Shown here one piece after another: positions 1 through 64,000 of a DNA stretch of 64,000 nucleotides; position 1 is the first letter of the stretch, and each line of letters begins with the position of its first letter. A program made the translations under genes and the position numbers. A model generated the notes under the pieces. It ran no database searches and was not told the origin of the DNA. It worked only from the letters and a program-made list of their open reading frames with translations. The stretch covers positions 1,984,001-2,048,000 of the forward strand of contig OZ257142.1 of assembly GCA_965279035.1 (NCBI GenBank), in the 5' to 3' direction. The stretch comes from Bacteroidia bacterium. GTDB lineage: Bacteria; Bacteroidota; Bacteroidia; M30B66.

Positions 1-531
1 AAATCCACCTTTTAATCTTCCGTTAAATTGATTAGTTAGTAAGCGAAAAGCATTTGAATTCCCCTCAAAATTTATAAGATCAGCCCATTCTACATCACTG
101 AATTGATTTCGAAATGAATGATCATTTTCTTTATCAATAAAATATTTCGAAATGGCTTCTTCACCGGAATGTCCAAATGCAGGATTTCCCAAATCATGAG
201 CTAAGCAAGCACATGCAATTACATTCTTGAGGTGATAACGATAAAATTCAACAGAATTCTCATTGGTTTTTACTTCATGAATTTCACTGATAAAACGTCC
301 AATGACTTCACCTAAAGAGCGACCAACACTAGCTACTTCAAGTGAATGTGTTAAGCGATTATGAACGAATACTTCATCCGGTAAAGGAAAAACTTGTGTT
401 TTATTTTGCAATCTTCTAAAAGCACTGGAAAAGATTATACGATCCCAATCACGTTCAAATTCAGTACGTTCATTTAGCGAAGCAGAATTTATTCCGAATC
501 GTTCACCTGAAAAACAATTATTCCAGTTCAT
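1..531 (-). CDS. dgt: dGTP triphosphohydrolase (HD domain), 5' part; runs off the window start
   Basis: Manual translation: MNWNNCFSGERFG...RTEFERDWDRIIFSSAFRRLQNKTQVFPLP...HNRLTHSLEVASVGRSLG...CLAHDLGNPAFGHSGE...FEGNSNAFR, the dGTPase signatures. Alternative ATG at 537. Not in the ORF track. Confidence 0.93.
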   Translation of the reverse strand, partial: MNWNNCFSGERFGINSASLNERTEFERDWDRIIFSSAFRRLQNKTQVFPLPDEVFVHNRLTHSLEVASVGRSLGEVIGRFISEIHEVKTNENSVEFYRYHLKNVIACACLAHDLGNPAFGHSGEEAISKYFIDKENDHSFRNQFSDVEWADLINFEGNSNAFRLLTNQFNGRLKGGF

Positions 532-630
532 AAGCATGTATAAGCAATGGGCGAATATACATCAATGTTGTAGCTTGTTTATTGATTCTTTCTTGAATAT
601 CTAATTGTCCATTGAAATTATTAATTGTTT

Positions 631-1020
631 TTATCGTAGTGTACTGTTTTTCTTCTTTGTAAAATAGCTAAGAATAAACAAACTACCTGATAAAATAAAT
701 GGACCATTTATCACCAAAATAATCGATAAACTAATTCCAATTGAATGATTCATTGCATAGTTATGCTGAAATATAAATGGAATAAATCCTAATCCTAGAG
801 TAGCCAATACAATGCCTCCCCATAATTCTTTTTTCCAAGCTAATAAAAGTATTCCCAGTAAAATAAAACAAGGAATCAAGTGAGTGAAGAAATGGTTTAA
901 TTGAACTGCAAGTGATTCATTTGAATTAAATGCATCTGTTGCAAACATTCCTATAAAACAAATAGCCAAGATTGTTATGATTCTAGGTAACCAGTGAATT
1001 AATTTAATTGAAGAGTTCAT
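631..1020 (-). CDS. Small integral membrane protein (about 4 TM), unknown function
   Basis: 129-aa ORF with four hydrophobic stretches and a basic C-terminus. Confidence 0.75.
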   Translation of the reverse strand: MNSSIKLIHWLPRIITILAICFIGMFATDAFNSNESLAVQLNHFFTHLIPCFILLGILLLAWKKELWGGIVLATLGLGFIPFIFQHNYAMNHSIGISLSIILVINGPFILSGSLFILSYFTKKKNSTLR

Positions 1021-1124
1021 GGCTTAGTGGTTTAAAACAAAAGTATTATTTACTAAATAATTGACAACACAAGCTAAAGATATTATGTTAAAATTGTATT
1101 GCCTATTTTCAATCTCTTCTATAA

Positions 1125-2975
1125 ATGAAACAGCTTTCTTTATTACTTCTTTGTTTGTTTACTCTTTCATTGCATAGTCAAACAATTACAAGGAAACTAC
1201 TATTTATTGGAATTGATGGTTGTCGTGCCGATGTATTAATGAGTTCCAATACTCCCAATATTCATAGCTTGCTCGATCACGCTGTTTATAGTACCGAAGG
1301 TTTGTGTGCCTATAAAACATGGAGTGGAAATGGCTGGAGTAGCATGTTGACGGGCGTTTGGCATACAAAGCATGGAGTTACTGATAATACGTTTTCGGGA
1401 TCTAACTATGGAAATTATCCTGATTTTATTCATCGTATGGAGGCATTTGATTCAACATTGAAAACTATTTCAACTGTACATTGGGGACCAATTAATTCAA
1501 CAATTATTCAAAATGCAGATGTTGAAAATATCGTTTCCACTGATTTAGAAGTGAAAAACAGTGCTATTGCTAGTTTAACCATTGATGATCCTGATGTTTT
1601 GTTTTTAGATTTTGATGATGTGGATCATGCAGGACATGGATTTGGATTTTCAGCACTATTTTCCGAATATGTTTCAGCCATTGAAACAACTGACGGATAT
1701 ATAGGAGAGATTTTAACTGCATTATATAATCGTCCGCAATATGCTAATGAAGATTGGTTGGTGGTTCTTACAACTGATCATGGTGGTAATGAAAATGGTC
1801 ATGGACGCGGTAGTATTGATGAACGAAGCATTTTTACAATTTATAATAATCCCGCATTCGTTGCCGAACAGTTGAATCGTGATAGTATTTCAACGACAAA
1901 CACAGCCGATGAACTTCAGTTAGATGCTGGAACTTATGCTCGTCCTATCGATCAAGCAGCTTTTGCTTTTGGTGCATCACAGGATTTTACTATTGAATTT
2001 TGGGTAAAACCTACTGATTATACGGGCGATCCTGCATTCATTAGCAATAAGAATTGGAACAGTGGTCTTAATACTGGTTTTGTTATTTCTGCTCAAGATG
2101 GAGAATTTTGGAAAGTGAATATTGGAGATGGTTCTAATCGTGCTGATATTGAAGGAGGTTATTTGCAACCAGGGCAATGGCATCATTTAGCTGTGAGTTT
2201 TGATCGTGATGGATTAATGACAGCATATGAAGATGGTGCCTTTGTTGGGTTTGAACACTTGAGCTCGATCGGAAATATTGATTCCGGATTGCCATTCACT
2301 ATAAATCAAGATGGAACGGGTAATTATGGTTTTGACTTCAATGGAACTTATCGCGATATTCGGGTGTGGAATGCAGTTATACCGAATGATTTATTAGTGA
2401 ATTGGGCTAATATTCCTGTTAATGCAACTCATCCTTTTTACACTCAACTTTTAGCCAATTGGAAATGCGACTCTTCTACTGAAACTCAGTTCACAGATGC
2501 TAGCCCGGCAGGACATCATTGTCCAATAACAGGGAATTTTTCATGGGTAAATAATCAAACGAACACGTTCACTGTATTTGATTATTCTGGCACATCTCGA
2601 GAACCCGATAATGCTGTAACAGCTCTCACTTGGATGTGTATTCCAATTGATACTGCTTGGAATTTAGATGGACATTCATGGGTGAATGAATGCGAGGAAA
2701 ATCCATTGATAGCAGCTAATTCAACAGAGCTGGATTTTTCAATTTATCCCAATCCGAGTAATGGACAATTTACAATTCAACGTAATTTTACAGGAAAATC
2801 GCAGCCTCAATTACGCATATTTAATTCCTTGGGAGAAATAGTCATCCAACAACAAATAAGCGCATCAACAACTCAAATTCACGATATTTCATACTTAAGC
2901 AAAGGCGTTTATTTGGTTCAGTTAGTAGACGAATTAACAGGAATTAAATCAACAAGAAAATTGATTTTGGAATAA
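1125..2975 (+). CDS. Secreted alkaline-phosphatase-superfamily (NPP-like) enzyme with LamG domain and T9SS CTD
   Basis: Signal peptide ending SLHS-Q; IGIDG, TWSGNGWSS, DDVDHAGH and TDHGG metal motifs; LamG-like FTIEFWVK...WHHLAVSFDR; C-terminal IYPNPS...GVYLVQL. Confidence 0.85.
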   Translation: MKQLSLLLLCLFTLSLHSQTITRKLLFIGIDGCRADVLMSSNTPNIHSLLDHAVYSTEGLCAYKTWSGNGWSSMLTGVWHTKHGVTDNTFSGSNYGNYPDFIHRMEAFDSTLKTISTVHWGPINSTIIQNADVENIVSTDLEVKNSAIASLTIDDPDVLFLDFDDVDHAGHGFGFSALFSEYVSAIETTDGYIGEILTALYNRPQYANEDWLVVLTTDHGGNENGHGRGSIDERSIFTIYNNPAFVAEQLNRDSISTTNTADELQLDAGTYARPIDQAAFAFGASQDFTIEFWVKPTDYTGDPAFISNKNWNSGLNTGFVISAQDGEFWKVNIGDGSNRADIEGGYLQPGQWHHLAVSFDRDGLMTAYEDGAFVGFEHLSSIGNIDSGLPFTINQDGTGNYGFDFNGTYRDIRVWNAVIPNDLLVNWANIPVNATHPFYTQLLANWKCDSSTETQFTDASPAGHHCPITGNFSWVNNQTNTFTVFDYSGTSREPDNAVTALTWMCIPIDTAWNLDGHSWVNECEENPLIAANSTELDFSIYPNPSNGQFTIQRNFTGKSQPQLRIFNSLGEIVIQQQISASTTQIHDISYLSKGVYLVQLVDELTGIKSTRKLILE

Positions 2976-2994
2976 TCATGTCGAATTATTTTTT

Positions 2995-4449
2995 TTATTT
3001 CCAAAACTCAGACATTTTCATTTTTTCTTTCGACAAACGTGTCACAAAAAAGAACTGATACAATTCCCAGAACCACACTCTGCGGCCAATACGCGTATAC
3101 CATCGCATAGCACTTCGCAATCGTGCTTCTTTGTGAAAGAATAAACGATAAACAGCTTTGGGTCGAGTTTGCATTATGATTTCAATGAGCTTTACATACA
3201 TTATTACTAACCAGGGTGGTAAATAACGGGTAGAAATTACTTGGTGTTTATAATCCCATTTTCGTTGATCAGTCAGAATGATTTCTTTGTCTTTAACATC
3301 CTCAAAATAAGGTGTCCATTTGTGTGGAGTAACATATAAAAGTTGCACCTGATCGGGATCGTAGGAAAGTAATTGTTTTAAGCTATTGTAAAAATCGCGA
3401 GTTTTTTCTTCACCAAATCCAACTACATACGTTGCCATTGATAAAATCCCATGTTTACGTAATAATTGAATAGCTTCTTTGTCTTTTGAAATTGTTCCGG
3501 CTTTTTTGATTTTTTCAAGGACTACTTCATCGTAATTCTCAATACCCAATAGAAAGCGCTCAAATCCTGCTTGCTTGGATAAATGAAGGAAATCTGCATC
3601 GCGTACAATATTATCAGCACGAATAGATCCAACCAAAATCAATTTTAGATTCTTCGCAATAACTGCTTCTAAAAAGGAACGCCATGCTTTTGGATTGGAA
3701 GATGGATTTTCATCTGCAAAATTGATAACCTCAATGCCATATTCATGATGAAGCATTTCAATTTCATCGGCTAATTTCTGTGGATCACGGTGACGCCATT
3801 TCTTCCAGAAAAGACTTTGTCCACAATAGGTACAAGGGTAGGGGCAACCACGCGAAAATTGAATTACTACTGCCTTTCGTTTTCCCCAATACGTGTAATT
3901 GTAGTCCTTCATTAATTCCCAAGCAATGCGGTAATCATCGAGGCAAGCAATGTTATCGGCTGCTGTGGTTTTAATTGCGACTTTATTGTTTCGGAATGCA
4001 ATTCCTTTGATAGATTCTAATGAAGATTGATCTTCTAAAGCCTTTATTAATTCAAGACAAATAGCTTCTCCTTCACCACAAACAATGAAATCTATTTGAG
4101 GCTGTGATTCTAGTATTTCTTTCCAATGGTATGTGGGAAAAACTCCACCAATAATGCATCGAATTTCAATAGATATTTTTCTAATTTCTGCTGTAATTTT
4201 ATTGATAATTGGCTGAGCTGAAGTGGAACCGGAATGTCCAAGAAGAATTGCATCTGGATTGCGTTTTAAAATTTCAGCAACGATAAATTCAATGGAATAA
4301 TTGTAATAATCGGCATCCAATAATTCAACCTGATGTCCCGCATCAATTAAAGGACCTGCTATAGATAACAATCCTAATGGCGGTAAATGTTCATGTGCTA
4401 AACGACTTCCAATTGATAAATGAGGTGGATTAATGATGAGTAAATACAT
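2995..4449 (-). CDS. Cobalamin-binding radical SAM enzyme, BchE-like
   Basis: N-terminal B12-binding domain (PPLGLLSIAG...GGVFPT...GEGE) and radical SAM motif SRGCPYPCTYC. Confidence 0.85.
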   Translation of the reverse strand: MYLLIINPPHLSIGSRLAHEHLPPLGLLSIAGPLIDAGHQVELLDADYYNYSIEFIVAEILKRNPDAILLGHSGSTSAQPIINKITAEIRKISIEIRCIIGGVFPTYHWKEILESQPQIDFIVCGEGEAICLELIKALEDQSSLESIKGIAFRNNKVAIKTTAADNIACLDDYRIAWELMKDYNYTYWGKRKAVVIQFSRGCPYPCTYCGQSLFWKKWRHRDPQKLADEIEMLHHEYGIEVINFADENPSSNPKAWRSFLEAVIAKNLKLILVGSIRADNIVRDADFLHLSKQAGFERFLLGIENYDEVVLEKIKKAGTISKDKEAIQLLRKHGILSMATYVVGFGEEKTRDFYNSLKQLLSYDPDQVQLLYVTPHKWTPYFEDVKDKEIILTDQRKWDYKHQVISTRYLPPWLVIMYVKLIEIIMQTRPKAVYRLFFHKEARLRSAMRWYTRIGRRVWFWELYQFFFVTRLSKEKMKMSEFWK

Positions 4450-4556
4450 TTTTTAATGAGAGTGTTTCTTTAGCCGCTGAGAAACGAGTAGGATATATAC
4501 TTATTGCTGGATTATTAAAGATTTGGGAATATTTAAGAAATCCTATTTATCAAAAA

Positions 4557-5324
4557 TTATTTTCCTTTTTTCAAAATCACTAAATGCTGGCGTTGTGGAG
4601 TATAATCGTTGATGTACTGCTTTCTTTTTTGCCATTTATTTTCGGATAGATGCAATTCACTTCCTATGGCTTCCGGATGATTCATAAATAATGTCAAGCC
4701 TTCAAACAGAAATTCCATACCATTTTGATTTGCAACAATTGTTGGAAAGAAATTCTTTTCTACTTCTTCTTGATTGTTCATTGCTTCATTTCTAACTTCT
4801 TTTGAAACAGCATATTTACTCGCTTCTATGCGCTGAATGTCTTCTATAAAGAAATAACGTTGATATACGAACATATCTCCAAATACTAAGAATTTAGGGA
4901 ATTCTGCACAGTATTGAACTGTTACGAAATCGATTTCTTCACCGTTAATAGTGTTTATTTTGCAAGGTAAAATAGCATCATCGCCCCATTTGCTAAAACC
5001 AATTCTTTCAAATTCAGCTTCAATTTCTTTAGGTATTTGTGATGATGTATGTTCCCATCTTTTCAACACTTCTTTTTGAGCTTCACTTACTTTGGTCCAG
5101 TAGGCTCCAATTGCATTGAATGAAGTATGGCATTTACTACAGGAATAAATCACAATCCAATTGATGTAAAGACTTACTTTAATGAGTGTGTTTTTTTTGT
5201 TTTTAAGAATATGACTCGGTAAAGGAAAAGTTCTTCGCTCTTCTTCAGTTAGATGAATTTCGATTGCATCTTTTTGCAAGCAAAATGGGCAGCCGATTTT
5301 TTTGCGTTGGAAGATAGAAAACAT
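4557..5324 (-). CDS. Hypothetical protein with N-terminal CxxC...CxxC (possible zinc ribbon)
   Basis: ORF 4557..5336; ATG at 5324 (MFSIF) preferred; CPFC and CSKC motifs. Confidence 0.65.
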   Translation of the reverse strand: MFSIFQRKKIGCPFCLQKDAIEIHLTEEERRTFPLPSHILKNKKNTLIKVSLYINWIVIYSCSKCHTSFNAIGAYWTKVSEAQKEVLKRWEHTSSQIPKEIEAEFERIGFSKWGDDAILPCKINTINGEEIDFVTVQYCAEFPKFLVFGDMFVYQRYFFIEDIQRIEASKYAVSKEVRNEAMNNQEEVEKNFFPTIVANQNGMEFLFEGLTLFMNHPEAIGSELHLSENKWQKRKQYINDYTPQRQHLVILKKGK

Positions 5325-5391
5325 GGATATAATCAAAAATTATAGCTACTTTCAAAATCAATTTAGGAAACTATCAAATGTACTATACTCT

Positions 5392-6507
5392 TTATATTCT
5401 ATAAAACGATGTTCCATTGAATTTCATTACTCCACCACCTTCTGATCCAAACCAGAGTTCACCTTTTTTATCCTTGAAGATTAAGGTGATTACTTGTGTT
5501 GTTAGACCATCTTTTCGAGTGTAATTAATCCATGTTTTTCCATTATATCGCCATATTCCAGCATCTATAGTAGCAACCCAAATATCGCCCAAGTTATCCT
5601 CGTTTATGCTCCATACACGAGCCATTGTTCCTGGATTATCATTCAAATTTTGGCCATTGGAGAATCCTGGATTACTTAAACCATTTTGATCTGTTATATT
5701 GGATAAATTTTTCCCATCATACATAAACAATCCACCACCATTATTTCCAAACCACATATTTCCTTTGCTATCTTCAAAAATAGCTCGTACAGCAGGTCCA
5801 GCTAATTGTTTATCACTCAACCAGAAAAAGGAACTCCCTGTATAGCAACATACTCCTAGTGTTTGAGTTCCGAACCAAACATATCCTTTACTGTCTTTGT
5901 AAATATAATACACGCCATAGGGACTAACTATATTGGTTTTGTCGGAATCAAATCCACCATCTATATTGTTTTTTGGTAATAGAAGAAGGTTTAAAGAAAT
6001 GCCATTAAATCGATATACACCGTCTCGTTTGTCGGATGCTTCAAACCATATATCACCCGGTTTTGATGCCCATTGAGGATTTATAGTGCTTTTAAAACCC
6101 AAATCTGTTTCGTCGGTAATTCGGGAGAATTTTTTACCATCGAAACGACTCACGCCCATGCCGGTTCCGACCCAAATATTTCCTTTCTGATCTTCGTCTA
6201 TCGATCTTATTTGATTATCACCTAGACCATTTTCATAGGTGAAATTAATATATCCTTTTCCATCATATCTATACACGCCATCACCATCAGAGCCAAACCA
6301 ATAAAACCCTTTGCTATCATGAAGCATGCTTCTGATTTTGCTGCTTAGTTCATTCGTTTTTGATCCCGCAATTTCCTCATCAGGAATTAATTCTAGATTC
6401 GTATTTGTAGCTATAGCATTGGATTTTTTCTCTTTGCATGCATAGCTTGTACTTATAAAAAATAGTGTTATAAGAAGAAATAAGGTTTTACCGAGGATTT
6501 TATTCAT
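5392..6507 (-). CDS. Lipoprotein with two-component-regulator-type beta-propeller repeats (Reg_prop)
   Basis: Lipobox-like SYAC; repeated DSKG.(I/L)WFG...GV.RYDG blades; no kinase domain. Confidence 0.85.
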   Translation of the reverse strand: MNKILGKTLFLLITLFFISTSYACKEKKSNAIATNTNLELIPDEEIAGSKTNELSSKIRSMLHDSKGFYWFGSDGDGVYRYDGKGYINFTYENGLGDNQIRSIDEDQKGNIWVGTGMGVSRFDGKKFSRITDETDLGFKSTINPQWASKPGDIWFEASDKRDGVYRFNGISLNLLLLPKNNIDGGFDSDKTNIVSPYGVYYIYKDSKGYVWFGTQTLGVCCYTGSSFFWLSDKQLAGPAVRAIFEDSKGNMWFGNNGGGLFMYDGKNLSNITDQNGLSNPGFSNGQNLNDNPGTMARVWSINEDNLGDIWVATIDAGIWRYNGKTWINYTRKDGLTTQVITLIFKDKKGELWFGSEGGGVMKFNGTSFYRI

Positions 6508-6624
6508 TACGAAAAAAAGAATTAGATAAAATGGTTTTTCAGTTTAATCGGAATTTTGGAATTCTTAGTTAACCATTTTGGTTTATTAATAACCCAACAA
6601 GCGTAAATAGTACAATCGGAGAAT

Positions 6625-7197
6625 TTACTCAATTATTATATCATATTTAGCTAATAATCCCAAGGCACCATTCATTGAAAATTTAGCTTTTTTTATTCGA
6701 TTTTGATCTGGATCTATTTGAAAATTATAAACTTTTCTGAAATCTGATTTTTCAAGATTAGACTTATCAAACGTGGCACGTTGCAAATCACATGAATCAA
6801 AAATGGAATTGCTAATATCGCTTTGACTGAAATCAACTTCCAGTAATTGACAATTTTCAAAATGTGTTTTTTTAATGTTGCATTTATAAAAGGAAGAATG
6901 ATTGAGTTGACAATTTTCAAATCGAAACGACAATCCTAATCCAGAACAATGGTCAAAACGCAATCCCAGCATTTTACAATTTCTAAATATACAATCTTGA
7001 AAGGCTGTTTTATTTAAGAGAATCATACTCAAATTGCAATTGATAAATACACAATTGATAAAACGAAATCCCGAAAAATCGTGTTCAGGAAAATTGCCAT
7101 TATCAAATGTACATTGTTCGTATTCTCCTTTCTGTAAAGGACTTGAACTAAGAATTGTTCTGGTGAAATTTTGTCCGTGAATTAGAGGAAACGACAT
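6625..7197 (-). CDS. Pentapeptide repeat protein (Qnr/MfpA-like fold)
   Basis: Five-residue periodicity (F.NC.L, F..S.L) along most of the 190 aa. Confidence 0.9.
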   Translation of the reverse strand: MSFPLIHGQNFTRTILSSSPLQKGEYEQCTFDNGNFPEHDFSGFRFINCVFINCNLSMILLNKTAFQDCIFRNCKMLGLRFDHCSGLGLSFRFENCQLNHSSFYKCNIKKTHFENCQLLEVDFSQSDISNSIFDSCDLQRATFDKSNLEKSDFRKVYNFQIDPDQNRIKKAKFSMNGALGLLAKYDIIIE

Positions 7198-7357
7198 GAT
7201 TTAATTTTAATAATCAGCAAATTAGATTAATTACTTTTGATATATCAAATTAAGAAGATTCTTTTTAAATTATGGTTCAAAATATAAATGTACGGTACAG
7301 TCTAATCTATTTAAATTAATGCTTTTATTTTCGCAATCTTAAACCGATATCCAACCC

Positions 7358-8959
7358 ATGAATAAAAAACTACTCTCAGCATTTCTTTTTGTCGGAATGT
7401 TGATTAATGCTTCTGCTCAATCGCCTTGGTTACTTGATCCTTCTTGGAGTTCCGATGGAAAAACAATGATCGATTATGGCTTTCAAGATAATCTAACTTG
7501 CATAACAGTAGATCCCAATAATTTAACTGTTCTCACTGGCGGAACGGCTATCAGCTCAACTACTTTTGGAGGAAATTTGCTTATCAGTCGATATTTATCG
7601 GATGGTTCACTCGATCCTACATTTGATGGTGATGGGAATATCATCTTGACCAATTTCACGGAATCATACGCATATGATATTGAATTATTAAGCAACGGAA
7701 AAATACTAGTAGCAGGAGCCTCAGCGAATCCACAGTATCAGTTTTCGATGTTACTTATGCGATTAAATGCTGATGGTACTTTCGATTCAAGTTTTGGAAC
7801 AGATGGAATTGTTCAAACGGATTTAGCACCTGCAGATGAATTTGCTAATTCAATGGCCATTCAATCGGATAACAAAATTGTACTTGCAGGATCGGCTGGT
7901 GATGTGAATTACAATAACATGCCTGCGCTTGTGCGATATAATGAAAATGGAACACTCGATTTATCATTTGGCAACAATGGAATTGTAGCACTTCCGGTTT
8001 CTCAAATCGATAATGAATTTTCAAAAGTGATGATTCAAACGGATGGGAAAATTGTAGCTGTAGGACATTGGGATCAAGGATTAACAAATGGTGGACAACA
8101 GAATTTCGATATTCTTTTAGCACGTTTCGAATCAACTGGTCAACCTGATATGAGTTTTGGAAATGCTGGTATTGTAATAACACCAGTTTCACCTGTCTAT
8201 TCAGAGGAAGCATACGGGTTACAGATTTTATCCACAGGAGAAATACTTGTTTCGGGCTTCACACTTGCTTTGGATCAAAGTCAGGATATTGTCCTTTTAA
8301 AGTATACTTCAACTGGAGATCCTCAATTAACATTTGGAGTAAATGGACAAGTCATTTTTAATCGAACAACTGGTGATGTAGCATATGATATGATGCTTCA
8401 GGGAGATCAGATTTTAATTTCAGGAGCAATTGGAAATACGATTGATGACTTAGATTTCCTTTTAGCACGCTTTAATTCGGATGGAGAACCCGATTCGAGT
8501 TTTGGTGCAAACAGTGTTATTCGTACAGATATTCAAGCTGGTTTTGACGAAGCGAATGCCATCACTTCAATGCCTGATGGGCGCATTTTTTTAGCTGGTA
8601 AAGGCAGTAATGGTGTGCAAAATGATGCCGTTACTGTTCGATATACACGTGATGGTTTGCCTATTGGAATGTTCGATTTAACCGGCAATGCATCCATTCA
8701 ATTGTATCCTAATCCTGTTCATTCAGGCAGTACCATCCAGTTAAATCTTTCCGGCAAAAAAACGGATTTGATCCAAGTGTCGATTTATACTGTTCAAGGG
8801 ACATGTGTATGGAAGCAGACTCTTCGATCAACTAACACAACTGAAGCAAACAAAATACAAATAGAACTACCTACAAGTTTATCATCAGGCATGTATTTAC
8901 TTCAGGTAGATGAAGATAACACGCACCCACAATCAATCCGGTTAGGAGTATTTAACTAA
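7358..8959 (+). CDS. Secreted delta-60-repeat beta-propeller protein with T9SS CTD
   Basis: Signal peptide ASA-Q; repeated DGKIV.AG...RYN.DGTLD.SFG.NG units; C-terminal LYPNP...SGMYLLQV. Confidence 0.88.
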   Translation: MNKKLLSAFLFVGMLINASAQSPWLLDPSWSSDGKTMIDYGFQDNLTCITVDPNNLTVLTGGTAISSTTFGGNLLISRYLSDGSLDPTFDGDGNIILTNFTESYAYDIELLSNGKILVAGASANPQYQFSMLLMRLNADGTFDSSFGTDGIVQTDLAPADEFANSMAIQSDNKIVLAGSAGDVNYNNMPALVRYNENGTLDLSFGNNGIVALPVSQIDNEFSKVMIQTDGKIVAVGHWDQGLTNGGQQNFDILLARFESTGQPDMSFGNAGIVITPVSPVYSEEAYGLQILSTGEILVSGFTLALDQSQDIVLLKYTSTGDPQLTFGVNGQVIFNRTTGDVAYDMMLQGDQILISGAIGNTIDDLDFLLARFNSDGEPDSSFGANSVIRTDIQAGFDEANAITSMPDGRIFLAGKGSNGVQNDAVTVRYTRDGLPIGMFDLTGNASIQLYPNPVHSGSTIQLNLSGKKTDLIQVSIYTVQGTCVWKQTLRSTNTTEANKIQIELPTSLSSGMYLLQVDEDNTHPQSIRLGVFN

Positions 8960-8982
8960 AAAAACGAATTGGATTGAGAAAT

Positions 8983-9009
8983 AGCCTGGCCAAAAGCTGG
9001 GCTTTTTTT
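8983..9009 (+). terminator. Intrinsic terminator
   Basis: AGCCTGGC-CAAAA-GCTGGGCT hairpin followed by a T run, between convergent genes. Confidence 0.7.
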
Positions 9010-9021
9010 ATGATTAATTGT

Positions 9022-9594
9022 TTAGGGCAAGTGCATAGAAAAATCAATTCCTTTTGCTTTTAAAATTGCTTGCAGAAATGTGTTGACTTCCTGTAAGAAA
9101 CTAATTGTCCAATTATAGTCATAATCAAGTGGTGGTAATCGTTGATAGAATAACTGTACTACAACATGAAGTATCTCATTGGCTAAATCGAGTTGATTGG
9201 ATAATTGAATCAACTCTGCCCAAATACCGAGAAAATTAGCTTGTAAAAGGCCATTTACTTGCTGAAAGCATTGAATATAAGCCTCTTTGTGTTTGTGTAT
9301 TAGTAGCTGACGATTGAAATATACAAGCTCTTTTTGCTCTATGATTAAGTTCATGAAATCAGGAACAATCGATTTACATGCTTGGACATGTGTAACTAAT
9401 CGCTGAGCATTTAACCAATGCCGATTTAATAATTCTTGCTCAAATACTTGCAAATCAGCAAAATGGTGGTAGAAGGAAGATTTGCTGATCTTGACAGCTT
9501 TTGCCAAAGGTTCAACCTTAAGTCCATCTGGCCCAGCTTGTCCAAAAAGCTGATAACCTTTTTCCAACCAAGGTGCTGTACTGATTGAATTCAT
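9022..9594 (-). CDS. TetR/AcrR family transcriptional regulator
   Basis: N-terminal HTH (GLKVEPLAKAVKISKSSFYHHF); ATG at 9594 preferred to the TTG/GTG-type start at 9615. Confidence 0.88.
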   Translation of the reverse strand: MNSISTAPWLEKGYQLFGQAGPDGLKVEPLAKAVKISKSSFYHHFADLQVFEQELLNRHWLNAQRLVTHVQACKSIVPDFMNLIIEQKELVYFNRQLLIHKHKEAYIQCFQQVNGLLQANFLGIWAELIQLSNQLDLANEILHVVVQLFYQRLPPLDYDYNWTISFLQEVNTFLQAILKAKGIDFSMHLP

Positions 9595-9814
9595 ATTCGT
9601 TAATAATAAAACCAATCAATTTTAAATTTCAATTGGAATTGAAAGCGAAAATAGGAAATTCATTTTTGAATTATTTGAATCAAGGAATCCGTTCATGCTA
9701 GACTTTTTATTTTCAATGGAAAGAGCATAATACTATCCCAACGAATTCTCGTCCATTTCCTGCACTTACTCAATCCACCTGATCTATATAAATAGTCAGA
9801 TGTAGTCTTGCTGC

Positions 9815-12800
9815 ATGAAAACGATGTTCTCTTTGCTCTCGATGCGCTTGGTTAAAGTGCTTTTTGTTTGTTGTACTACGGTTGGACTTGCTGGTGTTGG
9901 TGTTTACCAGTATCTACAGCCGCCGACTCTTTCGTATGTGGAAGATTTCGCTCCTTACATTTCTGGTTTTACCAATGGTACAGTTGGAAAGAAATCAGCC
10001 GTTCAGGTGCTTCTTAATTTTGATCATCCAGATGAAATCGTCCCCGGAAAAGTTATTGAAGATGAATTGCTCGAATTTGAGCCTTCGGTAAAAGGTGAAC
10101 TGAAATGGAACGATAAACGAACACTTGAATTTGTTCCTTCCCAACCGCTCGAAAGCGATCAGGAATATTATTGCACGTTTCGACTAGGAGAAGTGCTTGA
10201 TACTTTGCCTAAAAAATTCCGAAAATTCGTATTTAAGTTCCGCACTTTTAAACAAGATTTTCGGGTCGATTACGATGGATTAAGTCCGCTTTCTAACAAT
10301 GATCCGCTATGGCAACATTTAAATGGCCGCATCCAAGCAAATGATGATATCGACTCAACCGGTACCATGAAAATGGTTACTGCCACGCAAGATGGTCGTG
10401 AACTAAAAATTAAATGGGATTTACAAGAAATTAATTGGGGAAGCCACTTAGCTCATTTTACTATCGATAGCATTCGTCGTGGTGAAAAAGCTGGAAAAGT
10501 ACATGTCGAAATTGATGGAAATTCGATTGGTGTAGACCGACAAGATAAACGCGATTTTGTAGTGCCATCGATGGGTGATTTTAATGTTCAAAATGCTACA
10601 ATAGAACAATTTCCTGAGCAAAGTATTCTCATTCAGTTTAGCGATCCAATTCGCAATGGACAGCAGTTGCAAGGGATGCTTCGAATCGAAGGTCAGCCCG
10701 AACCACGTATCATTTTAGAAGATAATTCCATTCGATTATTTCCAGCATTAAAATTAAAAGGAACATATACTATTTTGGTTAGTGCAGGTATTGAAAATGT
10801 GTGGGGATACCGCATGAATAAAGGAGAAAAAGTATCAGTAGAATTTCTTCCCCTCAAACCCAATATTCGAATGATTAGTCAGGGAGTTATATTACCTGAT
10901 GCTGGAAAATTGTTCTTTCCTTTTGAAGCCGTGGGCTTGAAGGCTGTTGATGTACAAGTGTATAAACTTTATGAAAACAACATCCTACAATTTCTACAAG
11001 TCAATGATTTAAATGGACAAGATGAATTATTACGTGTAGGAAAAAAAGTTCTTTCTAAAAAGATTGATCTTAAATATGACACCATCACCGATCTTGAATT
11101 TTGGCATCGTTACGCTATTGATTTAGGAAGTTTAATTCGTACCGAACCGGGTGCTATGTATCGAGTGAAATTGTCGATGCAAAAGGACTACGCTATTTGG
11201 GATTGTCCTGCTGTAAATCCGGGTGATGAGGAAGAAGAAGAAGACTACGAAGAAAAAGCACCGGAAGTTGATTTCACTCAATACCGACAAGATGATGGTT
11301 CAGATGAGAATTATTCTTGGGATTATGCCTATGAGAGTGATTATGCAAATAATCCATGTGAAAAAAGTTATTACCGCGAACGTCGCTACGGACACAATGT
11401 ACTTGCATCTGATTTAGGTGTAATTGTGAAACGCGAGCCCAATGGGAAGTTACATGTGGTTGTCAATAATCTACTTACGACACAGCCAATTCCAAATGCA
11501 ACGGTATTATTTTATAATTATCAGCAACAAGTTATTACACAGGGCACAACAGACGCCAATGGTATGATTGAACGAACTCCAGCTATCAAACCATTTGTGA
11601 TAGTAGTTAAAAGTGGCGCACAGCGTGGTTACATGAAATTGGATGAAGGCACATCATTATCGTTGAGCAATTTTGATGTAGATGGACGAACATCCGAAAA
11701 AGGAATTAAAGGATTTATTTACGGTGAGCGTGGCGTTTGGCGTCCGGGCGATTCTTTGTATTTGAATTTCATATTAGAAGATCCGCTTCACAGTGTTCCA
11801 AGCAAGCATCCCGTAACGATGGAATTGATGAATCCGATGGGACAAGTGGTAAATAAAATCATTCAAACCGAATCAGTAAATGGTTTCTATGATTTCAGAA
11901 CAGCGACTAATCCCGAAGCTCCAACGGGCAATTGGTTAGCGCAAGTTCATGTGGGAAACCGCAGTTTTACTAAGAACATCAAGATTGAAACGGTTAAACC
12001 GAATCGCCTGAAATTATACATGAATTTTGGGGGAAAGATGTTAAAGAAATCGGCACAAAAAGACACAGCACGTTTAGAAGTTAAATGGTTGCACGGAGCA
12101 GTTGCACGGAATTTAAAAGCAGATGTAGAAGTGAGTGTATCGCAAGCCAGTACTACATTTGAGAAATATCCGAATTATTGTTTTGATGATGCATTGAAAG
12201 GATTCGAATCACGTAAATTAACTTTGTTTGATGGAAATTTAAATGAACGAGGTTTAGCTGTTTTTTCAACCAAATTAGATGCAGGACAATCAGCTCCAGG
12301 CTTTTTAAGAGCCAACTTTTTTACCCGTGCTTTTGAAGAAGGTGGTGATTTTAGCACCGATCGTTTTTCTATCCTTTATTCACCTTATTCAAGCTATGCT
12401 GGGATTCGTGTTCCTGAATCGGATGGTCGACGTGATGTGCTCGAAACAGGAAAAGAAAACACCATTCAAATTGCCTCTGTTCGTGAAGATGGAACACCCG
12501 GAACATCGCGTTTACAAGTGAAAGTGTACAAGCTCAATTGGCAGTGGTGGTGGGATCGTTACGATGATGATATCAATTATTATTTAAGTCGCCCGGGGAT
12601 TTATCCAGTGTATGATTCGACCTATTCAACTAGCAATGGAAAAGCGGATTTGAAACTCAATTTTGATGAGAAATCTTGGGGACGCTATTTAATTCGTGTA
12701 ACCGACCTACAATCGGGACATGCCAGTGGAAAAGTGGTGTATTTTGAAAGTCCTTGGTGGCAACGTGGAAACAGCGCCGGGACGCAGTTTGCAAGTATGT

Positions 12801-15391
12801 TGAGTTTCTCGAGCGATAAAGAAAGCTATCGAGCAGGGGAGAAGGTTAAATTGAGTATTCCAAGTACTGGTAAAGGAAAAGCTTTGATTTCGATTGAAAG
12901 TGGGGAACGCATTCTTCAAAAGTTTTGGGTTGATACCGAAAAAGGAGAAACACATGCCGAGTTCACTTGTACACCTGATATGGCGCCTAATGCATACATA
13001 TTTGTGACTTTGTTGCAACCTCATGGAAGTGTGCAAAACGATTTACCTATGCGTTTGTATGGAATTATTCCATTGTCGGTTGAAGATCCCGCTACGCATT
13101 TGGAGCCACTCATTCAAATGGCTGATGTACTTGTTCCTGAGAGTACTGCTAAAATTACTGTGAAGGAAAAAAACGGCAAGCCGATGACATACACGCTTGC
13201 TTTGGTAGATGAAGGTTTGCTTGATTTAACACGCTTTCAAACTCCACAACCATGGGATGAATTTTATCAAAAAGAAGCATTACGTGTTAAAACTTGGGAT
13301 TTATATGATTGGGTAATTGGTGCTTATGGTGGAAAATTAAATCGAATTTTAAGTATTGGTGGTGATGGTTCTGGTTTGAATGGAAAGCAAGCGAAAGCCA
13401 ATCGTTTCAAGCCTGTGGTGCGTTTTGTTGGACCATTTTATTTGCCTGCAAAAGGTTCTCAAACACATTCCTTAAATCTCCCACAATATGTCGGTTCGGT
13501 TCGAGTGATGGTTGTTGCAGGAAATGCAGGTGCTTATGGCAATGCCGAGAAAACTGTTCCGGTGAAGAAACCATTGATGGTATTGGCTACACTGCCTCGT
13601 GTTGTTGGTCCTGATGAGTCGATTAGTTTGCCTGTTAACGTATTTGCGATGGAGGAAACTATTAAAAATGTTTCTGTTCAGGTGGAGGTAAATAATTTAT
13701 TGATGATGGAAGGCACAGCAGTTCAATCGACTCATTTTGATTTACCTGGTGATCAAGTGTTGAATTTTAGAATGAAAGTTGCTCAACGTGTTGGTATTGC
13801 TCGTATTAAAGTCACTGCGAAATGTGGTAAAGAAATAGCAATTCAAGATTTTGAGGTAGATGTTCGTCCTTCTAATTCTCCGTTTACTGAAATAAATCGG
13901 GTGAAATTGGAACCAGGAAAAGAACTGAGTTTAGATTTACCATTTACTGGATTGGATGGAAGCCATTCGCTTAGTTTAGAATCTTCGATTTTGCCTGTTG
14001 ATATTAGCAAGCGGATGAATTATTTAATTCAATATCCACATGGTTGTATTGAGCAGACTACATCATCGGCATTTCCACAATTAGCGATGCAGTCGGTATT
14101 GGATTTAAGTGCGAAGGAACAAATCAAGATCACCAATCATATTAAAGCTGCTTTGAACCGTATCGCCTTATTTCAGACACATTCGGGAGCTTTTTCCTAT
14201 TGGCCAGGTGAAGGAACAGCATCGGAATGGGGTACGAATTACGCTGGACATTTTATGTTAGAAGCAGAGCGTTTAGGGTATACACTACCTGTTGGGATGA
14301 AAAATCGTTGGGTGAAATATCAAGTGAATGAAGCTCAAAACTTCTCAGAAACCCGCATCACTTCAAGCGAACAGCTAACACAAGCCTATCGTTTATACAC
14401 CTTGGCTTTATCAGGAAATCCCGAACTAGGAGCGATGAACCGATTAAGAGAAACGAAAATCTTAAATCTCAGCACCCGCTGGCGTTTGGCTGCAGCTTAT
14501 GCACAATGTGGACAACCCGAAGTTGCTCGTTTATTAATTAAAAATCAGCCAAATCGAATTAAAAAGTATAAAGAACTTTCCAATACTTACGGAAGTGAAG
14601 GTCGCGATGAAGCCATGATTCTTGAAACCATGTTGTTGTTAAATGATCGAGTGGAATCGGAAAAATTGGTTGAGAAACTGATAAAAGAAATCAATAGTAC
14701 TACTTGGATGAGCACACAAACAACTGCATACAGTTTAATTGCACTGGGAAAATACATGAATATTCAATCGAATAATGGTGCAATTTCCTTTAGCTATGTG
14801 TTGGATAAAAATGCTGCTATTTCACGCGTTCAATCAAAGCCAGCTTCGAAAGAAAACCTCATTCAAAACGCCGATCGAGCTGCACATCGCATTACTTTAA
14901 AAAATGATGGAAGGACATCTATTCATATTCGTTTGGTACGCGAGTATATTCCTTTGCAAGGCGATGAACCAACCGTGAATAAAGGCATGAAACTACTTTG
15001 GGCATTTAAAGATTTAGATGGAAAATACATTAGTCCGGATAAGCTTCAACAAGGAACCGACTTTATTTCTGAAGTCACTGTGGTAAATCCTGAGCAACGT
15101 TATTTACAAGAAATGACATTGAATCAGATTTTTCCTTCGGGATGGGAGATTCGTAATATTCGAATGGAAGAAAGTGGTCAATTGCAAAGTGATGCAGCGC
15201 GTTATCAAGATTACCGGGATGATCGTGTGTATACGTATTTCGACTTATCGGGAATGAATAAACGTACGTATCGTATTTTGCTTCATGCAACCTACAAAGG
15301 ACGATTTTACCTTCCCGGCATTGAGTGTGAAGCGATGTATGATCGGGACATTTATGCACGTGTAAAAGGTCGTTGGGTAGAAGTGAATTAA
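9815..15391 (+). CDS. Bacterial alpha-2-macroglobulin (YfhM-like) with intact thioester motif
   Basis: 1858 aa; N-terminal hydrophobic anchor; ERGVWRPGD MG2 motif; LALVDEG; YPHGCIEQ thioester; DYRDDR and EAMYD C-terminal motifs. Confidence 0.93.
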   Translation: MKTMFSLLSMRLVKVLFVCCTTVGLAGVGVYQYLQPPTLSYVEDFAPYISGFTNGTVGKKSAVQVLLNFDHPDEIVPGKVIEDELLEFEPSVKGELKWNDKRTLEFVPSQPLESDQEYYCTFRLGEVLDTLPKKFRKFVFKFRTFKQDFRVDYDGLSPLSNNDPLWQHLNGRIQANDDIDSTGTMKMVTATQDGRELKIKWDLQEINWGSHLAHFTIDSIRRGEKAGKVHVEIDGNSIGVDRQDKRDFVVPSMGDFNVQNATIEQFPEQSILIQFSDPIRNGQQLQGMLRIEGQPEPRIILEDNSIRLFPALKLKGTYTILVSAGIENVWGYRMNKGEKVSVEFLPLKPNIRMISQGVILPDAGKLFFPFEAVGLKAVDVQVYKLYENNILQFLQVNDLNGQDELLRVGKKVLSKKIDLKYDTITDLEFWHRYAIDLGSLIRTEPGAMYRVKLSMQKDYAIWDCPAVNPGDEEEEEDYEEKAPEVDFTQYRQDDGSDENYSWDYAYESDYANNPCEKSYYRERRYGHNVLASDLGVIVKREPNGKLHVVVNNLLTTQPIPNATVLFYNYQQQVITQGTTDANGMIERTPAIKPFVIVVKSGAQRGYMKLDEGTSLSLSNFDVDGRTSEKGIKGFIYGERGVWRPGDSLYLNFILEDPLHSVPSKHPVTMELMNPMGQVVNKIIQTESVNGFYDFRTATNPEAPTGNWLAQVHVGNRSFTKNIKIETVKPNRLKLYMNFGGKMLKKSAQKDTARLEVKWLHGAVARNLKADVEVSVSQASTTFEKYPNYCFDDALKGFESRKLTLFDGNLNERGLAVFSTKLDAGQSAPGFLRANFFTRAFEEGGDFSTDRFSILYSPYSSYAGIRVPESDGRRDVLETGKENTIQIASVREDGTPGTSRLQVKVYKLNWQWWWDRYDDDINYYLSRPGIYPVYDSTYSTSNGKADLKLNFDEKSWGRYLIRVTDLQSGHASGKVVYFESPWWQRGNSAGTQFASMLSFSSDKESYRAGEKVKLSIPSTGKGKALISIESGERILQKFWVDTEKGETHAEFTCTPDMAPNAYIFVTLLQPHGSVQNDLPMRLYGIIPLSVEDPATHLEPLIQMADVLVPESTAKITVKEKNGKPMTYTLALVDEGLLDLTRFQTPQPWDEFYQKEALRVKTWDLYDWVIGAYGGKLNRILSIGGDGSGLNGKQAKANRFKPVVRFVGPFYLPAKGSQTHSLNLPQYVGSVRVMVVAGNAGAYGNAEKTVPVKKPLMVLATLPRVVGPDESISLPVNVFAMEETIKNVSVQVEVNNLLMMEGTAVQSTHFDLPGDQVLNFRMKVAQRVGIARIKVTAKCGKEIAIQDFEVDVRPSNSPFTEINRVKLEPGKELSLDLPFTGLDGSHSLSLESSILPVDISKRMNYLIQYPHGCIEQTTSSAFPQLAMQSVLDLSAKEQIKITNHIKAALNRIALFQTHSGAFSYWPGEGTASEWGTNYAGHFMLEAERLGYTLPVGMKNRWVKYQVNEAQNFSETRITSSEQLTQAYRLYTLALSGNPELGAMNRLRETKILNLSTRWRLAAAYAQCGQPEVARLLIKNQPNRIKKYKELSNTYGSEGRDEAMILETMLLLNDRVESEKLVEKLIKEINSTTWMSTQTTAYSLIALGKYMNIQSNNGAISFSYVLDKNAAISRVQSKPASKENLIQNADRAAHRITLKNDGRTSIHIRLVREYIPLQGDEPTVNKGMKLLWAFKDLDGKYISPDKLQQGTDFISEVTVVNPEQRYLQEMTLNQIFPSGWEIRNIRMEESGQLQSDAARYQDYRDDRVYTYFDLSGMNKRTYRILLHATYKGRFYLPGIECEAMYDRDIYARVKGRWVEVN

Positions 15392-15488
15392 TGTTCCAAT
15401 TTCTAACAGAATGAAGAATTTAATCTTTCTAAAACAACTGATAACATAAGTGAAAGAGCATTAAGGGAATGATTTAAAATTGATTGCT

Positions 15489-15524
15489 AATAAGCCTCGT
15501 ATTAATTTCGAGGCTTATTTTTTT
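15489..15524 (+). terminator. Intrinsic terminator after alpha-2-macroglobulin
   Basis: AATAAGCCTCG / CGAGGCTTATT 11-bp stem followed by Ts. Confidence 0.75.
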
Positions 15525-15658
15525 GATAATTATTTGATGGATTTAATTCTTTGTTTATTTAAAATTAGATCGAAATTCTATATCATTTTTTGATAAAACC
15601 TTATAGTATCAATTTCTTCAATTTTAAATCTATCTGATTCAAATCAATCATCATTCAT

Positions 15659-15666
15659 TAGATTTG
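15659..15666 (+). promoter_or_regulatory. Bacteroidetes -7 promoter element for tyrS
   Basis: TAGATTTG matches the TAnnTTTG consensus, about 20 nt before the ATG. Confidence 0.55.
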
Positions 15667-15685
15667 CATCTTTTCGAAGCAAAAC

Positions 15686-16954
15686 ATGAATTTAGTTGAA
15701 GAATTAAGGTGGAGAGGATTGCTCCATGATATAATGCCTGGAACTGAGGAATTACTAGCTAAAGAGCAAGTAAGTGCATACATTGGTTTTGATCCAACTG
15801 CAGAATCTCTTCACATAGGTTCTCTCGTGCAGATTATTTTATTAATGCATCTCCAGCGTCACGGACACTTGCCCATTGCCTTGGTGGGTGGTGCAACCGG
15901 AATGATTGGCGATCCATCTTTCAAAGCCGAAGAGCGTAAAATGCTCAACGAAGAAACTTTAAATAAAAATGTTGCAGGCATAGAAGCTCAATTGCGTCGC
16001 TTTTTGGATTTTGAAAAAGGGGCAACATTGGTCAATAATTACGACTGGTTTAAAGAATTTAGTTTGCTTGGATTTATGCGTGAAGTAGGCAAGCATATTT
16101 CTGTCAATTACATGATGGCAAAAGATTCTGTAAAGAAGCGTCTCGAAACGGGAATTTCTTTTACAGAATTCAGTTATCAACTCATCCAAGGCTATGATTT
16201 TTACTGGCTTTGGAAAAATAAAAACGCCAAACTTCAAGTTGGAGGTTCGGATCAATGGGGAAATATTGTTACAGGAACTGAACTCATTCGCCGCATTGGT
16301 GGAGGAGAAGCCTTTGCTTTAACAGTGCCTTTGGTTACTAAAGCGGATGGGACAAAATTTGGAAAAACCGAATCCGGAAATGTTTGGCTCGATGCCCGTT
16401 TAACCAGCCCATATGCATTTTATCAGTTTTGGTTAAATACTTCGGATGAAGATGCTGAGAAATACATCAAGATATTTTCTTTTTTGAGTCAAAGTGAAAC
16501 AGATGAATTAATCCTCAATCATCGGGAACAACCACATTTGCGATCCTTACAAAAACGTTTGGGGAAAGAAGTAACTTGCTTGGTTCATGGGATTGAAGAA
16601 TACGAAGGGGCTATTGGTGCAACTGAAATATTATTTGGGAATGGCACTTCTGAGCAACTAGCGGCAATGAGTGAATCAATTTTTCTTCAAGTGTTTGAAG
16701 GTGTTCCGCAATACACGATTTCCCGTTCTGAATTTGAATCTGGAATTCCTATAATTGAACTATTGGCTAGTTATTCTCAAATAATGCCTTCCAAAGGGGA
16801 AGCTCGTAAAATGATTCAGCAAAATGCTATTTCATTGAATAAAGAAAAATTCGTTGATGCTGCTGGAATAGTTAATACCGGAAATTTAATCAATGATAAA
16901 TACGTGCTTGTTCAAAAAGGAAAGAAGAATTATTATTTAATTATAGCTTCATAA
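15686..16954 (+). CDS. tyrS: Tyrosine--tRNA ligase
   Basis: [15 protein letters not shown] (HIGH-like), [16 protein letters not shown] (KMSKS-like), C-terminal S4 domain. Confidence 0.98.
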
Positions 16955-16955
16955 A

Positions 16956-17183
16956 ATGCGTATCATCGATAGTATTCCTCATCCTCAGCTTCGAATTAGT
17001 ATTTTTAGTATGAACGATAAATACCAAGTGAAATTCGAGGCAGGACCTTATGAACAAACTTATAAGTTTGAAAAAGATGTTGTTGAAGGATTGGAAGATT
17101 TAAAGACGCGTGTTGACGATATTTTTTTAGAAAAAGTAGCTAGCATTTTTCGTGAAATGCATGCATTAAATGCTTGGAAGTAA
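16956..17183 (+). CDS. Small conserved hypothetical protein
   Basis: 75-aa ORF starting 1 nt after the tyrS stop; IFSMNDKYQVKFEAGPYEQTYK looks like a real Bacteroidetes small protein. Confidence 0.75.
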   Translation: MRIIDSIPHPQLRISIFSMNDKYQVKFEAGPYEQTYKFEKDVVEGLEDLKTRVDDIFLEKVASIFREMHALNAWK

Positions 17184-17196
17184 TATTGAATTTATA

Positions 17197-18465
17197 ATGA
17201 AACGTGTTGTTGTTTTTGGTCCTGGTCCACAATTTAAAGGTGGAATTGCAAACTTCACTGTTTCATTGGCTAAAGCATTGGAAAACGAAGGAGCAACAGT
17301 GAATTTAGTATCTTGGACACAACAATATCCAGCTATTATTCCACGCGATTTTATTGACCGCTCAAGTAAATCAAATTTGCTTGAAGGAAGTAACATTCAA
17401 GTTGATTATCTCTGTAATTATAATAATCCTTTTTCTTGGAATTCAACAGCTCGTTTTATTGCAGCTTTAAAACCCGATCAAGTTATTTTTCAATGGGCAA
17501 TTGCAATTCAAGGCTTACCCATGGGTTGGATTGCTCGAAAAATAAAGGCGATATCTCCTCAAACAGAAATTATTTTCGACGTACATAATGTGATTCAAAA
17601 AGAAACGGGTTCGCTTGATAAAAAACTCACCCGTTATGCTTTAAAAAGTGCCGATACATTCATTATGCATGGACAAATTACCATCGATGAATTCAAAGCT
17701 TTTCTACCCGAAATCAATACCAAAATCAGTGAAGATTCTAGTCGTTCTTCAACCCAAAAAACCATTTTAAAATTATATCATCCTATTTATGATATTTTCA
17801 AACCCAATCCAGATTTAAATATTGATTTAATTAAAAAGGAATATCATTTAAATAAACACGTGTTTTTATTCTTTGGATTTATTCGCAAATACAAAGGATT
17901 ACATTTTGCCATTGAAGCATTTGCACGAATTGTCTCACAATATCCCGATTCAAGTCTCCTCATTGTTGGTGAGTCTTTTTGGGATACAGTTGATAAAACC
18001 AATTGGATCATTCGCATTAAAACCGGAATATTTCGATTACTCAAATCCATTTTTATTCGCAGTAAAGATCAAGAAAGAGATTATCGACCACTTGAATTAA
18101 TCTCTCAATTAGGAATAGAAAAAAACGTTGTTGTTATTAACCGATTTATTCCAAATGAAGAAGTAAATCGTTATTTTCAGATGAGTGATGCTGTAGTTAA
18201 TTTTTATGAATATGCAACACCATCAGGAGTTGAATCCATTGCATACAATTTCAATAAACCCATTTTAGCAACTCGTGTTGGACATTTTGCAAATGCCATT
18301 GTCGATGGAGAAAACGGTTATTTAGCCGAAGCTGCTGATATCCAAAGTATGGCTAATGTGATGGAACATTTTATTCTTCATCCAATTCCTTTGGAGAATG
18401 TGAAACAATTTGCTCAAAAGCTAAGCTGGGCTAATTATGCAAAGGTAATTTTAGGTAGAAATTAA
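17197..18465 (+). CDS. Glycosyltransferase family 4 (GT-B)
   Basis: FFGFIRKYKG and ATPSGV...NKPILATRVG motifs; ATG at 17197 (MKRVVVFGP) preferred. Confidence 0.9.
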   Translation: MKRVVVFGPGPQFKGGIANFTVSLAKALENEGATVNLVSWTQQYPAIIPRDFIDRSSKSNLLEGSNIQVDYLCNYNNPFSWNSTARFIAALKPDQVIFQWAIAIQGLPMGWIARKIKAISPQTEIIFDVHNVIQKETGSLDKKLTRYALKSADTFIMHGQITIDEFKAFLPEINTKISEDSSRSSTQKTILKLYHPIYDIFKPNPDLNIDLIKKEYHLNKHVFLFFGFIRKYKGLHFAIEAFARIVSQYPDSSLLIVGESFWDTVDKTNWIIRIKTGIFRLLKSIFIRSKDQERDYRPLELISQLGIEKNVVVINRFIPNEEVNRYFQMSDAVVNFYEYATPSGVESIAYNFNKPILATRVGHFANAIVDGENGYLAEAADIQSMANVMEHFILHPIPLENVKQFAQKLSWANYAKVILGRN

Positions 18466-18474
18466 TTCTTTTAA

Positions 18475-21009
18475 TTACACCGATTTCAATTCAGAATTTC
18501 GCAAATAACTCGTATTATTTCGCCTAAACCATTTTACAATTTCAAACCAGATAACTGAACAAATTCCTGCAATAATTGATAAAATTAATTCGAACATATT
18601 CAAGCGTTCAAATTCAAAAAAATGTTGAATTGGTTCAATATAAAGCATGCAGAAAGTGAGTACAATGGTTATTCCAGTTATAATAGGTACCAAATTATTT
18701 TTAAATCGAAATGTTTGAAGTATGGAATAATAAAATGAACGGTTTATCAAGGTAAGTGAGATATTGGCACTTACTAAGGTTAGAAAAACCATCGTTCGTG
18801 TGCCTTCTTCTGAATTACCCATTCGAATTGAAACCCAATACATAAATAAAACAGCACAGGTAATTACAAGCCCTTGAATTATACTAATATTTAATTCTTT
18901 CCAACTAAAAAATGTTGATGTAAAAGGACGAGGTTTTTGAGTCATCGCATTTTTTTCTATTGGTTCATTTTCGAATAGGATGGAACAGGTTGGTCCCATA
19001 ATTAATTCAAGAAAAATGATGTGAATTGGAGAGAAAATCGTTGGGTAAATCCATCCCAATGCTAATGGAATAAATACAGTAAGTATGATTGGAATATGTA
19101 TGGAAATAATATAGCGATTGGCCTTTTTTAAATTAGCATAGATTCGCCTGCCCATCGCTATTGCATCAACCATCTTCGATAAATCATCTTCAACTAATAC
19201 GAGTGATGCAGATTGTTTAGCAATCTCACTTCCTTTTTTTCCCATAGCAATTCCAATATGAGATGCTTTTAATGCAGGTCCGTCATTCACTCCATCACCA
19301 GTCATTGCAACTATTTCTTTGTTCGCCTTCAAGGCATTTATAATTTTCAATTTTGCTTCTGGAAACATGCGTGTAAAAACTTGCTTTTCCTCTACAATTT
19401 TGACTAAATCAGTATCATTTAAAGCCATTAATTCTTCGCCCGAAATAGCTTGATCATATCCTTTAAAACCAACTTGTTTAGCTATTGCTCCTGTAGTTTC
19501 GGCATTATCACCCGTAATAATTTTAACCTGTATTCCCGCAGAATAAAACCGAGATAAAACCTCTTTGATATTTTTCTTTGGCGGATCATTAAATGCTACT
19601 ATTCCAATGAATTGAAAATCGAATTGTTGCTGTTCTTTTGGAAAATCGTTTCCTTCTAATTTTCCTTCAGCTACACCTAACAAACGTTGTCCTTCTTTGG
19701 ATAATGTCAAGATGATTTTAACTATCTGTTCTTTCTCTACATCACTTAAATGTTTACATACCGCTAATATTGCTTCTGGAGCTCCTTTGGCTGCAATAAT
19801 TCTTTGACCTTGTTTATTTTCGAAAACATGAGTCATCATGGGCGGTTTTCCACCTAATGGATATTCATGAATGATTGAATATTGCGGTCTTTCATCCTCT
19901 TTATAAAACTGAGAATAGCTTTCATGTATTGCTTTTTCCATCGTATCGAATGGCGCAGTCTCACTTGCCCACATAGCAATACGAATCAGTTTCATTTCAG
20001 CTTCGTTGTGAAGGCTTGATATTTCGATAATTCCATTTTTATCTGATGTATACACTTTGGATAATGACATACTATTTTCAGTGATTGTTCCCGTTTTATC
20101 AGTACAAATAACTGTTGCACTTCCTAGGGTTTCCACTGTTTTTATTTGTTTTACAATAATTCCTAATTGCATCAATCGTCTTGAACCTAAGGCCATAAAC
20201 GAAGTCATTGCAAGTGGAATTTCTTCCGGAATAACACTCATTGCTAGTGTTAAAGATTTTAACAAACTTCCTATGAAATCACGCGAATGATAGAAATGTA
20301 TGATCCATACAAGAATAAATACCAGCGAACCGGCAATTACCATTTTCTTTACAAAATTTCCAATTTGAATTTCGAGTGGAGTTTTTTCTTCTACTATTTG
20401 CTCGATACTCTTTCCTATTTTCCCTAATCGCGTTGCATTTCCGATGGCTTCTATAATGGCAACTGCATGTCCAGAAGCAACACTCGTACCTTGTAAAATG
20501 ATATTATTTTCATCCTTCTCGTTCTTATTTATGGCGAGTGATTCTCCAGTGAGAATGGATTCATTTACAGAAAAGTCGTTTGAAACTACAATTCTCCCAT
20601 CTGCAGCTATTGAACTTCCTTCATCCACAACTAAATAATCACCAAGAACAAGATCATCACTTACAATTTCTTGAATTTCATTATTTCGAATTACTTTACA
20701 AGTAGGTTTTGTTAGCTCTTTTAATTTATCTAATGCATTGCGACTTTGTGATTCTTGATAAAGTGAAATAGTGGATAATAGTACAATTGCAGAAACAAGA
20801 AAAATCCCATTTGCTGAATCTCCAGTGATAAAATAGAGGATTGATGCAAGCAAAAGGATTAACACCATAGGCTCTTTTACAATACTCAAAATGGCTTGTA
20901 TAATTCCATTTTCTTTTTTGAATTCAAGTTTATTTCTACCTGATTTCTCTGCCGAAATCAATACTTGTTCATCCGTTAAGCCTTTAAAATTATAGTGATT
21001 CGTGCTCAT
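18475..21009 (-). CDS. Cation-transporting P-type ATPase (type II, Ca2+-like)
   Basis: TGES, IPEE in the membrane domain, DKTGT phosphorylation site, KGAPE, TGDN and GDGVND. Confidence 0.93.
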   Translation of the reverse strand: MSTNHYNFKGLTDEQVLISAEKSGRNKLEFKKENGIIQAILSIVKEPMVLILLLASILYFITGDSANGIFLVSAIVLLSTISLYQESQSRNALDKLKELTKPTCKVIRNNEIQEIVSDDLVLGDYLVVDEGSSIAADGRIVVSNDFSVNESILTGESLAINKNEKDENNIILQGTSVASGHAVAIIEAIGNATRLGKIGKSIEQIVEEKTPLEIQIGNFVKKMVIAGSLVFILVWIIHFYHSRDFIGSLLKSLTLAMSVIPEEIPLAMTSFMALGSRRLMQLGIIVKQIKTVETLGSATVICTDKTGTITENSMSLSKVYTSDKNGIIEISSLHNEAEMKLIRIAMWASETAPFDTMEKAIHESYSQFYKEDERPQYSIIHEYPLGGKPPMMTHVFENKQGQRIIAAKGAPEAILAVCKHLSDVEKEQIVKIILTLSKEGQRLLGVAEGKLEGNDFPKEQQQFDFQFIGIVAFNDPPKKNIKEVLSRFYSAGIQVKIITGDNAETTGAIAKQVGFKGYDQAISGEELMALNDTDLVKIVEEKQVFTRMFPEAKLKIINALKANKEIVAMTGDGVNDGPALKASHIGIAMGKKGSEIAKQSASLVLVEDDLSKMVDAIAMGRRIYANLKKANRYIISIHIPIILTVFIPLALGWIYPTIFSPIHIIFLELIMGPTCSILFENEPIEKNAMTQKPRPFTSTFFSWKELNISIIQGLVITCAVLFMYWVSIRMGNSEEGTRTMVFLTLVSANISLTLINRSFYYSILQTFRFKNNLVPIITGITIVLTFCMLYIEPIQHFFEFERLNMFELILSIIAGICSVIWFEIVKWFRRNNTSYLRNSELKSV

Positions 21010-21500
21010 TGGATATTTTATAAATAAATTGATTTAGGCTAAAATACTTTATTTACGCAACTATATTGTTTAATTTATTTACATGATTCTTTCATTAATT
21101 CATTTGTATTTAAGCTATAAAATGAAGATATATTTTCATTTATAAAAATACTAGTTTGAGGTATTTATTCTAGAGTGAAAATGATTTTTAATTTGAAATA
21201 ATATTTAATTTATTTCAATAAAATATTCAAATTCAATTTCATGCATTTCAGTTAATATTAGTTTCATGTTTTCCAATTATTTTCGATGATGTTCTAAGAA
21301 GAATAAATCACATTATTTCTCATTTTAAGGAAAATGAAATATTTCTAAATGATTCTTATTAAGAATCTTGAATGCATGAAATAGGTTATTTGACGTGCAT
21401 TTGATCGCTTATTAACACCATTGTTTGTTAATTCATTTCATTCCTACTTCATTAATTCAAAAAACGCTTTTATATTGTGCCTGTCTTAACCAAAAGAAAC

Positions 21501-23195
21501 ATGCGAAAAATTTATTTTATCTGGGCTTATATGCTAAGTATAAGTTTGTTGAGTTGTCAAAAAGAAATTCTTTTAACAGAGAATTCGGAAGTATCAAGCC
21601 CTATTTCACACACGAAATCATTACTATTTGAAACCATCGAAACTGGAACTAAAACAGCATACACAACTGCGAATGTTAGTTTGAATTCTGGTTCATGGAC
21701 TTTCAATGATGCATTAATAGGAAATTCAGCGTCCGACCGTAAAAATGGAGCACAATCAGCGCGTATTCGTAATGCTGGTAAGCTAACCATGAATTTTGAT
21801 AAAACTAATGGAGCTGGTGATGTAACTATTTCTCATGCACTCTATGGTACTGATGCAGCATGTACTTGGCAACTTTATTATTCGCAAAATGCTGGCTCAA
21901 CATGGACAGCATTTGGAAGTCCAGTAACAACATCAAGTACTACGCTTACTTCAAGTTTATTCAAGCTTGATATCAGTGGAAATATTCGTTTGGATATTCG
22001 CAAAACGGACGGTTCAACCAGTCGTTTAAACATTGATGATATTAATATTGCTGATTATTCTTCTACCAATCCATCTCCTGTATTAAGTAGTATAAGCCCT
22101 AATACAAAAGTTGCCGGATCTGCTGCTTTTACAATTACAGTTACAGGTTCGAATTTCGTAAATGGATCAAGCATCAATTGGAATGGAACAGCTTTAACTA
22201 CAACGTATACAAGTTCTGTTCAGCTTACTGCTTCCGTTGCTGCAAACTTAATATCAACAGATGGAACTGCTTCTGTTAGTGTTGTAACACCAGCACCAGG
22301 AGGTGGGACTTCAACAAGTTCTTCTTTTACTATAACTTCCATTCCTGTAAATACGACCAAGAAATTTTTATTTGATAACCGACATGCCGAAACTGCTGGA
22401 AATGCCGATTGGGTAATGGATGCAGATAACAATGTGGCTGCACGTTTTCCAACACCTTTGCAAAGCAATGTTACTTCAACTACTGCCGAAACCTATTGGA
22501 AAGGAGCAATCTCGGCTTGGGGTATTGCTTTAGTTAAACTCGGGCATACAGTTGAAACATTACCAACTTCTTCTTCAATTTCTTATGGTAATTCAAGCAA
22601 TACTCAAGATTTAAGTAATTATAATGTGTTTGTGGTTGATGAACCCAATACAGTATTTACTTCTGCCGAGAAAACAGCAATTTTAAATTTTGTGCAAAAT
22701 GGAGGTAGTTTAATGATGATTTCCGATCATACAATTTCCGATAGAAATAACGATGGTTGGGATTCTCCTATGATTTGGAATGACTTAATGAGCAACAATA
22801 CAGTTCAAACTAATCCTTTTGGATTTACGATCGATTATACAGATATATCAACAACTTCATCCAATGTGAGCACATCAACACATCCAATTCTGAATGGAAC
22901 TCAAGGAAATGTGACCAGCTTGCAATTTAATAATGGAGCAACCATCTCAATTAATCCTACTGCAAATTCATCAGTGCAAGGTTTAGTTTGGACATCTGGT
23001 GTTACTAAAAACAATTCGAATATTTTATGTGCAAGTAGTACGTTTGGGAGCGGACGTGTTTTTGTTTTAGCCGATAGTTCACCTGTAGATGATGGAACTG
23101 GAGCAACAACAGATGTTTTATATAATGGTTGGGGTGTTTATAGTCATTCAAAATTGTTATTGAATGCTTCGTTGTGGTGTGCTAAAGTGCAATAA
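21501..23195 (+). CDS. Lipoprotein with N-terminal beta-sandwich, IPT/TIG domain and uncharacterised alpha/beta C-terminal domain
   Basis: Lipobox SLLSC after ATG 21501; PVLSSISP...ITVTGSNF TIG pattern; C-terminal FLFDNRHAETAGNADW...SDH...DRNNDGWD. Confidence 0.75.
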   Translation: MRKIYFIWAYMLSISLLSCQKEILLTENSEVSSPISHTKSLLFETIETGTKTAYTTANVSLNSGSWTFNDALIGNSASDRKNGAQSARIRNAGKLTMNFDKTNGAGDVTISHALYGTDAACTWQLYYSQNAGSTWTAFGSPVTTSSTTLTSSLFKLDISGNIRLDIRKTDGSTSRLNIDDINIADYSSTNPSPVLSSISPNTKVAGSAAFTITVTGSNFVNGSSINWNGTALTTTYTSSVQLTASVAANLISTDGTASVSVVTPAPGGGTSTSSSFTITSIPVNTTKKFLFDNRHAETAGNADWVMDADNNVAARFPTPLQSNVTSTTAETYWKGAISAWGIALVKLGHTVETLPTSSSISYGNSSNTQDLSNYNVFVVDEPNTVFTSAEKTAILNFVQNGGSLMMISDHTISDRNNDGWDSPMIWNDLMSNNTVQTNPFGFTIDYTDISTTSSNVSTSTHPILNGTQGNVTSLQFNNGATISINPTANSSVQGLVWTSGVTKNNSNILCASSTFGSGRVFVLADSSPVDDGTGATTDVLYNGWGVYSHSKLLLNASLWCAKVQ

Positions 23196-23212
23196 GTAAA
23201 AATGAAAAATGG

Positions 23213-23248
23213 AAAGCCTTCTGGATTCATTCTGGGAGGCTTTTTTTT
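23213..23248 (+). terminator. Intrinsic terminator
   Basis: AAAGCCTTCTGGA / TCTGGGAGGCTTT stem (with G-U pairs) plus T8. Confidence 0.7.
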
Positions 23249-23421
23249 GTATTAAATACTATTTAAGAGATAAGTTAATATCCTTTTGTGTAGTTAAAAA
23301 TTAAATATATTCTTCAATAATGTTTATTACACATGCCAATTTTCAACACTTGAGAAAGGCTTTTAAATAAAATTATTTTAAAGTAAAATTAAGGTTTAAA
23401 AACGGATCTTGCGATGGTTTT

Positions 23422-23565
23422 GTCTGGGCGGCGAGGGTGTGTTTCGACTTTGATTAGAAAATGAATGTTTGATCAGAATGGTCGAAAAAAGGCTCTGCGT
23501 GCGAGCAGCATCGTCCAGACTTGAACTTATTTGATTACTTTCTTGTTTCAAGACAAGAAAATAAC
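23422..23565 (+). other. Candidate structured RNA or dispersed intergenic repeat
   Basis: GC-richer island with nested stems (23422-31/23511-20; 23442-48/23481-87; 23449-56/23470-77) and hairpin 23539-60 whose loop is complementary to 23520-25. Confidence 0.45.
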
Positions 23566-23672
23566 ACGTCGTAGACAAACATGAATGATATAGTGAAAAG
23601 ATGCTTAAACAGCTTTATTTTATTGATTGATATGACATAATTAACTTAATAAGGCAACCGCACAACGGTAAG

Positions 23673-24938
23673 TTAATATTCTTTCTCAACGTGATCTTCG
23701 AGATTCAATTTCCGAAGTTTGGGTGCAAGACGAAAAGCTCCAGCAACTACCGCTAAAGTCATACAACCACCAAGAATAACTGAATTTACCAATCCCAAAG
23801 TCTTTGCTGCTAAACCCGATTCGAATGCACCAAGTTCGTTTGATGAACCAATGAAAACACTATTTACCGAAGATACTCGTCCACGCATATCATCGGGAGT
23901 GAAAAGTTGCATAATAGTAGATCGAATTAGGACGCTCACGGCATCAAATGCTCCACTCAGTAGCAATATGGCAAACGAAAGCCAGAAGATTTCGGACAAT
24001 GCAAAACTGATCATCGAAATCCCAAATAGTGCAACGAATGTGAGTAATATTTTGCCCGAGTGTTTCATAGGAGCATGTCGAGTAATATAAACCGACGTTA
24101 TAACTGCACCAATCGATGGAGCAGCGCGCAATATTCCCAAACCTTGAGCTCCGGTGTGTAGAATTTCATTCGCAAAAACAGGCAACATGGAAACTGCACC
24201 TCCAAAGAGTACGGCGAATAAATCGAGAGTCAAAGCTGAGAGGACAATTTTTTGTTTATATACGAAACGTAATCCTTGTTTTAAGCTGATGAAAACCCCT
24301 TCTTTATTGGAATTAGATGCAGGAAAATCAGGTAATCGGCTGAAGAAAAACAAGGACAGCATAACGAGAATCATACATACTGCATACGTAACTTCTTTAC
24401 CATAAAAACCATAAATCAAACCGCCAACAGCTGGTCCAGAAACTGAAGCTATTTGCCAAACTGTACTATTCCAAGCAGCTCCATTCGCATACAATTCTCG
24501 TTTGAATAATTGGGGAAGCATCGATTGTACAGATGGTCCAGCTAAGGCTCTTGCAATACCTGTAATTCCAATAACAAAGTAAAATAGCCACTGTGGATTA
24601 TTTTTCGGAAGTATCGTTGGCTCTAAGGCGAAAAACAGCAGTAATGCAGCACAAAGCGAAAAGAGTGTAACAGATCGAAGAATGATTTTTTTTCGTTTGT
24701 AAATATCTGCCCAATAACCAGCAAACAAGACGAGCGAGATAAATGGAATGGCTTCGGAAATTCCAATAATTCCTAAAGCAAAAGGATCTTTCGTGAGTTG
24801 ATATACTTGCCAACCAACGGCAACGGCTTGCATCTGTATAGCCATGGTTAGGAAAAATCGGGCAGCAATAAAATTGCGAAACGGTTTTATTTTTAAAGCA
24901 GCAGTTCCCGAATGTTCCTTGTTTGTCATTATAGACAA
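23673..24938 (-). CDS. MFS transporter (MFS_3/DHA3-like)
   Basis: About 12 TM segments; AGYWADIYKRK motif A; TPDDMRGRVSS. The ATG at 24929 may be the true start. Confidence 0.9.
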   Translation of the reverse strand: MSIMTNKEHSGTAALKIKPFRNFIAARFFLTMAIQMQAVAVGWQVYQLTKDPFALGIIGISEAIPFISLVLFAGYWADIYKRKKIILRSVTLFSLCAALLLFFALEPTILPKNNPQWLFYFVIGITGIARALAGPSVQSMLPQLFKRELYANGAAWNSTVWQIASVSGPAVGGLIYGFYGKEVTYAVCMILVMLSLFFFSRLPDFPASNSNKEGVFISLKQGLRFVYKQKIVLSALTLDLFAVLFGGAVSMLPVFANEILHTGAQGLGILRAAPSIGAVITSVYITRHAPMKHSGKILLTFVALFGISMISFALSEIFWLSFAILLLSGAFDAVSVLIRSTIMQLFTPDDMRGRVSSVNSVFIGSSNELGAFESGLAAKTLGLVNSVILGGCMTLAVVAGAFRLAPKLRKLNLEDHVEKEY

Positions 24939-24978
24939 AAGTCCGACCTTCGTTTCAACCTACCAAATGAATCTGAAT

Positions 24979-25398
24979 ATGAAACGAATTTTTTTTCTGA
25001 TACTTTTTCTTCCCCTTGGAATTCAAGCACAATCGGAAGCGCAATTGGCCATTCGCAAGGTGATGGAACAACAAGCCGCCGATTGGAATCATGGAAATCT
25101 AGAAGCCTTTATGCAAGGATATTGGAATAACGATAGTTTGCGCTTCATAGGTAAAAAAGGTATTACATACGGATGGAAACCTGTATTGGAAAATTACAAG
25201 AAGTCATACGGAAATCAGGCATTAATGGGCATTCTTACTTTTGATAAATTGAATATCGAATTATTAAATGAAGATGCTGCTTTAGTCACTGGTTCATGGC
25301 GAGTTGTAACCAAAACAAGCGAGCAGGGCGGATGGTATAGTTTGATATTTAAATACATCGACAATCATTGGGTGATTGTTTTAGATCATACGAGTTAA
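24979..25398 (+). CDS. Secreted NTF2-like / DUF4440 (YybH-like) protein
   Basis: Signal peptide IQA-Q from ATG 24979; WNHGNLEAFMQGYW...W.IVLDHTS. Confidence 0.85.
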   Translation: MKRIFFLILFLPLGIQAQSEAQLAIRKVMEQQAADWNHGNLEAFMQGYWNNDSLRFIGKKGITYGWKPVLENYKKSYGNQALMGILTFDKLNIELLNEDAALVTGSWRVVTKTSEQGGWYSLIFKYIDNHWVIVLDHTS

Positions 25399-26621
25399 GG
25401 AACTTATGCTGTATTGTGATGAAATATCATGATATATTTTTATTGGATTGAACTGGATTTTAAAAACAAGCACATCTTTATATAAAGTTTATTTTTTTTA
25501 TGAATCGATTGATACTTATTTTTTGTTTTTTGTCGGGATATTCTTTCTCACAACAAACACCTGTTTTTCTTGCTGCATTTACAAATGGTGGAACCTTTTA
25601 TGATGAAGGTGGTTTTGGCACCTTGTCAGTTCTTACAGGTGACGCATCAATCATTAACACATTTAATTTACCAAATGAAAATCCAGGTTTAGACGCTCAA
25701 CATCCAGAATTAATTGAGACTTCAAACGGTAAAATTTATGGGCTTCATCGAGATGGTGGAAATGAAGGATTAGGTTTATTATTTGAATTTGATCCACTAA
25801 CACAATTTTATTCAATAAAACATGAGTTTAGTGATTCTGGCCTAATTGGTCATTCTCCCGAAGGTGGGATGATTTTATTACCTGATGGGAGATTATTAGG
25901 AACTACCTCATCAGGTGGAATTAACCAATCGGGAACTATTTTTTCATTTTCACCCATTAATGGGGCAGTACATGTTGAAGCTCAATTTGGTAATTCAACT
26001 GCTAAATGGCCTTCAGGTCAATTACTAATGGCATCAGATGGATGGGTTTATGGAACAACTTCAAATGGGGGCTTATCGGGATTAGGAACTATCTATCGTT
26101 TTCATCCGAATACAAATCAGCTGCAGGTTGTTTATGAATTTAATTCCATTGCAACTGGAACAGAACCAACTGGAGGTCTTTGTGAATTATCTGATGGGAA
26201 ATTATATGGATTTTGTAAATCGGGAGGTGAAGCTGCTTCAGGAGTTATTTATTCATTTCAATTAAATAATCAACAATATCAAGTTGTAAAATCGTTTGGC
26301 TGGAATGGAGATTATGGATATCCAGAAACCGGAAATGCTCCTGTTAAACTAGATGAATCAACATTTATTGCAGTTTTGGCAAACGGAGGAACTAATGGAA
26401 ATGGAAGTTTATTAAAGTGGAGCACATCAACACCTGATCCAGAATTTCTTTATCAGTTTTCAGTTTCAACAGGTGGTCAATCGAACGGACGAATAGTGAA
26501 ACATTCAAATGGAAATTGGTATTGGCTTTCAATCAATTTTACAAATGCAGCTCAAGTAGTTGAATATAATTTTAATTGACTATCGGCTTGACTGAACCTA
26601 AATGTTTTTTACTTCTGAAAT

Positions 26622-26860
26622 ATGACGAAAGAAGAAATTGCCAAGTACGCATACGAACCGACTAGTGTAACACTAGAACCGAAATCACTTTTAAAGATGG
26701 TGAAATTATAGTTGGGTACTTTCAAGGTAATACTCAAAAGAGCGATAACTTTTTTGAAAATAAATGGAGTTTTGTTAAAACGCCAATTATGAATCCCAAA
26801 GGAATAGAAACCATTTATAATGGAAATGATTTTCAAAGCGTTCGTGTTATTTATGTTTAA
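26622..26860 (+). pseudogene. Frameshifted small passenger ORF (about 79 aa)
   Basis: MTKEEIAKYAYEPTSV in one frame continues as NTRTEITFKDGEIIVGYFQG...ENKWSFVKTP...QSVRVIYV* after a single 1-nt shift near 26666-26709. Confidence 0.5.
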
Positions 26861-27174
26861 AAACCTCTTGATTTAAGCCGTTTTGCAGTTAGCATTAAAG
26901 GGAAAGTAAAGTGAGGGTTCATTTTTAACATTGCGGCTCTTATAGCATCTCTAATCTCAAGCGATGGCTGAATACGATATGCGTAGTTAATATCTATCTT
27001 CTCTTGTTCAGTCATTTTACTTCCGATTTCCATTTCTTCAGCTGAATAAAATTCGTTGAATATTACTTCTAGCATTCGAAGGTTATCAATTGTTAGGTCT
27101 TTTAAGGAAATTTGCACATCATAATTCTTGGAATTATGTTCAGCTATTTTAATTGTTACTTCTGGATTCTCCAT
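26857..27174 (-). CDS. Hypothetical passenger protein (about 105 aa)
   Basis: ORF 26857..27216; ATG at 27174 (MENPEV) preferred; lies wholly inside the TIR element. Confidence 0.6.
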   Translation of the reverse strand: MENPEVTIKIAEHNSKNYDVQISLKDLTIDNLRMLEVIFNEFYSAEEMEIGSKMTEQEKIDINYAYRIQPSLEIRDAIRAAMLKMNPHFTFPLMLTAKRLKSRGF

Positions 27175-29682
27175 TTTAAATTGTTTTGGGAGTGAATGTT
27201 TGAATTGTTGTTTCAAGTGCGACGTGGTTCAGATAAGCCGATAGTCATTTAATTTTAATTCAAACTCAATAAATGTTGTTTTAGATTCAATTCCTACCGG
27301 ATTCATATTGGGAACCCCTTTTGAGCATTCCTCTCAAAATCTAATTATTTTATCAGGAACAGGGAATCATTATTATGGTGGAGAATTGCACACATTTAAT
27401 CCTGAAAACCTAAGCGATTCGTTTATTCCACTTCATTTTAAATCTGAAGGAGCTCGACCTATTGGACCCTTGTGTTTAGCGTCGGATGGAAATTATTATG
27501 GATTATGCAGCATAGGTGCATTTCCTGAAGACAATTTAGGTTATGGTGCAGGTTTTAAATACAATCCTAGCAATCATTCCTATACACGATTATTTACGTT
27601 TGAAGGGACTGTTGTTAGAAGCGCAACTGGGATATTTACAGAAGGGGATACTGGTAAATTGTATGTACTAGTTGTAGGATCTCAAGGTGGTAGACCAAGA
27701 ATTATTCAATATGACATTAATACTGATGAATTGACTGTTGTTGTGAATTTCACAAATCTAGATGGGGATATTCCTTCCAATGGTTTGTTGAAAGCGAGTA
27801 ATGGTAAATTATACGGAACAACTACAAATGGTGGAGGAGGTGGAAGTATAGGAACCCTCTTCGAATTTGATCCAGCAACTTTGCAGTTTTCTACTCGATA
27901 TCGATTTAATAATCAAGCAATAGGTGCACAACCTTATGGCACTCTTATACAAGTGGCTCCAGATAAATTGATTGGTACAACTTTGTCGGGTGGTTTTACT
28001 ATTTCCGGGACTATTTATGAATTCACTATATCGACTGGAGTTGTTGTTTTAAAACAAACATTTAATTCAAGCAATGGGGCTAAACCATATGGTGGTTTAA
28101 TAGATGGAGGAGATGGTTTATTATACGGAACAACTTCCGAAGGAGGAACTGAAAATGAAGGAACAATTTACAGTTATAATTTCGTGAATAATACAATACA
28201 AACACTTGCAAGTTTTGGTTCTTTTGATCTCAATCATCCTTATTGTAATTTGACGATAGCATCTGATGGTTGGTTGTATGGTGTGACGAATGGAAATAAT
28301 GTTCGTGGTGGATTATTTCGATATAGCCCATCAAATCAACAATTGGAATTAATTCGTCAGTTTCGCAATAACGAAGGGTATGGAGCTATTTACAACCATC
28401 AATTACAAGAATTAAATGGAGTTTTAACTACTAATTCTATTCCTACAACACTTTGTTATGGTAGTTCTTTTTATGTGAAATTTGCTTGTAGTTCTTCCTT
28501 TCCAACAGATCATGTTTTCTCTGCAGAACTGAGTGATTCAAATGGAAGTTTTATTAATCCTTTGATCATTGGAAGTGTAGTTTCATCAACTGCCGATTCG
28601 GTTCTCGTTACAATTCCAAGTTCAATTCCATTGGGGATTGGATATCGCATTCGAGTTCGTGCTGAAGATGATTCAATGCTTAGTATTGATAATGGTTTCG
28701 ATATTACCATAGGCACTCCTGTTTTGGGAAGTGTAAATTTAGATTTGATAAATCAGGAGCCTATTTGTGCTGGAGAAGAACTACAATTCCAAGCATATAT
28801 CAGTGGTTTTACTAATTCGTGTCAATGGTTTTTGAACGATGTAGCATTTTTCAATTCTGGATTGTCGTTTATTAGTAATTCCTTAGTTCAAGGTGATGTT
28901 ATTTCGGTAAAACTTAATCCAGGTACAGGCTGTTTTACACAAACTCAATATGTGTCAAATTCCATTTATGTTGATTATTTTTCGAATGCTCTTCCAAGCG
29001 TGGACTTAGTAGTACCAACAAGCTTTTGCGAAGGATCAATTATCGATATTAATACCAATGATTATGCTTCTGGAAATTTGCCTACTTACAATTGGTACCT
29101 AAATGGACAACAACAAATCATAAGTAATTCAATGATCTCTATCCCATTGTCGATTGAATTAAATAATCAAACACTTTGGGTTGAAATGACTTCTTCTTTA
29201 ACTTGTGTAAGTCAATCGTCAGTATTTAGTGATACACTTGTGTTTGATATTCATGAGATTGATCAAACAGATGTATATGTAAATTTAGTATCGGGCGATA
29301 GTGTATTTGTAGGAGGCGCTTGGCAATATGAGGCTGGAACGTATACAGACATTTTAACGAATACATTTGGATGCGATAGTATTATTCAAACGTATGTGGA
29401 TATTATTTTGGATGATGGAAATCTAACTAATTCTAATGATTGGATTTTTCATTCCAATATAGAATGGGGAACAATACAATTTGGTTTATTAAATTCGATA
29501 GAATTCAATTGGGCACTTTATGATATTCTAGGTCGAAAGGTAAAAGCCGGAACATCCAATTCTTTAGTTGAATTGCATGTTGAAGATTTAACTTCAGGTG
29601 TGTATGTTTTGAGAATTGATTCAGGGATAAGAAATCACACTCAAAAATGGATAAAATAAATGATAATTAATTCAATTAATTT

Positions 29683-29716
29683 AAAAAAGCCATTAATTCT
29701 AATTAGTGGCTTTTTT
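29683..29716. terminator. Bidirectional intrinsic terminator
   Basis: AAAAAAGCCATTAATT-CT-AATTAGTGGCTTTTTT between convergent genes. Confidence 0.8.
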
Positions 29717-29718
29717 AA

Positions 29719-29907
29719 TTAACGTTGGCAGGAATTTCCTCCACATCCTGTATTACTAATGCCTTGCCAGAGAAAGAAGGCTCCAATTAATCCATACATT
29801 AAATTAGATGTTGTTACTCCTTCCATGAATGCAGATATCCCAATTACAATTCTTAGTATCCTTAACAGATGCCAGTTGTGTAATAATCCATTTAAAATAG
29901 CATTCAT
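29719..29907 (-). CDS. Small 2-TM protein (DUF2892/YgaP-like) in rhodanese operon
   Basis: 62 aa, two TM segments, C-terminal GCGGNSC; ATGA overlap with the upstream rhodanese. Confidence 0.7.
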   Translation of the reverse strand: MNAILNGLLHNWHLLRILRIVIGISAFMEGVTTSNLMYGLIGAFFLWQGISNTGCGGNSCQR

Positions 29908-30212
29908 CTTATTTTATTCAATAATGAATTCCATGGTCCACCATTAAATGCTGTAATTCCATTGGCAGATAATTGACTTTTAGCAGCACTACTTCTTGCT
30001 CCACTTCGACAAACCGTAATGACTGTTTTATTTTTCTTTTTTAATTCTTCCATTTTCGTTCGAATAGAATCAAGTGGAATATTTAATGAGCCAGGAATAT
30101 GTCCAGATTTATATTCAGCCACTGAACGAACATCAACGATAATGGCACCTTCTGAAACCAGTTGCTTAAAGTCGGTTGGCTCTCCGAACATTTTTTTGAG
30201 AAACGAAAACAT
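29904..30212 (-). CDS. Rhodanese-like sulfurtransferase
   Basis: IVDVRSVAEYKSGHIPGSLNIP; active-site loop CRSGARS. Confidence 0.92.
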   Translation of the reverse strand: MFSFLKKMFGEPTDFKQLVSEGAIIVDVRSVAEYKSGHIPGSLNIPLDSIRTKMEELKKKNKTVITVCRSGARSSAAKSQLSANGITAFNGGPWNSLLNKIR

Positions 30213-30215
30213 AGT

Positions 30216-30497
30216 TTATTGGATTTCAAATTGAATATCGTAAATACTACCAGCATTGTAAACTTCATTTATGCCTTCGCGCATAAGAATGCTACAAGCT
30301 AATGCGCTTCTTGCTCCACTGCGACAAAATACAATAAGAGGTTTGCTGAGTTGTTTTACTTCATCTATACGATGCTCTAATTGGTCTACAGGAATATTAA
30401 TTGATTGAGGAATCTGTTCAGACATAAATTCCATGGGGCTGCGAACATCGAGTAAAGTTCTGCCTTGAGTTTGGAGTAATTCAGTGATTGAATTCAT
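30216..30497 (-). CDS. Rhodanese-like sulfurtransferase
   Basis: LLDVRSPMEF...SINIP; active-site loop CRSGARS. Confidence 0.92.
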   Translation of the reverse strand: MNSITELLQTQGRTLLDVRSPMEFMSEQIPQSINIPVDQLEHRIDEVKQLSKPLIVFCRSGARSALACSILMREGINEVYNAGSIYDIQFEIQ

Positions 30498-30543
30498 AAA
30501 AAGATTTATTGGGACAAATTTGAGTTAGTCCAACTTCATCTAT

Positions 30544-30559
30544 CGTGACATGTATCACT
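30544..30559. promoter_or_regulatory. CRP/FNR-family binding site candidate
   Basis: CGTGA-CATGTA-TCACT, 8/10 match to TGTGA-N6-TCACA, about 50 bp upstream of the rhodanese start. Confidence 0.55.
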
Positions 30560-31208
30560 ATTCGATTAATTTATCTAGATTAACTAATTCTATATGGTCT
30601 TTCCTAGAAATAACAACTCCTTTCTCATTCAATTTTTTTAATAATCTAGAGATTACTTCACGTGAGGAATTTAATTCTTGGGCTATTTCTGTGATGGATA
30701 TTTTTACAAGATTTGTTTTATGCATGTCCTTGTATCTTTTTAAATAATAAATTAATCGTTGATCCATATTTCTAAAAGCAACATGGTCTAATGTTTTAAG
30801 CACTTCATCAAAACGTGATCTATAATTTTCTAAAACGAAATAATACCACGTTTTATATTTACTCATCCATTCATCCATGTATTTTAAGGGAATAGTCAGT
30901 AAGGTAACTTCAGTTTCGGCTTTTGCCATCAATTGACTAACTTGAAAACGTGCTGCGCAAATCATGGATAGTGCACATGCTTGTCCACTTTCGAGGTAAT
31001 ACATAAAGAATTCATTTCCATCATCATCTTCTCGATACACTTTTACACTTCCATCCATAACCAGCATAACATTTTTAAAATGCTGTCCAGTTTTCATTAA
31101 GATTTCGCCGGAAGAAACATGCTTTATCACAGCAACGGTACTGATTTGATGATTAAGTTCTATTTCAAATGAAGGGAAAATTGTATGGATTTTTTCTGTT
31201 GGATTCAT
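30558..31208 (-). CDS. Crp/Fnr family transcriptional regulator
   Basis: cNMP-binding-like domain (GSVKVYRE...YYLESGQAC) and C-terminal HTH (EIAQELNSSREVISRLLK). Confidence 0.93.
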   Translation of the reverse strand: MNPTEKIHTIFPSFEIELNHQISTVAVIKHVSSGEILMKTGQHFKNVMLVMDGSVKVYREDDDGNEFFMYYLESGQACALSMICAARFQVSQLMAKAETEVTLLTIPLKYMDEWMSKYKTWYYFVLENYRSRFDEVLKTLDHVAFRNMDQRLIYYLKRYKDMHKTNLVKISITEIAQELNSSREVISRLLKKLNEKGVVISRKDHIELVNLDKLIE

Positions 31209-31275
31209 ACTGCAAATTCAATAAAAATTCCCGAAATCAACGAAGGCATTTATATTCGTATTTTAATTTCAAATT

Positions 31276-31983
31276 ATGACAAGCCAAGAAGTAATGCAGC
31301 AGCTCGAATCGATGGGGACTGCGCAAATCAAAAACATCCATATCAATCATGGTGCTCCGGCCGATAAAATGTTTGGGGTGAAAGTAAGTGATATGAAAAA
31401 GCTACTGAAACCTCTCAAAGGTCAACAGGAAGTGGCAATGGAATTATTCGATACCGGAAATTCTGATGCGATGTATTTAGCAGCGTTGCTGGCTGATGGA
31501 AAGAAAATGAATCGAGAACAATTGCAACATTGGGCTGAACATGCTAGCTGGTATATGATTAGCGAATATTCAGTGCCTTGGGTAACTTCCGAAAGTCCTT
31601 TTGCTGTTGAACTAGCCTTGAAATGGATTGATGACTCGCGTGAAATGGTCGCATCAGCAGGTTGGTCAACGCTTTCTTGTTGGCTATCCATTACTCCAGA
31701 TGATCAAATTGATCGAAGCTTTTTATTAGATTTATTAAATCGGATAGAAAAGGAAATTCCTCAAAAAGCCAATCGTGTTCGTTATACAATGAATGTGTTT
31801 GTAATCAGTGTTGGAGGATACGTTCGTGATTTAAGCAATGAAGCGATGCTGACAGCTAAACGTATAGGGAAAATTGATGTTTATCTAGGAAATACAGCAT
31901 GCAAAGTTCCAGATGCTGTTGAATACATTCAAAAAATGATCAATCACGGACCAGTGAAAAAGAAAAAGACAGCGAAGTGTTAG
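31276..31983 (+). CDS. DNA alkylation repair (AlkD-like HEAT repeat) family protein
   Basis: FGVKVSDMKKL...LFDTGNSDAMYLA...NRVRYTMN...ACKVPDA pattern. Confidence 0.8.
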   Translation: MTSQEVMQQLESMGTAQIKNIHINHGAPADKMFGVKVSDMKKLLKPLKGQQEVAMELFDTGNSDAMYLAALLADGKKMNREQLQHWAEHASWYMISEYSVPWVTSESPFAVELALKWIDDSREMVASAGWSTLSCWLSITPDDQIDRSFLLDLLNRIEKEIPQKANRVRYTMNVFVISVGGYVRDLSNEAMLTAKRIGKIDVYLGNTACKVPDAVEYIQKMINHGPVKKKKTAKC

Positions 31984-31986
31984 AGA

Positions 31987-32334
31987 TTAATTCACTTTAA
32001 TGTAACGAACTCCACTTGGTTGTAAATAGAGTGTATCTCTGCTTGTGCTGAATGTGAAAAACTGATTGTTCTTCCCAAGAATAACTTTATCCTGATACAA
32101 TCGGAAAGGAAGTTTTTCAACGTTTGTCGACTGAGATTGAGACAAGGTCAGAATTTGTTTTGCTTCATCAAATTTGACCAATTTTTCTTGTCCTGAATTA
32201 TCGTCTGCACGATAAGTTTTACCTTTTATATTTGAAAATGATACTGGAGCAGGAATCGAAGATTGTGCGTTTGCTTGAACAGTAGCTAACATTGAAAATG
32301 AAAACGCAACAACAGAGACGAGAAGAAAGCGCAT
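31987..32334 (-). CDS. Secreted hypothetical protein
   Basis: 115 aa with signal peptide ANA-Q. Confidence 0.7.
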   Translation of the reverse strand: MRFLLVSVVAFSFSMLATVQANAQSSIPAPVSFSNIKGKTYRADDNSGQEKLVKFDEAKQILTLSQSQSTNVEKLPFRLYQDKVILGKNNQFFTFSTSRDTLYLQPSGVRYIKVN

Positions 32335-32388
32335 AGGTTGAAATTTGATTGATTAAAAGTAGCAAAAAATCCGTACAGAAAAATTTCT

Positions 32389-35300
32389 TTAGTTCAAACG
32401 ATAACGATCGCCAACTAATTTCCCCAATTCATTTAGAAAATCTTGATTAGAATCTACTTTCAAAGCAGAAGCAATGGTTTGAAATGATTGTGTTGTATCG
32501 TCTGCCGAAAAGAGAAGTTTCAAGGTACATTTCCCAGGATGGCGTAAGAGTACATCAACCAAATTGCTCACAAATACCTCCGACAATTCTTTTTCCAATA
32601 ATTGAATTGATATTTGAGTGTATTTATCTTTCAAATCGGCCAAAACGCCCATGGATTGAATATCCACTTCCAGACCTTCGGGATTTCGAAAGCCTTTTAC
32701 TGCTTTCCAATTGAGGTAAATAATATTTCCTGTTTCTAGGTAATGTTTCAATTTAAGGTAACGATCAGAAAACAATACAAAATCGCGTGAGCCTGAAAAA
32801 TCTTCGATAATAAAACTTCCAAAAGGCTTTCCTGTCTTGGTAAATCGATGACTTACCGAAGTGATTATCCCACCACTTTTATTATCATTCTTGGAAGCGA
32901 ATTTTTTTAAATCTTCCATTTCAAGCAATGGAACGAAATTGAAATTTTTCATCTCCAAACGGTAATCATCTAAGGGATGCCCAGTCAAATAAATCCCAAC
33001 TACTTCTTTTTCTTTTTCTAGCATTTCCAAAACATGCCAAGGTTCAGCTTTAGGAATACTCGGTTCTGGAATGGAAATTTCGTCAGAAGAATCCCCAAAT
33101 AAACTCGTTGCCGCATGGTCTTTTCCCTCTTGAACGCTTTGTCCAAACCGAACGATCGTATCAAGAAACGTTGGTTTTCCTGGACTTTCTGAATAGAAAA
33201 ATACAGATCGATTCGAATCAATGAACTCATCAAATGCACCTGCAATGGCCATTCCTTCGAGTGTTTTTTTATTCACCGCTCTTAGGCTTACTCTTTTTAC
33301 AAAATCGAAAATGGAAGTATAATGTCCATTCTTCGTTCGTTCGGTAATTAAACTTTCAACTGCAGCTTCTCCAACACCTTTTACAGCTGCTAATCCAAAA
33401 CGAATTTGTCCTTTCTGATTTACCGAAAATTTGAGTTTCGATTCATTCACATCAGGCCCCAAAACCTTCAATCCCATGCGTTTACATTCTTCCATGAAGA
33501 ACGAAATCTTGTCCATCGAACTGAGATTGTTGGTTAAGTTCGCCGCCATAAATTCGGCAGGGTAGTGGGCTTTTAAATACGCAGTTTGAAACGCTACAAA
33601 TGCATAACATGTCGAGTGCGATTTATTGAATGCATAGGCTGCAAATGCTTCCCAATCGGTCCAGATTTTTTCGAGCCTGCTTGGATCTAATCCTTTTTCA
33701 TTGGCACCTGAAATGAATTTAGGTTTTAATTCATCGAGTGTTTTTCGATCCTTTTTCCCCATGGCTTTCCGAAGCTTATCGGCCATGCCTTTTGTAAAAC
33801 CTGCCAGCTTTTGCGAAAGCAACATCACCTGTTCCTGATATACAGTAATACCGTATGTTTCCTTGAGATATTCTTCCATTTCAGGTACATCATAACTCAC
33901 GGCTTCTGTTCCATGTTTTCGTTTGATGTAATTGGGAATGTATTCGATTGGTCCCGGACGATACAAAGCATTCATCGCAATTAAATCCTCGAATTTATCA
34001 GGTTTCAAATCGCGAAGATGTTTTTTCATTCCATCAGATTCAAACTGGAAAGTCCCATTAGTCTCGCCTTTTTGATACAATTCATACGTTTTCAAATCAT
34101 CGAGTGGAATGGAATCAATCTCTATTTCAATACCATGATTTTCTTTAATTAACTGAAGTGCATCACGAATAATGGTCAAGGTTTTTAAACCCAAAAAGTC
34201 CATTTTGATAACACCAGCATCTTCAATCACCGATCCTTCATATTGTGTAACCAATAATTCTGAATCTTTCGCAACGGCAACGGGAATAAGGTTTGTAAGA
34301 TCTTCAGGTGCGATAATGATTCCCGCAGCATGAACACCCGTGTTTCGAACTGAGCCTTCCAAAATCAAGGCTTCGTGCAAAACTTGACTCGAAAGACTGC
34401 TTTTATCAGCATAAATCTCACGTAGTTTTTTTACGTTTTCAAGATCATCACCTCCCAATCCTTCTTTCTCTTTCAATCCGCCAGCACCGTCAATTTGCGC
34501 CTTAATAACCCGATTGAGTTTGATGCCCGGTTTATCAGGAACCAATTTGGCCAAACCATTTGAATCGGGTAGGGGAAGGTCCAATACACGCGCAACATCC
34601 TTAATGCTCATTTTGGCAGCCATGGAGCCATACGTGATAATTTGAGCAACTTGGTTCTTGCCATATTTCTGAACCACATAATCGATCACTTTCTGACGAC
34701 CTTCATCATCAAAATCCGTATCAATATCGGGCATTGACGCACGTTCTGGATTTAAGAAACGCTCAAATAGTAAATCGTATTTGATCGGGTCGATATTGGT
34801 AATTCCTATGCAATATGCTACTGCCGAACCTGCTGCTGAACCACGACCAGGTCCTATGAAAACGCCCAAATCTCGTCCAGCTTTGATGAAATCGGAAACG
34901 ATAAGAAAATACCCAGCAAAGCCCATTCTTTCAATAACTCCCAACTCAAAATTGAGCCGCTCCTCCACATGTCCTTCGATTGTTCCATAACGTTTTTGAG
35001 CACCTTCCATCGTTAAATGGCGCAGGTAAACCATTTCCGTAGGATATTCTTTTGGAAATGGAAAGTTTGGAAGAAGGATATCGCGTTTAAGACTAAGTAA
35101 ATCAACCTTATCGACTATTTCGTTTGTATTATCGATAGCTGCTGGTAAGTCGATGAACAGTTTGTTCATTTCCGACTGTTTCTTAAAATAAAATTGGTCG
35201 TTATAAAAAGCGAAACGCTTCCCCTTCGTTGAACTGTCATCATCACCAAAATCTTTATTCGTAGGCGTCGATTTTTTCTCTCCGGTATTGATGCAGAGTA

Positions 35301-35985
35301 AAATATCATGCGCATTTGAATCTTCGCGTTCTACATAATGAGAATCGTTCGAAGCAATGGTTTTAACATTGTATTTTGAAGCAAGTCGAATAAGCACTTC
35401 ATTCACTTGCTCTTGTTCAGGAATGGCGTGTCGTTGAAATTCAACATAATAATCTTCACCAAACAAATCTAACCACCAGCGAAAAGCTGCTTCACCCGCT
35501 TCTTCTCCTTTTTTGAGAATAGTACGTGGAACTTCGGCCCCTAAACAACAGGTTGTTGCAATTAATCCTTCGTGATATTGAAGAATAAGTTCTTTATCAA
35601 TTCGTGGATATTTTCCATATAAACCTTCGAGATACCCTAATGAACAAAGCTTTACTAAATTCTTATAGCCTTGCGCATTTTTAGCGAGTAGTAATTGATG
35701 AAATCGCACGTCTTTATCATCCCGCGAAAAGGCTCTTTTATGACGATCTTCAACAAGATAAAATTCACATCCAATGATTGGTTTAACTTTCAGAGAGCCA
35801 TCATCATTTTTGTTTTTGTAGGCTTCTGCAACAAACGAAAATGCACCAAACATATTCCCATGATCAGTAATGGCCATTGCTGGCATTTTATCTTCTATGG
35901 CTTTGGCATACAGCTTTTTAATGTCGGCTGCACCATCCAATAAGGAATACTGAGTATGAACGTGAAGATGGGAAAATGAAGGCAT
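32389..35985 (-). CDS. dnaE: DNA polymerase III alpha subunit
   Basis: HLHVHTQYSLLDGA PHP domain, GPGRGSAAGS, MPDIDTDF, KMDFLGL, YAFNKSH; ATG 35985 preferred; no intein seen. Confidence 0.98.
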   Translation of the reverse strand: MPSFSHLHVHTQYSLLDGAADIKKLYAKAIEDKMPAMAITDHGNMFGAFSFVAEAYKNKNDDGSLKVKPIIGCEFYLVEDRHKRAFSRDDKDVRFHQLLLAKNAQGYKNLVKLCSLGYLEGLYGKYPRIDKELILQYHEGLIATTCCLGAEVPRTILKKGEEAGEAAFRWWLDLFGEDYYVEFQRHAIPEQEQVNEVLIRLASKYNVKTIASNDSHYVEREDSNAHDILLCINTGEKKSTPTNKDFGDDDSSTKGKRFAFYNDQFYFKKQSEMNKLFIDLPAAIDNTNEIVDKVDLLSLKRDILLPNFPFPKEYPTEMVYLRHLTMEGAQKRYGTIEGHVEERLNFELGVIERMGFAGYFLIVSDFIKAGRDLGVFIGPGRGSAAGSAVAYCIGITNIDPIKYDLLFERFLNPERASMPDIDTDFDDEGRQKVIDYVVQKYGKNQVAQIITYGSMAAKMSIKDVARVLDLPLPDSNGLAKLVPDKPGIKLNRVIKAQIDGAGGLKEKEGLGGDDLENVKKLREIYADKSSLSSQVLHEALILEGSVRNTGVHAAGIIIAPEDLTNLIPVAVAKDSELLVTQYEGSVIEDAGVIKMDFLGLKTLTIIRDALQLIKENHGIEIEIDSIPLDDLKTYELYQKGETNGTFQFESDGMKKHLRDLKPDKFEDLIAMNALYRPGPIEYIPNYIKRKHGTEAVSYDVPEMEEYLKETYGITVYQEQVMLLSQKLAGFTKGMADKLRKAMGKKDRKTLDELKPKFISGANEKGLDPSRLEKIWTDWEAFAAYAFNKSHSTCYAFVAFQTAYLKAHYPAEFMAANLTNNLSSMDKISFFMEECKRMGLKVLGPDVNESKLKFSVNQKGQIRFGLAAVKGVGEAAVESLITERTKNGHYTSIFDFVKRVSLRAVNKKTLEGMAIAGAFDEFIDSNRSVFFYSESPGKPTFLDTIVRFGQSVQEGKDHAATSLFGDSSDEISIPEPSIPKAEPWHVLEMLEKEKEVVGIYLTGHPLDDYRLEMKNFNFVPLLEMEDLKKFASKNDNKSGGIITSVSHRFTKTGKPFGSFIIEDFSGSRDFVLFSDRYLKLKHYLETGNIIYLNWKAVKGFRNPEGLEVDIQSMGVLADLKDKYTQISIQLLEKELSEVFVSNLVDVLLRHPGKCTLKLLFSADDTTQSFQTIASALKVDSNQDFLNELGKLVGDRYRLN

Positions 35986-36364
35986 GCGCAAATATGAGAA
36001 GGAGTATTGAAGGATGGAAGCTAAGAATATGAACAATCGCTGTTAAGAATAAACAAGACAAACTCAACAACAGATGTAGAATACAAACTAGAATCTATTA
36101 TTTAATTAATTATAAATAATGTATTGAAAAACAATGTATTATAATTAAAATCATTTAATATCTAATATTATACATTGAAAATAAACATATTGACAATCAA
36201 TGTATTACTTCATAGAATTCTATATTAAACTTACTCTCAAATGATTTTGAGCATCAAACCGGAACATTTTTGCAAAATGCTGAACATCAGTTTGTTCTTA
36301 TTGTTATTTATAGAATATGTATAAGGTGTTTGGTTGATTGATAGGCATTGCCAAATAGGAATGT

Positions 36365-36372
36365 TAAATTTG
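36365..36372 (+). promoter_or_regulatory. Bacteroidetes -7 promoter element for the giant gene
   Basis: TAAATTTG matches TAnnTTTG, about 85 nt before ATG 36458. Confidence 0.45.
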
Positions 36373-36457
36373 TGTTTACTCGTGTTTTTGGGTTTCGATC
36401 GTTCAACCAATCGTGTCAAAAACACACTAAATACGCTCGCTAACACTACAACTGCTT

Positions 36458-39400
36458 ATGCTGAATCGTTTACGCACGCTGGTTTTCTTTTTTTCAATTT
36501 TTCTATTTGCTGGAATTTCAAATGCACAAACTACCTATTCTTGGACAGGTGCTATTGATAATCAGTGGACAACTGCAGGAAATTGGTCGCCTTCTCGATC
36601 GAGCATTTTACCTTCAGACATCATTCAGTTTAATGGGGGAGGTTCAGTTACTGTAACCAATATTCCTAGCCAAACTATCCGAAAACTGTTAGTTAATTCG
36701 AGCAGTACAGTGAGTTTGCAAGCTGCAACGGGAACGTCCACACTCACGATTAACGGTCCAGCATCGGGAAATAATGTACAGGTAGCTTCTGGCTCTTCGC
36801 TTCAAATTGGGACTGGAACCAATACGCTCATTCTCACTTACGGAACAACAGCTAATCAGCAATTGGATGTAAGTGGAACACTCATTCTAGGCAACGGTGG
36901 AACATTGAGTAGTACGATTGCTAGTTCTGTTTGGAATGTTTCAGGAACCTTGCAAGTCAATACGGGAGGAATTTTTAATGCGAACAATACGCTAAGTTCT
37001 GTAAATGGAACATTGGTGAATTCGGGCGGAACGTTTACTGTCACATCAACCAATACAACACTTGCTTCAGGTGGAACTTTTGATCATGCAATCAATGGAG
37101 GAACTGTCCCCATTTTAAACTGGAATTCAAATTCAACATTGCTTATTTCTGGGACAACGACTACTGCACCTGCTGGACTTGCTTCTCAAACTTTTGGACA
37201 CCTCAATTGGAATGCTTCTTCGCAAACTGCTTCATTGAGTATGGGCATGAATGGCGGTATTTTCAATGGGAATGTAACAATAACAACTACGGGTTCTGGG
37301 AATATTGCTTTTCATTCTGGAACGGGTTCAATCTTATTTCTTAATGGAGATTTGATTGTGAATGGTGGCGTGTTGAATTTGAACAATGCAGGAGCTACAA
37401 TCACGACCTTGAATCTTGCAGGAAATCTTATTCAAACGGGTGGGACCTTTCAACGCGGTGCTTCATCAGGAATTCAAGTAATCAATTTCACCAATTCATC
37501 TCTCAATAAAAACATCAATTTATCAGCAGGAACCTATGTTTCCAACGGTATTGCCTATACAGTAAATCTCAATGCGATTGTGACATTGCAATCGGATCTA
37601 GTGGTTAATCAATCCTTTACAAATAATGGAACCTTGAACACCGGAACGAGCTTAATGACTGGCTCGGGAACTTTTACTTTAGCCAATGCATCAACAGCAA
37701 CACTATCAGTTGGTGATCCTGCAGGATTAACGCTTACCGGAAATACAACAGCTGGAAATATCCGTGTTTCAGGTACAAAAACGTACAACACTTCTGCAAA
37801 TATCATCTACAATGGAACGTCTGCCCAAGTTACAGGAACTGGTTTGGCTTCAACGTATGGAACAGCCAACACACAAATAACCATTAACAATGCGGCCGGT
37901 GTTACATTAAGTCAAGCTTTGAGTTTTAACAATAACGCCAATAGCGGAATTACCTTGAGTTCAGGGATTTTGTATTTAGATGCTTTTACTCTTACTCTAC
38001 CAACCTCTACCAACATTTTAGGAACATTCTCAGCTTCTGCTATGATTGTTACCAATGGTGTTGGTCAATTAGTGCGAGGATTCCCGGCAAGTCCAGCTGC
38101 ATTTACTTTTCCAGTTGGCGATGCAAGTGGAACAGTGGAATATTCTCCTATAACGTTTAATTTTTCCTCCAATAACACAGGTTCCAATATTGGTATTCGT
38201 GTAACAGATGCGGCACAACCCAATGGCATATCGGCCGATTATTTAACGCGCTATTGGTCGGTTAGTTCTTCCTCTATTCCTACGGTTTATACCCTTTTAA
38301 CAACTGCTCAATTTGTTGCGGCTGATGTTGTTGGTACTATTGGAAATTTACGTTTTAACCAATTTGTTCCAGCAACGCAAGTTTGGTCGGAATACTCCAC
38401 CACACTCAGTTCTCCACTAATTTCTTCCAATCAAACACAAGCTAATACTTCCATTTCTTCGGCATACGACATTACTGGACGCGATGATTCACCCTTGTAT
38501 TACAGAACTGTTGGGACAGGAAACTGGAATGATGCATCTATTTGGGAAGTATCAACCGATCCTACATTTACTTCACCTGTAGGAGTTCCAGCTGCAGCAT
38601 TTCCAACCAATTTGAATTCATTAGGAATTCAGGTTCAAACCGGACATACTGCTACAATTACAGCAAATCTTTCCATTGATGATGCAATTATTGACGGAAC
38701 TGTTAATCTCCTTTCGGGCATTACGTTAACTATAGCTAATGGAACAGCTGCAAACGATTTAACAATCAATGGAACATTGAGCAATGATGGTATTTTCACT
38801 ATAACAGCACCAGCCATTGTTCAAGTAAACGGCAGTTTTAGCAATACCACGAATTCGGGCGCATACACATCAACAGCAGCCACTTTATTCTTCAATGCTG
38901 GTTCGTTTTTTAATCATCAACGCAATGCGGGAACTATTCCAACTGCCGCTTGGAATGCAACCTCAACATTGAATATTACAGGTATTACCACGACTTTGCC
39001 TGCTGCATTAACGCAAACATTTGGACATGTAACTTGGAATTGTTCAAGTCAATCGGCAACTGTTAGTTTAACCCAAACACTTACAACAGTCAATGGAAAT
39101 TTATCCATTTTAGGAACCAATAGTCAAACGCTTGCACTTGGTTCCACTGGTGCTTTAACAATCAATGTCTTAGGCGATTTGATTGTATCAGGTTCGAGTA
39201 TTTTGAATTTGAATTCTGGGGCATTTACCACCACCTTGAATTTAAGTGGAAATTACAATCAAACTGCTGGTACTGTTACTTCATCGGCTACAAACCAAGC
39301 AATCAATTTTGCAGGAACAAATCCAAGTCGAAGCTTTACCCAATCAGGTGGAACCTTAACGGGAACAAGCTTCACTTATACTGTAAATCTTGCTGCATTT

Positions 39401-42400
39401 TTAACCTTGAACAACAACATAGCCGTTGCTACTGGTAAGACGTTTACAGTAAATGGTACATTGTATTGTGGTTCAAGTTTGATTACTGGTGCAGGGACAT
39501 TTACACTAACAAGTGCTACAACAGCAACGCTAGGAATCAATGATGCAAACGGAATTGTATTATTAGCTGGTGGTGCTTTTGGAAATATTCAAACCACAAC
39601 GGCTCGTAACTACGGTGCATTAGCAAATTACCAATATGGCTCTATAAGCACTATCACTGGAACAGGTCTTACAGCAGCTAGTAGTGTTTCTTTTACTAAT
39701 AGCAGCTTAAGTTTATCTGCTACAGTTACATTAAATGGAGCTGCAAATGCTTTATCATTAAGCAATAGTTTGGTACGATTGGGGAATTTTGATATAGTGA
39801 TGAATTCAACCTTATCAACTATCGGTGGAGCGGCAAATTCTGTTTCCAATATGATAGTCACCAATGGAACAGGTTCCTTAAAACGTTTTTTCCCTACAGG
39901 TGTTTCCACTTTTACTTTCCCTATTGGAGATGAAACTGGAACAAGCGAATACACTCCAGTTACCTATGCCTTTACTGCTTTAGGAACATCTACCTCATTT
40001 GGTGTTCGTACAGTTGATGCCGTTCATCCGAGCGACATTCCATTAGGTGTTGATTATTTAACACGCTACTGGCCATCAACCTGTAATGCAGTGCCGGGTT
40101 CTTACACATTAACTGCTTCGTATACTTATGTACCAGTTGATGTTGTTGGGACAGAAGGTAATTTGAAAGTCAACCAATTTTACAGCACAACAGGAATTTT
40201 TACTGAATTCGCTTCTACTGTGAGTTCTCCTGTAGTTTCTGCAAATGTGACGAATGCCTCTGTGTTTTTCCAAACGGTATTTGATGCAACGGGTAGGAAC
40301 AATCAGCCTTTGTATTATCGCAGTACAGGAAATGGAAACTGGAATACGTTAAGCACTTGGGAAGTTTCAACCGATCCAACATTTGTTTCACCTGCTCCAT
40401 CTGCAGCGCTTTTCATTCCGAATCAAAACAACTCTGCAGGAATACTAGTTCGATCGGGACATACGGTTACAGTAAATGCGGTACAAACAGCAGATGACTT
40501 AACTGTTGATGGACAATTGACGGTAAATTCAACCATCACCCTTACAATAAATAACGGAACCGCAGCCAATGATATGGTAGTGAGTGTTGGAGGTGTTTTA
40601 CAGATGGATGGAATTTTCACCATTACGGCACCAGCTGTAGTTCAAGTAAATGGATCGCTGAATTCCTCTAATACAACAGGAGCGTTTACTTCAACCGCAG
40701 CGACTTTATTCTTTAATGCAGGATCTTTTTACAATCACAACCGAACTGCTGGAGTTGTTCCAACAGCAGCTTGGAATACAACTTCAACTTGCAATATCAC
40801 TGGTGTAACAACAACAGTCCCAACAGGCTTGTCTCAAACTTTTGGAAACTTCACTTGGAATTGTGCCGGACAAACAGCTACAATCAGTTTAGTTCAAACA
40901 CTCACAACAGTTAACGGAAATTTAAGTATCACCAATTCCAACAACCAGATTCTTGCTTTAGCATCAACTGGCGCTCTAACGATTAATGTATTGGGCGATT
41001 TGAATGTTTCTGGCTCGAGTATTTTGAATTTGAATTCTGGTGCATTTACAACCACCTTTAATTTAAGTGGAAACTACAATCAAACAGCAGGAACTGTAAC
41101 ATCTTCAGCGACTAATCAAGCGTTTAATTTTGCAGGTACAATTCCTACAAGAACATATACTCAGTCTGGAGGAACACTTACCAACACAAGCTTTACTTAT
41201 ACAATCAATGCGGGGGCATTTGTCACCTTAAATAATGGAATCGTTGTCGCTACTGGAAAAGTATTTACTGTTAATGGTGCTTTGTTTTGTGGAACGAATC
41301 TCTTAACAGGTGCAGGTACATTCACTTTAACAAGTGTGTCAACAGCTACCATAGGAAGTGGTGATATCGACGGATTGGTTTTAGTAGCAGGTGGTTCAAT
41401 CGGTAACATCCGAACAACTATTCGGAATTACGGTGCTGCAGCAAATTATATTTATAATGGCTCATCGGCCCAAACAACTGGAACAGGTTTCACTTCAGGA
41501 ACCAATCTCACCATTAACAATGCAAGTGGAGTAACATTGACTTCTTCCGCTACAGTTTCGGGAATTCTCACTTTGCAATCGGGTGTTTTCAGTTTAGGTG
41601 CTGGCGCGAATAATCTTAGCATTACGAATACCACTAATGCTGCTATAGCTGGAAGCTATTCTGCATCCAGTATGTTGGTAACACCAGGAACAGGAAGCAT
41701 TGTTAAATCGTTTGCAATAGGAGCAAATCCAACACTCACTTTTCCAATAGGAGATAATACTGGAACGGTTGAATACACTCCACTTTATTTCGGATTACTA
41801 TCGAATAGTGCTGCTGGAACCTTAAGTGTTCGCTTAGTGAATGCTGTTCATCCAAACAATGGTGCAGCTGCCGATTATCTAAGTCGCTACTATGTTTTTG
41901 GAACTACATTAACAACTTACACCTACACGCTCGCACACGATTTTGCCAATCCTGCCGACATTACAGGTTCAACTGCGAACATGCAACTTTCGCGTTGGAA
42001 CGGAGCTACCTGGACGCCATATACTAGCACGATTAGCGGAAGTTCTGCTACCATAACAGCTACACTTAATAATACAACAGCACCTTTAGCTGCCACCAGT
42101 CAATTTGCAGCACGAACTTCTACAGTTACTTATTATCGCTCAATTGCTTCCGGAAACTGGACTACTGCAACAAATTGGGAAACAGCCAATGATGCTGCCT
42201 TTACAGTTGGATTAGTGAGTCCAGCAGCAGCTGCTCCTACAAATGCAAATAGTGTTCGAGTTACGATTCAAGCAGCTCATACCATAACAGCAACCTCTGC
42301 TGTTACAGCGGTTGATTTGGTAGTAGACGGAACCTTTCAAATGGGCGCTGGAGGAACGATTGCCGCTTCAGGAATTACGTTCAATGCTACAGGTGTGTAC

Positions 42401-45400
42401 GATCATAACCGCGATGGTAGTGTGATTCCAACAGCTACTTGGAATGCTGCTTCATTATGTCAGATTACTGGTGTTACTGCAACAGCACCAACGGGCGTAT
42501 CAGGACAAACATTCGGAAAATTCACATGGAATTCGACAGGACAAACTGCTGCAACATTAGGATTGGCAATTGCTGCAACGACAACGTTTAATGGAGATTT
42601 CACGGTTACATCAACTGGAGCAACATCAACCAATATCATTTCCCTTTCGGCTGCTTCGGTTACTGTGAATATGAATGGGAAATTGATTGTCAATGGTGGA
42701 ACATTCATCCTAAATACAGTATCAATTACAACGTTGAATGTGTTGGGTGATTTGAATGTGAATGGTGGAACGTTCAATCTAACTAACTCAACTGGTGCAC
42801 AGGTAGTCAACTTCAGTGGAAATTATGCTCAAACAGCTGGTTCTTTTACCAATTCTGGAACGGGTATTTCAACAGTGAATTTCTTAGGCTTGAACAAAAC
42901 GTATGTGCAATCGGCTGGATCTGTTACTACAACCAATATCAATTATGTTGTTGGAGCAGTTGCTTCTTTGACAATGAATAATACCTTAACCATAGCAGCA
43001 AGTCGTTCGTTGACAATTACTTTGGGTGGTTCATTGACTTTAGGAAGTGATCAAGTGAATAATGGAACCTTGACCAACAATGGAACACTCATTTGTTCAA
43101 CTTATTTAGTTACTGGAACGGGAGCATTTACACTTGCAGCAGCATCAACAGCCACATTATCAGTAGGTGATCCCGGTGGATTAACTCCTACAGGAAATAC
43201 CACTTCAGGTAATATCCGAGTAAGTGGAACAAAAACCTATAATACTTCGGCAAATATAATTTATGCAGGAACAAGCGCACAGGTAACAGGAACTGGCTTA
43301 GCTCCTACTATTGGTGTAGCTGGAACGTATGTCACAATTAACAATCCGGCAGGTGTTACATTAAGTCAATCTCTAACGTTTAACAATACTGCAACGTGTG
43401 GGATTGTCCTTCAGAATGGATTGTTTTCATTAGGCAATTTCAGCCTAACGCTTCCTACTTTAACTGTTATAAATGGAACGCCTTCGGTTACAAATATGAT
43501 TGTTACCAATGGAACAGGTCAATTGCTACGAGGTATTCCGGCATCGGCAGTTAATGTGCTATTCCCTGTTGGTGAAGTAACAGGAACAACAGAATATTCG
43601 CCAGTTAACTTCAATTTCACGAGCAACAATACTGCAACAACCATTGGAATTCGAGTGGTGGATGCACGTGATCCGAATGATGCTCTATCAACTGATTATT
43701 TAACTCGTTATTGGGTGTTGACGAATACTTCAGTGCCTTCATTATATACTCTCACTACTTCTTTTACATATTTACCTGCGGATGTTGTCAATACTGAATC
43801 GAATCTGCGTGTAAATCAATACAATACAACTACAAGCATTTGGATTGAATATTCAAGTACTGTTGCATCTCCAGTATTAAATACAACCGTTACAAATGCT
43901 AGTAATTTCTTGCCAGCATCAGGAGTAACGGTTGATTTTACTGGAAGAGTTAATGCTCCATTGTATTACCAAAGCACGGGAAGTACAGCTTGGAGTACTT
44001 TATCAACTTGGGAAGTTTCTACCGATCCAACATTTGTATCACCTGCGCCAGTTCCAGCTGTGATGATTCCTTCGGATGTGAATTCTGCTGGAATAACGAT
44101 TAAAGCCGGACATACAGTTAGTGTAACGGCAGCTCAAACGGCAGATGACATAACTGTGAACGGAACGCTCTCCGTGAATGGTGTGACCTTTACAATAGCC
44201 AATGGTGCCGCAGCTAATGATATGGTGGTTAATGGAACTTTAATAAACAATGGTACTAGTTCCGTGATTACTCCAACTGGAATTCTTCTAATTGCAGCAA
44301 CTGGTTCATATCAACATGCGATGAATGCTGGAACAGTTCCAGCAGCTTCTTGGGCAAGTGGATCAAACTGTTTTATTACAGGTGTTACTTTAAATCAACC
44401 AGGTGGTTTAGCTCAAACCTTTCATCATTTTACATGGAATTGTACTGGACAAAGCACAACAGTGAATATGACCTTAATCTCTTCTGTCAATTGGGGAGGT
44501 AACTTTACTATTCTCAGCACAGGAGCAACACCTCAACAACTCAGATTAACGAATTCAGCCATTACGCTTGGAATAGGAGGGAACTTAGATATTCAAGGAG
44601 GTATTTTCGTCACTCAAAATGCCGCTTTGACAAGTATTCTGAATATAACAGGAAACATGTTGGTCAGTGGAACAGCCAACTTCTCCGGTATCACTACGAG
44701 TGGTGGTTTAACAACAATAAATCTTGGTGGAAATTTAGATGTAGCCAATACTGCCACATTTACCAACTTGACTTCAAACACCACAACTGCAGTAACGTTC
44801 AATTTTACTGGAGTTGGAAAATACATGACCGTAGCGAGTGGGATGCCTACTCAAGGTTTTAGCTTTTCGATGGCAACCGTTGGAGCTTCACTCACTGTGA
44901 ATTCACCAGTTGTTGTTGGTTCGAGCAGAACATTTAATATCACTGCTGGATCTGTCATTCTTGGGACAAATCGTATTACTGGAAATGGATCTTTCTCCAT
45001 AGCTGGAACAAACTCCTATTTAAGTCAGAGCGATCCGGATGGATTGGTAGTAGCGATTGCAAGTCCTTTGGGAGCGATTCGAACTTTAACAGCAAGGACC
45101 TATTCAGCAAATGCAAATTACATTTACACAGGTATAACTCAAAACTTAGGAACACCAATCGCTGCGCCTCCATTTGTATGTAATAGTTTAGGAATTGATG
45201 CACCGGGAGGTGTGGTGACCTTAACTCAGAATGTGAATGCTACGACCAATCTTCAATTATCGAATGGTATTTTGGATTTGGCCAATTTCAATTTGGGATT
45301 ATTAAATACATCAAACACATTAGCAGTAACAGGAAATACACCATCCGCGAGCAATATGGTGGTGACTTCAGGAACTGGAAGATTAATTAAAACCTACGCT

Positions 45401-48400
45401 GCTGGTGCACAAGTTTCATTTGTCTATCCTTTAGGAGATAATGTGGGGACTGCAGAATACTCTCCAGCAAGTATTACGTTTAGCGCCCTTGGTGCGGGAA
45501 CACTAGGTTTACAAGTGAAGAACGCAGCTCATCCCAACTTAGGTGCACCTAGCGATTATTTGAATCGTTACTGGAGTTTTGGAAGCACGACAATTACCGC
45601 CTATACATACACTGCTGCTTTTACATACGCCGCCGCCGATGTGGTTGGTTTGCCAGGTTCTATGAATGCCGCTCGTTGGGATGGATCACTTTGGAATCCT
45701 ATGACCGCAACTACCGGTGGTAATGTGTTAACGATCACAAGTACTCCACTTAATAATACAACTTCACCACTTGCTGCTACATCCGATTTCACTGGACGTG
45801 TAACACCGTATGTATATTATTTCCGTAGCATCCAAAGTGGAAACTGGAATGATGTCAATACCTGGGAAGTTGCTTATGACGCAGCTTTCACTACACCAAT
45901 TTGGCCAGCACCTTTTGCACCTGATGATGCCAACTCCGCTTCTGTTTTAGTTCGAAGCGGTCATGTGGTTACTGTTACTGCCAATACTTCTGTCGATCAG
46001 TTTTCGATGGATAACACCGTTACTACTACACTAACAATCAATTCAGGCGTAACCTTTACTTTGAAAGATGGAGCTGGTAACGATTTCACAGGAGCAGGAG
46101 CAAGTGCTCGTATTAATATCAATGGAACGTATGTGAATCAAGGTGTTCAGACCGGAACCATGCCGACGGTTGTTGTTGGAGCAACAGGCGTTTACAATCA
46201 CAATCAAAATGGAGGTACAGTTTATACTGCAACTTGGAGTGCTAGCTCGGAGTGTTTAATTACAGGAACAACATCCACCACACCTGCTGGTATTAGTGGA
46301 CAAACCTTTGGTAAATTCACATGGAATACGCCTTCAATGACAATGGCAACTACAACGGCCATTCTCGCAAGTGCTACAACATTCAATGGTGATTTTACAC
46401 TTATATCAACCGGAACACCTTCGACCAATGCTTTATTACTAAGTACCACTTCCATCATTCTCACTTATAATGGAGATTTTTTAATTCAAGGTGGAACGTT
46501 GAATATTACCAATGCAGCAGTTGGACTTACTTTGAATCTTAGTGGCAATTACAACCAATTGGGTGGAGTTCTCACTCAAACGGGTGCAACAGCTTCTACA
46601 ATCAACTTTAATGGAATTGGAAAATCGTATACACGTTCAGCTGGAACGGTTACCAATACCAACCTTAATTATGGAGTGAATTCAGCTACAGCAAACTTCA
46701 GCTTGAATTCGAATATTGATGTGGCAAGTACACGTACGTTCATAGTTACAACAGGTACTTTGAATTTGGGAACTAGTCTGATAACAGGTGCGGGATCATT
46801 TACGTTGACAAGTGCCACTACAGCTGGTTTAGGAATTGGCGATCCAGATGGAATTGTGTTGGTTGCAGGTGGAAGCATTGGGAATGTGAGAACTGCAGCA
46901 AGATCTTATGGAGCCTTAGCAAATTACAGTTATGCTGCTACCGCTTTAAATACAGGTTCTGGATTGACGGCTGCAAATAGCTTAAACTTCACGGGAGCTA
47001 CAATTAATTTAAGTGTGCCAGTAGCTGTTTCAGGAACTAGCAATGCATTGGGAATGAATGCAAGCTTGCTTAGTTTAGGAAATAATAATCTATCGTTTAG
47101 CAATGCTGCTGCTACTTTCAATGGTACGTTTAGTTCAAGTAATATGGTGCTTACCAATGGAACTGGACAATTCATCCGAACTATTCCAGCATCAGGGTTT
47201 GTCAATCCGTATGTATTCCCTATTGGAGGAAGTACGGGCTATTCACCTGCTAGCTTGACTTTCACAGCAGCTGCAGGCGGGACAATAGGAGCGAAGGTGA
47301 CCGAAGGAACGCATCCGAACATGTTAACACCAGTAGTTTCGGATTACATCAATCGCTATTGGAATTTCACAACGACAGGAATGGGCACTTATACCTATTC
47401 CGGTTTAATGCAATATCAAGATGCTGATATTGTTGGAAGTGAAGCCTTATTGTTGAATTCGGTTTGGGATGGTTCTTCTTGGAACGGTATTCCAAGTATA
47501 GTTGATACACCCGATAATACCTTGTATTTCCCAGGAATTGGAACATTGACCAATGTATCAGCACCGTTAACAGCTGCTTATACCTATTCTGCTCGTAATA
47601 CACCTGTTCAATATTATTATCGTACGATAGCTTCAGGTAACTGGAATGATCCAGCAATTTGGGAGATATCAACTGATGCAGCATTCTTAAATCCTCTACC
47701 TGTTGGAGCTGCAGTTTCTCCTGATGCTTTAAATTCTTTGGGAATTCTAGTTCGTTTAGGACATGTGGTAAATGTAACTGCCAATGTTACTGTGGATCAA
47801 CTATCTATGGATAATATTGCAAACTCTACTATCATCGTCAATTCAGCAGTCAATTTTACTTTAAATGATGGACCAGGGAATGATGTCACATTTACTGGAT
47901 CAAATGCTCGAATCATCATCAATGGAAATTTCATCAATAAAGGCGTTCAAACAGGAACTCAAGCAACAGTTACTGTCAATGCGAATGGTGTTTATGAGCA
48001 CAATCAAAATGGAGGAACAGTTTATACCGCTACATGGAATGCAAGTTCAGAATGTTTGATTAGTGGAGTTACATTAACAGCTCCTACAGGTATTTCAGGA
48101 CAAACCTTTGGAAAATTCACTTGGAATAATCCATCTCAAACGGTTGCTCTACCAACAGCTATTCTAAGTGGAGCAACAACCTTCACTGGTGACTTCACTG
48201 TGATTTCTACTGGAACACCAGCAACCAATGCGCTCGTACTTTCATCTGGAGCCATTACGGTTGCTATGAATGCTGATTTGTTGATACAAGGAGGGACCTT
48301 GAACTTAATTAATGCAGCAGCAGCGGTTACATTAAACTTAGCAGGAAACTACAATCAAACAGGAGGAACTTTCACCCAAACGGGAGCTACTGCTTCGACT

Positions 48401-51400
48401 GTGAATTTTAATGGAATTGGAAAAAGCTATACGCAAAGTGGAGGCACAGTAACTGGAACCAATATCAACTATGCTGTAAATAGTGCTACAGCGAATTTTA
48501 GTTTGAATAATTCAATCGACATTTCAACAGGAAGAACATTCAATGTAAATACAGGAACCTTGAATATGGGCACAAGCCTAATTACGGGTGCTGGTTCATT
48601 TACACTGGTTTCGGTAGCAACGGCTACCTTGGGAATTGGCGATAATGATGGAATTGTAACAGTAGCTGGTGGATCGATAGGAAATGTGCGTACTGCAACC
48701 CGAAACTATGGTGCATTAGCAAATTACATTTACGTTTCAACAGCTAATAATACAGGAAATGGATTTGTTGCAGCGACCTCTGTTTTCTTCAACAATTCAT
48801 CACTCAATCTATCTTCTTCTGCAGTTATTTCGGGAACAACTGGTGCATTACAAATGACATCCAGTTTAGTGAGTTTAGGGAATAACAATTTAACCTTAAA
48901 TAATACTGCCGCAACAATTACTGGAGCTGCAAACGACAATACAAACATGATTATCACCAATGGAACTGGTCAGTTTATTCGATCTATTCCAGCTGCTTCT
49001 TGGACCAATCCATATGTTTGGCCTATTGGTACTACAAGCCTTTACAATCCAGTAAAAATGAGCTTTACCGCTGCTGCTGCTGGAACTATTGGGGTGAAAG
49101 TGGTAGATGCAGTTCATCCTTCAATGGGAGTTGCTGCCGACAAACTCAATGTGTATTGGGATTTTACTACAACTGGATTAGCCACATACACACTTAGCTC
49201 ATTTGAATTAAACTATAATGATGCTCAAGTGAGCGGTTCTGAAGTGGGATTATCTGGAAGTTTATATTCAGGTGGATCGTGGAATGGATATCCATCTACG
49301 GTTGATGCGGTAAACAACAAAATCACTTTCCCAAGCAGCGGTTCTTTAACCAATGCAACAGCACCTTTAAATGGTTTCTCCTATACTGGAAGAACAGCAT
49401 ACATTGCATATTACCGAACTGTTGCATCCGGAAACTGGAACAATCCTGCTATTTGGGAAGTAGCTACCGATGCAGCATTTACCGCTCCGGTGCCTGCTGT
49501 CACTTTCCCAACCGATGATAACAACTTAGGAATTACCATTCGCAATGGACATGTTGTTCAGGTTACTGCGAATGTTCAAGCCGATCAAATTACTATCGAC
49601 AATACCGCCAACTCAACCCTCAATATCAATGTTGGTGTTGTATTTACATTGGTTGATGGTTTAGGAACTGATTTAACGCTAAACGCGAATTCTCGACTAT
49701 TAGTCAACGGTGAATTTGTTAATACAGCACTCGTTTCAGGTGCAAGTACTACAACAATGAATGTTCTTGCTACTGGAACTTACAATCATGCTCATAATGC
49801 CGGTGTGGTTTTAACACCTACATGGACAGCAGGTTCAACCTGTTTGATAAGCGGTACTATCAATACTGCACCAACAGGATTAAATCAATCTTTCCGCAAC
49901 TTCACTTGGAATACACCCGGTTTAACGGTTAGTAATCTGAGCCTAGCTGCAGGTTTAGTAACAGTCTTCGAAAATTTAACAGTAATATCAACTGGATCAG
50001 GTTCTGTTTCATTGGCAACATCTTCTTATACCATTGGGATTTCAGGAGATCTTATCCTGAATGGTGGAACATTCAACTTGAATTCGGGATTAGCTTTTAT
50101 AACCACCTTAAACATCGGAGGAAATTATAATCAATCAGGCGGAACCTTAACCTGTACTGCAACGAGTCCTTCGGTGATCAATTTTGTAGGAACCAATAAA
50201 ACCTATACGCAAACAGGTGGTACGGTAAACAATGCCATGATCAATTATGCTGTGAATTTAGCAGCAGCTGTTATCACTTTAAATAATGGAATAACTCTTT
50301 CTTCGGGAAGAAGTTTTAGTGTTGCAACTGGTACTCTCAATATGGGTACTCAAGTGATTGATGGCGCGGGTTCTTTCTCAGTAACAAGTGTTGCAACAGC
50401 CACCTTAATCAGTGGTTCAACTCAAGGGTTGAATGCTGCTGCAGCAAGTGGAAATGTTCAAACAACAGGAGGAAGAACTTTTGGTGTTTTAGCAAATTAT
50501 ACGTTTGCTGGTTCAAGTCCTCAAAACACTGGAAATGGTGTTACGGCAGCAACTACACTTACAATCAATAATGCATCTGGCGTTACTGCTACTGGGCCAA
50601 TTTCAACGGCCAACCTCACATTGTCAGCAGGTGTTTATACAACAACTACAGCTAATTTATTGACCATCACAGGAATCACCGCAATTGGAGGAACGCCTTC
50701 ATCAACTGCTTGCGTTTCTGGTCCGGTTGATAGAGTAATTCCTGCCAATCGTTCTACGGCTCTTACTTTATTGTATCCTTTAGGAAAAGGAGGAAGTTAT
50801 AATCCATTCGAATTGGTTAATCCAACTACAGGTGCAGGTGGTTCTGTGACTGTTCGTGCTGAAGTTTTTAACGCCAATGCTGGTGGATTTGCTGGTGCTG
50901 GATTCGCTTCAATGAATACCAATCGCTATTGGTCATCTTCGATTACTGCTGGAGCTGCTAACTTGCTCACGAGTGGAGCTGTTAAACTAACAGAAACTAC
51001 TCCGGCATTGGTTTCGGGCACGCATGGAGTTGGACAATGTTCCAGCGTTGGAGGAACGTATGCTTACAAAGGTGGATCAGTTTCAGCCCCAACAATTCAA
51101 ACAACTTCAACATTGAATTCTGGTTATGGATTTTTTGTGATTGGAACTGTTGGTCCAATTACTTGTCCTTCGCCAACTTTAGTAGTTGGGCCTGGCGGAG
51201 ATTTCAATTCATTAACAGATGCAAGTGCTGTATTAAATGCCTTACCGATTAACTGTAACCTCATTTTGGAATTGAATGCTACGTATAATTCTTCTGTAGA
51301 AACTTTCCCTGTTACGTTTAACAATTTCACCTATGGAGTAGGCGGACCATTTACCGTTACAGTTCGTCCAGCAACTGGAGCAAGCCCAATAATTACAACT

Positions 51401-54400
51401 GCTGCTGCAACAGGATTAATTGTATTGAATGGTGCTGATAATCTAATTTTTGATGGACGACCTGCTGGAGTTGGTGCACCACTGAGTTTCTCATTAACCA
51501 ATACCAATGTTAGCGGAAACACAATTACGCTTCAAAATGATGCTCAAAACAATAGCATTCGCTATATGGATATCAGCGGATCAAACACTTCGGGTACAAG
51601 TGGAATTATAACCATAAGTACAGCAGGAGCGGGTAGTGGCAATGACAACAATTTGTTTGAATACAATACTATTCATGGGAATGGAGCTCGTCCAGTGAAT
51701 TTGATTTATGCTTCAGGAACATCTTCTAAAGACAACGATAACAACACTATTTCCAATAATAATTTCCATACATGGGGAGCTGCAGCAGCTACTGATGCAT
51801 GTGCTATTGAGTTGAGTAGTTATAATAATGCGTATACGATCAGTGGAAATTCCTTTTATCAACCATCAACTCAAACTACTGCAACGAGTCATTTTGCTAT
51901 TCAGGTTAATGCAACAACTGCAGCTGCAAGCAATTACACGATAAGCAATAATTACATTGGTGGAAACGCTGCTTCGGCTAGTGGTACATGGACTGCAACA
52001 ACAGCAGGAATTGATTATCGATTCTGTGGAATAAGTGTCATAACAGCTCCATCAGGATCCAATACAATTTCTGGGAATACAGTTAAGAATATTACTGTTG
52101 CTACAGGAACATCATTTCAAACTCAATCCTCTGCATTTACTGGAATCTATACCGGAAATGGAACACATACAATTTCAGGAAATACGATTGGTAGTTTAAG
52201 TGCATCAGCCAACATTGCTTTCACGACAAGTAATCCCCAACTGAATGTACATGGTATTTTTAGTGAAACGACTATTGGTAATACAATCACAAGTAATTCA
52301 ATAGGAGGAATTTCGGTTGTCAATTCAGCTTCATCTGCAAATATTAGTAGCTTGTTTGCAATTCGTTTAGAAGCAAGTTCTATTTCAGGAACCATTTCAA
52401 TTACAGGGAATACTATTGGAAATCCTTCAGTAGCTAATAGTTTATTGAATAATACAGGAAACACTTATACGGCTTCTGGTTCGTTGCAAAATTTCACAAC
52501 GGGAATTTACTGTAGTTCGGATATTACGGCAACAATAAGTACTAATAACATTAGCAGTATTAATTATGCTGCAAATGGGACATCTACAGGAACCGGAATT
52601 TTAAATACATCTGGAATTTACAGAGTTATTGGAGGGAACAATCTAATTGAAAATAATACGATTCAATTAATTTCTTCTAGTAGTCCTTCTTTATTGACGG
52701 GTATTCGTATTCCGCTTGCAGGGATTGTGTTAAATGCATCGACAGCGCAAGGACAATCTGTTAGAGGAAACACAATTCACACGCTTTCCAATCTTCATGG
52801 AAGTGCAGCGGTAAATGTGGCAGGTATTGTTATGAATACTCCTGCAACACCAACGGTTACTGCTACAGTATATACAAACAATTTCTCTAATCCGACCGAT
52901 TGGACATTGAATACACCAACAGGTTCGGAAGGAGGAACGCCGAATCCTTGGTCGATTGGAAATGGAATTTCATATCCTGGTGGATCATGTGGAGCAGCAT
53001 CTACCAATTCGATGTATATCCGTTGTGCTGGATTTATTTGCGATTTATTAGGTGGTGGAGGACCTGTATATCAAACAGGAGGAGGCGTTTATGTGACCGA
53101 TCGTATGGCATCATCTGCAGCTAATATTTCTACAATTGGATATACAAGCTTGAATCTCAATTTTGCATGGCAGTGTGTTGGAGCTACTACTGCATACGGA
53201 TCAGTTCGATACAGTATAGATGGCGGTTCATCGTGGGTTGATTTACCTACCCAATATCGAAATCAAAGTTCTTGGCAATGTGCTTCAGTTTCGCTTCCTG
53301 CCGAATGCGAGAATATTTCTACGCTTCGTATTGCCTTCCGTTGGAGAAATGGTTTATCAAACAGTGATGTTGATCCACCATTTACTATTGCCAATATGAG
53401 TATTGATGGTCAAGCACTTGCAGCTGTAGAAAATGCTGCAGATAAAAACTTTATCCATTCAATCACTGCTTCAACAACAAGTGCAAGCGCTTCGATCACT
53501 GGTATCGTTCAAGCGGGAGGAATTTTGAAATACCGAAACAATATGATTCGTTTAGGTATTGATGCAACAGGTTCTAGCATTAATACTGGACTTGTTTTCC
53601 AAGGGTTTTTGGAGTCTTCAGGTGGTAGTGAGTATTTCCACAACAGTATCTATGTGGGTGGTTCATCTACAACTGGAGCGGGTAATTCATATTGTATTAA
53701 CAGTGTACCTGTTACAGGAACTCGCGACATACGAAATAATATTCTTTGGAATGCTCGCTCAAATGCTGGAGGTACAGGTAAACATTACGCACTTAAAGTA
53801 GGAACACTCACCAATTTAACAAGCGACTACAATGATCTTCAAGCAACAGGATCAGGTGCTATTTTAATGGCTAATGGAGCAACAGATTATGCATTTTTAC
53901 CACTTTGGCACATGGCTACTTTGATGGATTTGCATAGTGTAACTGGTGATCCAATTTTTGTGAATGCTACTGGGAATGCCACTTCTGTCAATCTCCATAT
54001 TACACCTGCAGCTAATACACCAATCGAAAGCGCAGGAGAGGCTATTGGAACTGTCACAAGCGATTTTGATAATGATACACGTGCTTCTAATACTCCAACC
54101 GACATTGGAGCTGATGCAGGTCTCTTTACACAAATCGATGTTACCGATCCAGCAATTACCTACACTCCTGTTTTAAATCAACCTGTTTGTTCGGGTGCAA
54201 TTACTACAACTGTTGAGGTGAATATCATTGATAATCAAACTGGACTTTCAACATCGAGTAATTTACCTCGCATTTATTTCCGTCGTAAAACGGGTGCTCC
54301 TACAACAGCTTGGTCAACAACGAATTCTGTTGCTGGGACCTTCTTATCTGGAACGGCCCAAAATAGTAACTGGCAGTTTGTTGTTGATTACTCTACGTTT

Positions 54401-57400
54401 GGAATTACCATCGCAGCCAACGATCAAATTGAATATTACTTCGTTGCACAAGATCAAGCAGGTTCACCCAATGTTGGAACTTCTCAAACGAATGGTGTAA
54501 CACCTGTGCATCCATCAACAGCAACTCTTACAACTCCTATTGGCTATGCACTTCCTGCAAATGGTTTCTTTACATTTAATGGAACTCCACTTTCGGGAAC
54601 TGTTACAGTTGGTACAGCCGGAACTTATGCAACGTTTAACGGTCCTGCCGGATTATTTACTGCAATCAATACCAATGGTATCAATGGAGATTTGACTGTT
54701 CGAGTTATAAGCGACATTTCCGAAACGGCCTATACTCCTCTCGGAAAACAAAGTGAATTCTGTGGATCAGGTTATCACATTCGCATCACACCTAACAACA
54801 ACACCGTTCGTACAATCACTGGTACAAATGGACAAACCATGATCGACATTAGTGGTGCATTTAGTTTAACTATTGATGGACGTGATCCTACAAATATTGC
54901 AGGTGGTGCTCGTAATTTGATTTTCCGTAACTCAAGTTTATTCCCTGCTATACGCTTTAACAATGGCGCTTCGGATGATACCTTAATGTATTGTCAAGTA
55001 CAATCGAAAGTACAATCGTCTACTCAAGGTGGTGGTGTAGTTACGATTGGTGGACCGCTTATCGTGGGAACGAACAATCTAGATAACATTGTTTTGTTTG
55101 AGAATAAAATCAGTTATCCAACGAATATTGGTGCTCCTGCATTATCTGATATACCTCAATTAGGTATTCAGTTCCAAGGAAGTACATCCTCTATGGTGAC
55201 CAATTTGGTCATTAAACGCAATAGCATTTTTAACTTCCAGACTTCAGCTATTGCTACCATGAACCCAAGTACAGGTATTGGAAACTCGTATATTGGAAAT
55301 GGAGCTGTTATAGATTCAAACCGAATTTACCAAACATTCACAATTCCTACATATCAGTATCCTATTGATTTAGATGTAAATGGATTGAGCTATGGGCATC
55401 AAATCACTAATAACTTAATAGGAGGAAATGCAGAGCCTTCACCTAACATCACTGGGACTTTAACAAATAGCAAGAGTGATGGTGAAATAGTGGCTATTTA
55501 TGTCAACACAGGCAATGCACCTGATTCTGTTTCATCCACTTCAATCCAAGGAAATAAAATCAAAAACATACTCCTTTCCGGAACTGGTTGGGATAATTTC
55601 GTGGGTATTCGGGTTGAAAATGGACGTGTGCGAATAGGTGATCAAACCAGAAACATCATCGGTGATAGCTTGATTGCTAATAATGTAGAATGTCGAGGTG
55701 GTGGATCTTTATTATCAGCTACTGCTAATTCTGCCATTATGGGTATCTGGACTCAAAGTACCGAGGAAGTCGTTATTGCTAACAATTTGGTAGCGAATCT
55801 AACTGCATCAGCTCCAGTGAACGGATATTGTTTCGTAGATGCCATCGCTCATGGTAGCAATCTATATTACAATGATATCTTGTATAATACAGCAGGAGGT
55901 AAAGTCACTATGCGGAATAATCGTGTCGACTTTGTTCTATCAGCCAGTCGTTTACAAAATTCAGCTATTTCGAGTGAAGGGATGATGGGGTATTTTGTTT
56001 ATACCAATTCAATGAGTAATGTGATTGAGAAAAACGTCATCATTAATTCAGGTGTGAATAATATAGTGAATCGCAATGTGCGTGTTTACGGTATGCACTT
56101 CGGTGTTTATGGATCTCTTGTGAATCAGGGTGGTCGTGTAAATAATAACATGGTTGCTAGTTTAGCAAATACTGCTTCGGGTGATAATACCGGAACCATC
56201 ATGCCTGAACTTCATGCAATGATTGTGGCTTATGGAACTTGGGATGTGTATAATAACCAAATCTTCCTTCGTAACGGTACAACAGGAACTCCTATCACGA
56301 ATACCAATACATTCATGTCGGGTATTCAAGATGGATTGCGCAATTTGGCAGGACAGGGAGCAAATTATTATAACAATACCATCTATATTTCGGGGACAAA
56401 TGCTGGAGCAGCTCCAAACAATGCGAGCTATGCTTTCCTTCGTTTCCCTAACTTAACCGGTACTGTTGCAGGAGCGCCAATCGTTCTGAAAAACAACCTT
56501 TTCATCAACGATCGTGGTGGTCCAGGTAATCACCGTGCATTTGGGAATGTGAATACAACGGCACCTGCAACTGGATGGAATTCAACCGCTTCTGATTACA
56601 ATCTACTCTTTAATGCAACAGCCGGTGTTACTACCCGCTGGGGAACGACCGATTACAATTTAGCTGGCTTCCAAACAATAAGTGGTGGTGATGCCAATAG
56701 TACATGGATTCAAACTGCTGGAACAACTACGCCAACAACCTTGTATCCGTATGACTTACTCACCCTTCCGCTTTATGGCGATTTGCATATTCTACTTACA
56801 AATCCAACCGCCTATGGTTTTGTGAATGCCAAAGGAAATAACATAGCACTAGTGACAACTGATATTGACGGAGATGCTCGTAATGTAACTACTCCTGATC
56901 CCGGTGCTGATGAATTCACTGTGTGTCTCGATCCATTTGTAACAACTCAACCAAGCAATCAAACCGTTTGTCCTGCTTCCGCTGCTAGCTTTACAGCTGT
57001 AGTTGGTGGTTTAGCTCCTTTGACTTATCAATGGGAAGAATCGACAGATGGTGGAACGACTTGGAATCCACTATCAAATGCTGGTGTTTATTCTGGAACG
57101 GATGCATTGACATTGAATATTTCTTCTTCTACTGGTTTAGGTGGAAATAAATATCATCTCATCATTACCAATGTTTGTAGTTCAACAACTTCGAATGCGG
57201 CTACACTTAATTTGTTAACGCCTCCGAGTATCACTACTTACAGTCCGCCTTCTTTCATCAATAATATCTGTGCATTAAGTAATACAGGTTTTGGTGTAAC
57301 AGCGGCTGGTGATGGATTAACGTATCAATGGAATGTATCAACCGATAATGGTGGAACTTGGAATCCGGTTGTTAATAATGCCACATACAGTGGTGCTACT

Positions 57401-59845
57401 AACGCAACCATGTTCATTTCCAATACGCCAGCAAGTTTCCATTTGAATCAATATCAAGTGGTAGTTTCGGGAACATGTCCATCACCTGTAACTTCAACTG
57501 CCGGAGTGCTCAATGTTGGTCAGGTAACTTTAAATACCAATCCTCCAACAAGCGTCGTTGTTTGCGAAAGTAATAACACAACCATCTCCGTTGGAGCAAC
57601 AGGAAACAGCCTAGTTTACCAATGGCAAATTTCGACCAATGGTGGAGGAACTTGGAATCCTCTAAGTAATACTGGTGTGTATTCGGGAGTTGATACACAA
57701 ACCATGAGTATAACAGGTGCATTAATCGGCATGAATAACTATCAATACCGTGTAGTGATTGGATCTGTGGCTTGTCCTTCTGTTACATCAACAGCTGCTA
57801 TACTAACAGTAAATTCATTGCTTTCGGCTTCAGTGAGTATTAGTGCTTCTCCATCAACCACAATATGTGATGGCACTTCGGTTACATTCACAGCGATTCC
57901 GGTTAATGGTGGACCAAGTCCTTCTTACCAATGGTATAAAAATGCAATTCCTGTAGGAACAAGTAGCTCAACTTATACCAATGCCGCTCTTGTGAATTCG
58001 GATCAGATTTATGTCACTATGACGAGCAATGCGGTTTGTCCTTCGCCAAGCACATCAACTTCCAATACCTTAACCATGACGGTGAATCCGATACTACCAG
58101 TTTCGGTTACGATTTCAACACCAAGTCTCACTGTTTGTGATGGTTCAAGTGTCACCTTTACCGCAACACCAGTCAATGGAGGTGTATCACCAACGTATGC
58201 ATGGTTTGTAAACGGAAGTCCTGTTGGAACAAGTAGTTCTACTTATTCAACTTCTGGTTTAATCAACGGTGATGTGGTGACTCATGTATTAACTTCCAAT
58301 GCCGTTTGTCCGAGTGGTTCACCAGCAAATTCGAACTCACTCACCATGGTGGTTCAATTCCCTGGAACCTGGTTGGGTTATACTTCCGATTGGAATACAA
58401 CATCGAATTGGGGTTGTGGAATTCTTCCGCTTACTACTACCAATGTAACTATCCCAACAACACCAGAAGGTGGAATTCATCCAGTTGTTGTAAGTAATTC
58501 CACTGCAGTTTCAGCAGATTTAACGATACAATCAGGAGCATCTGTTGTTGTAAATACAGGGAAAGATTTGAGTATTTATGGTGATTTAAATCACAGTGGA
58601 AGTGCGAGTATGGGTGCTGGTGAAATACGATTTAGAGGTTCTGCTCAACAAGATATTCTTGGTACTACTGTGCCATTAATTGGAAATTTGAAAGTTGATA
58701 ATTCCTCTGGAGGAACTGCAATCCAATTACAACAGGATATTCAAGTAAGTGGTAACATCGATATGACTGATGGTAGTTTGGATCTCAATGGATACAATAT
58801 CGATTTAGGAACAACTGGACAATTGGTTAATGAAACCAATACTGAACGCATTTTTGGATTAAGTGGTGAAATAACAGCAACTCGAACCTTAGGTACTTCG
58901 ACCGTTTATAATAACATTGCTGGTTTAGGAGTTTCTATTACTACCGATGCAGTTGCTCCAGGAGTTACAGTGATTGATCGTGGCCATGGCTCTCAACAGC
59001 AACTTGGAGTGAATAATTCGATTCAACGTTATTTTGATATTACTCCAACAACAAACGGTGGATTGAATGCTACCTTGAAAATTAATTATTTCGATGTGGA
59101 GCTCACCGATATTGATGGTGTTGATCCGAATGAAGGGGATTTAATTCCTTGGCGTTCGGAAGATGGTGGTTTAACTTGGGAAGGACAACATTATCCACTT
59201 CGTTTGTCCAATAGTGCCGCCGCGAATTTTGTTCAACTTACACAAGTGGACGCATTCTCTCGTTGGACGCTTAGCGATTGGTTAACCGAACCACTCCCGA
59301 TTCAATTGTTAAGCTTTACTGCAGTACCTGTTGGTGAACAAGTAAACTTAACTTGGGTAACTGCTTCCGAAACCAACAACGATTATTTTAACGTTGAACG
59401 AAGTTCAGATGCTGTTCATTTCAATTCTATCTTAAGTCAAGATGGAGCTGGCAACAGTACAAGTATTCACACCTATCAAGATGTAGATGCTTCTCCACTC
59501 ATGGGGACATCGTATTATCGTTTGCTTCAAACCGATTTCAATGGGAACCAACATCGATCACAAATAGTTCCAGTTCAGTTTACTCCAACTATTACCAATA
59601 GTGTTCTTGCTTGGGTAAATTCCGAAACCACTATTGCAGTTCAACTCACTAGTCGCGAACGCGATGTGTATAAAGTTGAACTATTCGACGATCAAGGTAA
59701 ACTCCTACTTGTACAATCCATTTCTGCAAACAAAGGAATAAACTCTTCGATGATTCCTAATGATGGTTTAGCATCAGGTGTTTATTTGCTCCGTTTTATC
59801 AACACAAAAGGCGATGTATATGTCCAAAAATTAATGATTCACTAA
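36458..59845 (+). CDS. Giant (7795 aa) T9SS-secreted surface protein or adhesin with long beta-strand repeats, beta-helix and Ig-like domains
   Basis: Uninterrupted 23.4-kb ORF; signal peptide SNA-Q; ~605-aa repeats starting YYR...GNW...WE; PbH1-like I.GN.I repeats; YQW..STDGG.TW Ig domains; PLPIQLLSF module; CTD ending ASGVYLLRF...KLMIH. Confidence 0.92.
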   Translation: MLNRLRTLVFFFSIFLFAGISNAQTTYSWTGAIDNQWTTAGNWSPSRSSILPSDIIQFNGGGSVTVTNIPSQTIRKLLVNSSSTVSLQAATGTSTLTINGPASGNNVQVASGSSLQIGTGTNTLILTYGTTANQQLDVSGTLILGNGGTLSSTIASSVWNVSGTLQVNTGGIFNANNTLSSVNGTLVNSGGTFTVTSTNTTLASGGTFDHAINGGTVPILNWNSNSTLLISGTTTTAPAGLASQTFGHLNWNASSQTASLSMGMNGGIFNGNVTITTTGSGNIAFHSGTGSILFLNGDLIVNGGVLNLNNAGATITTLNLAGNLIQTGGTFQRGASSGIQVINFTNSSLNKNINLSAGTYVSNGIAYTVNLNAIVTLQSDLVVNQSFTNNGTLNTGTSLMTGSGTFTLANASTATLSVGDPAGLTLTGNTTAGNIRVSGTKTYNTSANIIYNGTSAQVTGTGLASTYGTANTQITINNAAGVTLSQALSFNNNANSGITLSSGILYLDAFTLTLPTSTNILGTFSASAMIVTNGVGQLVRGFPASPAAFTFPVGDASGTVEYSPITFNFSSNNTGSNIGIRVTDAAQPNGISADYLTRYWSVSSSSIPTVYTLLTTAQFVAADVVGTIGNLRFNQFVPATQVWSEYSTTLSSPLISSNQTQANTSISSAYDITGRDDSPLYYRTVGTGNWNDASIWEVSTDPTFTSPVGVPAAAFPTNLNSLGIQVQTGHTATITANLSIDDAIIDGTVNLLSGITLTIANGTAANDLTINGTLSNDGIFTITAPAIVQVNGSFSNTTNSGAYTSTAATLFFNAGSFFNHQRNAGTIPTAAWNATSTLNITGITTTLPAALTQTFGHVTWNCSSQSATVSLTQTLTTVNGNLSILGTNSQTLALGSTGALTINVLGDLIVSGSSILNLNSGAFTTTLNLSGNYNQTAGTVTSSATNQAINFAGTNPSRSFTQSGGTLTGTSFTYTVNLAAFLTLNNNIAVATGKTFTVNGTLYCGSSLITGAGTFTLTSATTATLGINDANGIVLLAGGAFGNIQTTTARNYGALANYQYGSISTITGTGLTAASSVSFTNSSLSLSATVTLNGAANALSLSNSLVRLGNFDIVMNSTLSTIGGAANSVSNMIVTNGTGSLKRFFPTGVSTFTFPIGDETGTSEYTPVTYAFTALGTSTSFGVRTVDAVHPSDIPLGVDYLTRYWPSTCNAVPGSYTLTASYTYVPVDVVGTEGNLKVNQFYSTTGIFTEFASTVSSPVVSANVTNASVFFQTVFDATGRNNQPLYYRSTGNGNWNTLSTWEVSTDPTFVSPAPSAALFIPNQNNSAGILVRSGHTVTVNAVQTADDLTVDGQLTVNSTITLTINNGTAANDMVVSVGGVLQMDGIFTITAPAVVQVNGSLNSSNTTGAFTSTAATLFFNAGSFYNHNRTAGVVPTAAWNTTSTCNITGVTTTVPTGLSQTFGNFTWNCAGQTATISLVQTLTTVNGNLSITNSNNQILALASTGALTINVLGDLNVSGSSILNLNSGAFTTTFNLSGNYNQTAGTVTSSATNQAFNFAGTIPTRTYTQSGGTLTNTSFTYTINAGAFVTLNNGIVVATGKVFTVNGALFCGTNLLTGAGTFTLTSVSTATIGSGDIDGLVLVAGGSIGNIRTTIRNYGAAANYIYNGSSAQTTGTGFTSGTNLTINNASGVTLTSSATVSGILTLQSGVFSLGAGANNLSITNTTNAAIAGSYSASSMLVTPGTGSIVKSFAIGANPTLTFPIGDNTGTVEYTPLYFGLLSNSAAGTLSVRLVNAVHPNNGAAADYLSRYYVFGTTLTTYTYTLAHDFANPADITGSTANMQLSRWNGATWTPYTSTISGSSATITATLNNTTAPLAATSQFAARTSTVTYYRSIASGNWTTATNWETANDAAFTVGLVSPAAAAPTNANSVRVTIQAAHTITATSAVTAVDLVVDGTFQMGAGGTIAASGITFNATGVYDHNRDGSVIPTATWNAASLCQITGVTATAPTGVSGQTFGKFTWNSTGQTAATLGLAIAATTTFNGDFTVTSTGATSTNIISLSAASVTVNMNGKLIVNGGTFILNTVSITTLNVLGDLNVNGGTFNLTNSTGAQVVNFSGNYAQTAGSFTNSGTGISTVNFLGLNKTYVQSAGSVTTTNINYVVGAVASLTMNNTLTIAASRSLTITLGGSLTLGSDQVNNGTLTNNGTLICSTYLVTGTGAFTLAAASTATLSVGDPGGLTPTGNTTSGNIRVSGTKTYNTSANIIYAGTSAQVTGTGLAPTIGVAGTYVTINNPAGVTLSQSLTFNNTATCGIVLQNGLFSLGNFSLTLPTLTVINGTPSVTNMIVTNGTGQLLRGIPASAVNVLFPVGEVTGTTEYSPVNFNFTSNNTATTIGIRVVDARDPNDALSTDYLTRYWVLTNTSVPSLYTLTTSFTYLPADVVNTESNLRVNQYNTTTSIWIEYSSTVASPVLNTTVTNASNFLPASGVTVDFTGRVNAPLYYQSTGSTAWSTLSTWEVSTDPTFVSPAPVPAVMIPSDVNSAGITIKAGHTVSVTAAQTADDITVNGTLSVNGVTFTIANGAAANDMVVNGTLINNGTSSVITPTGILLIAATGSYQHAMNAGTVPAASWASGSNCFITGVTLNQPGGLAQTFHHFTWNCTGQSTTVNMTLISSVNWGGNFTILSTGATPQQLRLTNSAITLGIGGNLDIQGGIFVTQNAALTSILNITGNMLVSGTANFSGITTSGGLTTINLGGNLDVANTATFTNLTSNTTTAVTFNFTGVGKYMTVASGMPTQGFSFSMATVGASLTVNSPVVVGSSRTFNITAGSVILGTNRITGNGSFSIAGTNSYLSQSDPDGLVVAIASPLGAIRTLTARTYSANANYIYTGITQNLGTPIAAPPFVCNSLGIDAPGGVVTLTQNVNATTNLQLSNGILDLANFNLGLLNTSNTLAVTGNTPSASNMVVTSGTGRLIKTYAAGAQVSFVYPLGDNVGTAEYSPASITFSALGAGTLGLQVKNAAHPNLGAPSDYLNRYWSFGSTTITAYTYTAAFTYAAADVVGLPGSMNAARWDGSLWNPMTATTGGNVLTITSTPLNNTTSPLAATSDFTGRVTPYVYYFRSIQSGNWNDVNTWEVAYDAAFTTPIWPAPFAPDDANSASVLVRSGHVVTVTANTSVDQFSMDNTVTTTLTINSGVTFTLKDGAGNDFTGAGASARININGTYVNQGVQTGTMPTVVVGATGVYNHNQNGGTVYTATWSASSECLITGTTSTTPAGISGQTFGKFTWNTPSMTMATTTAILASATTFNGDFTLISTGTPSTNALLLSTTSIILTYNGDFLIQGGTLNITNAAVGLTLNLSGNYNQLGGVLTQTGATASTINFNGIGKSYTRSAGTVTNTNLNYGVNSATANFSLNSNIDVASTRTFIVTTGTLNLGTSLITGAGSFTLTSATTAGLGIGDPDGIVLVAGGSIGNVRTAARSYGALANYSYAATALNTGSGLTAANSLNFTGATINLSVPVAVSGTSNALGMNASLLSLGNNNLSFSNAAATFNGTFSSSNMVLTNGTGQFIRTIPASGFVNPYVFPIGGSTGYSPASLTFTAAAGGTIGAKVTEGTHPNMLTPVVSDYINRYWNFTTTGMGTYTYSGLMQYQDADIVGSEALLLNSVWDGSSWNGIPSIVDTPDNTLYFPGIGTLTNVSAPLTAAYTYSARNTPVQYYYRTIASGNWNDPAIWEISTDAAFLNPLPVGAAVSPDALNSLGILVRLGHVVNVTANVTVDQLSMDNIANSTIIVNSAVNFTLNDGPGNDVTFTGSNARIIINGNFINKGVQTGTQATVTVNANGVYEHNQNGGTVYTATWNASSECLISGVTLTAPTGISGQTFGKFTWNNPSQTVALPTAILSGATTFTGDFTVISTGTPATNALVLSSGAITVAMNADLLIQGGTLNLINAAAAVTLNLAGNYNQTGGTFTQTGATASTVNFNGIGKSYTQSGGTVTGTNINYAVNSATANFSLNNSIDISTGRTFNVNTGTLNMGTSLITGAGSFTLVSVATATLGIGDNDGIVTVAGGSIGNVRTATRNYGALANYIYVSTANNTGNGFVAATSVFFNNSSLNLSSSAVISGTTGALQMTSSLVSLGNNNLTLNNTAATITGAANDNTNMIITNGTGQFIRSIPAASWTNPYVWPIGTTSLYNPVKMSFTAAAAGTIGVKVVDAVHPSMGVAADKLNVYWDFTTTGLATYTLSSFELNYNDAQVSGSEVGLSGSLYSGGSWNGYPSTVDAVNNKITFPSSGSLTNATAPLNGFSYTGRTAYIAYYRTVASGNWNNPAIWEVATDAAFTAPVPAVTFPTDDNNLGITIRNGHVVQVTANVQADQITIDNTANSTLNINVGVVFTLVDGLGTDLTLNANSRLLVNGEFVNTALVSGASTTTMNVLATGTYNHAHNAGVVLTPTWTAGSTCLISGTINTAPTGLNQSFRNFTWNTPGLTVSNLSLAAGLVTVFENLTVISTGSGSVSLATSSYTIGISGDLILNGGTFNLNSGLAFITTLNIGGNYNQSGGTLTCTATSPSVINFVGTNKTYTQTGGTVNNAMINYAVNLAAAVITLNNGITLSSGRSFSVATGTLNMGTQVIDGAGSFSVTSVATATLISGSTQGLNAAAASGNVQTTGGRTFGVLANYTFAGSSPQNTGNGVTAATTLTINNASGVTATGPISTANLTLSAGVYTTTTANLLTITGITAIGGTPSSTACVSGPVDRVIPANRSTALTLLYPLGKGGSYNPFELVNPTTGAGGSVTVRAEVFNANAGGFAGAGFASMNTNRYWSSSITAGAANLLTSGAVKLTETTPALVSGTHGVGQCSSVGGTYAYKGGSVSAPTIQTTSTLNSGYGFFVIGTVGPITCPSPTLVVGPGGDFNSLTDASAVLNALPINCNLILELNATYNSSVETFPVTFNNFTYGVGGPFTVTVRPATGASPIITTAAATGLIVLNGADNLIFDGRPAGVGAPLSFSLTNTNVSGNTITLQNDAQNNSIRYMDISGSNTSGTSGIITISTAGAGSGNDNNLFEYNTIHGNGARPVNLIYASGTSSKDNDNNTISNNNFHTWGAAAATDACAIELSSYNNAYTISGNSFYQPSTQTTATSHFAIQVNATTAAASNYTISNNYIGGNAASASGTWTATTAGIDYRFCGISVITAPSGSNTISGNTVKNITVATGTSFQTQSSAFTGIYTGNGTHTISGNTIGSLSASANIAFTTSNPQLNVHGIFSETTIGNTITSNSIGGISVVNSASSANISSLFAIRLEASSISGTISITGNTIGNPSVANSLLNNTGNTYTASGSLQNFTTGIYCSSDITATISTNNISSINYAANGTSTGTGILNTSGIYRVIGGNNLIENNTIQLISSSSPSLLTGIRIPLAGIVLNASTAQGQSVRGNTIHTLSNLHGSAAVNVAGIVMNTPATPTVTATVYTNNFSNPTDWTLNTPTGSEGGTPNPWSIGNGISYPGGSCGAASTNSMYIRCAGFICDLLGGGGPVYQTGGGVYVTDRMASSAANISTIGYTSLNLNFAWQCVGATTAYGSVRYSIDGGSSWVDLPTQYRNQSSWQCASVSLPAECENISTLRIAFRWRNGLSNSDVDPPFTIANMSIDGQALAAVENAADKNFIHSITASTTSASASITGIVQAGGILKYRNNMIRLGIDATGSSINTGLVFQGFLESSGGSEYFHNSIYVGGSSTTGAGNSYCINSVPVTGTRDIRNNILWNARSNAGGTGKHYALKVGTLTNLTSDYNDLQATGSGAILMANGATDYAFLPLWHMATLMDLHSVTGDPIFVNATGNATSVNLHITPAANTPIESAGEAIGTVTSDFDNDTRASNTPTDIGADAGLFTQIDVTDPAITYTPVLNQPVCSGAITTTVEVNIIDNQTGLSTSSNLPRIYFRRKTGAPTTAWSTTNSVAGTFLSGTAQNSNWQFVVDYSTFGITIAANDQIEYYFVAQDQAGSPNVGTSQTNGVTPVHPSTATLTTPIGYALPANGFFTFNGTPLSGTVTVGTAGTYATFNGPAGLFTAINTNGINGDLTVRVISDISETAYTPLGKQSEFCGSGYHIRITPNNNTVRTITGTNGQTMIDISGAFSLTIDGRDPTNIAGGARNLIFRNSSLFPAIRFNNGASDDTLMYCQVQSKVQSSTQGGGVVTIGGPLIVGTNNLDNIVLFENKISYPTNIGAPALSDIPQLGIQFQGSTSSMVTNLVIKRNSIFNFQTSAIATMNPSTGIGNSYIGNGAVIDSNRIYQTFTIPTYQYPIDLDVNGLSYGHQITNNLIGGNAEPSPNITGTLTNSKSDGEIVAIYVNTGNAPDSVSSTSIQGNKIKNILLSGTGWDNFVGIRVENGRVRIGDQTRNIIGDSLIANNVECRGGGSLLSATANSAIMGIWTQSTEEVVIANNLVANLTASAPVNGYCFVDAIAHGSNLYYNDILYNTAGGKVTMRNNRVDFVLSASRLQNSAISSEGMMGYFVYTNSMSNVIEKNVIINSGVNNIVNRNVRVYGMHFGVYGSLVNQGGRVNNNMVASLANTASGDNTGTIMPELHAMIVAYGTWDVYNNQIFLRNGTTGTPITNTNTFMSGIQDGLRNLAGQGANYYNNTIYISGTNAGAAPNNASYAFLRFPNLTGTVAGAPIVLKNNLFINDRGGPGNHRAFGNVNTTAPATGWNSTASDYNLLFNATAGVTTRWGTTDYNLAGFQTISGGDANSTWIQTAGTTTPTTLYPYDLLTLPLYGDLHILLTNPTAYGFVNAKGNNIALVTTDIDGDARNVTTPDPGADEFTVCLDPFVTTQPSNQTVCPASAASFTAVVGGLAPLTYQWEESTDGGTTWNPLSNAGVYSGTDALTLNISSSTGLGGNKYHLIITNVCSSTTSNAATLNLLTPPSITTYSPPSFINNICALSNTGFGVTAAGDGLTYQWNVSTDNGGTWNPVVNNATYSGATNATMFISNTPASFHLNQYQVVVSGTCPSPVTSTAGVLNVGQVTLNTNPPTSVVVCESNNTTISVGATGNSLVYQWQISTNGGGTWNPLSNTGVYSGVDTQTMSITGALIGMNNYQYRVVIGSVACPSVTSTAAILTVNSLLSASVSISASPSTTICDGTSVTFTAIPVNGGPSPSYQWYKNAIPVGTSSSTYTNAALVNSDQIYVTMTSNAVCPSPSTSTSNTLTMTVNPILPVSVTISTPSLTVCDGSSVTFTATPVNGGVSPTYAWFVNGSPVGTSSSTYSTSGLINGDVVTHVLTSNAVCPSGSPANSNSLTMVVQFPGTWLGYTSDWNTTSNWGCGILPLTTTNVTIPTTPEGGIHPVVVSNSTAVSADLTIQSGASVVVNTGKDLSIYGDLNHSGSASMGAGEIRFRGSAQQDILGTTVPLIGNLKVDNSSGGTAIQLQQDIQVSGNIDMTDGSLDLNGYNIDLGTTGQLVNETNTERIFGLSGEITATRTLGTSTVYNNIAGLGVSITTDAVAPGVTVIDRGHGSQQQLGVNNSIQRYFDITPTTNGGLNATLKINYFDVELTDIDGVDPNEGDLIPWRSEDGGLTWEGQHYPLRLSNSAAANFVQLTQVDAFSRWTLSDWLTEPLPIQLLSFTAVPVGEQVNLTWVTASETNNDYFNVERSSDAVHFNSILSQDGAGNSTSIHTYQDVDASPLMGTSYYRLLQTDFNGNQHRSQIVPVQFTPTITNSVLAWVNSETTIAVQLTSRERDVYKVELFDDQGKLLLVQSISANKGINSSMIPNDGLASGVYLLRFINTKGDVYVQKLMIH

Positions 59846-59867
59846 CCTAACCAACCTTCAATAAATT

Positions 59868-59903
59868 AACCCCTCGTTCTTATTTAGTTCGAGGGGTTTT
59901 TTT
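59868..59903 (+). terminator. Intrinsic terminator of the giant gene
   Basis: AACCCCTCG / CGAGGGGTT stem followed by Ts. Confidence 0.8.
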
Positions 59904-59935
59904 GTTTTATTCTGGGATTTTATAATTATCCCCGG

Positions 59936-60236
59936 TTAACTAATATGCACGCTTCGACAAGCTCAGCGCGCGGGTTTAATCGCTCCCTGAGCCTGTCGAA
60001 GGGAGCACATTCTCTATCCGATAGCTATCGGATCAGCACATCATCACATTAACTAATATGCACGCTTCGACAAGCTCAGCGCGCGGGTTTAATCGCTCCC
60101 TGAGCCTGTCAAAGGAAGCACATTCTCTATCCGATAGCTATCGGATCAGCACAACATCACATTAACTAATATGCACGCTTCGACAAGCTCTGCACGCGGG
60201 TTTAATCGCTCTCTGAGCCTGTCGAAGGGAGCACAT
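59936..60236. repeat. Tandem REP/BIME-like array, 113-bp period, about 2.7 copies
   Basis: Units start at 59936, 60049 and 60162. Each has CTTCGACAAGCTCAG...CTGAGCCTGTCGAAG inverted repeats. The first two also contain the 18-bp palindrome ATCCGATAGCTATCGGAT. Confidence 0.9.
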
Positions 60237-60292
60237 CAATAATCAACACACCAGCACATTATTTCCCTACTTTCGTCTCAAACGGTCAAATT

Positions 60293-61288
60293 ATGAATAG
60301 TCGTATTGCTGGTGTTGGTCATTATGTTCCTAATCAAATTGTCACTAATGATGATCTTGCTCAGGTCATGCCTACTTCGAATGAATGGATTATCGAGCGA
60401 ACAGGAATTCACGAAAGGAGATATTTCGAAGAAGGAAAAGATACTGTTGCATCCATGGCGGCTATAGCTTCACATATGGCACTTGAACGAGCTGGAATTT
60501 CAGTTCAGGAAGTTGAATTGATCGTTTTTGCTACAATCACACCGGAGTATTTCTTTCCTGGATCAGGAGTGCTTTTGCAACGCGAATTAGGATTGCCTGG
60601 AATTCCAGCCATGGATATTAAAATGCAATGTTCAGGTTTCATATACGCGCTCAGTGTTGCTGATCAATTTATAAAATCGGGCATGTACAAAACAGCTCTA
60701 GTCGTTGGTGCCGAAATTCAATCGAATGCCATTGTTCATTCCGAAGCAGGGCGCAACATGGCTGTTATTTTTGCCGATGGGGCAGGAGCGGTTGTTTTGA
60801 AAGCAGATGAATCATCTCAGCATAGCATTCTATCTACGCATCTTCATTCCGACGGAACCTTTGCCGAAGAATTATACATGCGCAATCCCGGAAGTTTGAA
60901 AAAGGAGCGTCTTACTCACCTCATGCTAGATAATGGAGAAATGCTTCCTCACATGAATGGCCCTGTTGTATTCAAACATGCAGTCATCCGATTTATGGAA
61001 GTGATTGAAGAAGCACTTGCATCAAATAATAAAACCAAAGAGGATATTGATTTACTCATTCCACATCAGGCTAATCAACGTATTTCGGAATATATCCGAG
61101 AAAAGCTGCAATTACCGATAGATAAAGTGTACAATAACATTCAACGTTATGGCAATACCACTGCGGCTTCCATACCAATTGCATTAAGTGAAGCTTGGCA
61201 GGAGGGAAAAGTAAATTCGGGTGATATCATTTGTTTGGCAGCTTTTGGAAGTGGATTTACTTGGGCATCAGCACTCATTCGTTGGTAA
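60293..61288 (+). CDS. fabH: 3-oxoacyl-ACP synthase III
   Basis: EWIIERTGI; catalytic Cys (MQCSGF), His (IPHQAN) and Asn (YGNT); AFGSGFTW. Confidence 0.93.
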   Translation: MNSRIAGVGHYVPNQIVTNDDLAQVMPTSNEWIIERTGIHERRYFEEGKDTVASMAAIASHMALERAGISVQEVELIVFATITPEYFFPGSGVLLQRELGLPGIPAMDIKMQCSGFIYALSVADQFIKSGMYKTALVVGAEIQSNAIVHSEAGRNMAVIFADGAGAVVLKADESSQHSILSTHLHSDGTFAEELYMRNPGSLKKERLTHLMLDNGEMLPHMNGPVVFKHAVIRFMEVIEEALASNNKTKEDIDLLIPHQANQRISEYIREKLQLPIDKVYNNIQRYGNTTAASIPIALSEAWQEGKVNSGDIICLAAFGSGFTWASALIRW

Positions 61289-61381
61289 AACACCAATCAA
61301 TATATACAATGAGCTACGCTTAATTCCTAACTTCGCAAAATTCCTTGAGGCATTATTTCATGTTGAAGGGAAATTTTCAAA

Positions 61382-61987
61382 ATGAATTACTTAGCTCATC
61401 TTTACCTTGCTGGTGATAACCCAGATTTAATTGTGGGCAACTTTATCGCCGACTCAGTTAAGGGCAAACAAATAGAGCTATACAGCGAAGGTGTTAAACA
61501 AGGAATTAAGCTGCATCGGCAAATAGATTTATTCACCGATACGCATCCAATCATCGAACGTGGAAAGGAAGCGCTGCGTCCCAAATACCGAAAGTTTGCT
61601 GGCATAGTGATGGATGTTTTTGGAGATCATTTTCTTTCGAGCAATTGGTCTGATTACTCCAAAATCAACCTAAGAGATTTCTCAGAACAAACGTATACGT
61701 TACTTCACGAACGAAAAGATCAATTCCCCGAAAAAGCACGCTATACCTTGCATTACATGAGTATGCAAGATTGGCTTCAAGGATATCAATACATCGAAGG
61801 TGTTAAACGGGCATTGTCAGGCTTGGCTCGAAGAAGTTCATTTCCTTCAGGTATGGAAAATGCCCATAAAGAATTGGAACGTCATTACCTTTTTTATCAA
61901 TCTATTTTCCACGAATTCTTGCCCGATTTAGTCCGTTTTGTAGATAAAGATCGAGATATTAATTTACGCGATTTGCTTTTAGGCTAA
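61382..61987 (+). CDS. acpH: Acyl carrier protein phosphodiesterase
   Basis: MNYLAHLYLA...GNFIADSVKG...GIKLHRQIDLFTDTHP...DVFGDHFL. Confidence 0.88.
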   Translation: MNYLAHLYLAGDNPDLIVGNFIADSVKGKQIELYSEGVKQGIKLHRQIDLFTDTHPIIERGKEALRPKYRKFAGIVMDVFGDHFLSSNWSDYSKINLRDFSEQTYTLLHERKDQFPEKARYTLHYMSMQDWLQGYQYIEGVKRALSGLARRSSFPSGMENAHKELERHYLFYQSIFHEFLPDLVRFVDKDRDINLRDLLLG

Positions 61988-62339
61988 ACATACGTTTTTG
62001 AATATAATAAAATAGAATTGTTCCAGCTAAATAGGCGATAACGTCCATGAAATCGGCTGTTGCGCTATCTTTTATTAGAGGGAATAATAACTCGAAATAA
62101 AAACTAATATTCAACCATCCAAAAATCAATTGTGCATGGTTTAATGGTTGAGGTTCTCGTTTAGTTAGCAAGGATAAACAAACTACACATAATTGAAAAA
62201 GTATGGGTGTGCTGAGAATATCGTTGAGGTAATTATCTACAAAATAGATGTTCGTTGGTCGCAAATAATAGCGAATACTTATTCCAAGAAAGATAAAAAA
62301 TACAAACCAAGGTTTTAATAAAAACAGGAGATTTTTCAT
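61959..62339 (-). CDS. Hypothetical membrane protein
   Basis: Four hydrophobic segments; FELLFP...ATADFMDVIAY; ATG 62339 overlaps the upstream stop (ATGA). Confidence 0.7.
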   Translation of the reverse strand: MKNLLFLLKPWFVFFIFLGISIRYYLRPTNIYFVDNYLNDILSTPILFQLCVVCLSLLTKREPQPLNHAQLIFGWLNISFYFELLFPLIKDSATADFMDVIAYLAGTILFYYIQKRMFSLKANRVN

Positions 62340-62623
62340 CCAGGACTTAGAAAAAACAGCCATATTAAAAAACTCGCAATGGCAATAAAAACAAGCTGTA
62401 CAGCATTAAATGCATGCTTGAAGAATCGAATAAATAAAGAATCATTCTCGTGAATTGGAACCTTAATTTCCCAGGAATGTTTCCGCATTTCTATGTTTTC
62501 TTTTTCCTTTTCCGAAATCGGTTTTAAAGGCTTGTTGCAAGAAACACAAAGATCAGTTACATCTTTCAATTCATTCCATTCGCCACAATAGATACAGCGT
62601 ACATGTGAAACAGAATTATCCAT
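62336..62623 (-). CDS. Hypothetical zinc-ribbon protein with C-terminal TM helix
   Basis: CIYC...CVSC and a C-terminal hydrophobic helix; TAAGTTTG -7 element just before the ATG. Confidence 0.7.
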   Translation of the reverse strand: MDNSVSHVRCIYCGEWNELKDVTDLCVSCNKPLKPISEKEKENIEMRKHSWEIKVPIHENDSLFIRFFKHAFNAVQLVFIAIASFLIWLFFLSPG

Positions 62624-62650
62624 AGCGCAAACTTAATGGATTTCATTCGA

Positions 62651-64000
62651 TCAATTCCTCATTTTTATCCAGGGCATTGAAATGAAAGAATCACTATCGG
62701 ATAGCCGAATAAAATAAAATCCGCTGCTTAATTTTTCAGTATTGATACCAATCTTAAATTTCCCATCAATACTATATTGATTAGCATTTAATAGTTTTCC
62801 ATCAATACTTAAAATCTGAATGGTAACATTTCTTGGCTTTTCAGAATTTCCATTGATCACTAGATAATCTATACCTGGATTGGGAGAAATTGACAAATTA
62901 TTTAGTTGTGTTAAATCATGAATGCCAGATTTTATGACAACAACATCCATTGTTGATGTATCACTTCCACACCCATTTTCTACAATCAGACTTACTGGCC
63001 ATGTTGCGTCGTATGGAAAAATATGTGATGGGCTTGAACCTAGATTCGTAAAACCGTCTCCAAAATCCCAAGAATACGTATCTGCTATGGTTGAAACATT
63101 AAATTGAATTTCATACAATGCAATTCCTTCAGAATAAGTGAAAACTGAAGAAGGCGGCTGAATAAATTGTACCGATATAGCATCGGAAGTTCCAGTACAA
63201 CCATGAATATCCTCAGCACTTACCGAATAAAATCCACCCGAATTTATAGTGATTGATTGTCCATTAATTGAATTAGACCAAATATAATTCTGATAACCTG
63301 ATTCAGCTGTTAAGGTAATTGGATCACCTACACAAGCTGTTGGATTTGGAGGGGAAATAGCAATAGTAAATGGAGGAATTTGAGTTACAACTATTGGATC
63401 TGAAAGTAATAAGCAACCATTTGCATCATAAGTTGAAACACTATATGTTCCGCTTGTACCAATGTATTGAGTTTGTCCGTTTCCTGAATTAGACCAATAA
63501 TATTGATTATAACCATCTTCGGCAGTAAATAAAATATACTCACCATTACAGACATCAACCGGTCCTTGAGGACTTACATTTAGATGTCCTGGTAATGGAA
63601 ATTGAACTTGAATATCGAGTAAAGAACTTTCACAGCCATTGATGGTTTGAGAAACATAATAGTGTGTTTGGTTTGTAACACCAGAAGTGGATGGTGCTGG
63701 AATCTGTCCTGTGAAATCAAAATACCATTGCAAGGAATTTCCAGTTACTTGAATATCGTTAAGAGTTGCCGTTTGACAAAGCACTTGTGGCGAAATTCCT
63801 GTTGGAGCAGGTGTTGTATTTCCAATTTCGATATCTGTTGTAGTCGAAAAGCCAGGACAACCATCCAGAGTGTATGTAACAGTATAAATTCCAATTGAGC
63901 TTGTTTGGAGATGAATTTCGCCAGTAATTGGATCGATATCTAAGCCATTGGTTGAGGTAAAAGTCCCCCCACTTGTTCCTATGATACTAGGAATTGGATT
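62651..64000 (-). CDS. T9SS-secreted protein with Ig-like and PKD domains, 3' part (runs off the window end)
   Basis: Frame stays open from 63784 to 64000 (NPIPSIIGTSGGTF...); YYVSQTINGCES Ig-like module; YSWDFGDG PKD motif; ISPNP...SGFYFIRL CTD. Confidence 0.88.
   Translation of the reverse strand, partial: NPIPSIIGTSGGTFTSTNGLDIDPITGEIHLQTSSIGIYTVTYTLDGCPGFSTTTDIEIGNTTPAPTGISPQVLCQTATLNDIQVTGNSLQWYFDFTGQIPAPSTSGVTNQTHYYVSQTINGCESSLLDIQVQFPLPGHLNVSPQGPVDVCNGEYILFTAEDGYNQYYWSNSGNGQTQYIGTSGTYSVSTYDANGCLLLSDPIVVTQIPPFTIAISPPNPTACVGDPITLTAESGYQNYIWSNSINGQSITINSGGFYSVSAEDIHGCTGTSDAISVQFIQPPSSVFTYSEGIALYEIQFNVSTIADTYSWDFGDGFTNLGSSPSHIFPYDATWPVSLIVENGCGSDTSTMDVVVIKSGIHDLTQLNNLSISPNPGIDYLVINGNSEKPRNVTIQILSIDGKLLNANQYSIDGKFKIGINTEKLSSGFYFIRLSDSDSFISMPWIKMRN

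Follow-up and report, generated by a model that had tools for sequence, protein, structure and literature searches.

The 64-kb window analysed here (the whole stretch of 64,000 nucleotides) contains a gene for a predicted surface protein that is split in two by a 675-bp element. We consider it very probable that a mobile insertion cassette (MIC) derived from an IS1595-family insertion sequence, mobilised in trans, has knocked out this gene, whose product is a putative cargo of the type IX secretion system (T9SS). The event is real but ordinary, both its mechanism and the kind of element having been described already. It is a clean case, dissected in full, in which a transposase-less IS1595 cassette has inactivated a gene, and it comes from a Bacteroidota lineage that has been poorly sampled; it also ties together the autonomous copies, the MITEs and the small-ORF cassettes of one insertion sequence lineage. 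The wider point is modest, in that small genes without a name travel from genome to genome in such cassettes, and the family of the 105-aa protein carried here is a candidate for study. The features on which the following account is based are listed below in window coordinates.

25500..26579, plus strand: 5' fragment of the disrupted gene, 359 codons, with a hydrophobic N-terminus and GloVer repeats (ORF; TIGR03803 GloVer, 2.9e-44)
26567..26574, no strand: left target-site duplication TAATTTTA (sequence; 8-bp geometry as in the sibling elements)
26575..26598, plus strand: left terminal inverted repeat, 24 bp, A-N-TGACTATCGGCTT..CTGAACC (core common to the IS1595 elements L003 and L087)
26622..26860, plus strand: cargo ORF, a pseudogene here, at the site of the transposase gene in the autonomous copies (three-frame translations)
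26857..27174, minus strand: intact cargo gene P0001, 105 aa, convergent with the plus-strand ORF, whose stop it overlaps
27226..27249, minus strand: right terminal inverted repeat, 24 bp (sequence and repeat search)
27250..27257, no strand: right target-site duplication TAATTTTA (sequence)
27258..29659, plus strand: 3' part of the disrupted gene, about 800 codons, with GloVer repeats, an Ig-like region and a T9SS C-terminal sorting domain (profile matches)

Anatomy of the inserted element

The two inverted ends, of 24 bp each and matching at 21 of 24 positions, lie at 26575-26598 (left) and 27226-27249 (right), and a repeat search returned the same pair as the longest inverted repeat of the region 26000-27800. 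The element bounded by them spans 26575-27249 (675 bp) and is flanked on both sides by a perfect 8-bp duplication, TAATTTTA. An earlier sequence-only reading of this DNA had reported these terminal repeats and the 8-bp direct repeat, and both the coordinates and the 21/24 match were recovered on re-reading. A seeded count of inverted repeats with at least 21 of 24 matches and arms 100-2000 bp apart gave a single case in the whole window, namely the ends of the element, and none in each of five mononucleotide shuffles; within the 64 kb the 13-nt core of the ends is found at these two places only. With the flanks, which are AT-rich and partly palindromic, the inverted repeat reaches a length of 41 nt, at 78%.

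An alternative parsing into a 22-bp repeat with a 6-bp duplication, which had also been put forward, is disfavoured because in the sibling elements described below no 6-bp duplication abuts the TGACTATC core. In these siblings the left and the right end do not have the same two bases between the TGACTATC core and the 8-bp duplication (for example in L001). Across the 12 elements with paired ends, the one in the window included, the 8-bp parsing yields perfect duplications in eight, a match at 7 of 8 positions in two and at 5 of 8 in two, all of them AT-rich; the autonomous element L003 is one of those without a clean duplication (5/8).

No transposase ORF is present within 26575-27249, and a tblastn search of the 64-kb window for an IS1595 transposase, with that of L003 as query, reached a best E value of 0.86.

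The interrupted gene and its orthologues

The upstream ORF (25500-26579) is stopped by a TGA at 26577-26579, inside the left arm of the element, as had been pointed out before. The further claim that removal of the element plus one duplicate gives a single open frame was borne out by a script: when 26575-27257 is deleted, translation of 25500..29659 runs for 1158 codons with the terminal stop as the only one, the 3' part being in frame with the 5' fragment. At the junction this 3' part has neither a start nor a signal peptide of its own, and its first listed start is a TTG at 27308. Judged by its profile matches, the target gene encodes a GloVer-repeat T9SS cargo protein, with TIGR03803 repeats in both the N half (2.9e-44) and the C half (9.3e-42) and a T9SS type A sorting domain at the C-terminus (TIGR04183, 1e-9; PF18962, 4e-6). 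Of the signal peptide and the sorting domain attributed earlier to this protein, the second stands on these profiles and the first is putative, as read from the N-terminal sequence alone.

Comparison with relatives, which had been suggested as a check, shows the gene uninterrupted and collinear in the metagenomic orthologue P0013 (1171 aa, with a T9SS tail), where the alignment crosses the insertion point free of gaps. Residues 1-357 of the N half match residues 8-365 of P0013 at 66% identity, the C part from window position 27260 onwards matches residues 368-1171 at 69% identity, and two residues on each side lie between the two alignments. The description of a transposase-less element inserted into one gene is sustained. 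The N half is also matched over 99% of its length, at 47-48% identity, by two further proteins, P0019 (1188 aa) and P0020 (1166 aa). Among genome contigs, 74 pattern matches to relatives of the N half were obtained and none was confirmed. A TyrS comparison gave nothing nearer than 64% identity among the 80 loci kept, and hence no close relative in which the empty site could be inspected at the DNA level.

Elements sharing the same ends

The pattern TGACTATCGGCTTNNCTGAACC was found at two loci in genome contigs and at three in metagenome contigs, and a relaxed end pattern at 20 loci, 14 of which belong to Bacteroidota MAGs. Six of the 20 come from non-Bacteroidota records, and in these a second arm is absent within 2.5 kb even when six mismatches are allowed; they were taken as chance or unrelated occurrences rather than as siblings, and were left out of the element count together with the single-arm Bacteroidota loci L090, L091, L096, L100 and L104.

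The sequence-only reading had predicted sibling cassettes that differ in cargo as well as autonomous copies encoding a transposase, and both kinds were found with the same ends in other Bacteroidota. The autonomous copies are L003 (1667 bp) and L087 (1317 bp), each with a 306-aa transposase between these ends; the transposase of L003 matches NF033547 (5.4e-54), PF12762 (1e-25) and PF12760 (1e-9), and that of L087 is 72% identical to it. The transposase-less siblings L086 (504 bp), L097 (558 bp) and L099 (505 bp) carry mutually unrelated ORFs of 53-84 aa. In L097 and L099, which come from one MAG, the first 70 nt are identical through the ATG-CAA of the ORF and diverge thereafter. The MITEs of the lineage (L001/L004/L088, L002/L103, L005, L098 and L105) measure 153-196 bp, contain no ORF of at least 40 aa and have in common an internal sequence that is missing from the element in the window. 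The siblings have inserted at unrelated AT-rich sites. Outside its ends, the element in the window has no sequence in common with any of the siblings, so that its link to them depends on about 26 bp per end and on the geometry of the duplication.

Classification and known systems

On the strength of its sequence we classify the element as a non-autonomous derivative of the IS1595 family, that is, as an MIC in the terminology of ISfinder. The IS1595-family insertion sequences, which are said to have been treated by Siguier, Gagnevin and Chandler in 2009, resemble it in their short terminal inverted repeats and 8-bp target duplications, and differ from it in that the window's element, with ends of the form A-N-TGACTATCGG..., lacks a transposase. 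The kinship with this family, proposed earlier, is upheld by the 8-bp target-site duplication and by the ends, which also bound L003 and L087, whose transposases carry Zn_ribbon_IS1595 and DDE_Tnp_IS1595 domains. There is no transposase gene of its own, and the element is therefore filed as a derivative and not as an insertion sequence. Inverted ends of insertion sequence type, the lack of a transposase and at least one passenger ORF are what place it among the MICs. The MITEs of the lineage have the same 24-bp ends and 8-bp AT-rich duplications; they are small and non-coding, whereas the element has 675 bp and a conserved 105-aa gene, and we reject its assignment as a MITE. IS231-MIC231 of Bacillus cereus, an MIC reportedly described by De Palmenaer et al. 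in 2004, is alike in having insertion sequence ends, no transposase, passenger ORFs and a presumed mobilisation in trans. It belongs to the IS4/IS231 family and to another phylum, in contrast to the IS1595 derivative found here, for which mobilisation is likewise presumed.

In the part of PMC8101967 devoted to the IS1595 family, its members are given 8-bp duplications and a single transposase with zinc-ribbon and DDE domains. The terms MITE, MIC and transporter IS are defined in PMC3129680, which in the relevant part gives an MIC the ends of an insertion sequence, no transposase, passenger ORFs and presumed mobilisation in trans. Transposase-less units with imperfect inverted repeats and 8-bp duplications carry restriction-modification genes, according to the portion of Furuta, Abe and Kobayashi 2010 (PMC2853133) that concerns them, and their insertion was proved there by empty-site comparison. 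The element in the window is likewise gene-carrying, with imperfect inverted repeats, an 8-bp duplication and no transposase inside. It differs from those units in its cargo, which consists of two small ORFs and not of a defence system, and in its empty site, which is known at the protein level from an orthologue of 66-69% identity.

Proposed mechanism and present-day mobility

We propose that the element would have kept both 24-bp ends of an insertion sequence, which now enclose two small passenger ORFs, and lost the transposase gene. Another copy would have supplied an IS1595-type DDE transposase, with an N-terminal zinc ribbon and a DDE_Tnp_IS1595 domain, to bind these ends, and mobilisation was probably in trans; indirect support comes from the sibling cassettes, with their different sites and fresh duplications. 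Integration at an AT-rich site would have proceeded through 8-bp staggered cuts, repair of which would leave the TAATTTTA duplication. The cassette landed in codon 359 of the target gene, which has 1158 codons and encodes a GloVer-repeat protein that the type IX secretion system would export, and the TGA in the left end would halt translation there at once. With this stop, the N-terminal fragment would be deprived of the sorting domain and the C-terminal part of the signal peptide, and the insertion would consequently act as a knock-out, with the probable loss of the surface protein. The plus-strand cargo may be expressed from the former transposase promoter. Its ATG begins at the 48th base of the element, that of the transposases at the 54th-55th base and that of the L097 and L099 ORFs at the 57th. 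A scan of 26400-27450 for sigma-70 promoters and terminators gave two promoter-like sites against 4.4 expected and no terminator; it is uninformative, and the sigma-70 consensus used is not that of Bacteroidota. Annotators should treat the ORFs 25500-26579 and 27308-29659 as parts of a single disrupted gene and label the element an IS1595-derived MIC.

It is possible, though well short of probable, that the element arrived as an IS1595-type insertion, that no compatible transposase is left and that it now represents an immobile scar in a permanently dead gene. Such a fossil and the still mobilisable cassette differ on present-day mobility alone. The 64-kb window, in which no transposase was found and the ends are single-copy, would agree with a fossil, as would the frameshift in one of the cargo ORFs, the three differing positions out of 24 between the arms and the sibling-bearing MAGs, which are mostly without a detectable cognate transposase. 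Among five MAGs holding MITEs or sibling cassettes, which are incomplete and have several ends at contig breaks, none contains a close relative of the L003 transposase, and one contains an IS1595 transposase of 30% identity. However, mismatched arms are also seen in elements with perfect duplications, and the absence of a transposase covers the 64-kb window alone. Moreover, the perfect duplication and the lack of further stops over 1158 codons speak for a recent event.

The cargo

The cassette proposed here had been described as moving two unknown genes. This holds for the minus-strand gene, which is intact at 105 aa (a longer form of 119 aa, from a TTG at 27216, is possible according to the ORF list). 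The plus-strand ORF is a frameshifted pseudogene in this copy, with the break near 26666 in three-frame translations; read through with an X at the break it extends for 79 codons and has no other stop. In an environmental contig one extra base behind 26666 restores the reading frame; the identity of this copy of the cargo is 98-99%, and its three variants all change an amino acid. A freshwater run, X1, retrieved using words from 26000-27800, gave two contigs of 151 nt on the cargo (26640-26789 and 26824-26974) at a depth of about 4 and, at this depth, no contig on the flanking gene at a likeness of at least 85%. Because of the low depth and of the words by which the run had been found, these contigs were not counted as the cassette at another site.

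The 105-aa protein belongs, as far as sequence comparison indicates, to a rare, small and unnamed protein family. Among 1.84 billion representatives, E values from 3e-15 to 2e-4 were reached by six small relatives, with cluster names of 'hypothetical protein' or none, and by one protein of 2247 aa over a short stretch. A word-based homologue search returned only the protein itself, and the ESM Atlas gave no usable match. Its relatives were aligned (A1). The predicted model of the protein has a pLDDT of 79 and consists of a beta-hairpin and a helical hairpin. Foldseek gave no match to this model at an E value of 0.001 or better (best 1.1), and the best VIA-align Z score, 7.6, concerned the helical hairpin and does not exceed what the tool gives as background for helical models. 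An alignment of cargo relatives (A2) produced 230 pattern matches in genome contigs and 327 in viral contigs, none of which was confirmed in either set. No match to the cargo proteins was obtained in PADLOC, Pfam or NCBIfam, and the matches in PHROGs were weak and of unknown function, that of the plus-strand ORF being at 6e-4. For this ORF neither a word-based search with a 64-aa piece nor a profile search found a homologue or a family; in the Atlas it falls near unnamed clusters of 60-79 aa, one of them mostly viral (0.94-0.95), which is a weak lead. An ORF with no homologue detected by these searches may never have been a gene. Since the plus-strand ORF is already broken, our guess is that the cargo is dispensable, hitch-hiking DNA in this host.

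Two readings give the cargo a larger part. According to the first, which we think unlikely, the ends and 5' leader of one Bacteroidota IS1595 lineage form a modular carrier whose transposase ORF has been repeatedly swapped, at or near the start codon, for diverse small ORFs. It cites the leader shared by L097 and L099 up to the ATG-CAA, followed by unrelated ORFs, and the start of the window cassette's ORF at the same place. If true, there would be a cassette system that shuffles small proteins and expresses them from the promoter of the insertion sequence. Both the 79-codon ORF and the 105-aa family would then represent new mobile small proteins that take part in conflict or surface biology, and selection rather than accident would account for the insertions into T9SS surface-protein genes.

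The second, decidedly unlikely in our view, makes the cargo the point of the cassette, which would spread the 105-aa protein, alone or together with the small protein of the plus strand, as a selfish or conflict module of a toxin-antitoxin-like or anti-phage kind. The small conserved family, the confident and compact model, the frame restored in the closely similar environmental copy and the viral and PHROG leads of the plus-strand ORF would be consistent with such a module. Against it, the defence and domain databases returned no match, the fold matches are at background, all the variants of the environmental copy alter the protein, and the two ORFs are convergent, which is not the arrangement of an operon, with one of them broken here.

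Reversibility and assembly

Returning to the cassette as an agent of gene inactivation, the sequence-only reading had raised the idea that its excision could act as an on/off switch of the surface protein. In such a scheme precise excision, by the transposase or by slippage between the 8-bp repeats, would toggle the protein within the population. Precise removal of the element and one repeat would indeed restore the frame, and the extended inverted repeat of 41 nt could favour slippage. Nevertheless, neither an empty-site joint across 26575-27257 nor a circle junction was seen in four runs, contigs throughout, from which rare variants drop out; in the contigs of three runs of one sample, subject to the same loss of rare variants, the filled site alone was seen. 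The unrelated AT-rich targets of the siblings hint at no site-specific reversibility. DDE transposition is not known to include precise excision as a regular step, which also counts against a switch, and we regard the idea as very improbable.

Lastly, the chance that two adjacent genes are separated by a spacer with an accidental inverted repeat, or that the assembly is at fault, is negligible, for beyond the composition and partial palindromy of the flanks nothing favours it, and it is refuted by the recurrence of the ends, together with 8-bp duplications, on 11 further elements from other organisms, by the shuffles, by the collinear, gap-free orthologue and by agreeing assemblies. An assembly chimera, which had been named as a possible objection, is excluded by three Logan assemblies of one sample, probably the window's own source, each of which spans 25400-29700 in one contig with no differences.

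Anatomy of the insertion

Direct sequence reading of 26400-27420 bore out the anatomy proposed in the sequence-only reading: two 24-bp arms matching at 21/24 positions, an 8-bp duplication abutting both of them (TAATTTTA, at 26567-26574 and 27250-27257) and, as part of the left arm, the TGA that closes the upstream open reading frame (25500-26579, 359 aa). The element spans 675 bp (26575-27249) and carries the following features.

26575-26598: left arm of the inverted repeat, 24 bp
26622 (48th base of the element), plus strand: start of the plus-strand cargo ORF, with a frame change near 26666
27174-26857, minus strand: intact cargo gene of the 105-aa protein P0001
27226-27249: right arm of the inverted repeat, 24 bp

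The arm pair is the longest inverted repeat that a repeat search recovers within 26000-27800, and it reaches into the flanks (41 nt at 78%) because the target is partly palindromic. The 13-nt core TGACTATCGGCTT occurs in only two places in the 64-kb window, both in the arms, and this element was the sole 21/24 inverted repeat with an arm spacing of 100-2000 bp that a seeded count gave for the window, five shuffles giving none. When 26575-27257 was deleted in silico, translation from 25500 produced 1158 codons with a sole, terminal stop, in agreement with the single frame of about 1158 aa that had been predicted. Because the duplication is perfect and this frame is otherwise open, the sequence points to a recent insertion.

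The structure is not a chimera, which would have counted against the sequence-only reading: three runs of one sample each gave one contig identical to the window across 25400-29700 and free of joints, although the sample is probably the source of the window and the runs are thus not independent. That excision of the cassette turns the surface protein on and off is very improbable in our estimate; the deletion does restore the frame, and no empty site was found in the contigs of the three runs, which cannot show rare variants.

The interrupted surface-protein gene

Both halves of the split gene contain TIGR03803 GloVer tandem repeats (2.9e-44 and 9.3e-42), and a T9SS type A sorting domain closes the second. 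A search with the N-terminal half for longer relatives gave a list of 400 proteins with E no higher than 1e-5, and the best longer relative among the matches listed was P0013 (1171 aa, T9SS tail, 66% identical with 99% of the query covered), followed by P0019 (1188 aa) and P0020 (1166 aa) at 47-48% to the N-terminal half. In pairwise alignments residues 1-357 of that half match P0013 8-365, and translation of the downstream part from 27260 gives a sequence 69% identical to P0013 368-1171. The aligned blocks are two residues apart in each protein; P0013 therefore runs uninterrupted across the insertion point, and the possibility that the two halves are separate genes in relatives fails. The insertion is predicted to knock out the product of the split gene: the N-terminal fragment would stop at the TGA supplied by the left arm without a sorting domain, and the remainder would lack a signal peptide.

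A family of elements sharing the ends

The end pattern was scanned with its two variable positions open, and gave two loci in genome_contigs (Ferruginibacter and Chitinophaga MAGs, one each) and three in metagenome_contigs. A relaxed pattern gave 20 loci in genome_contigs, 14 of them in Bacteroidota MAGs; the six in other phyla, with a single arm each, were set aside as chance or unrelated. Pairing of arms at ≤6 mismatches yielded 11 distinct elements besides that of the window, and the ends occur 1-6 times per MAG in five MAGs, the count for a reversed control pattern being 0. The siblings with other cargo and the autonomous copies that had been predicted are both present among them.

L003: autonomous element, 1667 bp, one 306-aa gene starting ~54 nt inside an end
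L087: autonomous element, 1317 bp, one 306-aa gene starting ~54 nt inside an end
L086: transposase-less cassette, 504 bp
L097:1967-2524: transposase-less cassette, 558 bp, small ORFs of 78 and 70 aa
L099:2499-3003: transposase-less cassette, 505 bp, small ORFs of 84 and 53 aa

The L003 protein matches NF033547 'IS1595 family transposase' (5.4e-54), PF12762 (1e-25) and the zinc ribbon PF12760 (1e-9), and that of L087 is 72% identical to it. The ORFs of the three cassettes (53-84 aa) match no Pfam family and resemble neither one another nor the window cargo. MITEs, 153-196 bp long and sharing an interior of their own, make up five further elements; in L095:982-2579 an IS110-family transposase gene (346 aa; PF01548 and PF02371) is nested in a MITE from this lineage.

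If two bases plus TGACTATC... are taken as the end and the adjoining 8 bp are compared, the duplication is perfect in 8/12 elements (window, L001, L002, L086, L087, L097, L099, L105), 7/8 in L005 and L098 and 5/8 in L003 and L095, and the duplicated sites of all 12 are AT-rich. This sibling geometry favours the preferred parsing, 24 bp plus 8 bp, over the alternative of a 22-bp repeat with a 6-bp duplication.

L097 and L099 belong to one MAG and are identical over their first 70 nt, which comprise the end, a leader and the first two codons (ATG-CAA). The leader contains the motif TGACAAAATAGCA, which the sequence preceding the L003 transposase ATG also has. Beyond the first 70 nt the interiors are unrelated until the far ends, which are similar. 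Such a pattern suggests that the coding part was repeatedly swapped behind a constant IS end and leader. The window cassette shares with both only the end itself, ~26 bp.

One Bifidobacteriaceae-labelled MAG carries the same end-pattern variant, TGACTATCCGCTTCTCTGAACC, on two contigs (L092 and L094) with no second arm within 2.5 kb; it could represent another repeat family and not chance.

Classification and proposed mobilisation

In PMC8101967 the IS1595 family is characterised by duplications of 8 bp and by one transposase gene only, with a zinc finger at the N-terminus and a DDE_Tnp_IS1595 domain as further marks; the window element and its siblings agree with these marks in duplication geometry. 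The suspected IS1595-family affinity thus holds, the same ends being found on elements with IS1595 transposases. The terms MITE, mobile insertion cassette (MIC) and transporter IS, and the statement that a cognate transposase can activate these derivatives, appear in PMC3129680, and gene-carrying units with imperfect inverted repeats, 8-bp duplications and no internal transposase in PMC2853133. The window element differs from an IS in having no transposase and from a MITE in being coding, and is classed here as an IS1595-family-derived MIC.

Mobilisation in trans is the best-supported reading: an IS1595-family transposase supplied in trans would move the cassette, inserting it through cuts staggered by 8 bp in an AT-rich target. 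No transposase partner lies within the 64-kb window. A close transposase relative was present in 0/5 MAGs with related elements and a 30% relative in 1/5, counts that are weak evidence because repeats interrupt MAG assembly and several of the ends are located where a contig stops.

The cargo

The claim of two cargo genes stands for the minus strand, where the 105-aa gene is intact, but not for the plus strand, where the ORF is a frameshifted pseudogene. The plus-strand ORF starts in about the same place as those of L003/L087 (54th-55th base) and L097/L099 (57th), and with an X at the break it reads as 79 codons with no further stop. In X1, a freshwater metagenome run from another study, a 151-nt contig over 26640-26789 differs by one substitution and by an additional base behind 26666; the latter restores the frame at the break, which makes the window ORF a predicted 1-bp-deletion pseudogene relative to this environmental copy. 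A second X1 contig (26824-26974) has 3 differences. Among all the X1 differences, those with known position (n=3) each change an amino acid. No sequence homologue was found for the 64-aa downstream piece, and the leads for the ORF are weak (phrog_1865, 6e-4; Atlas 0.94-0.95 to unnamed 60-79-aa clusters). The cargo ORFs converge with overlapping stops and therefore do not form an operon.

A word-based search with P0001 returned no match but itself, recorded on a contig of 4.2 Mb. An HMMER search of 1.84 billion representatives recovered six small relatives (98-122 aa, E 3e-15 to 2e-4, 31-48% identity), as well as a short stretch of one 2247-aa protein. The six are of metagenomic origin, labelled 'hypothetical' or without name, and align well with P0001, with conserved blocks across the central helices. 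An AlphaFold2 model from this alignment (mean pLDDT 79) shows a beta-hairpin and then a helical hairpin; Foldseek gave no PDB match below E 1.1, and the best VIA-align Z, 7.6, is no higher than background as the tool states it for helical models. P0001 has no match in Pfam, NCBIfam, PADLOC or PHROGs, and two relatives match PHROGs of unknown function weakly (E 0.03-0.08).

Neighbouring genes

TyrS (15686-16954, plus strand) reaches ≤64% identity to the best 80 loci, at one genome per species, and by this measure the collection searched seems to contain no close relative of the source organism. Secreted repeat proteins abound around the split gene. Further predicted surface proteins are encoded at 1125-2975, 7358-8959, 21477-23195 and 62651-63784, three with T9SS sorting tails (one also with delta-60 repeats) and one a choice-of-anchor Z repeat protein. 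A single ORF of 7795 codons occupies 36458-59845 (plus strand); its first 3000 residues have no Pfam match at 1e-5 and its last 2995 match only Ig_3. An 1858-aa bacterial alpha-2-macroglobulin (MG2, bMG3/5/6/10, bait region, TED) is encoded at 9815-15391 (plus strand). The B12-binding radical SAM protein at 2995-4449 (minus strand) scores 490.5 with TIGR02026, the BchE model, against a curated cut-off of 481.35; the host is seemingly a non-phototrophic member of the Bacteroidota, and this name may not be a guide to function. Close downstream of the split gene are two adjacent single-domain rhodanese genes (29904-30212 and 30216-30497, minus strand; PF00581 at 2e-17 and 2e-12).
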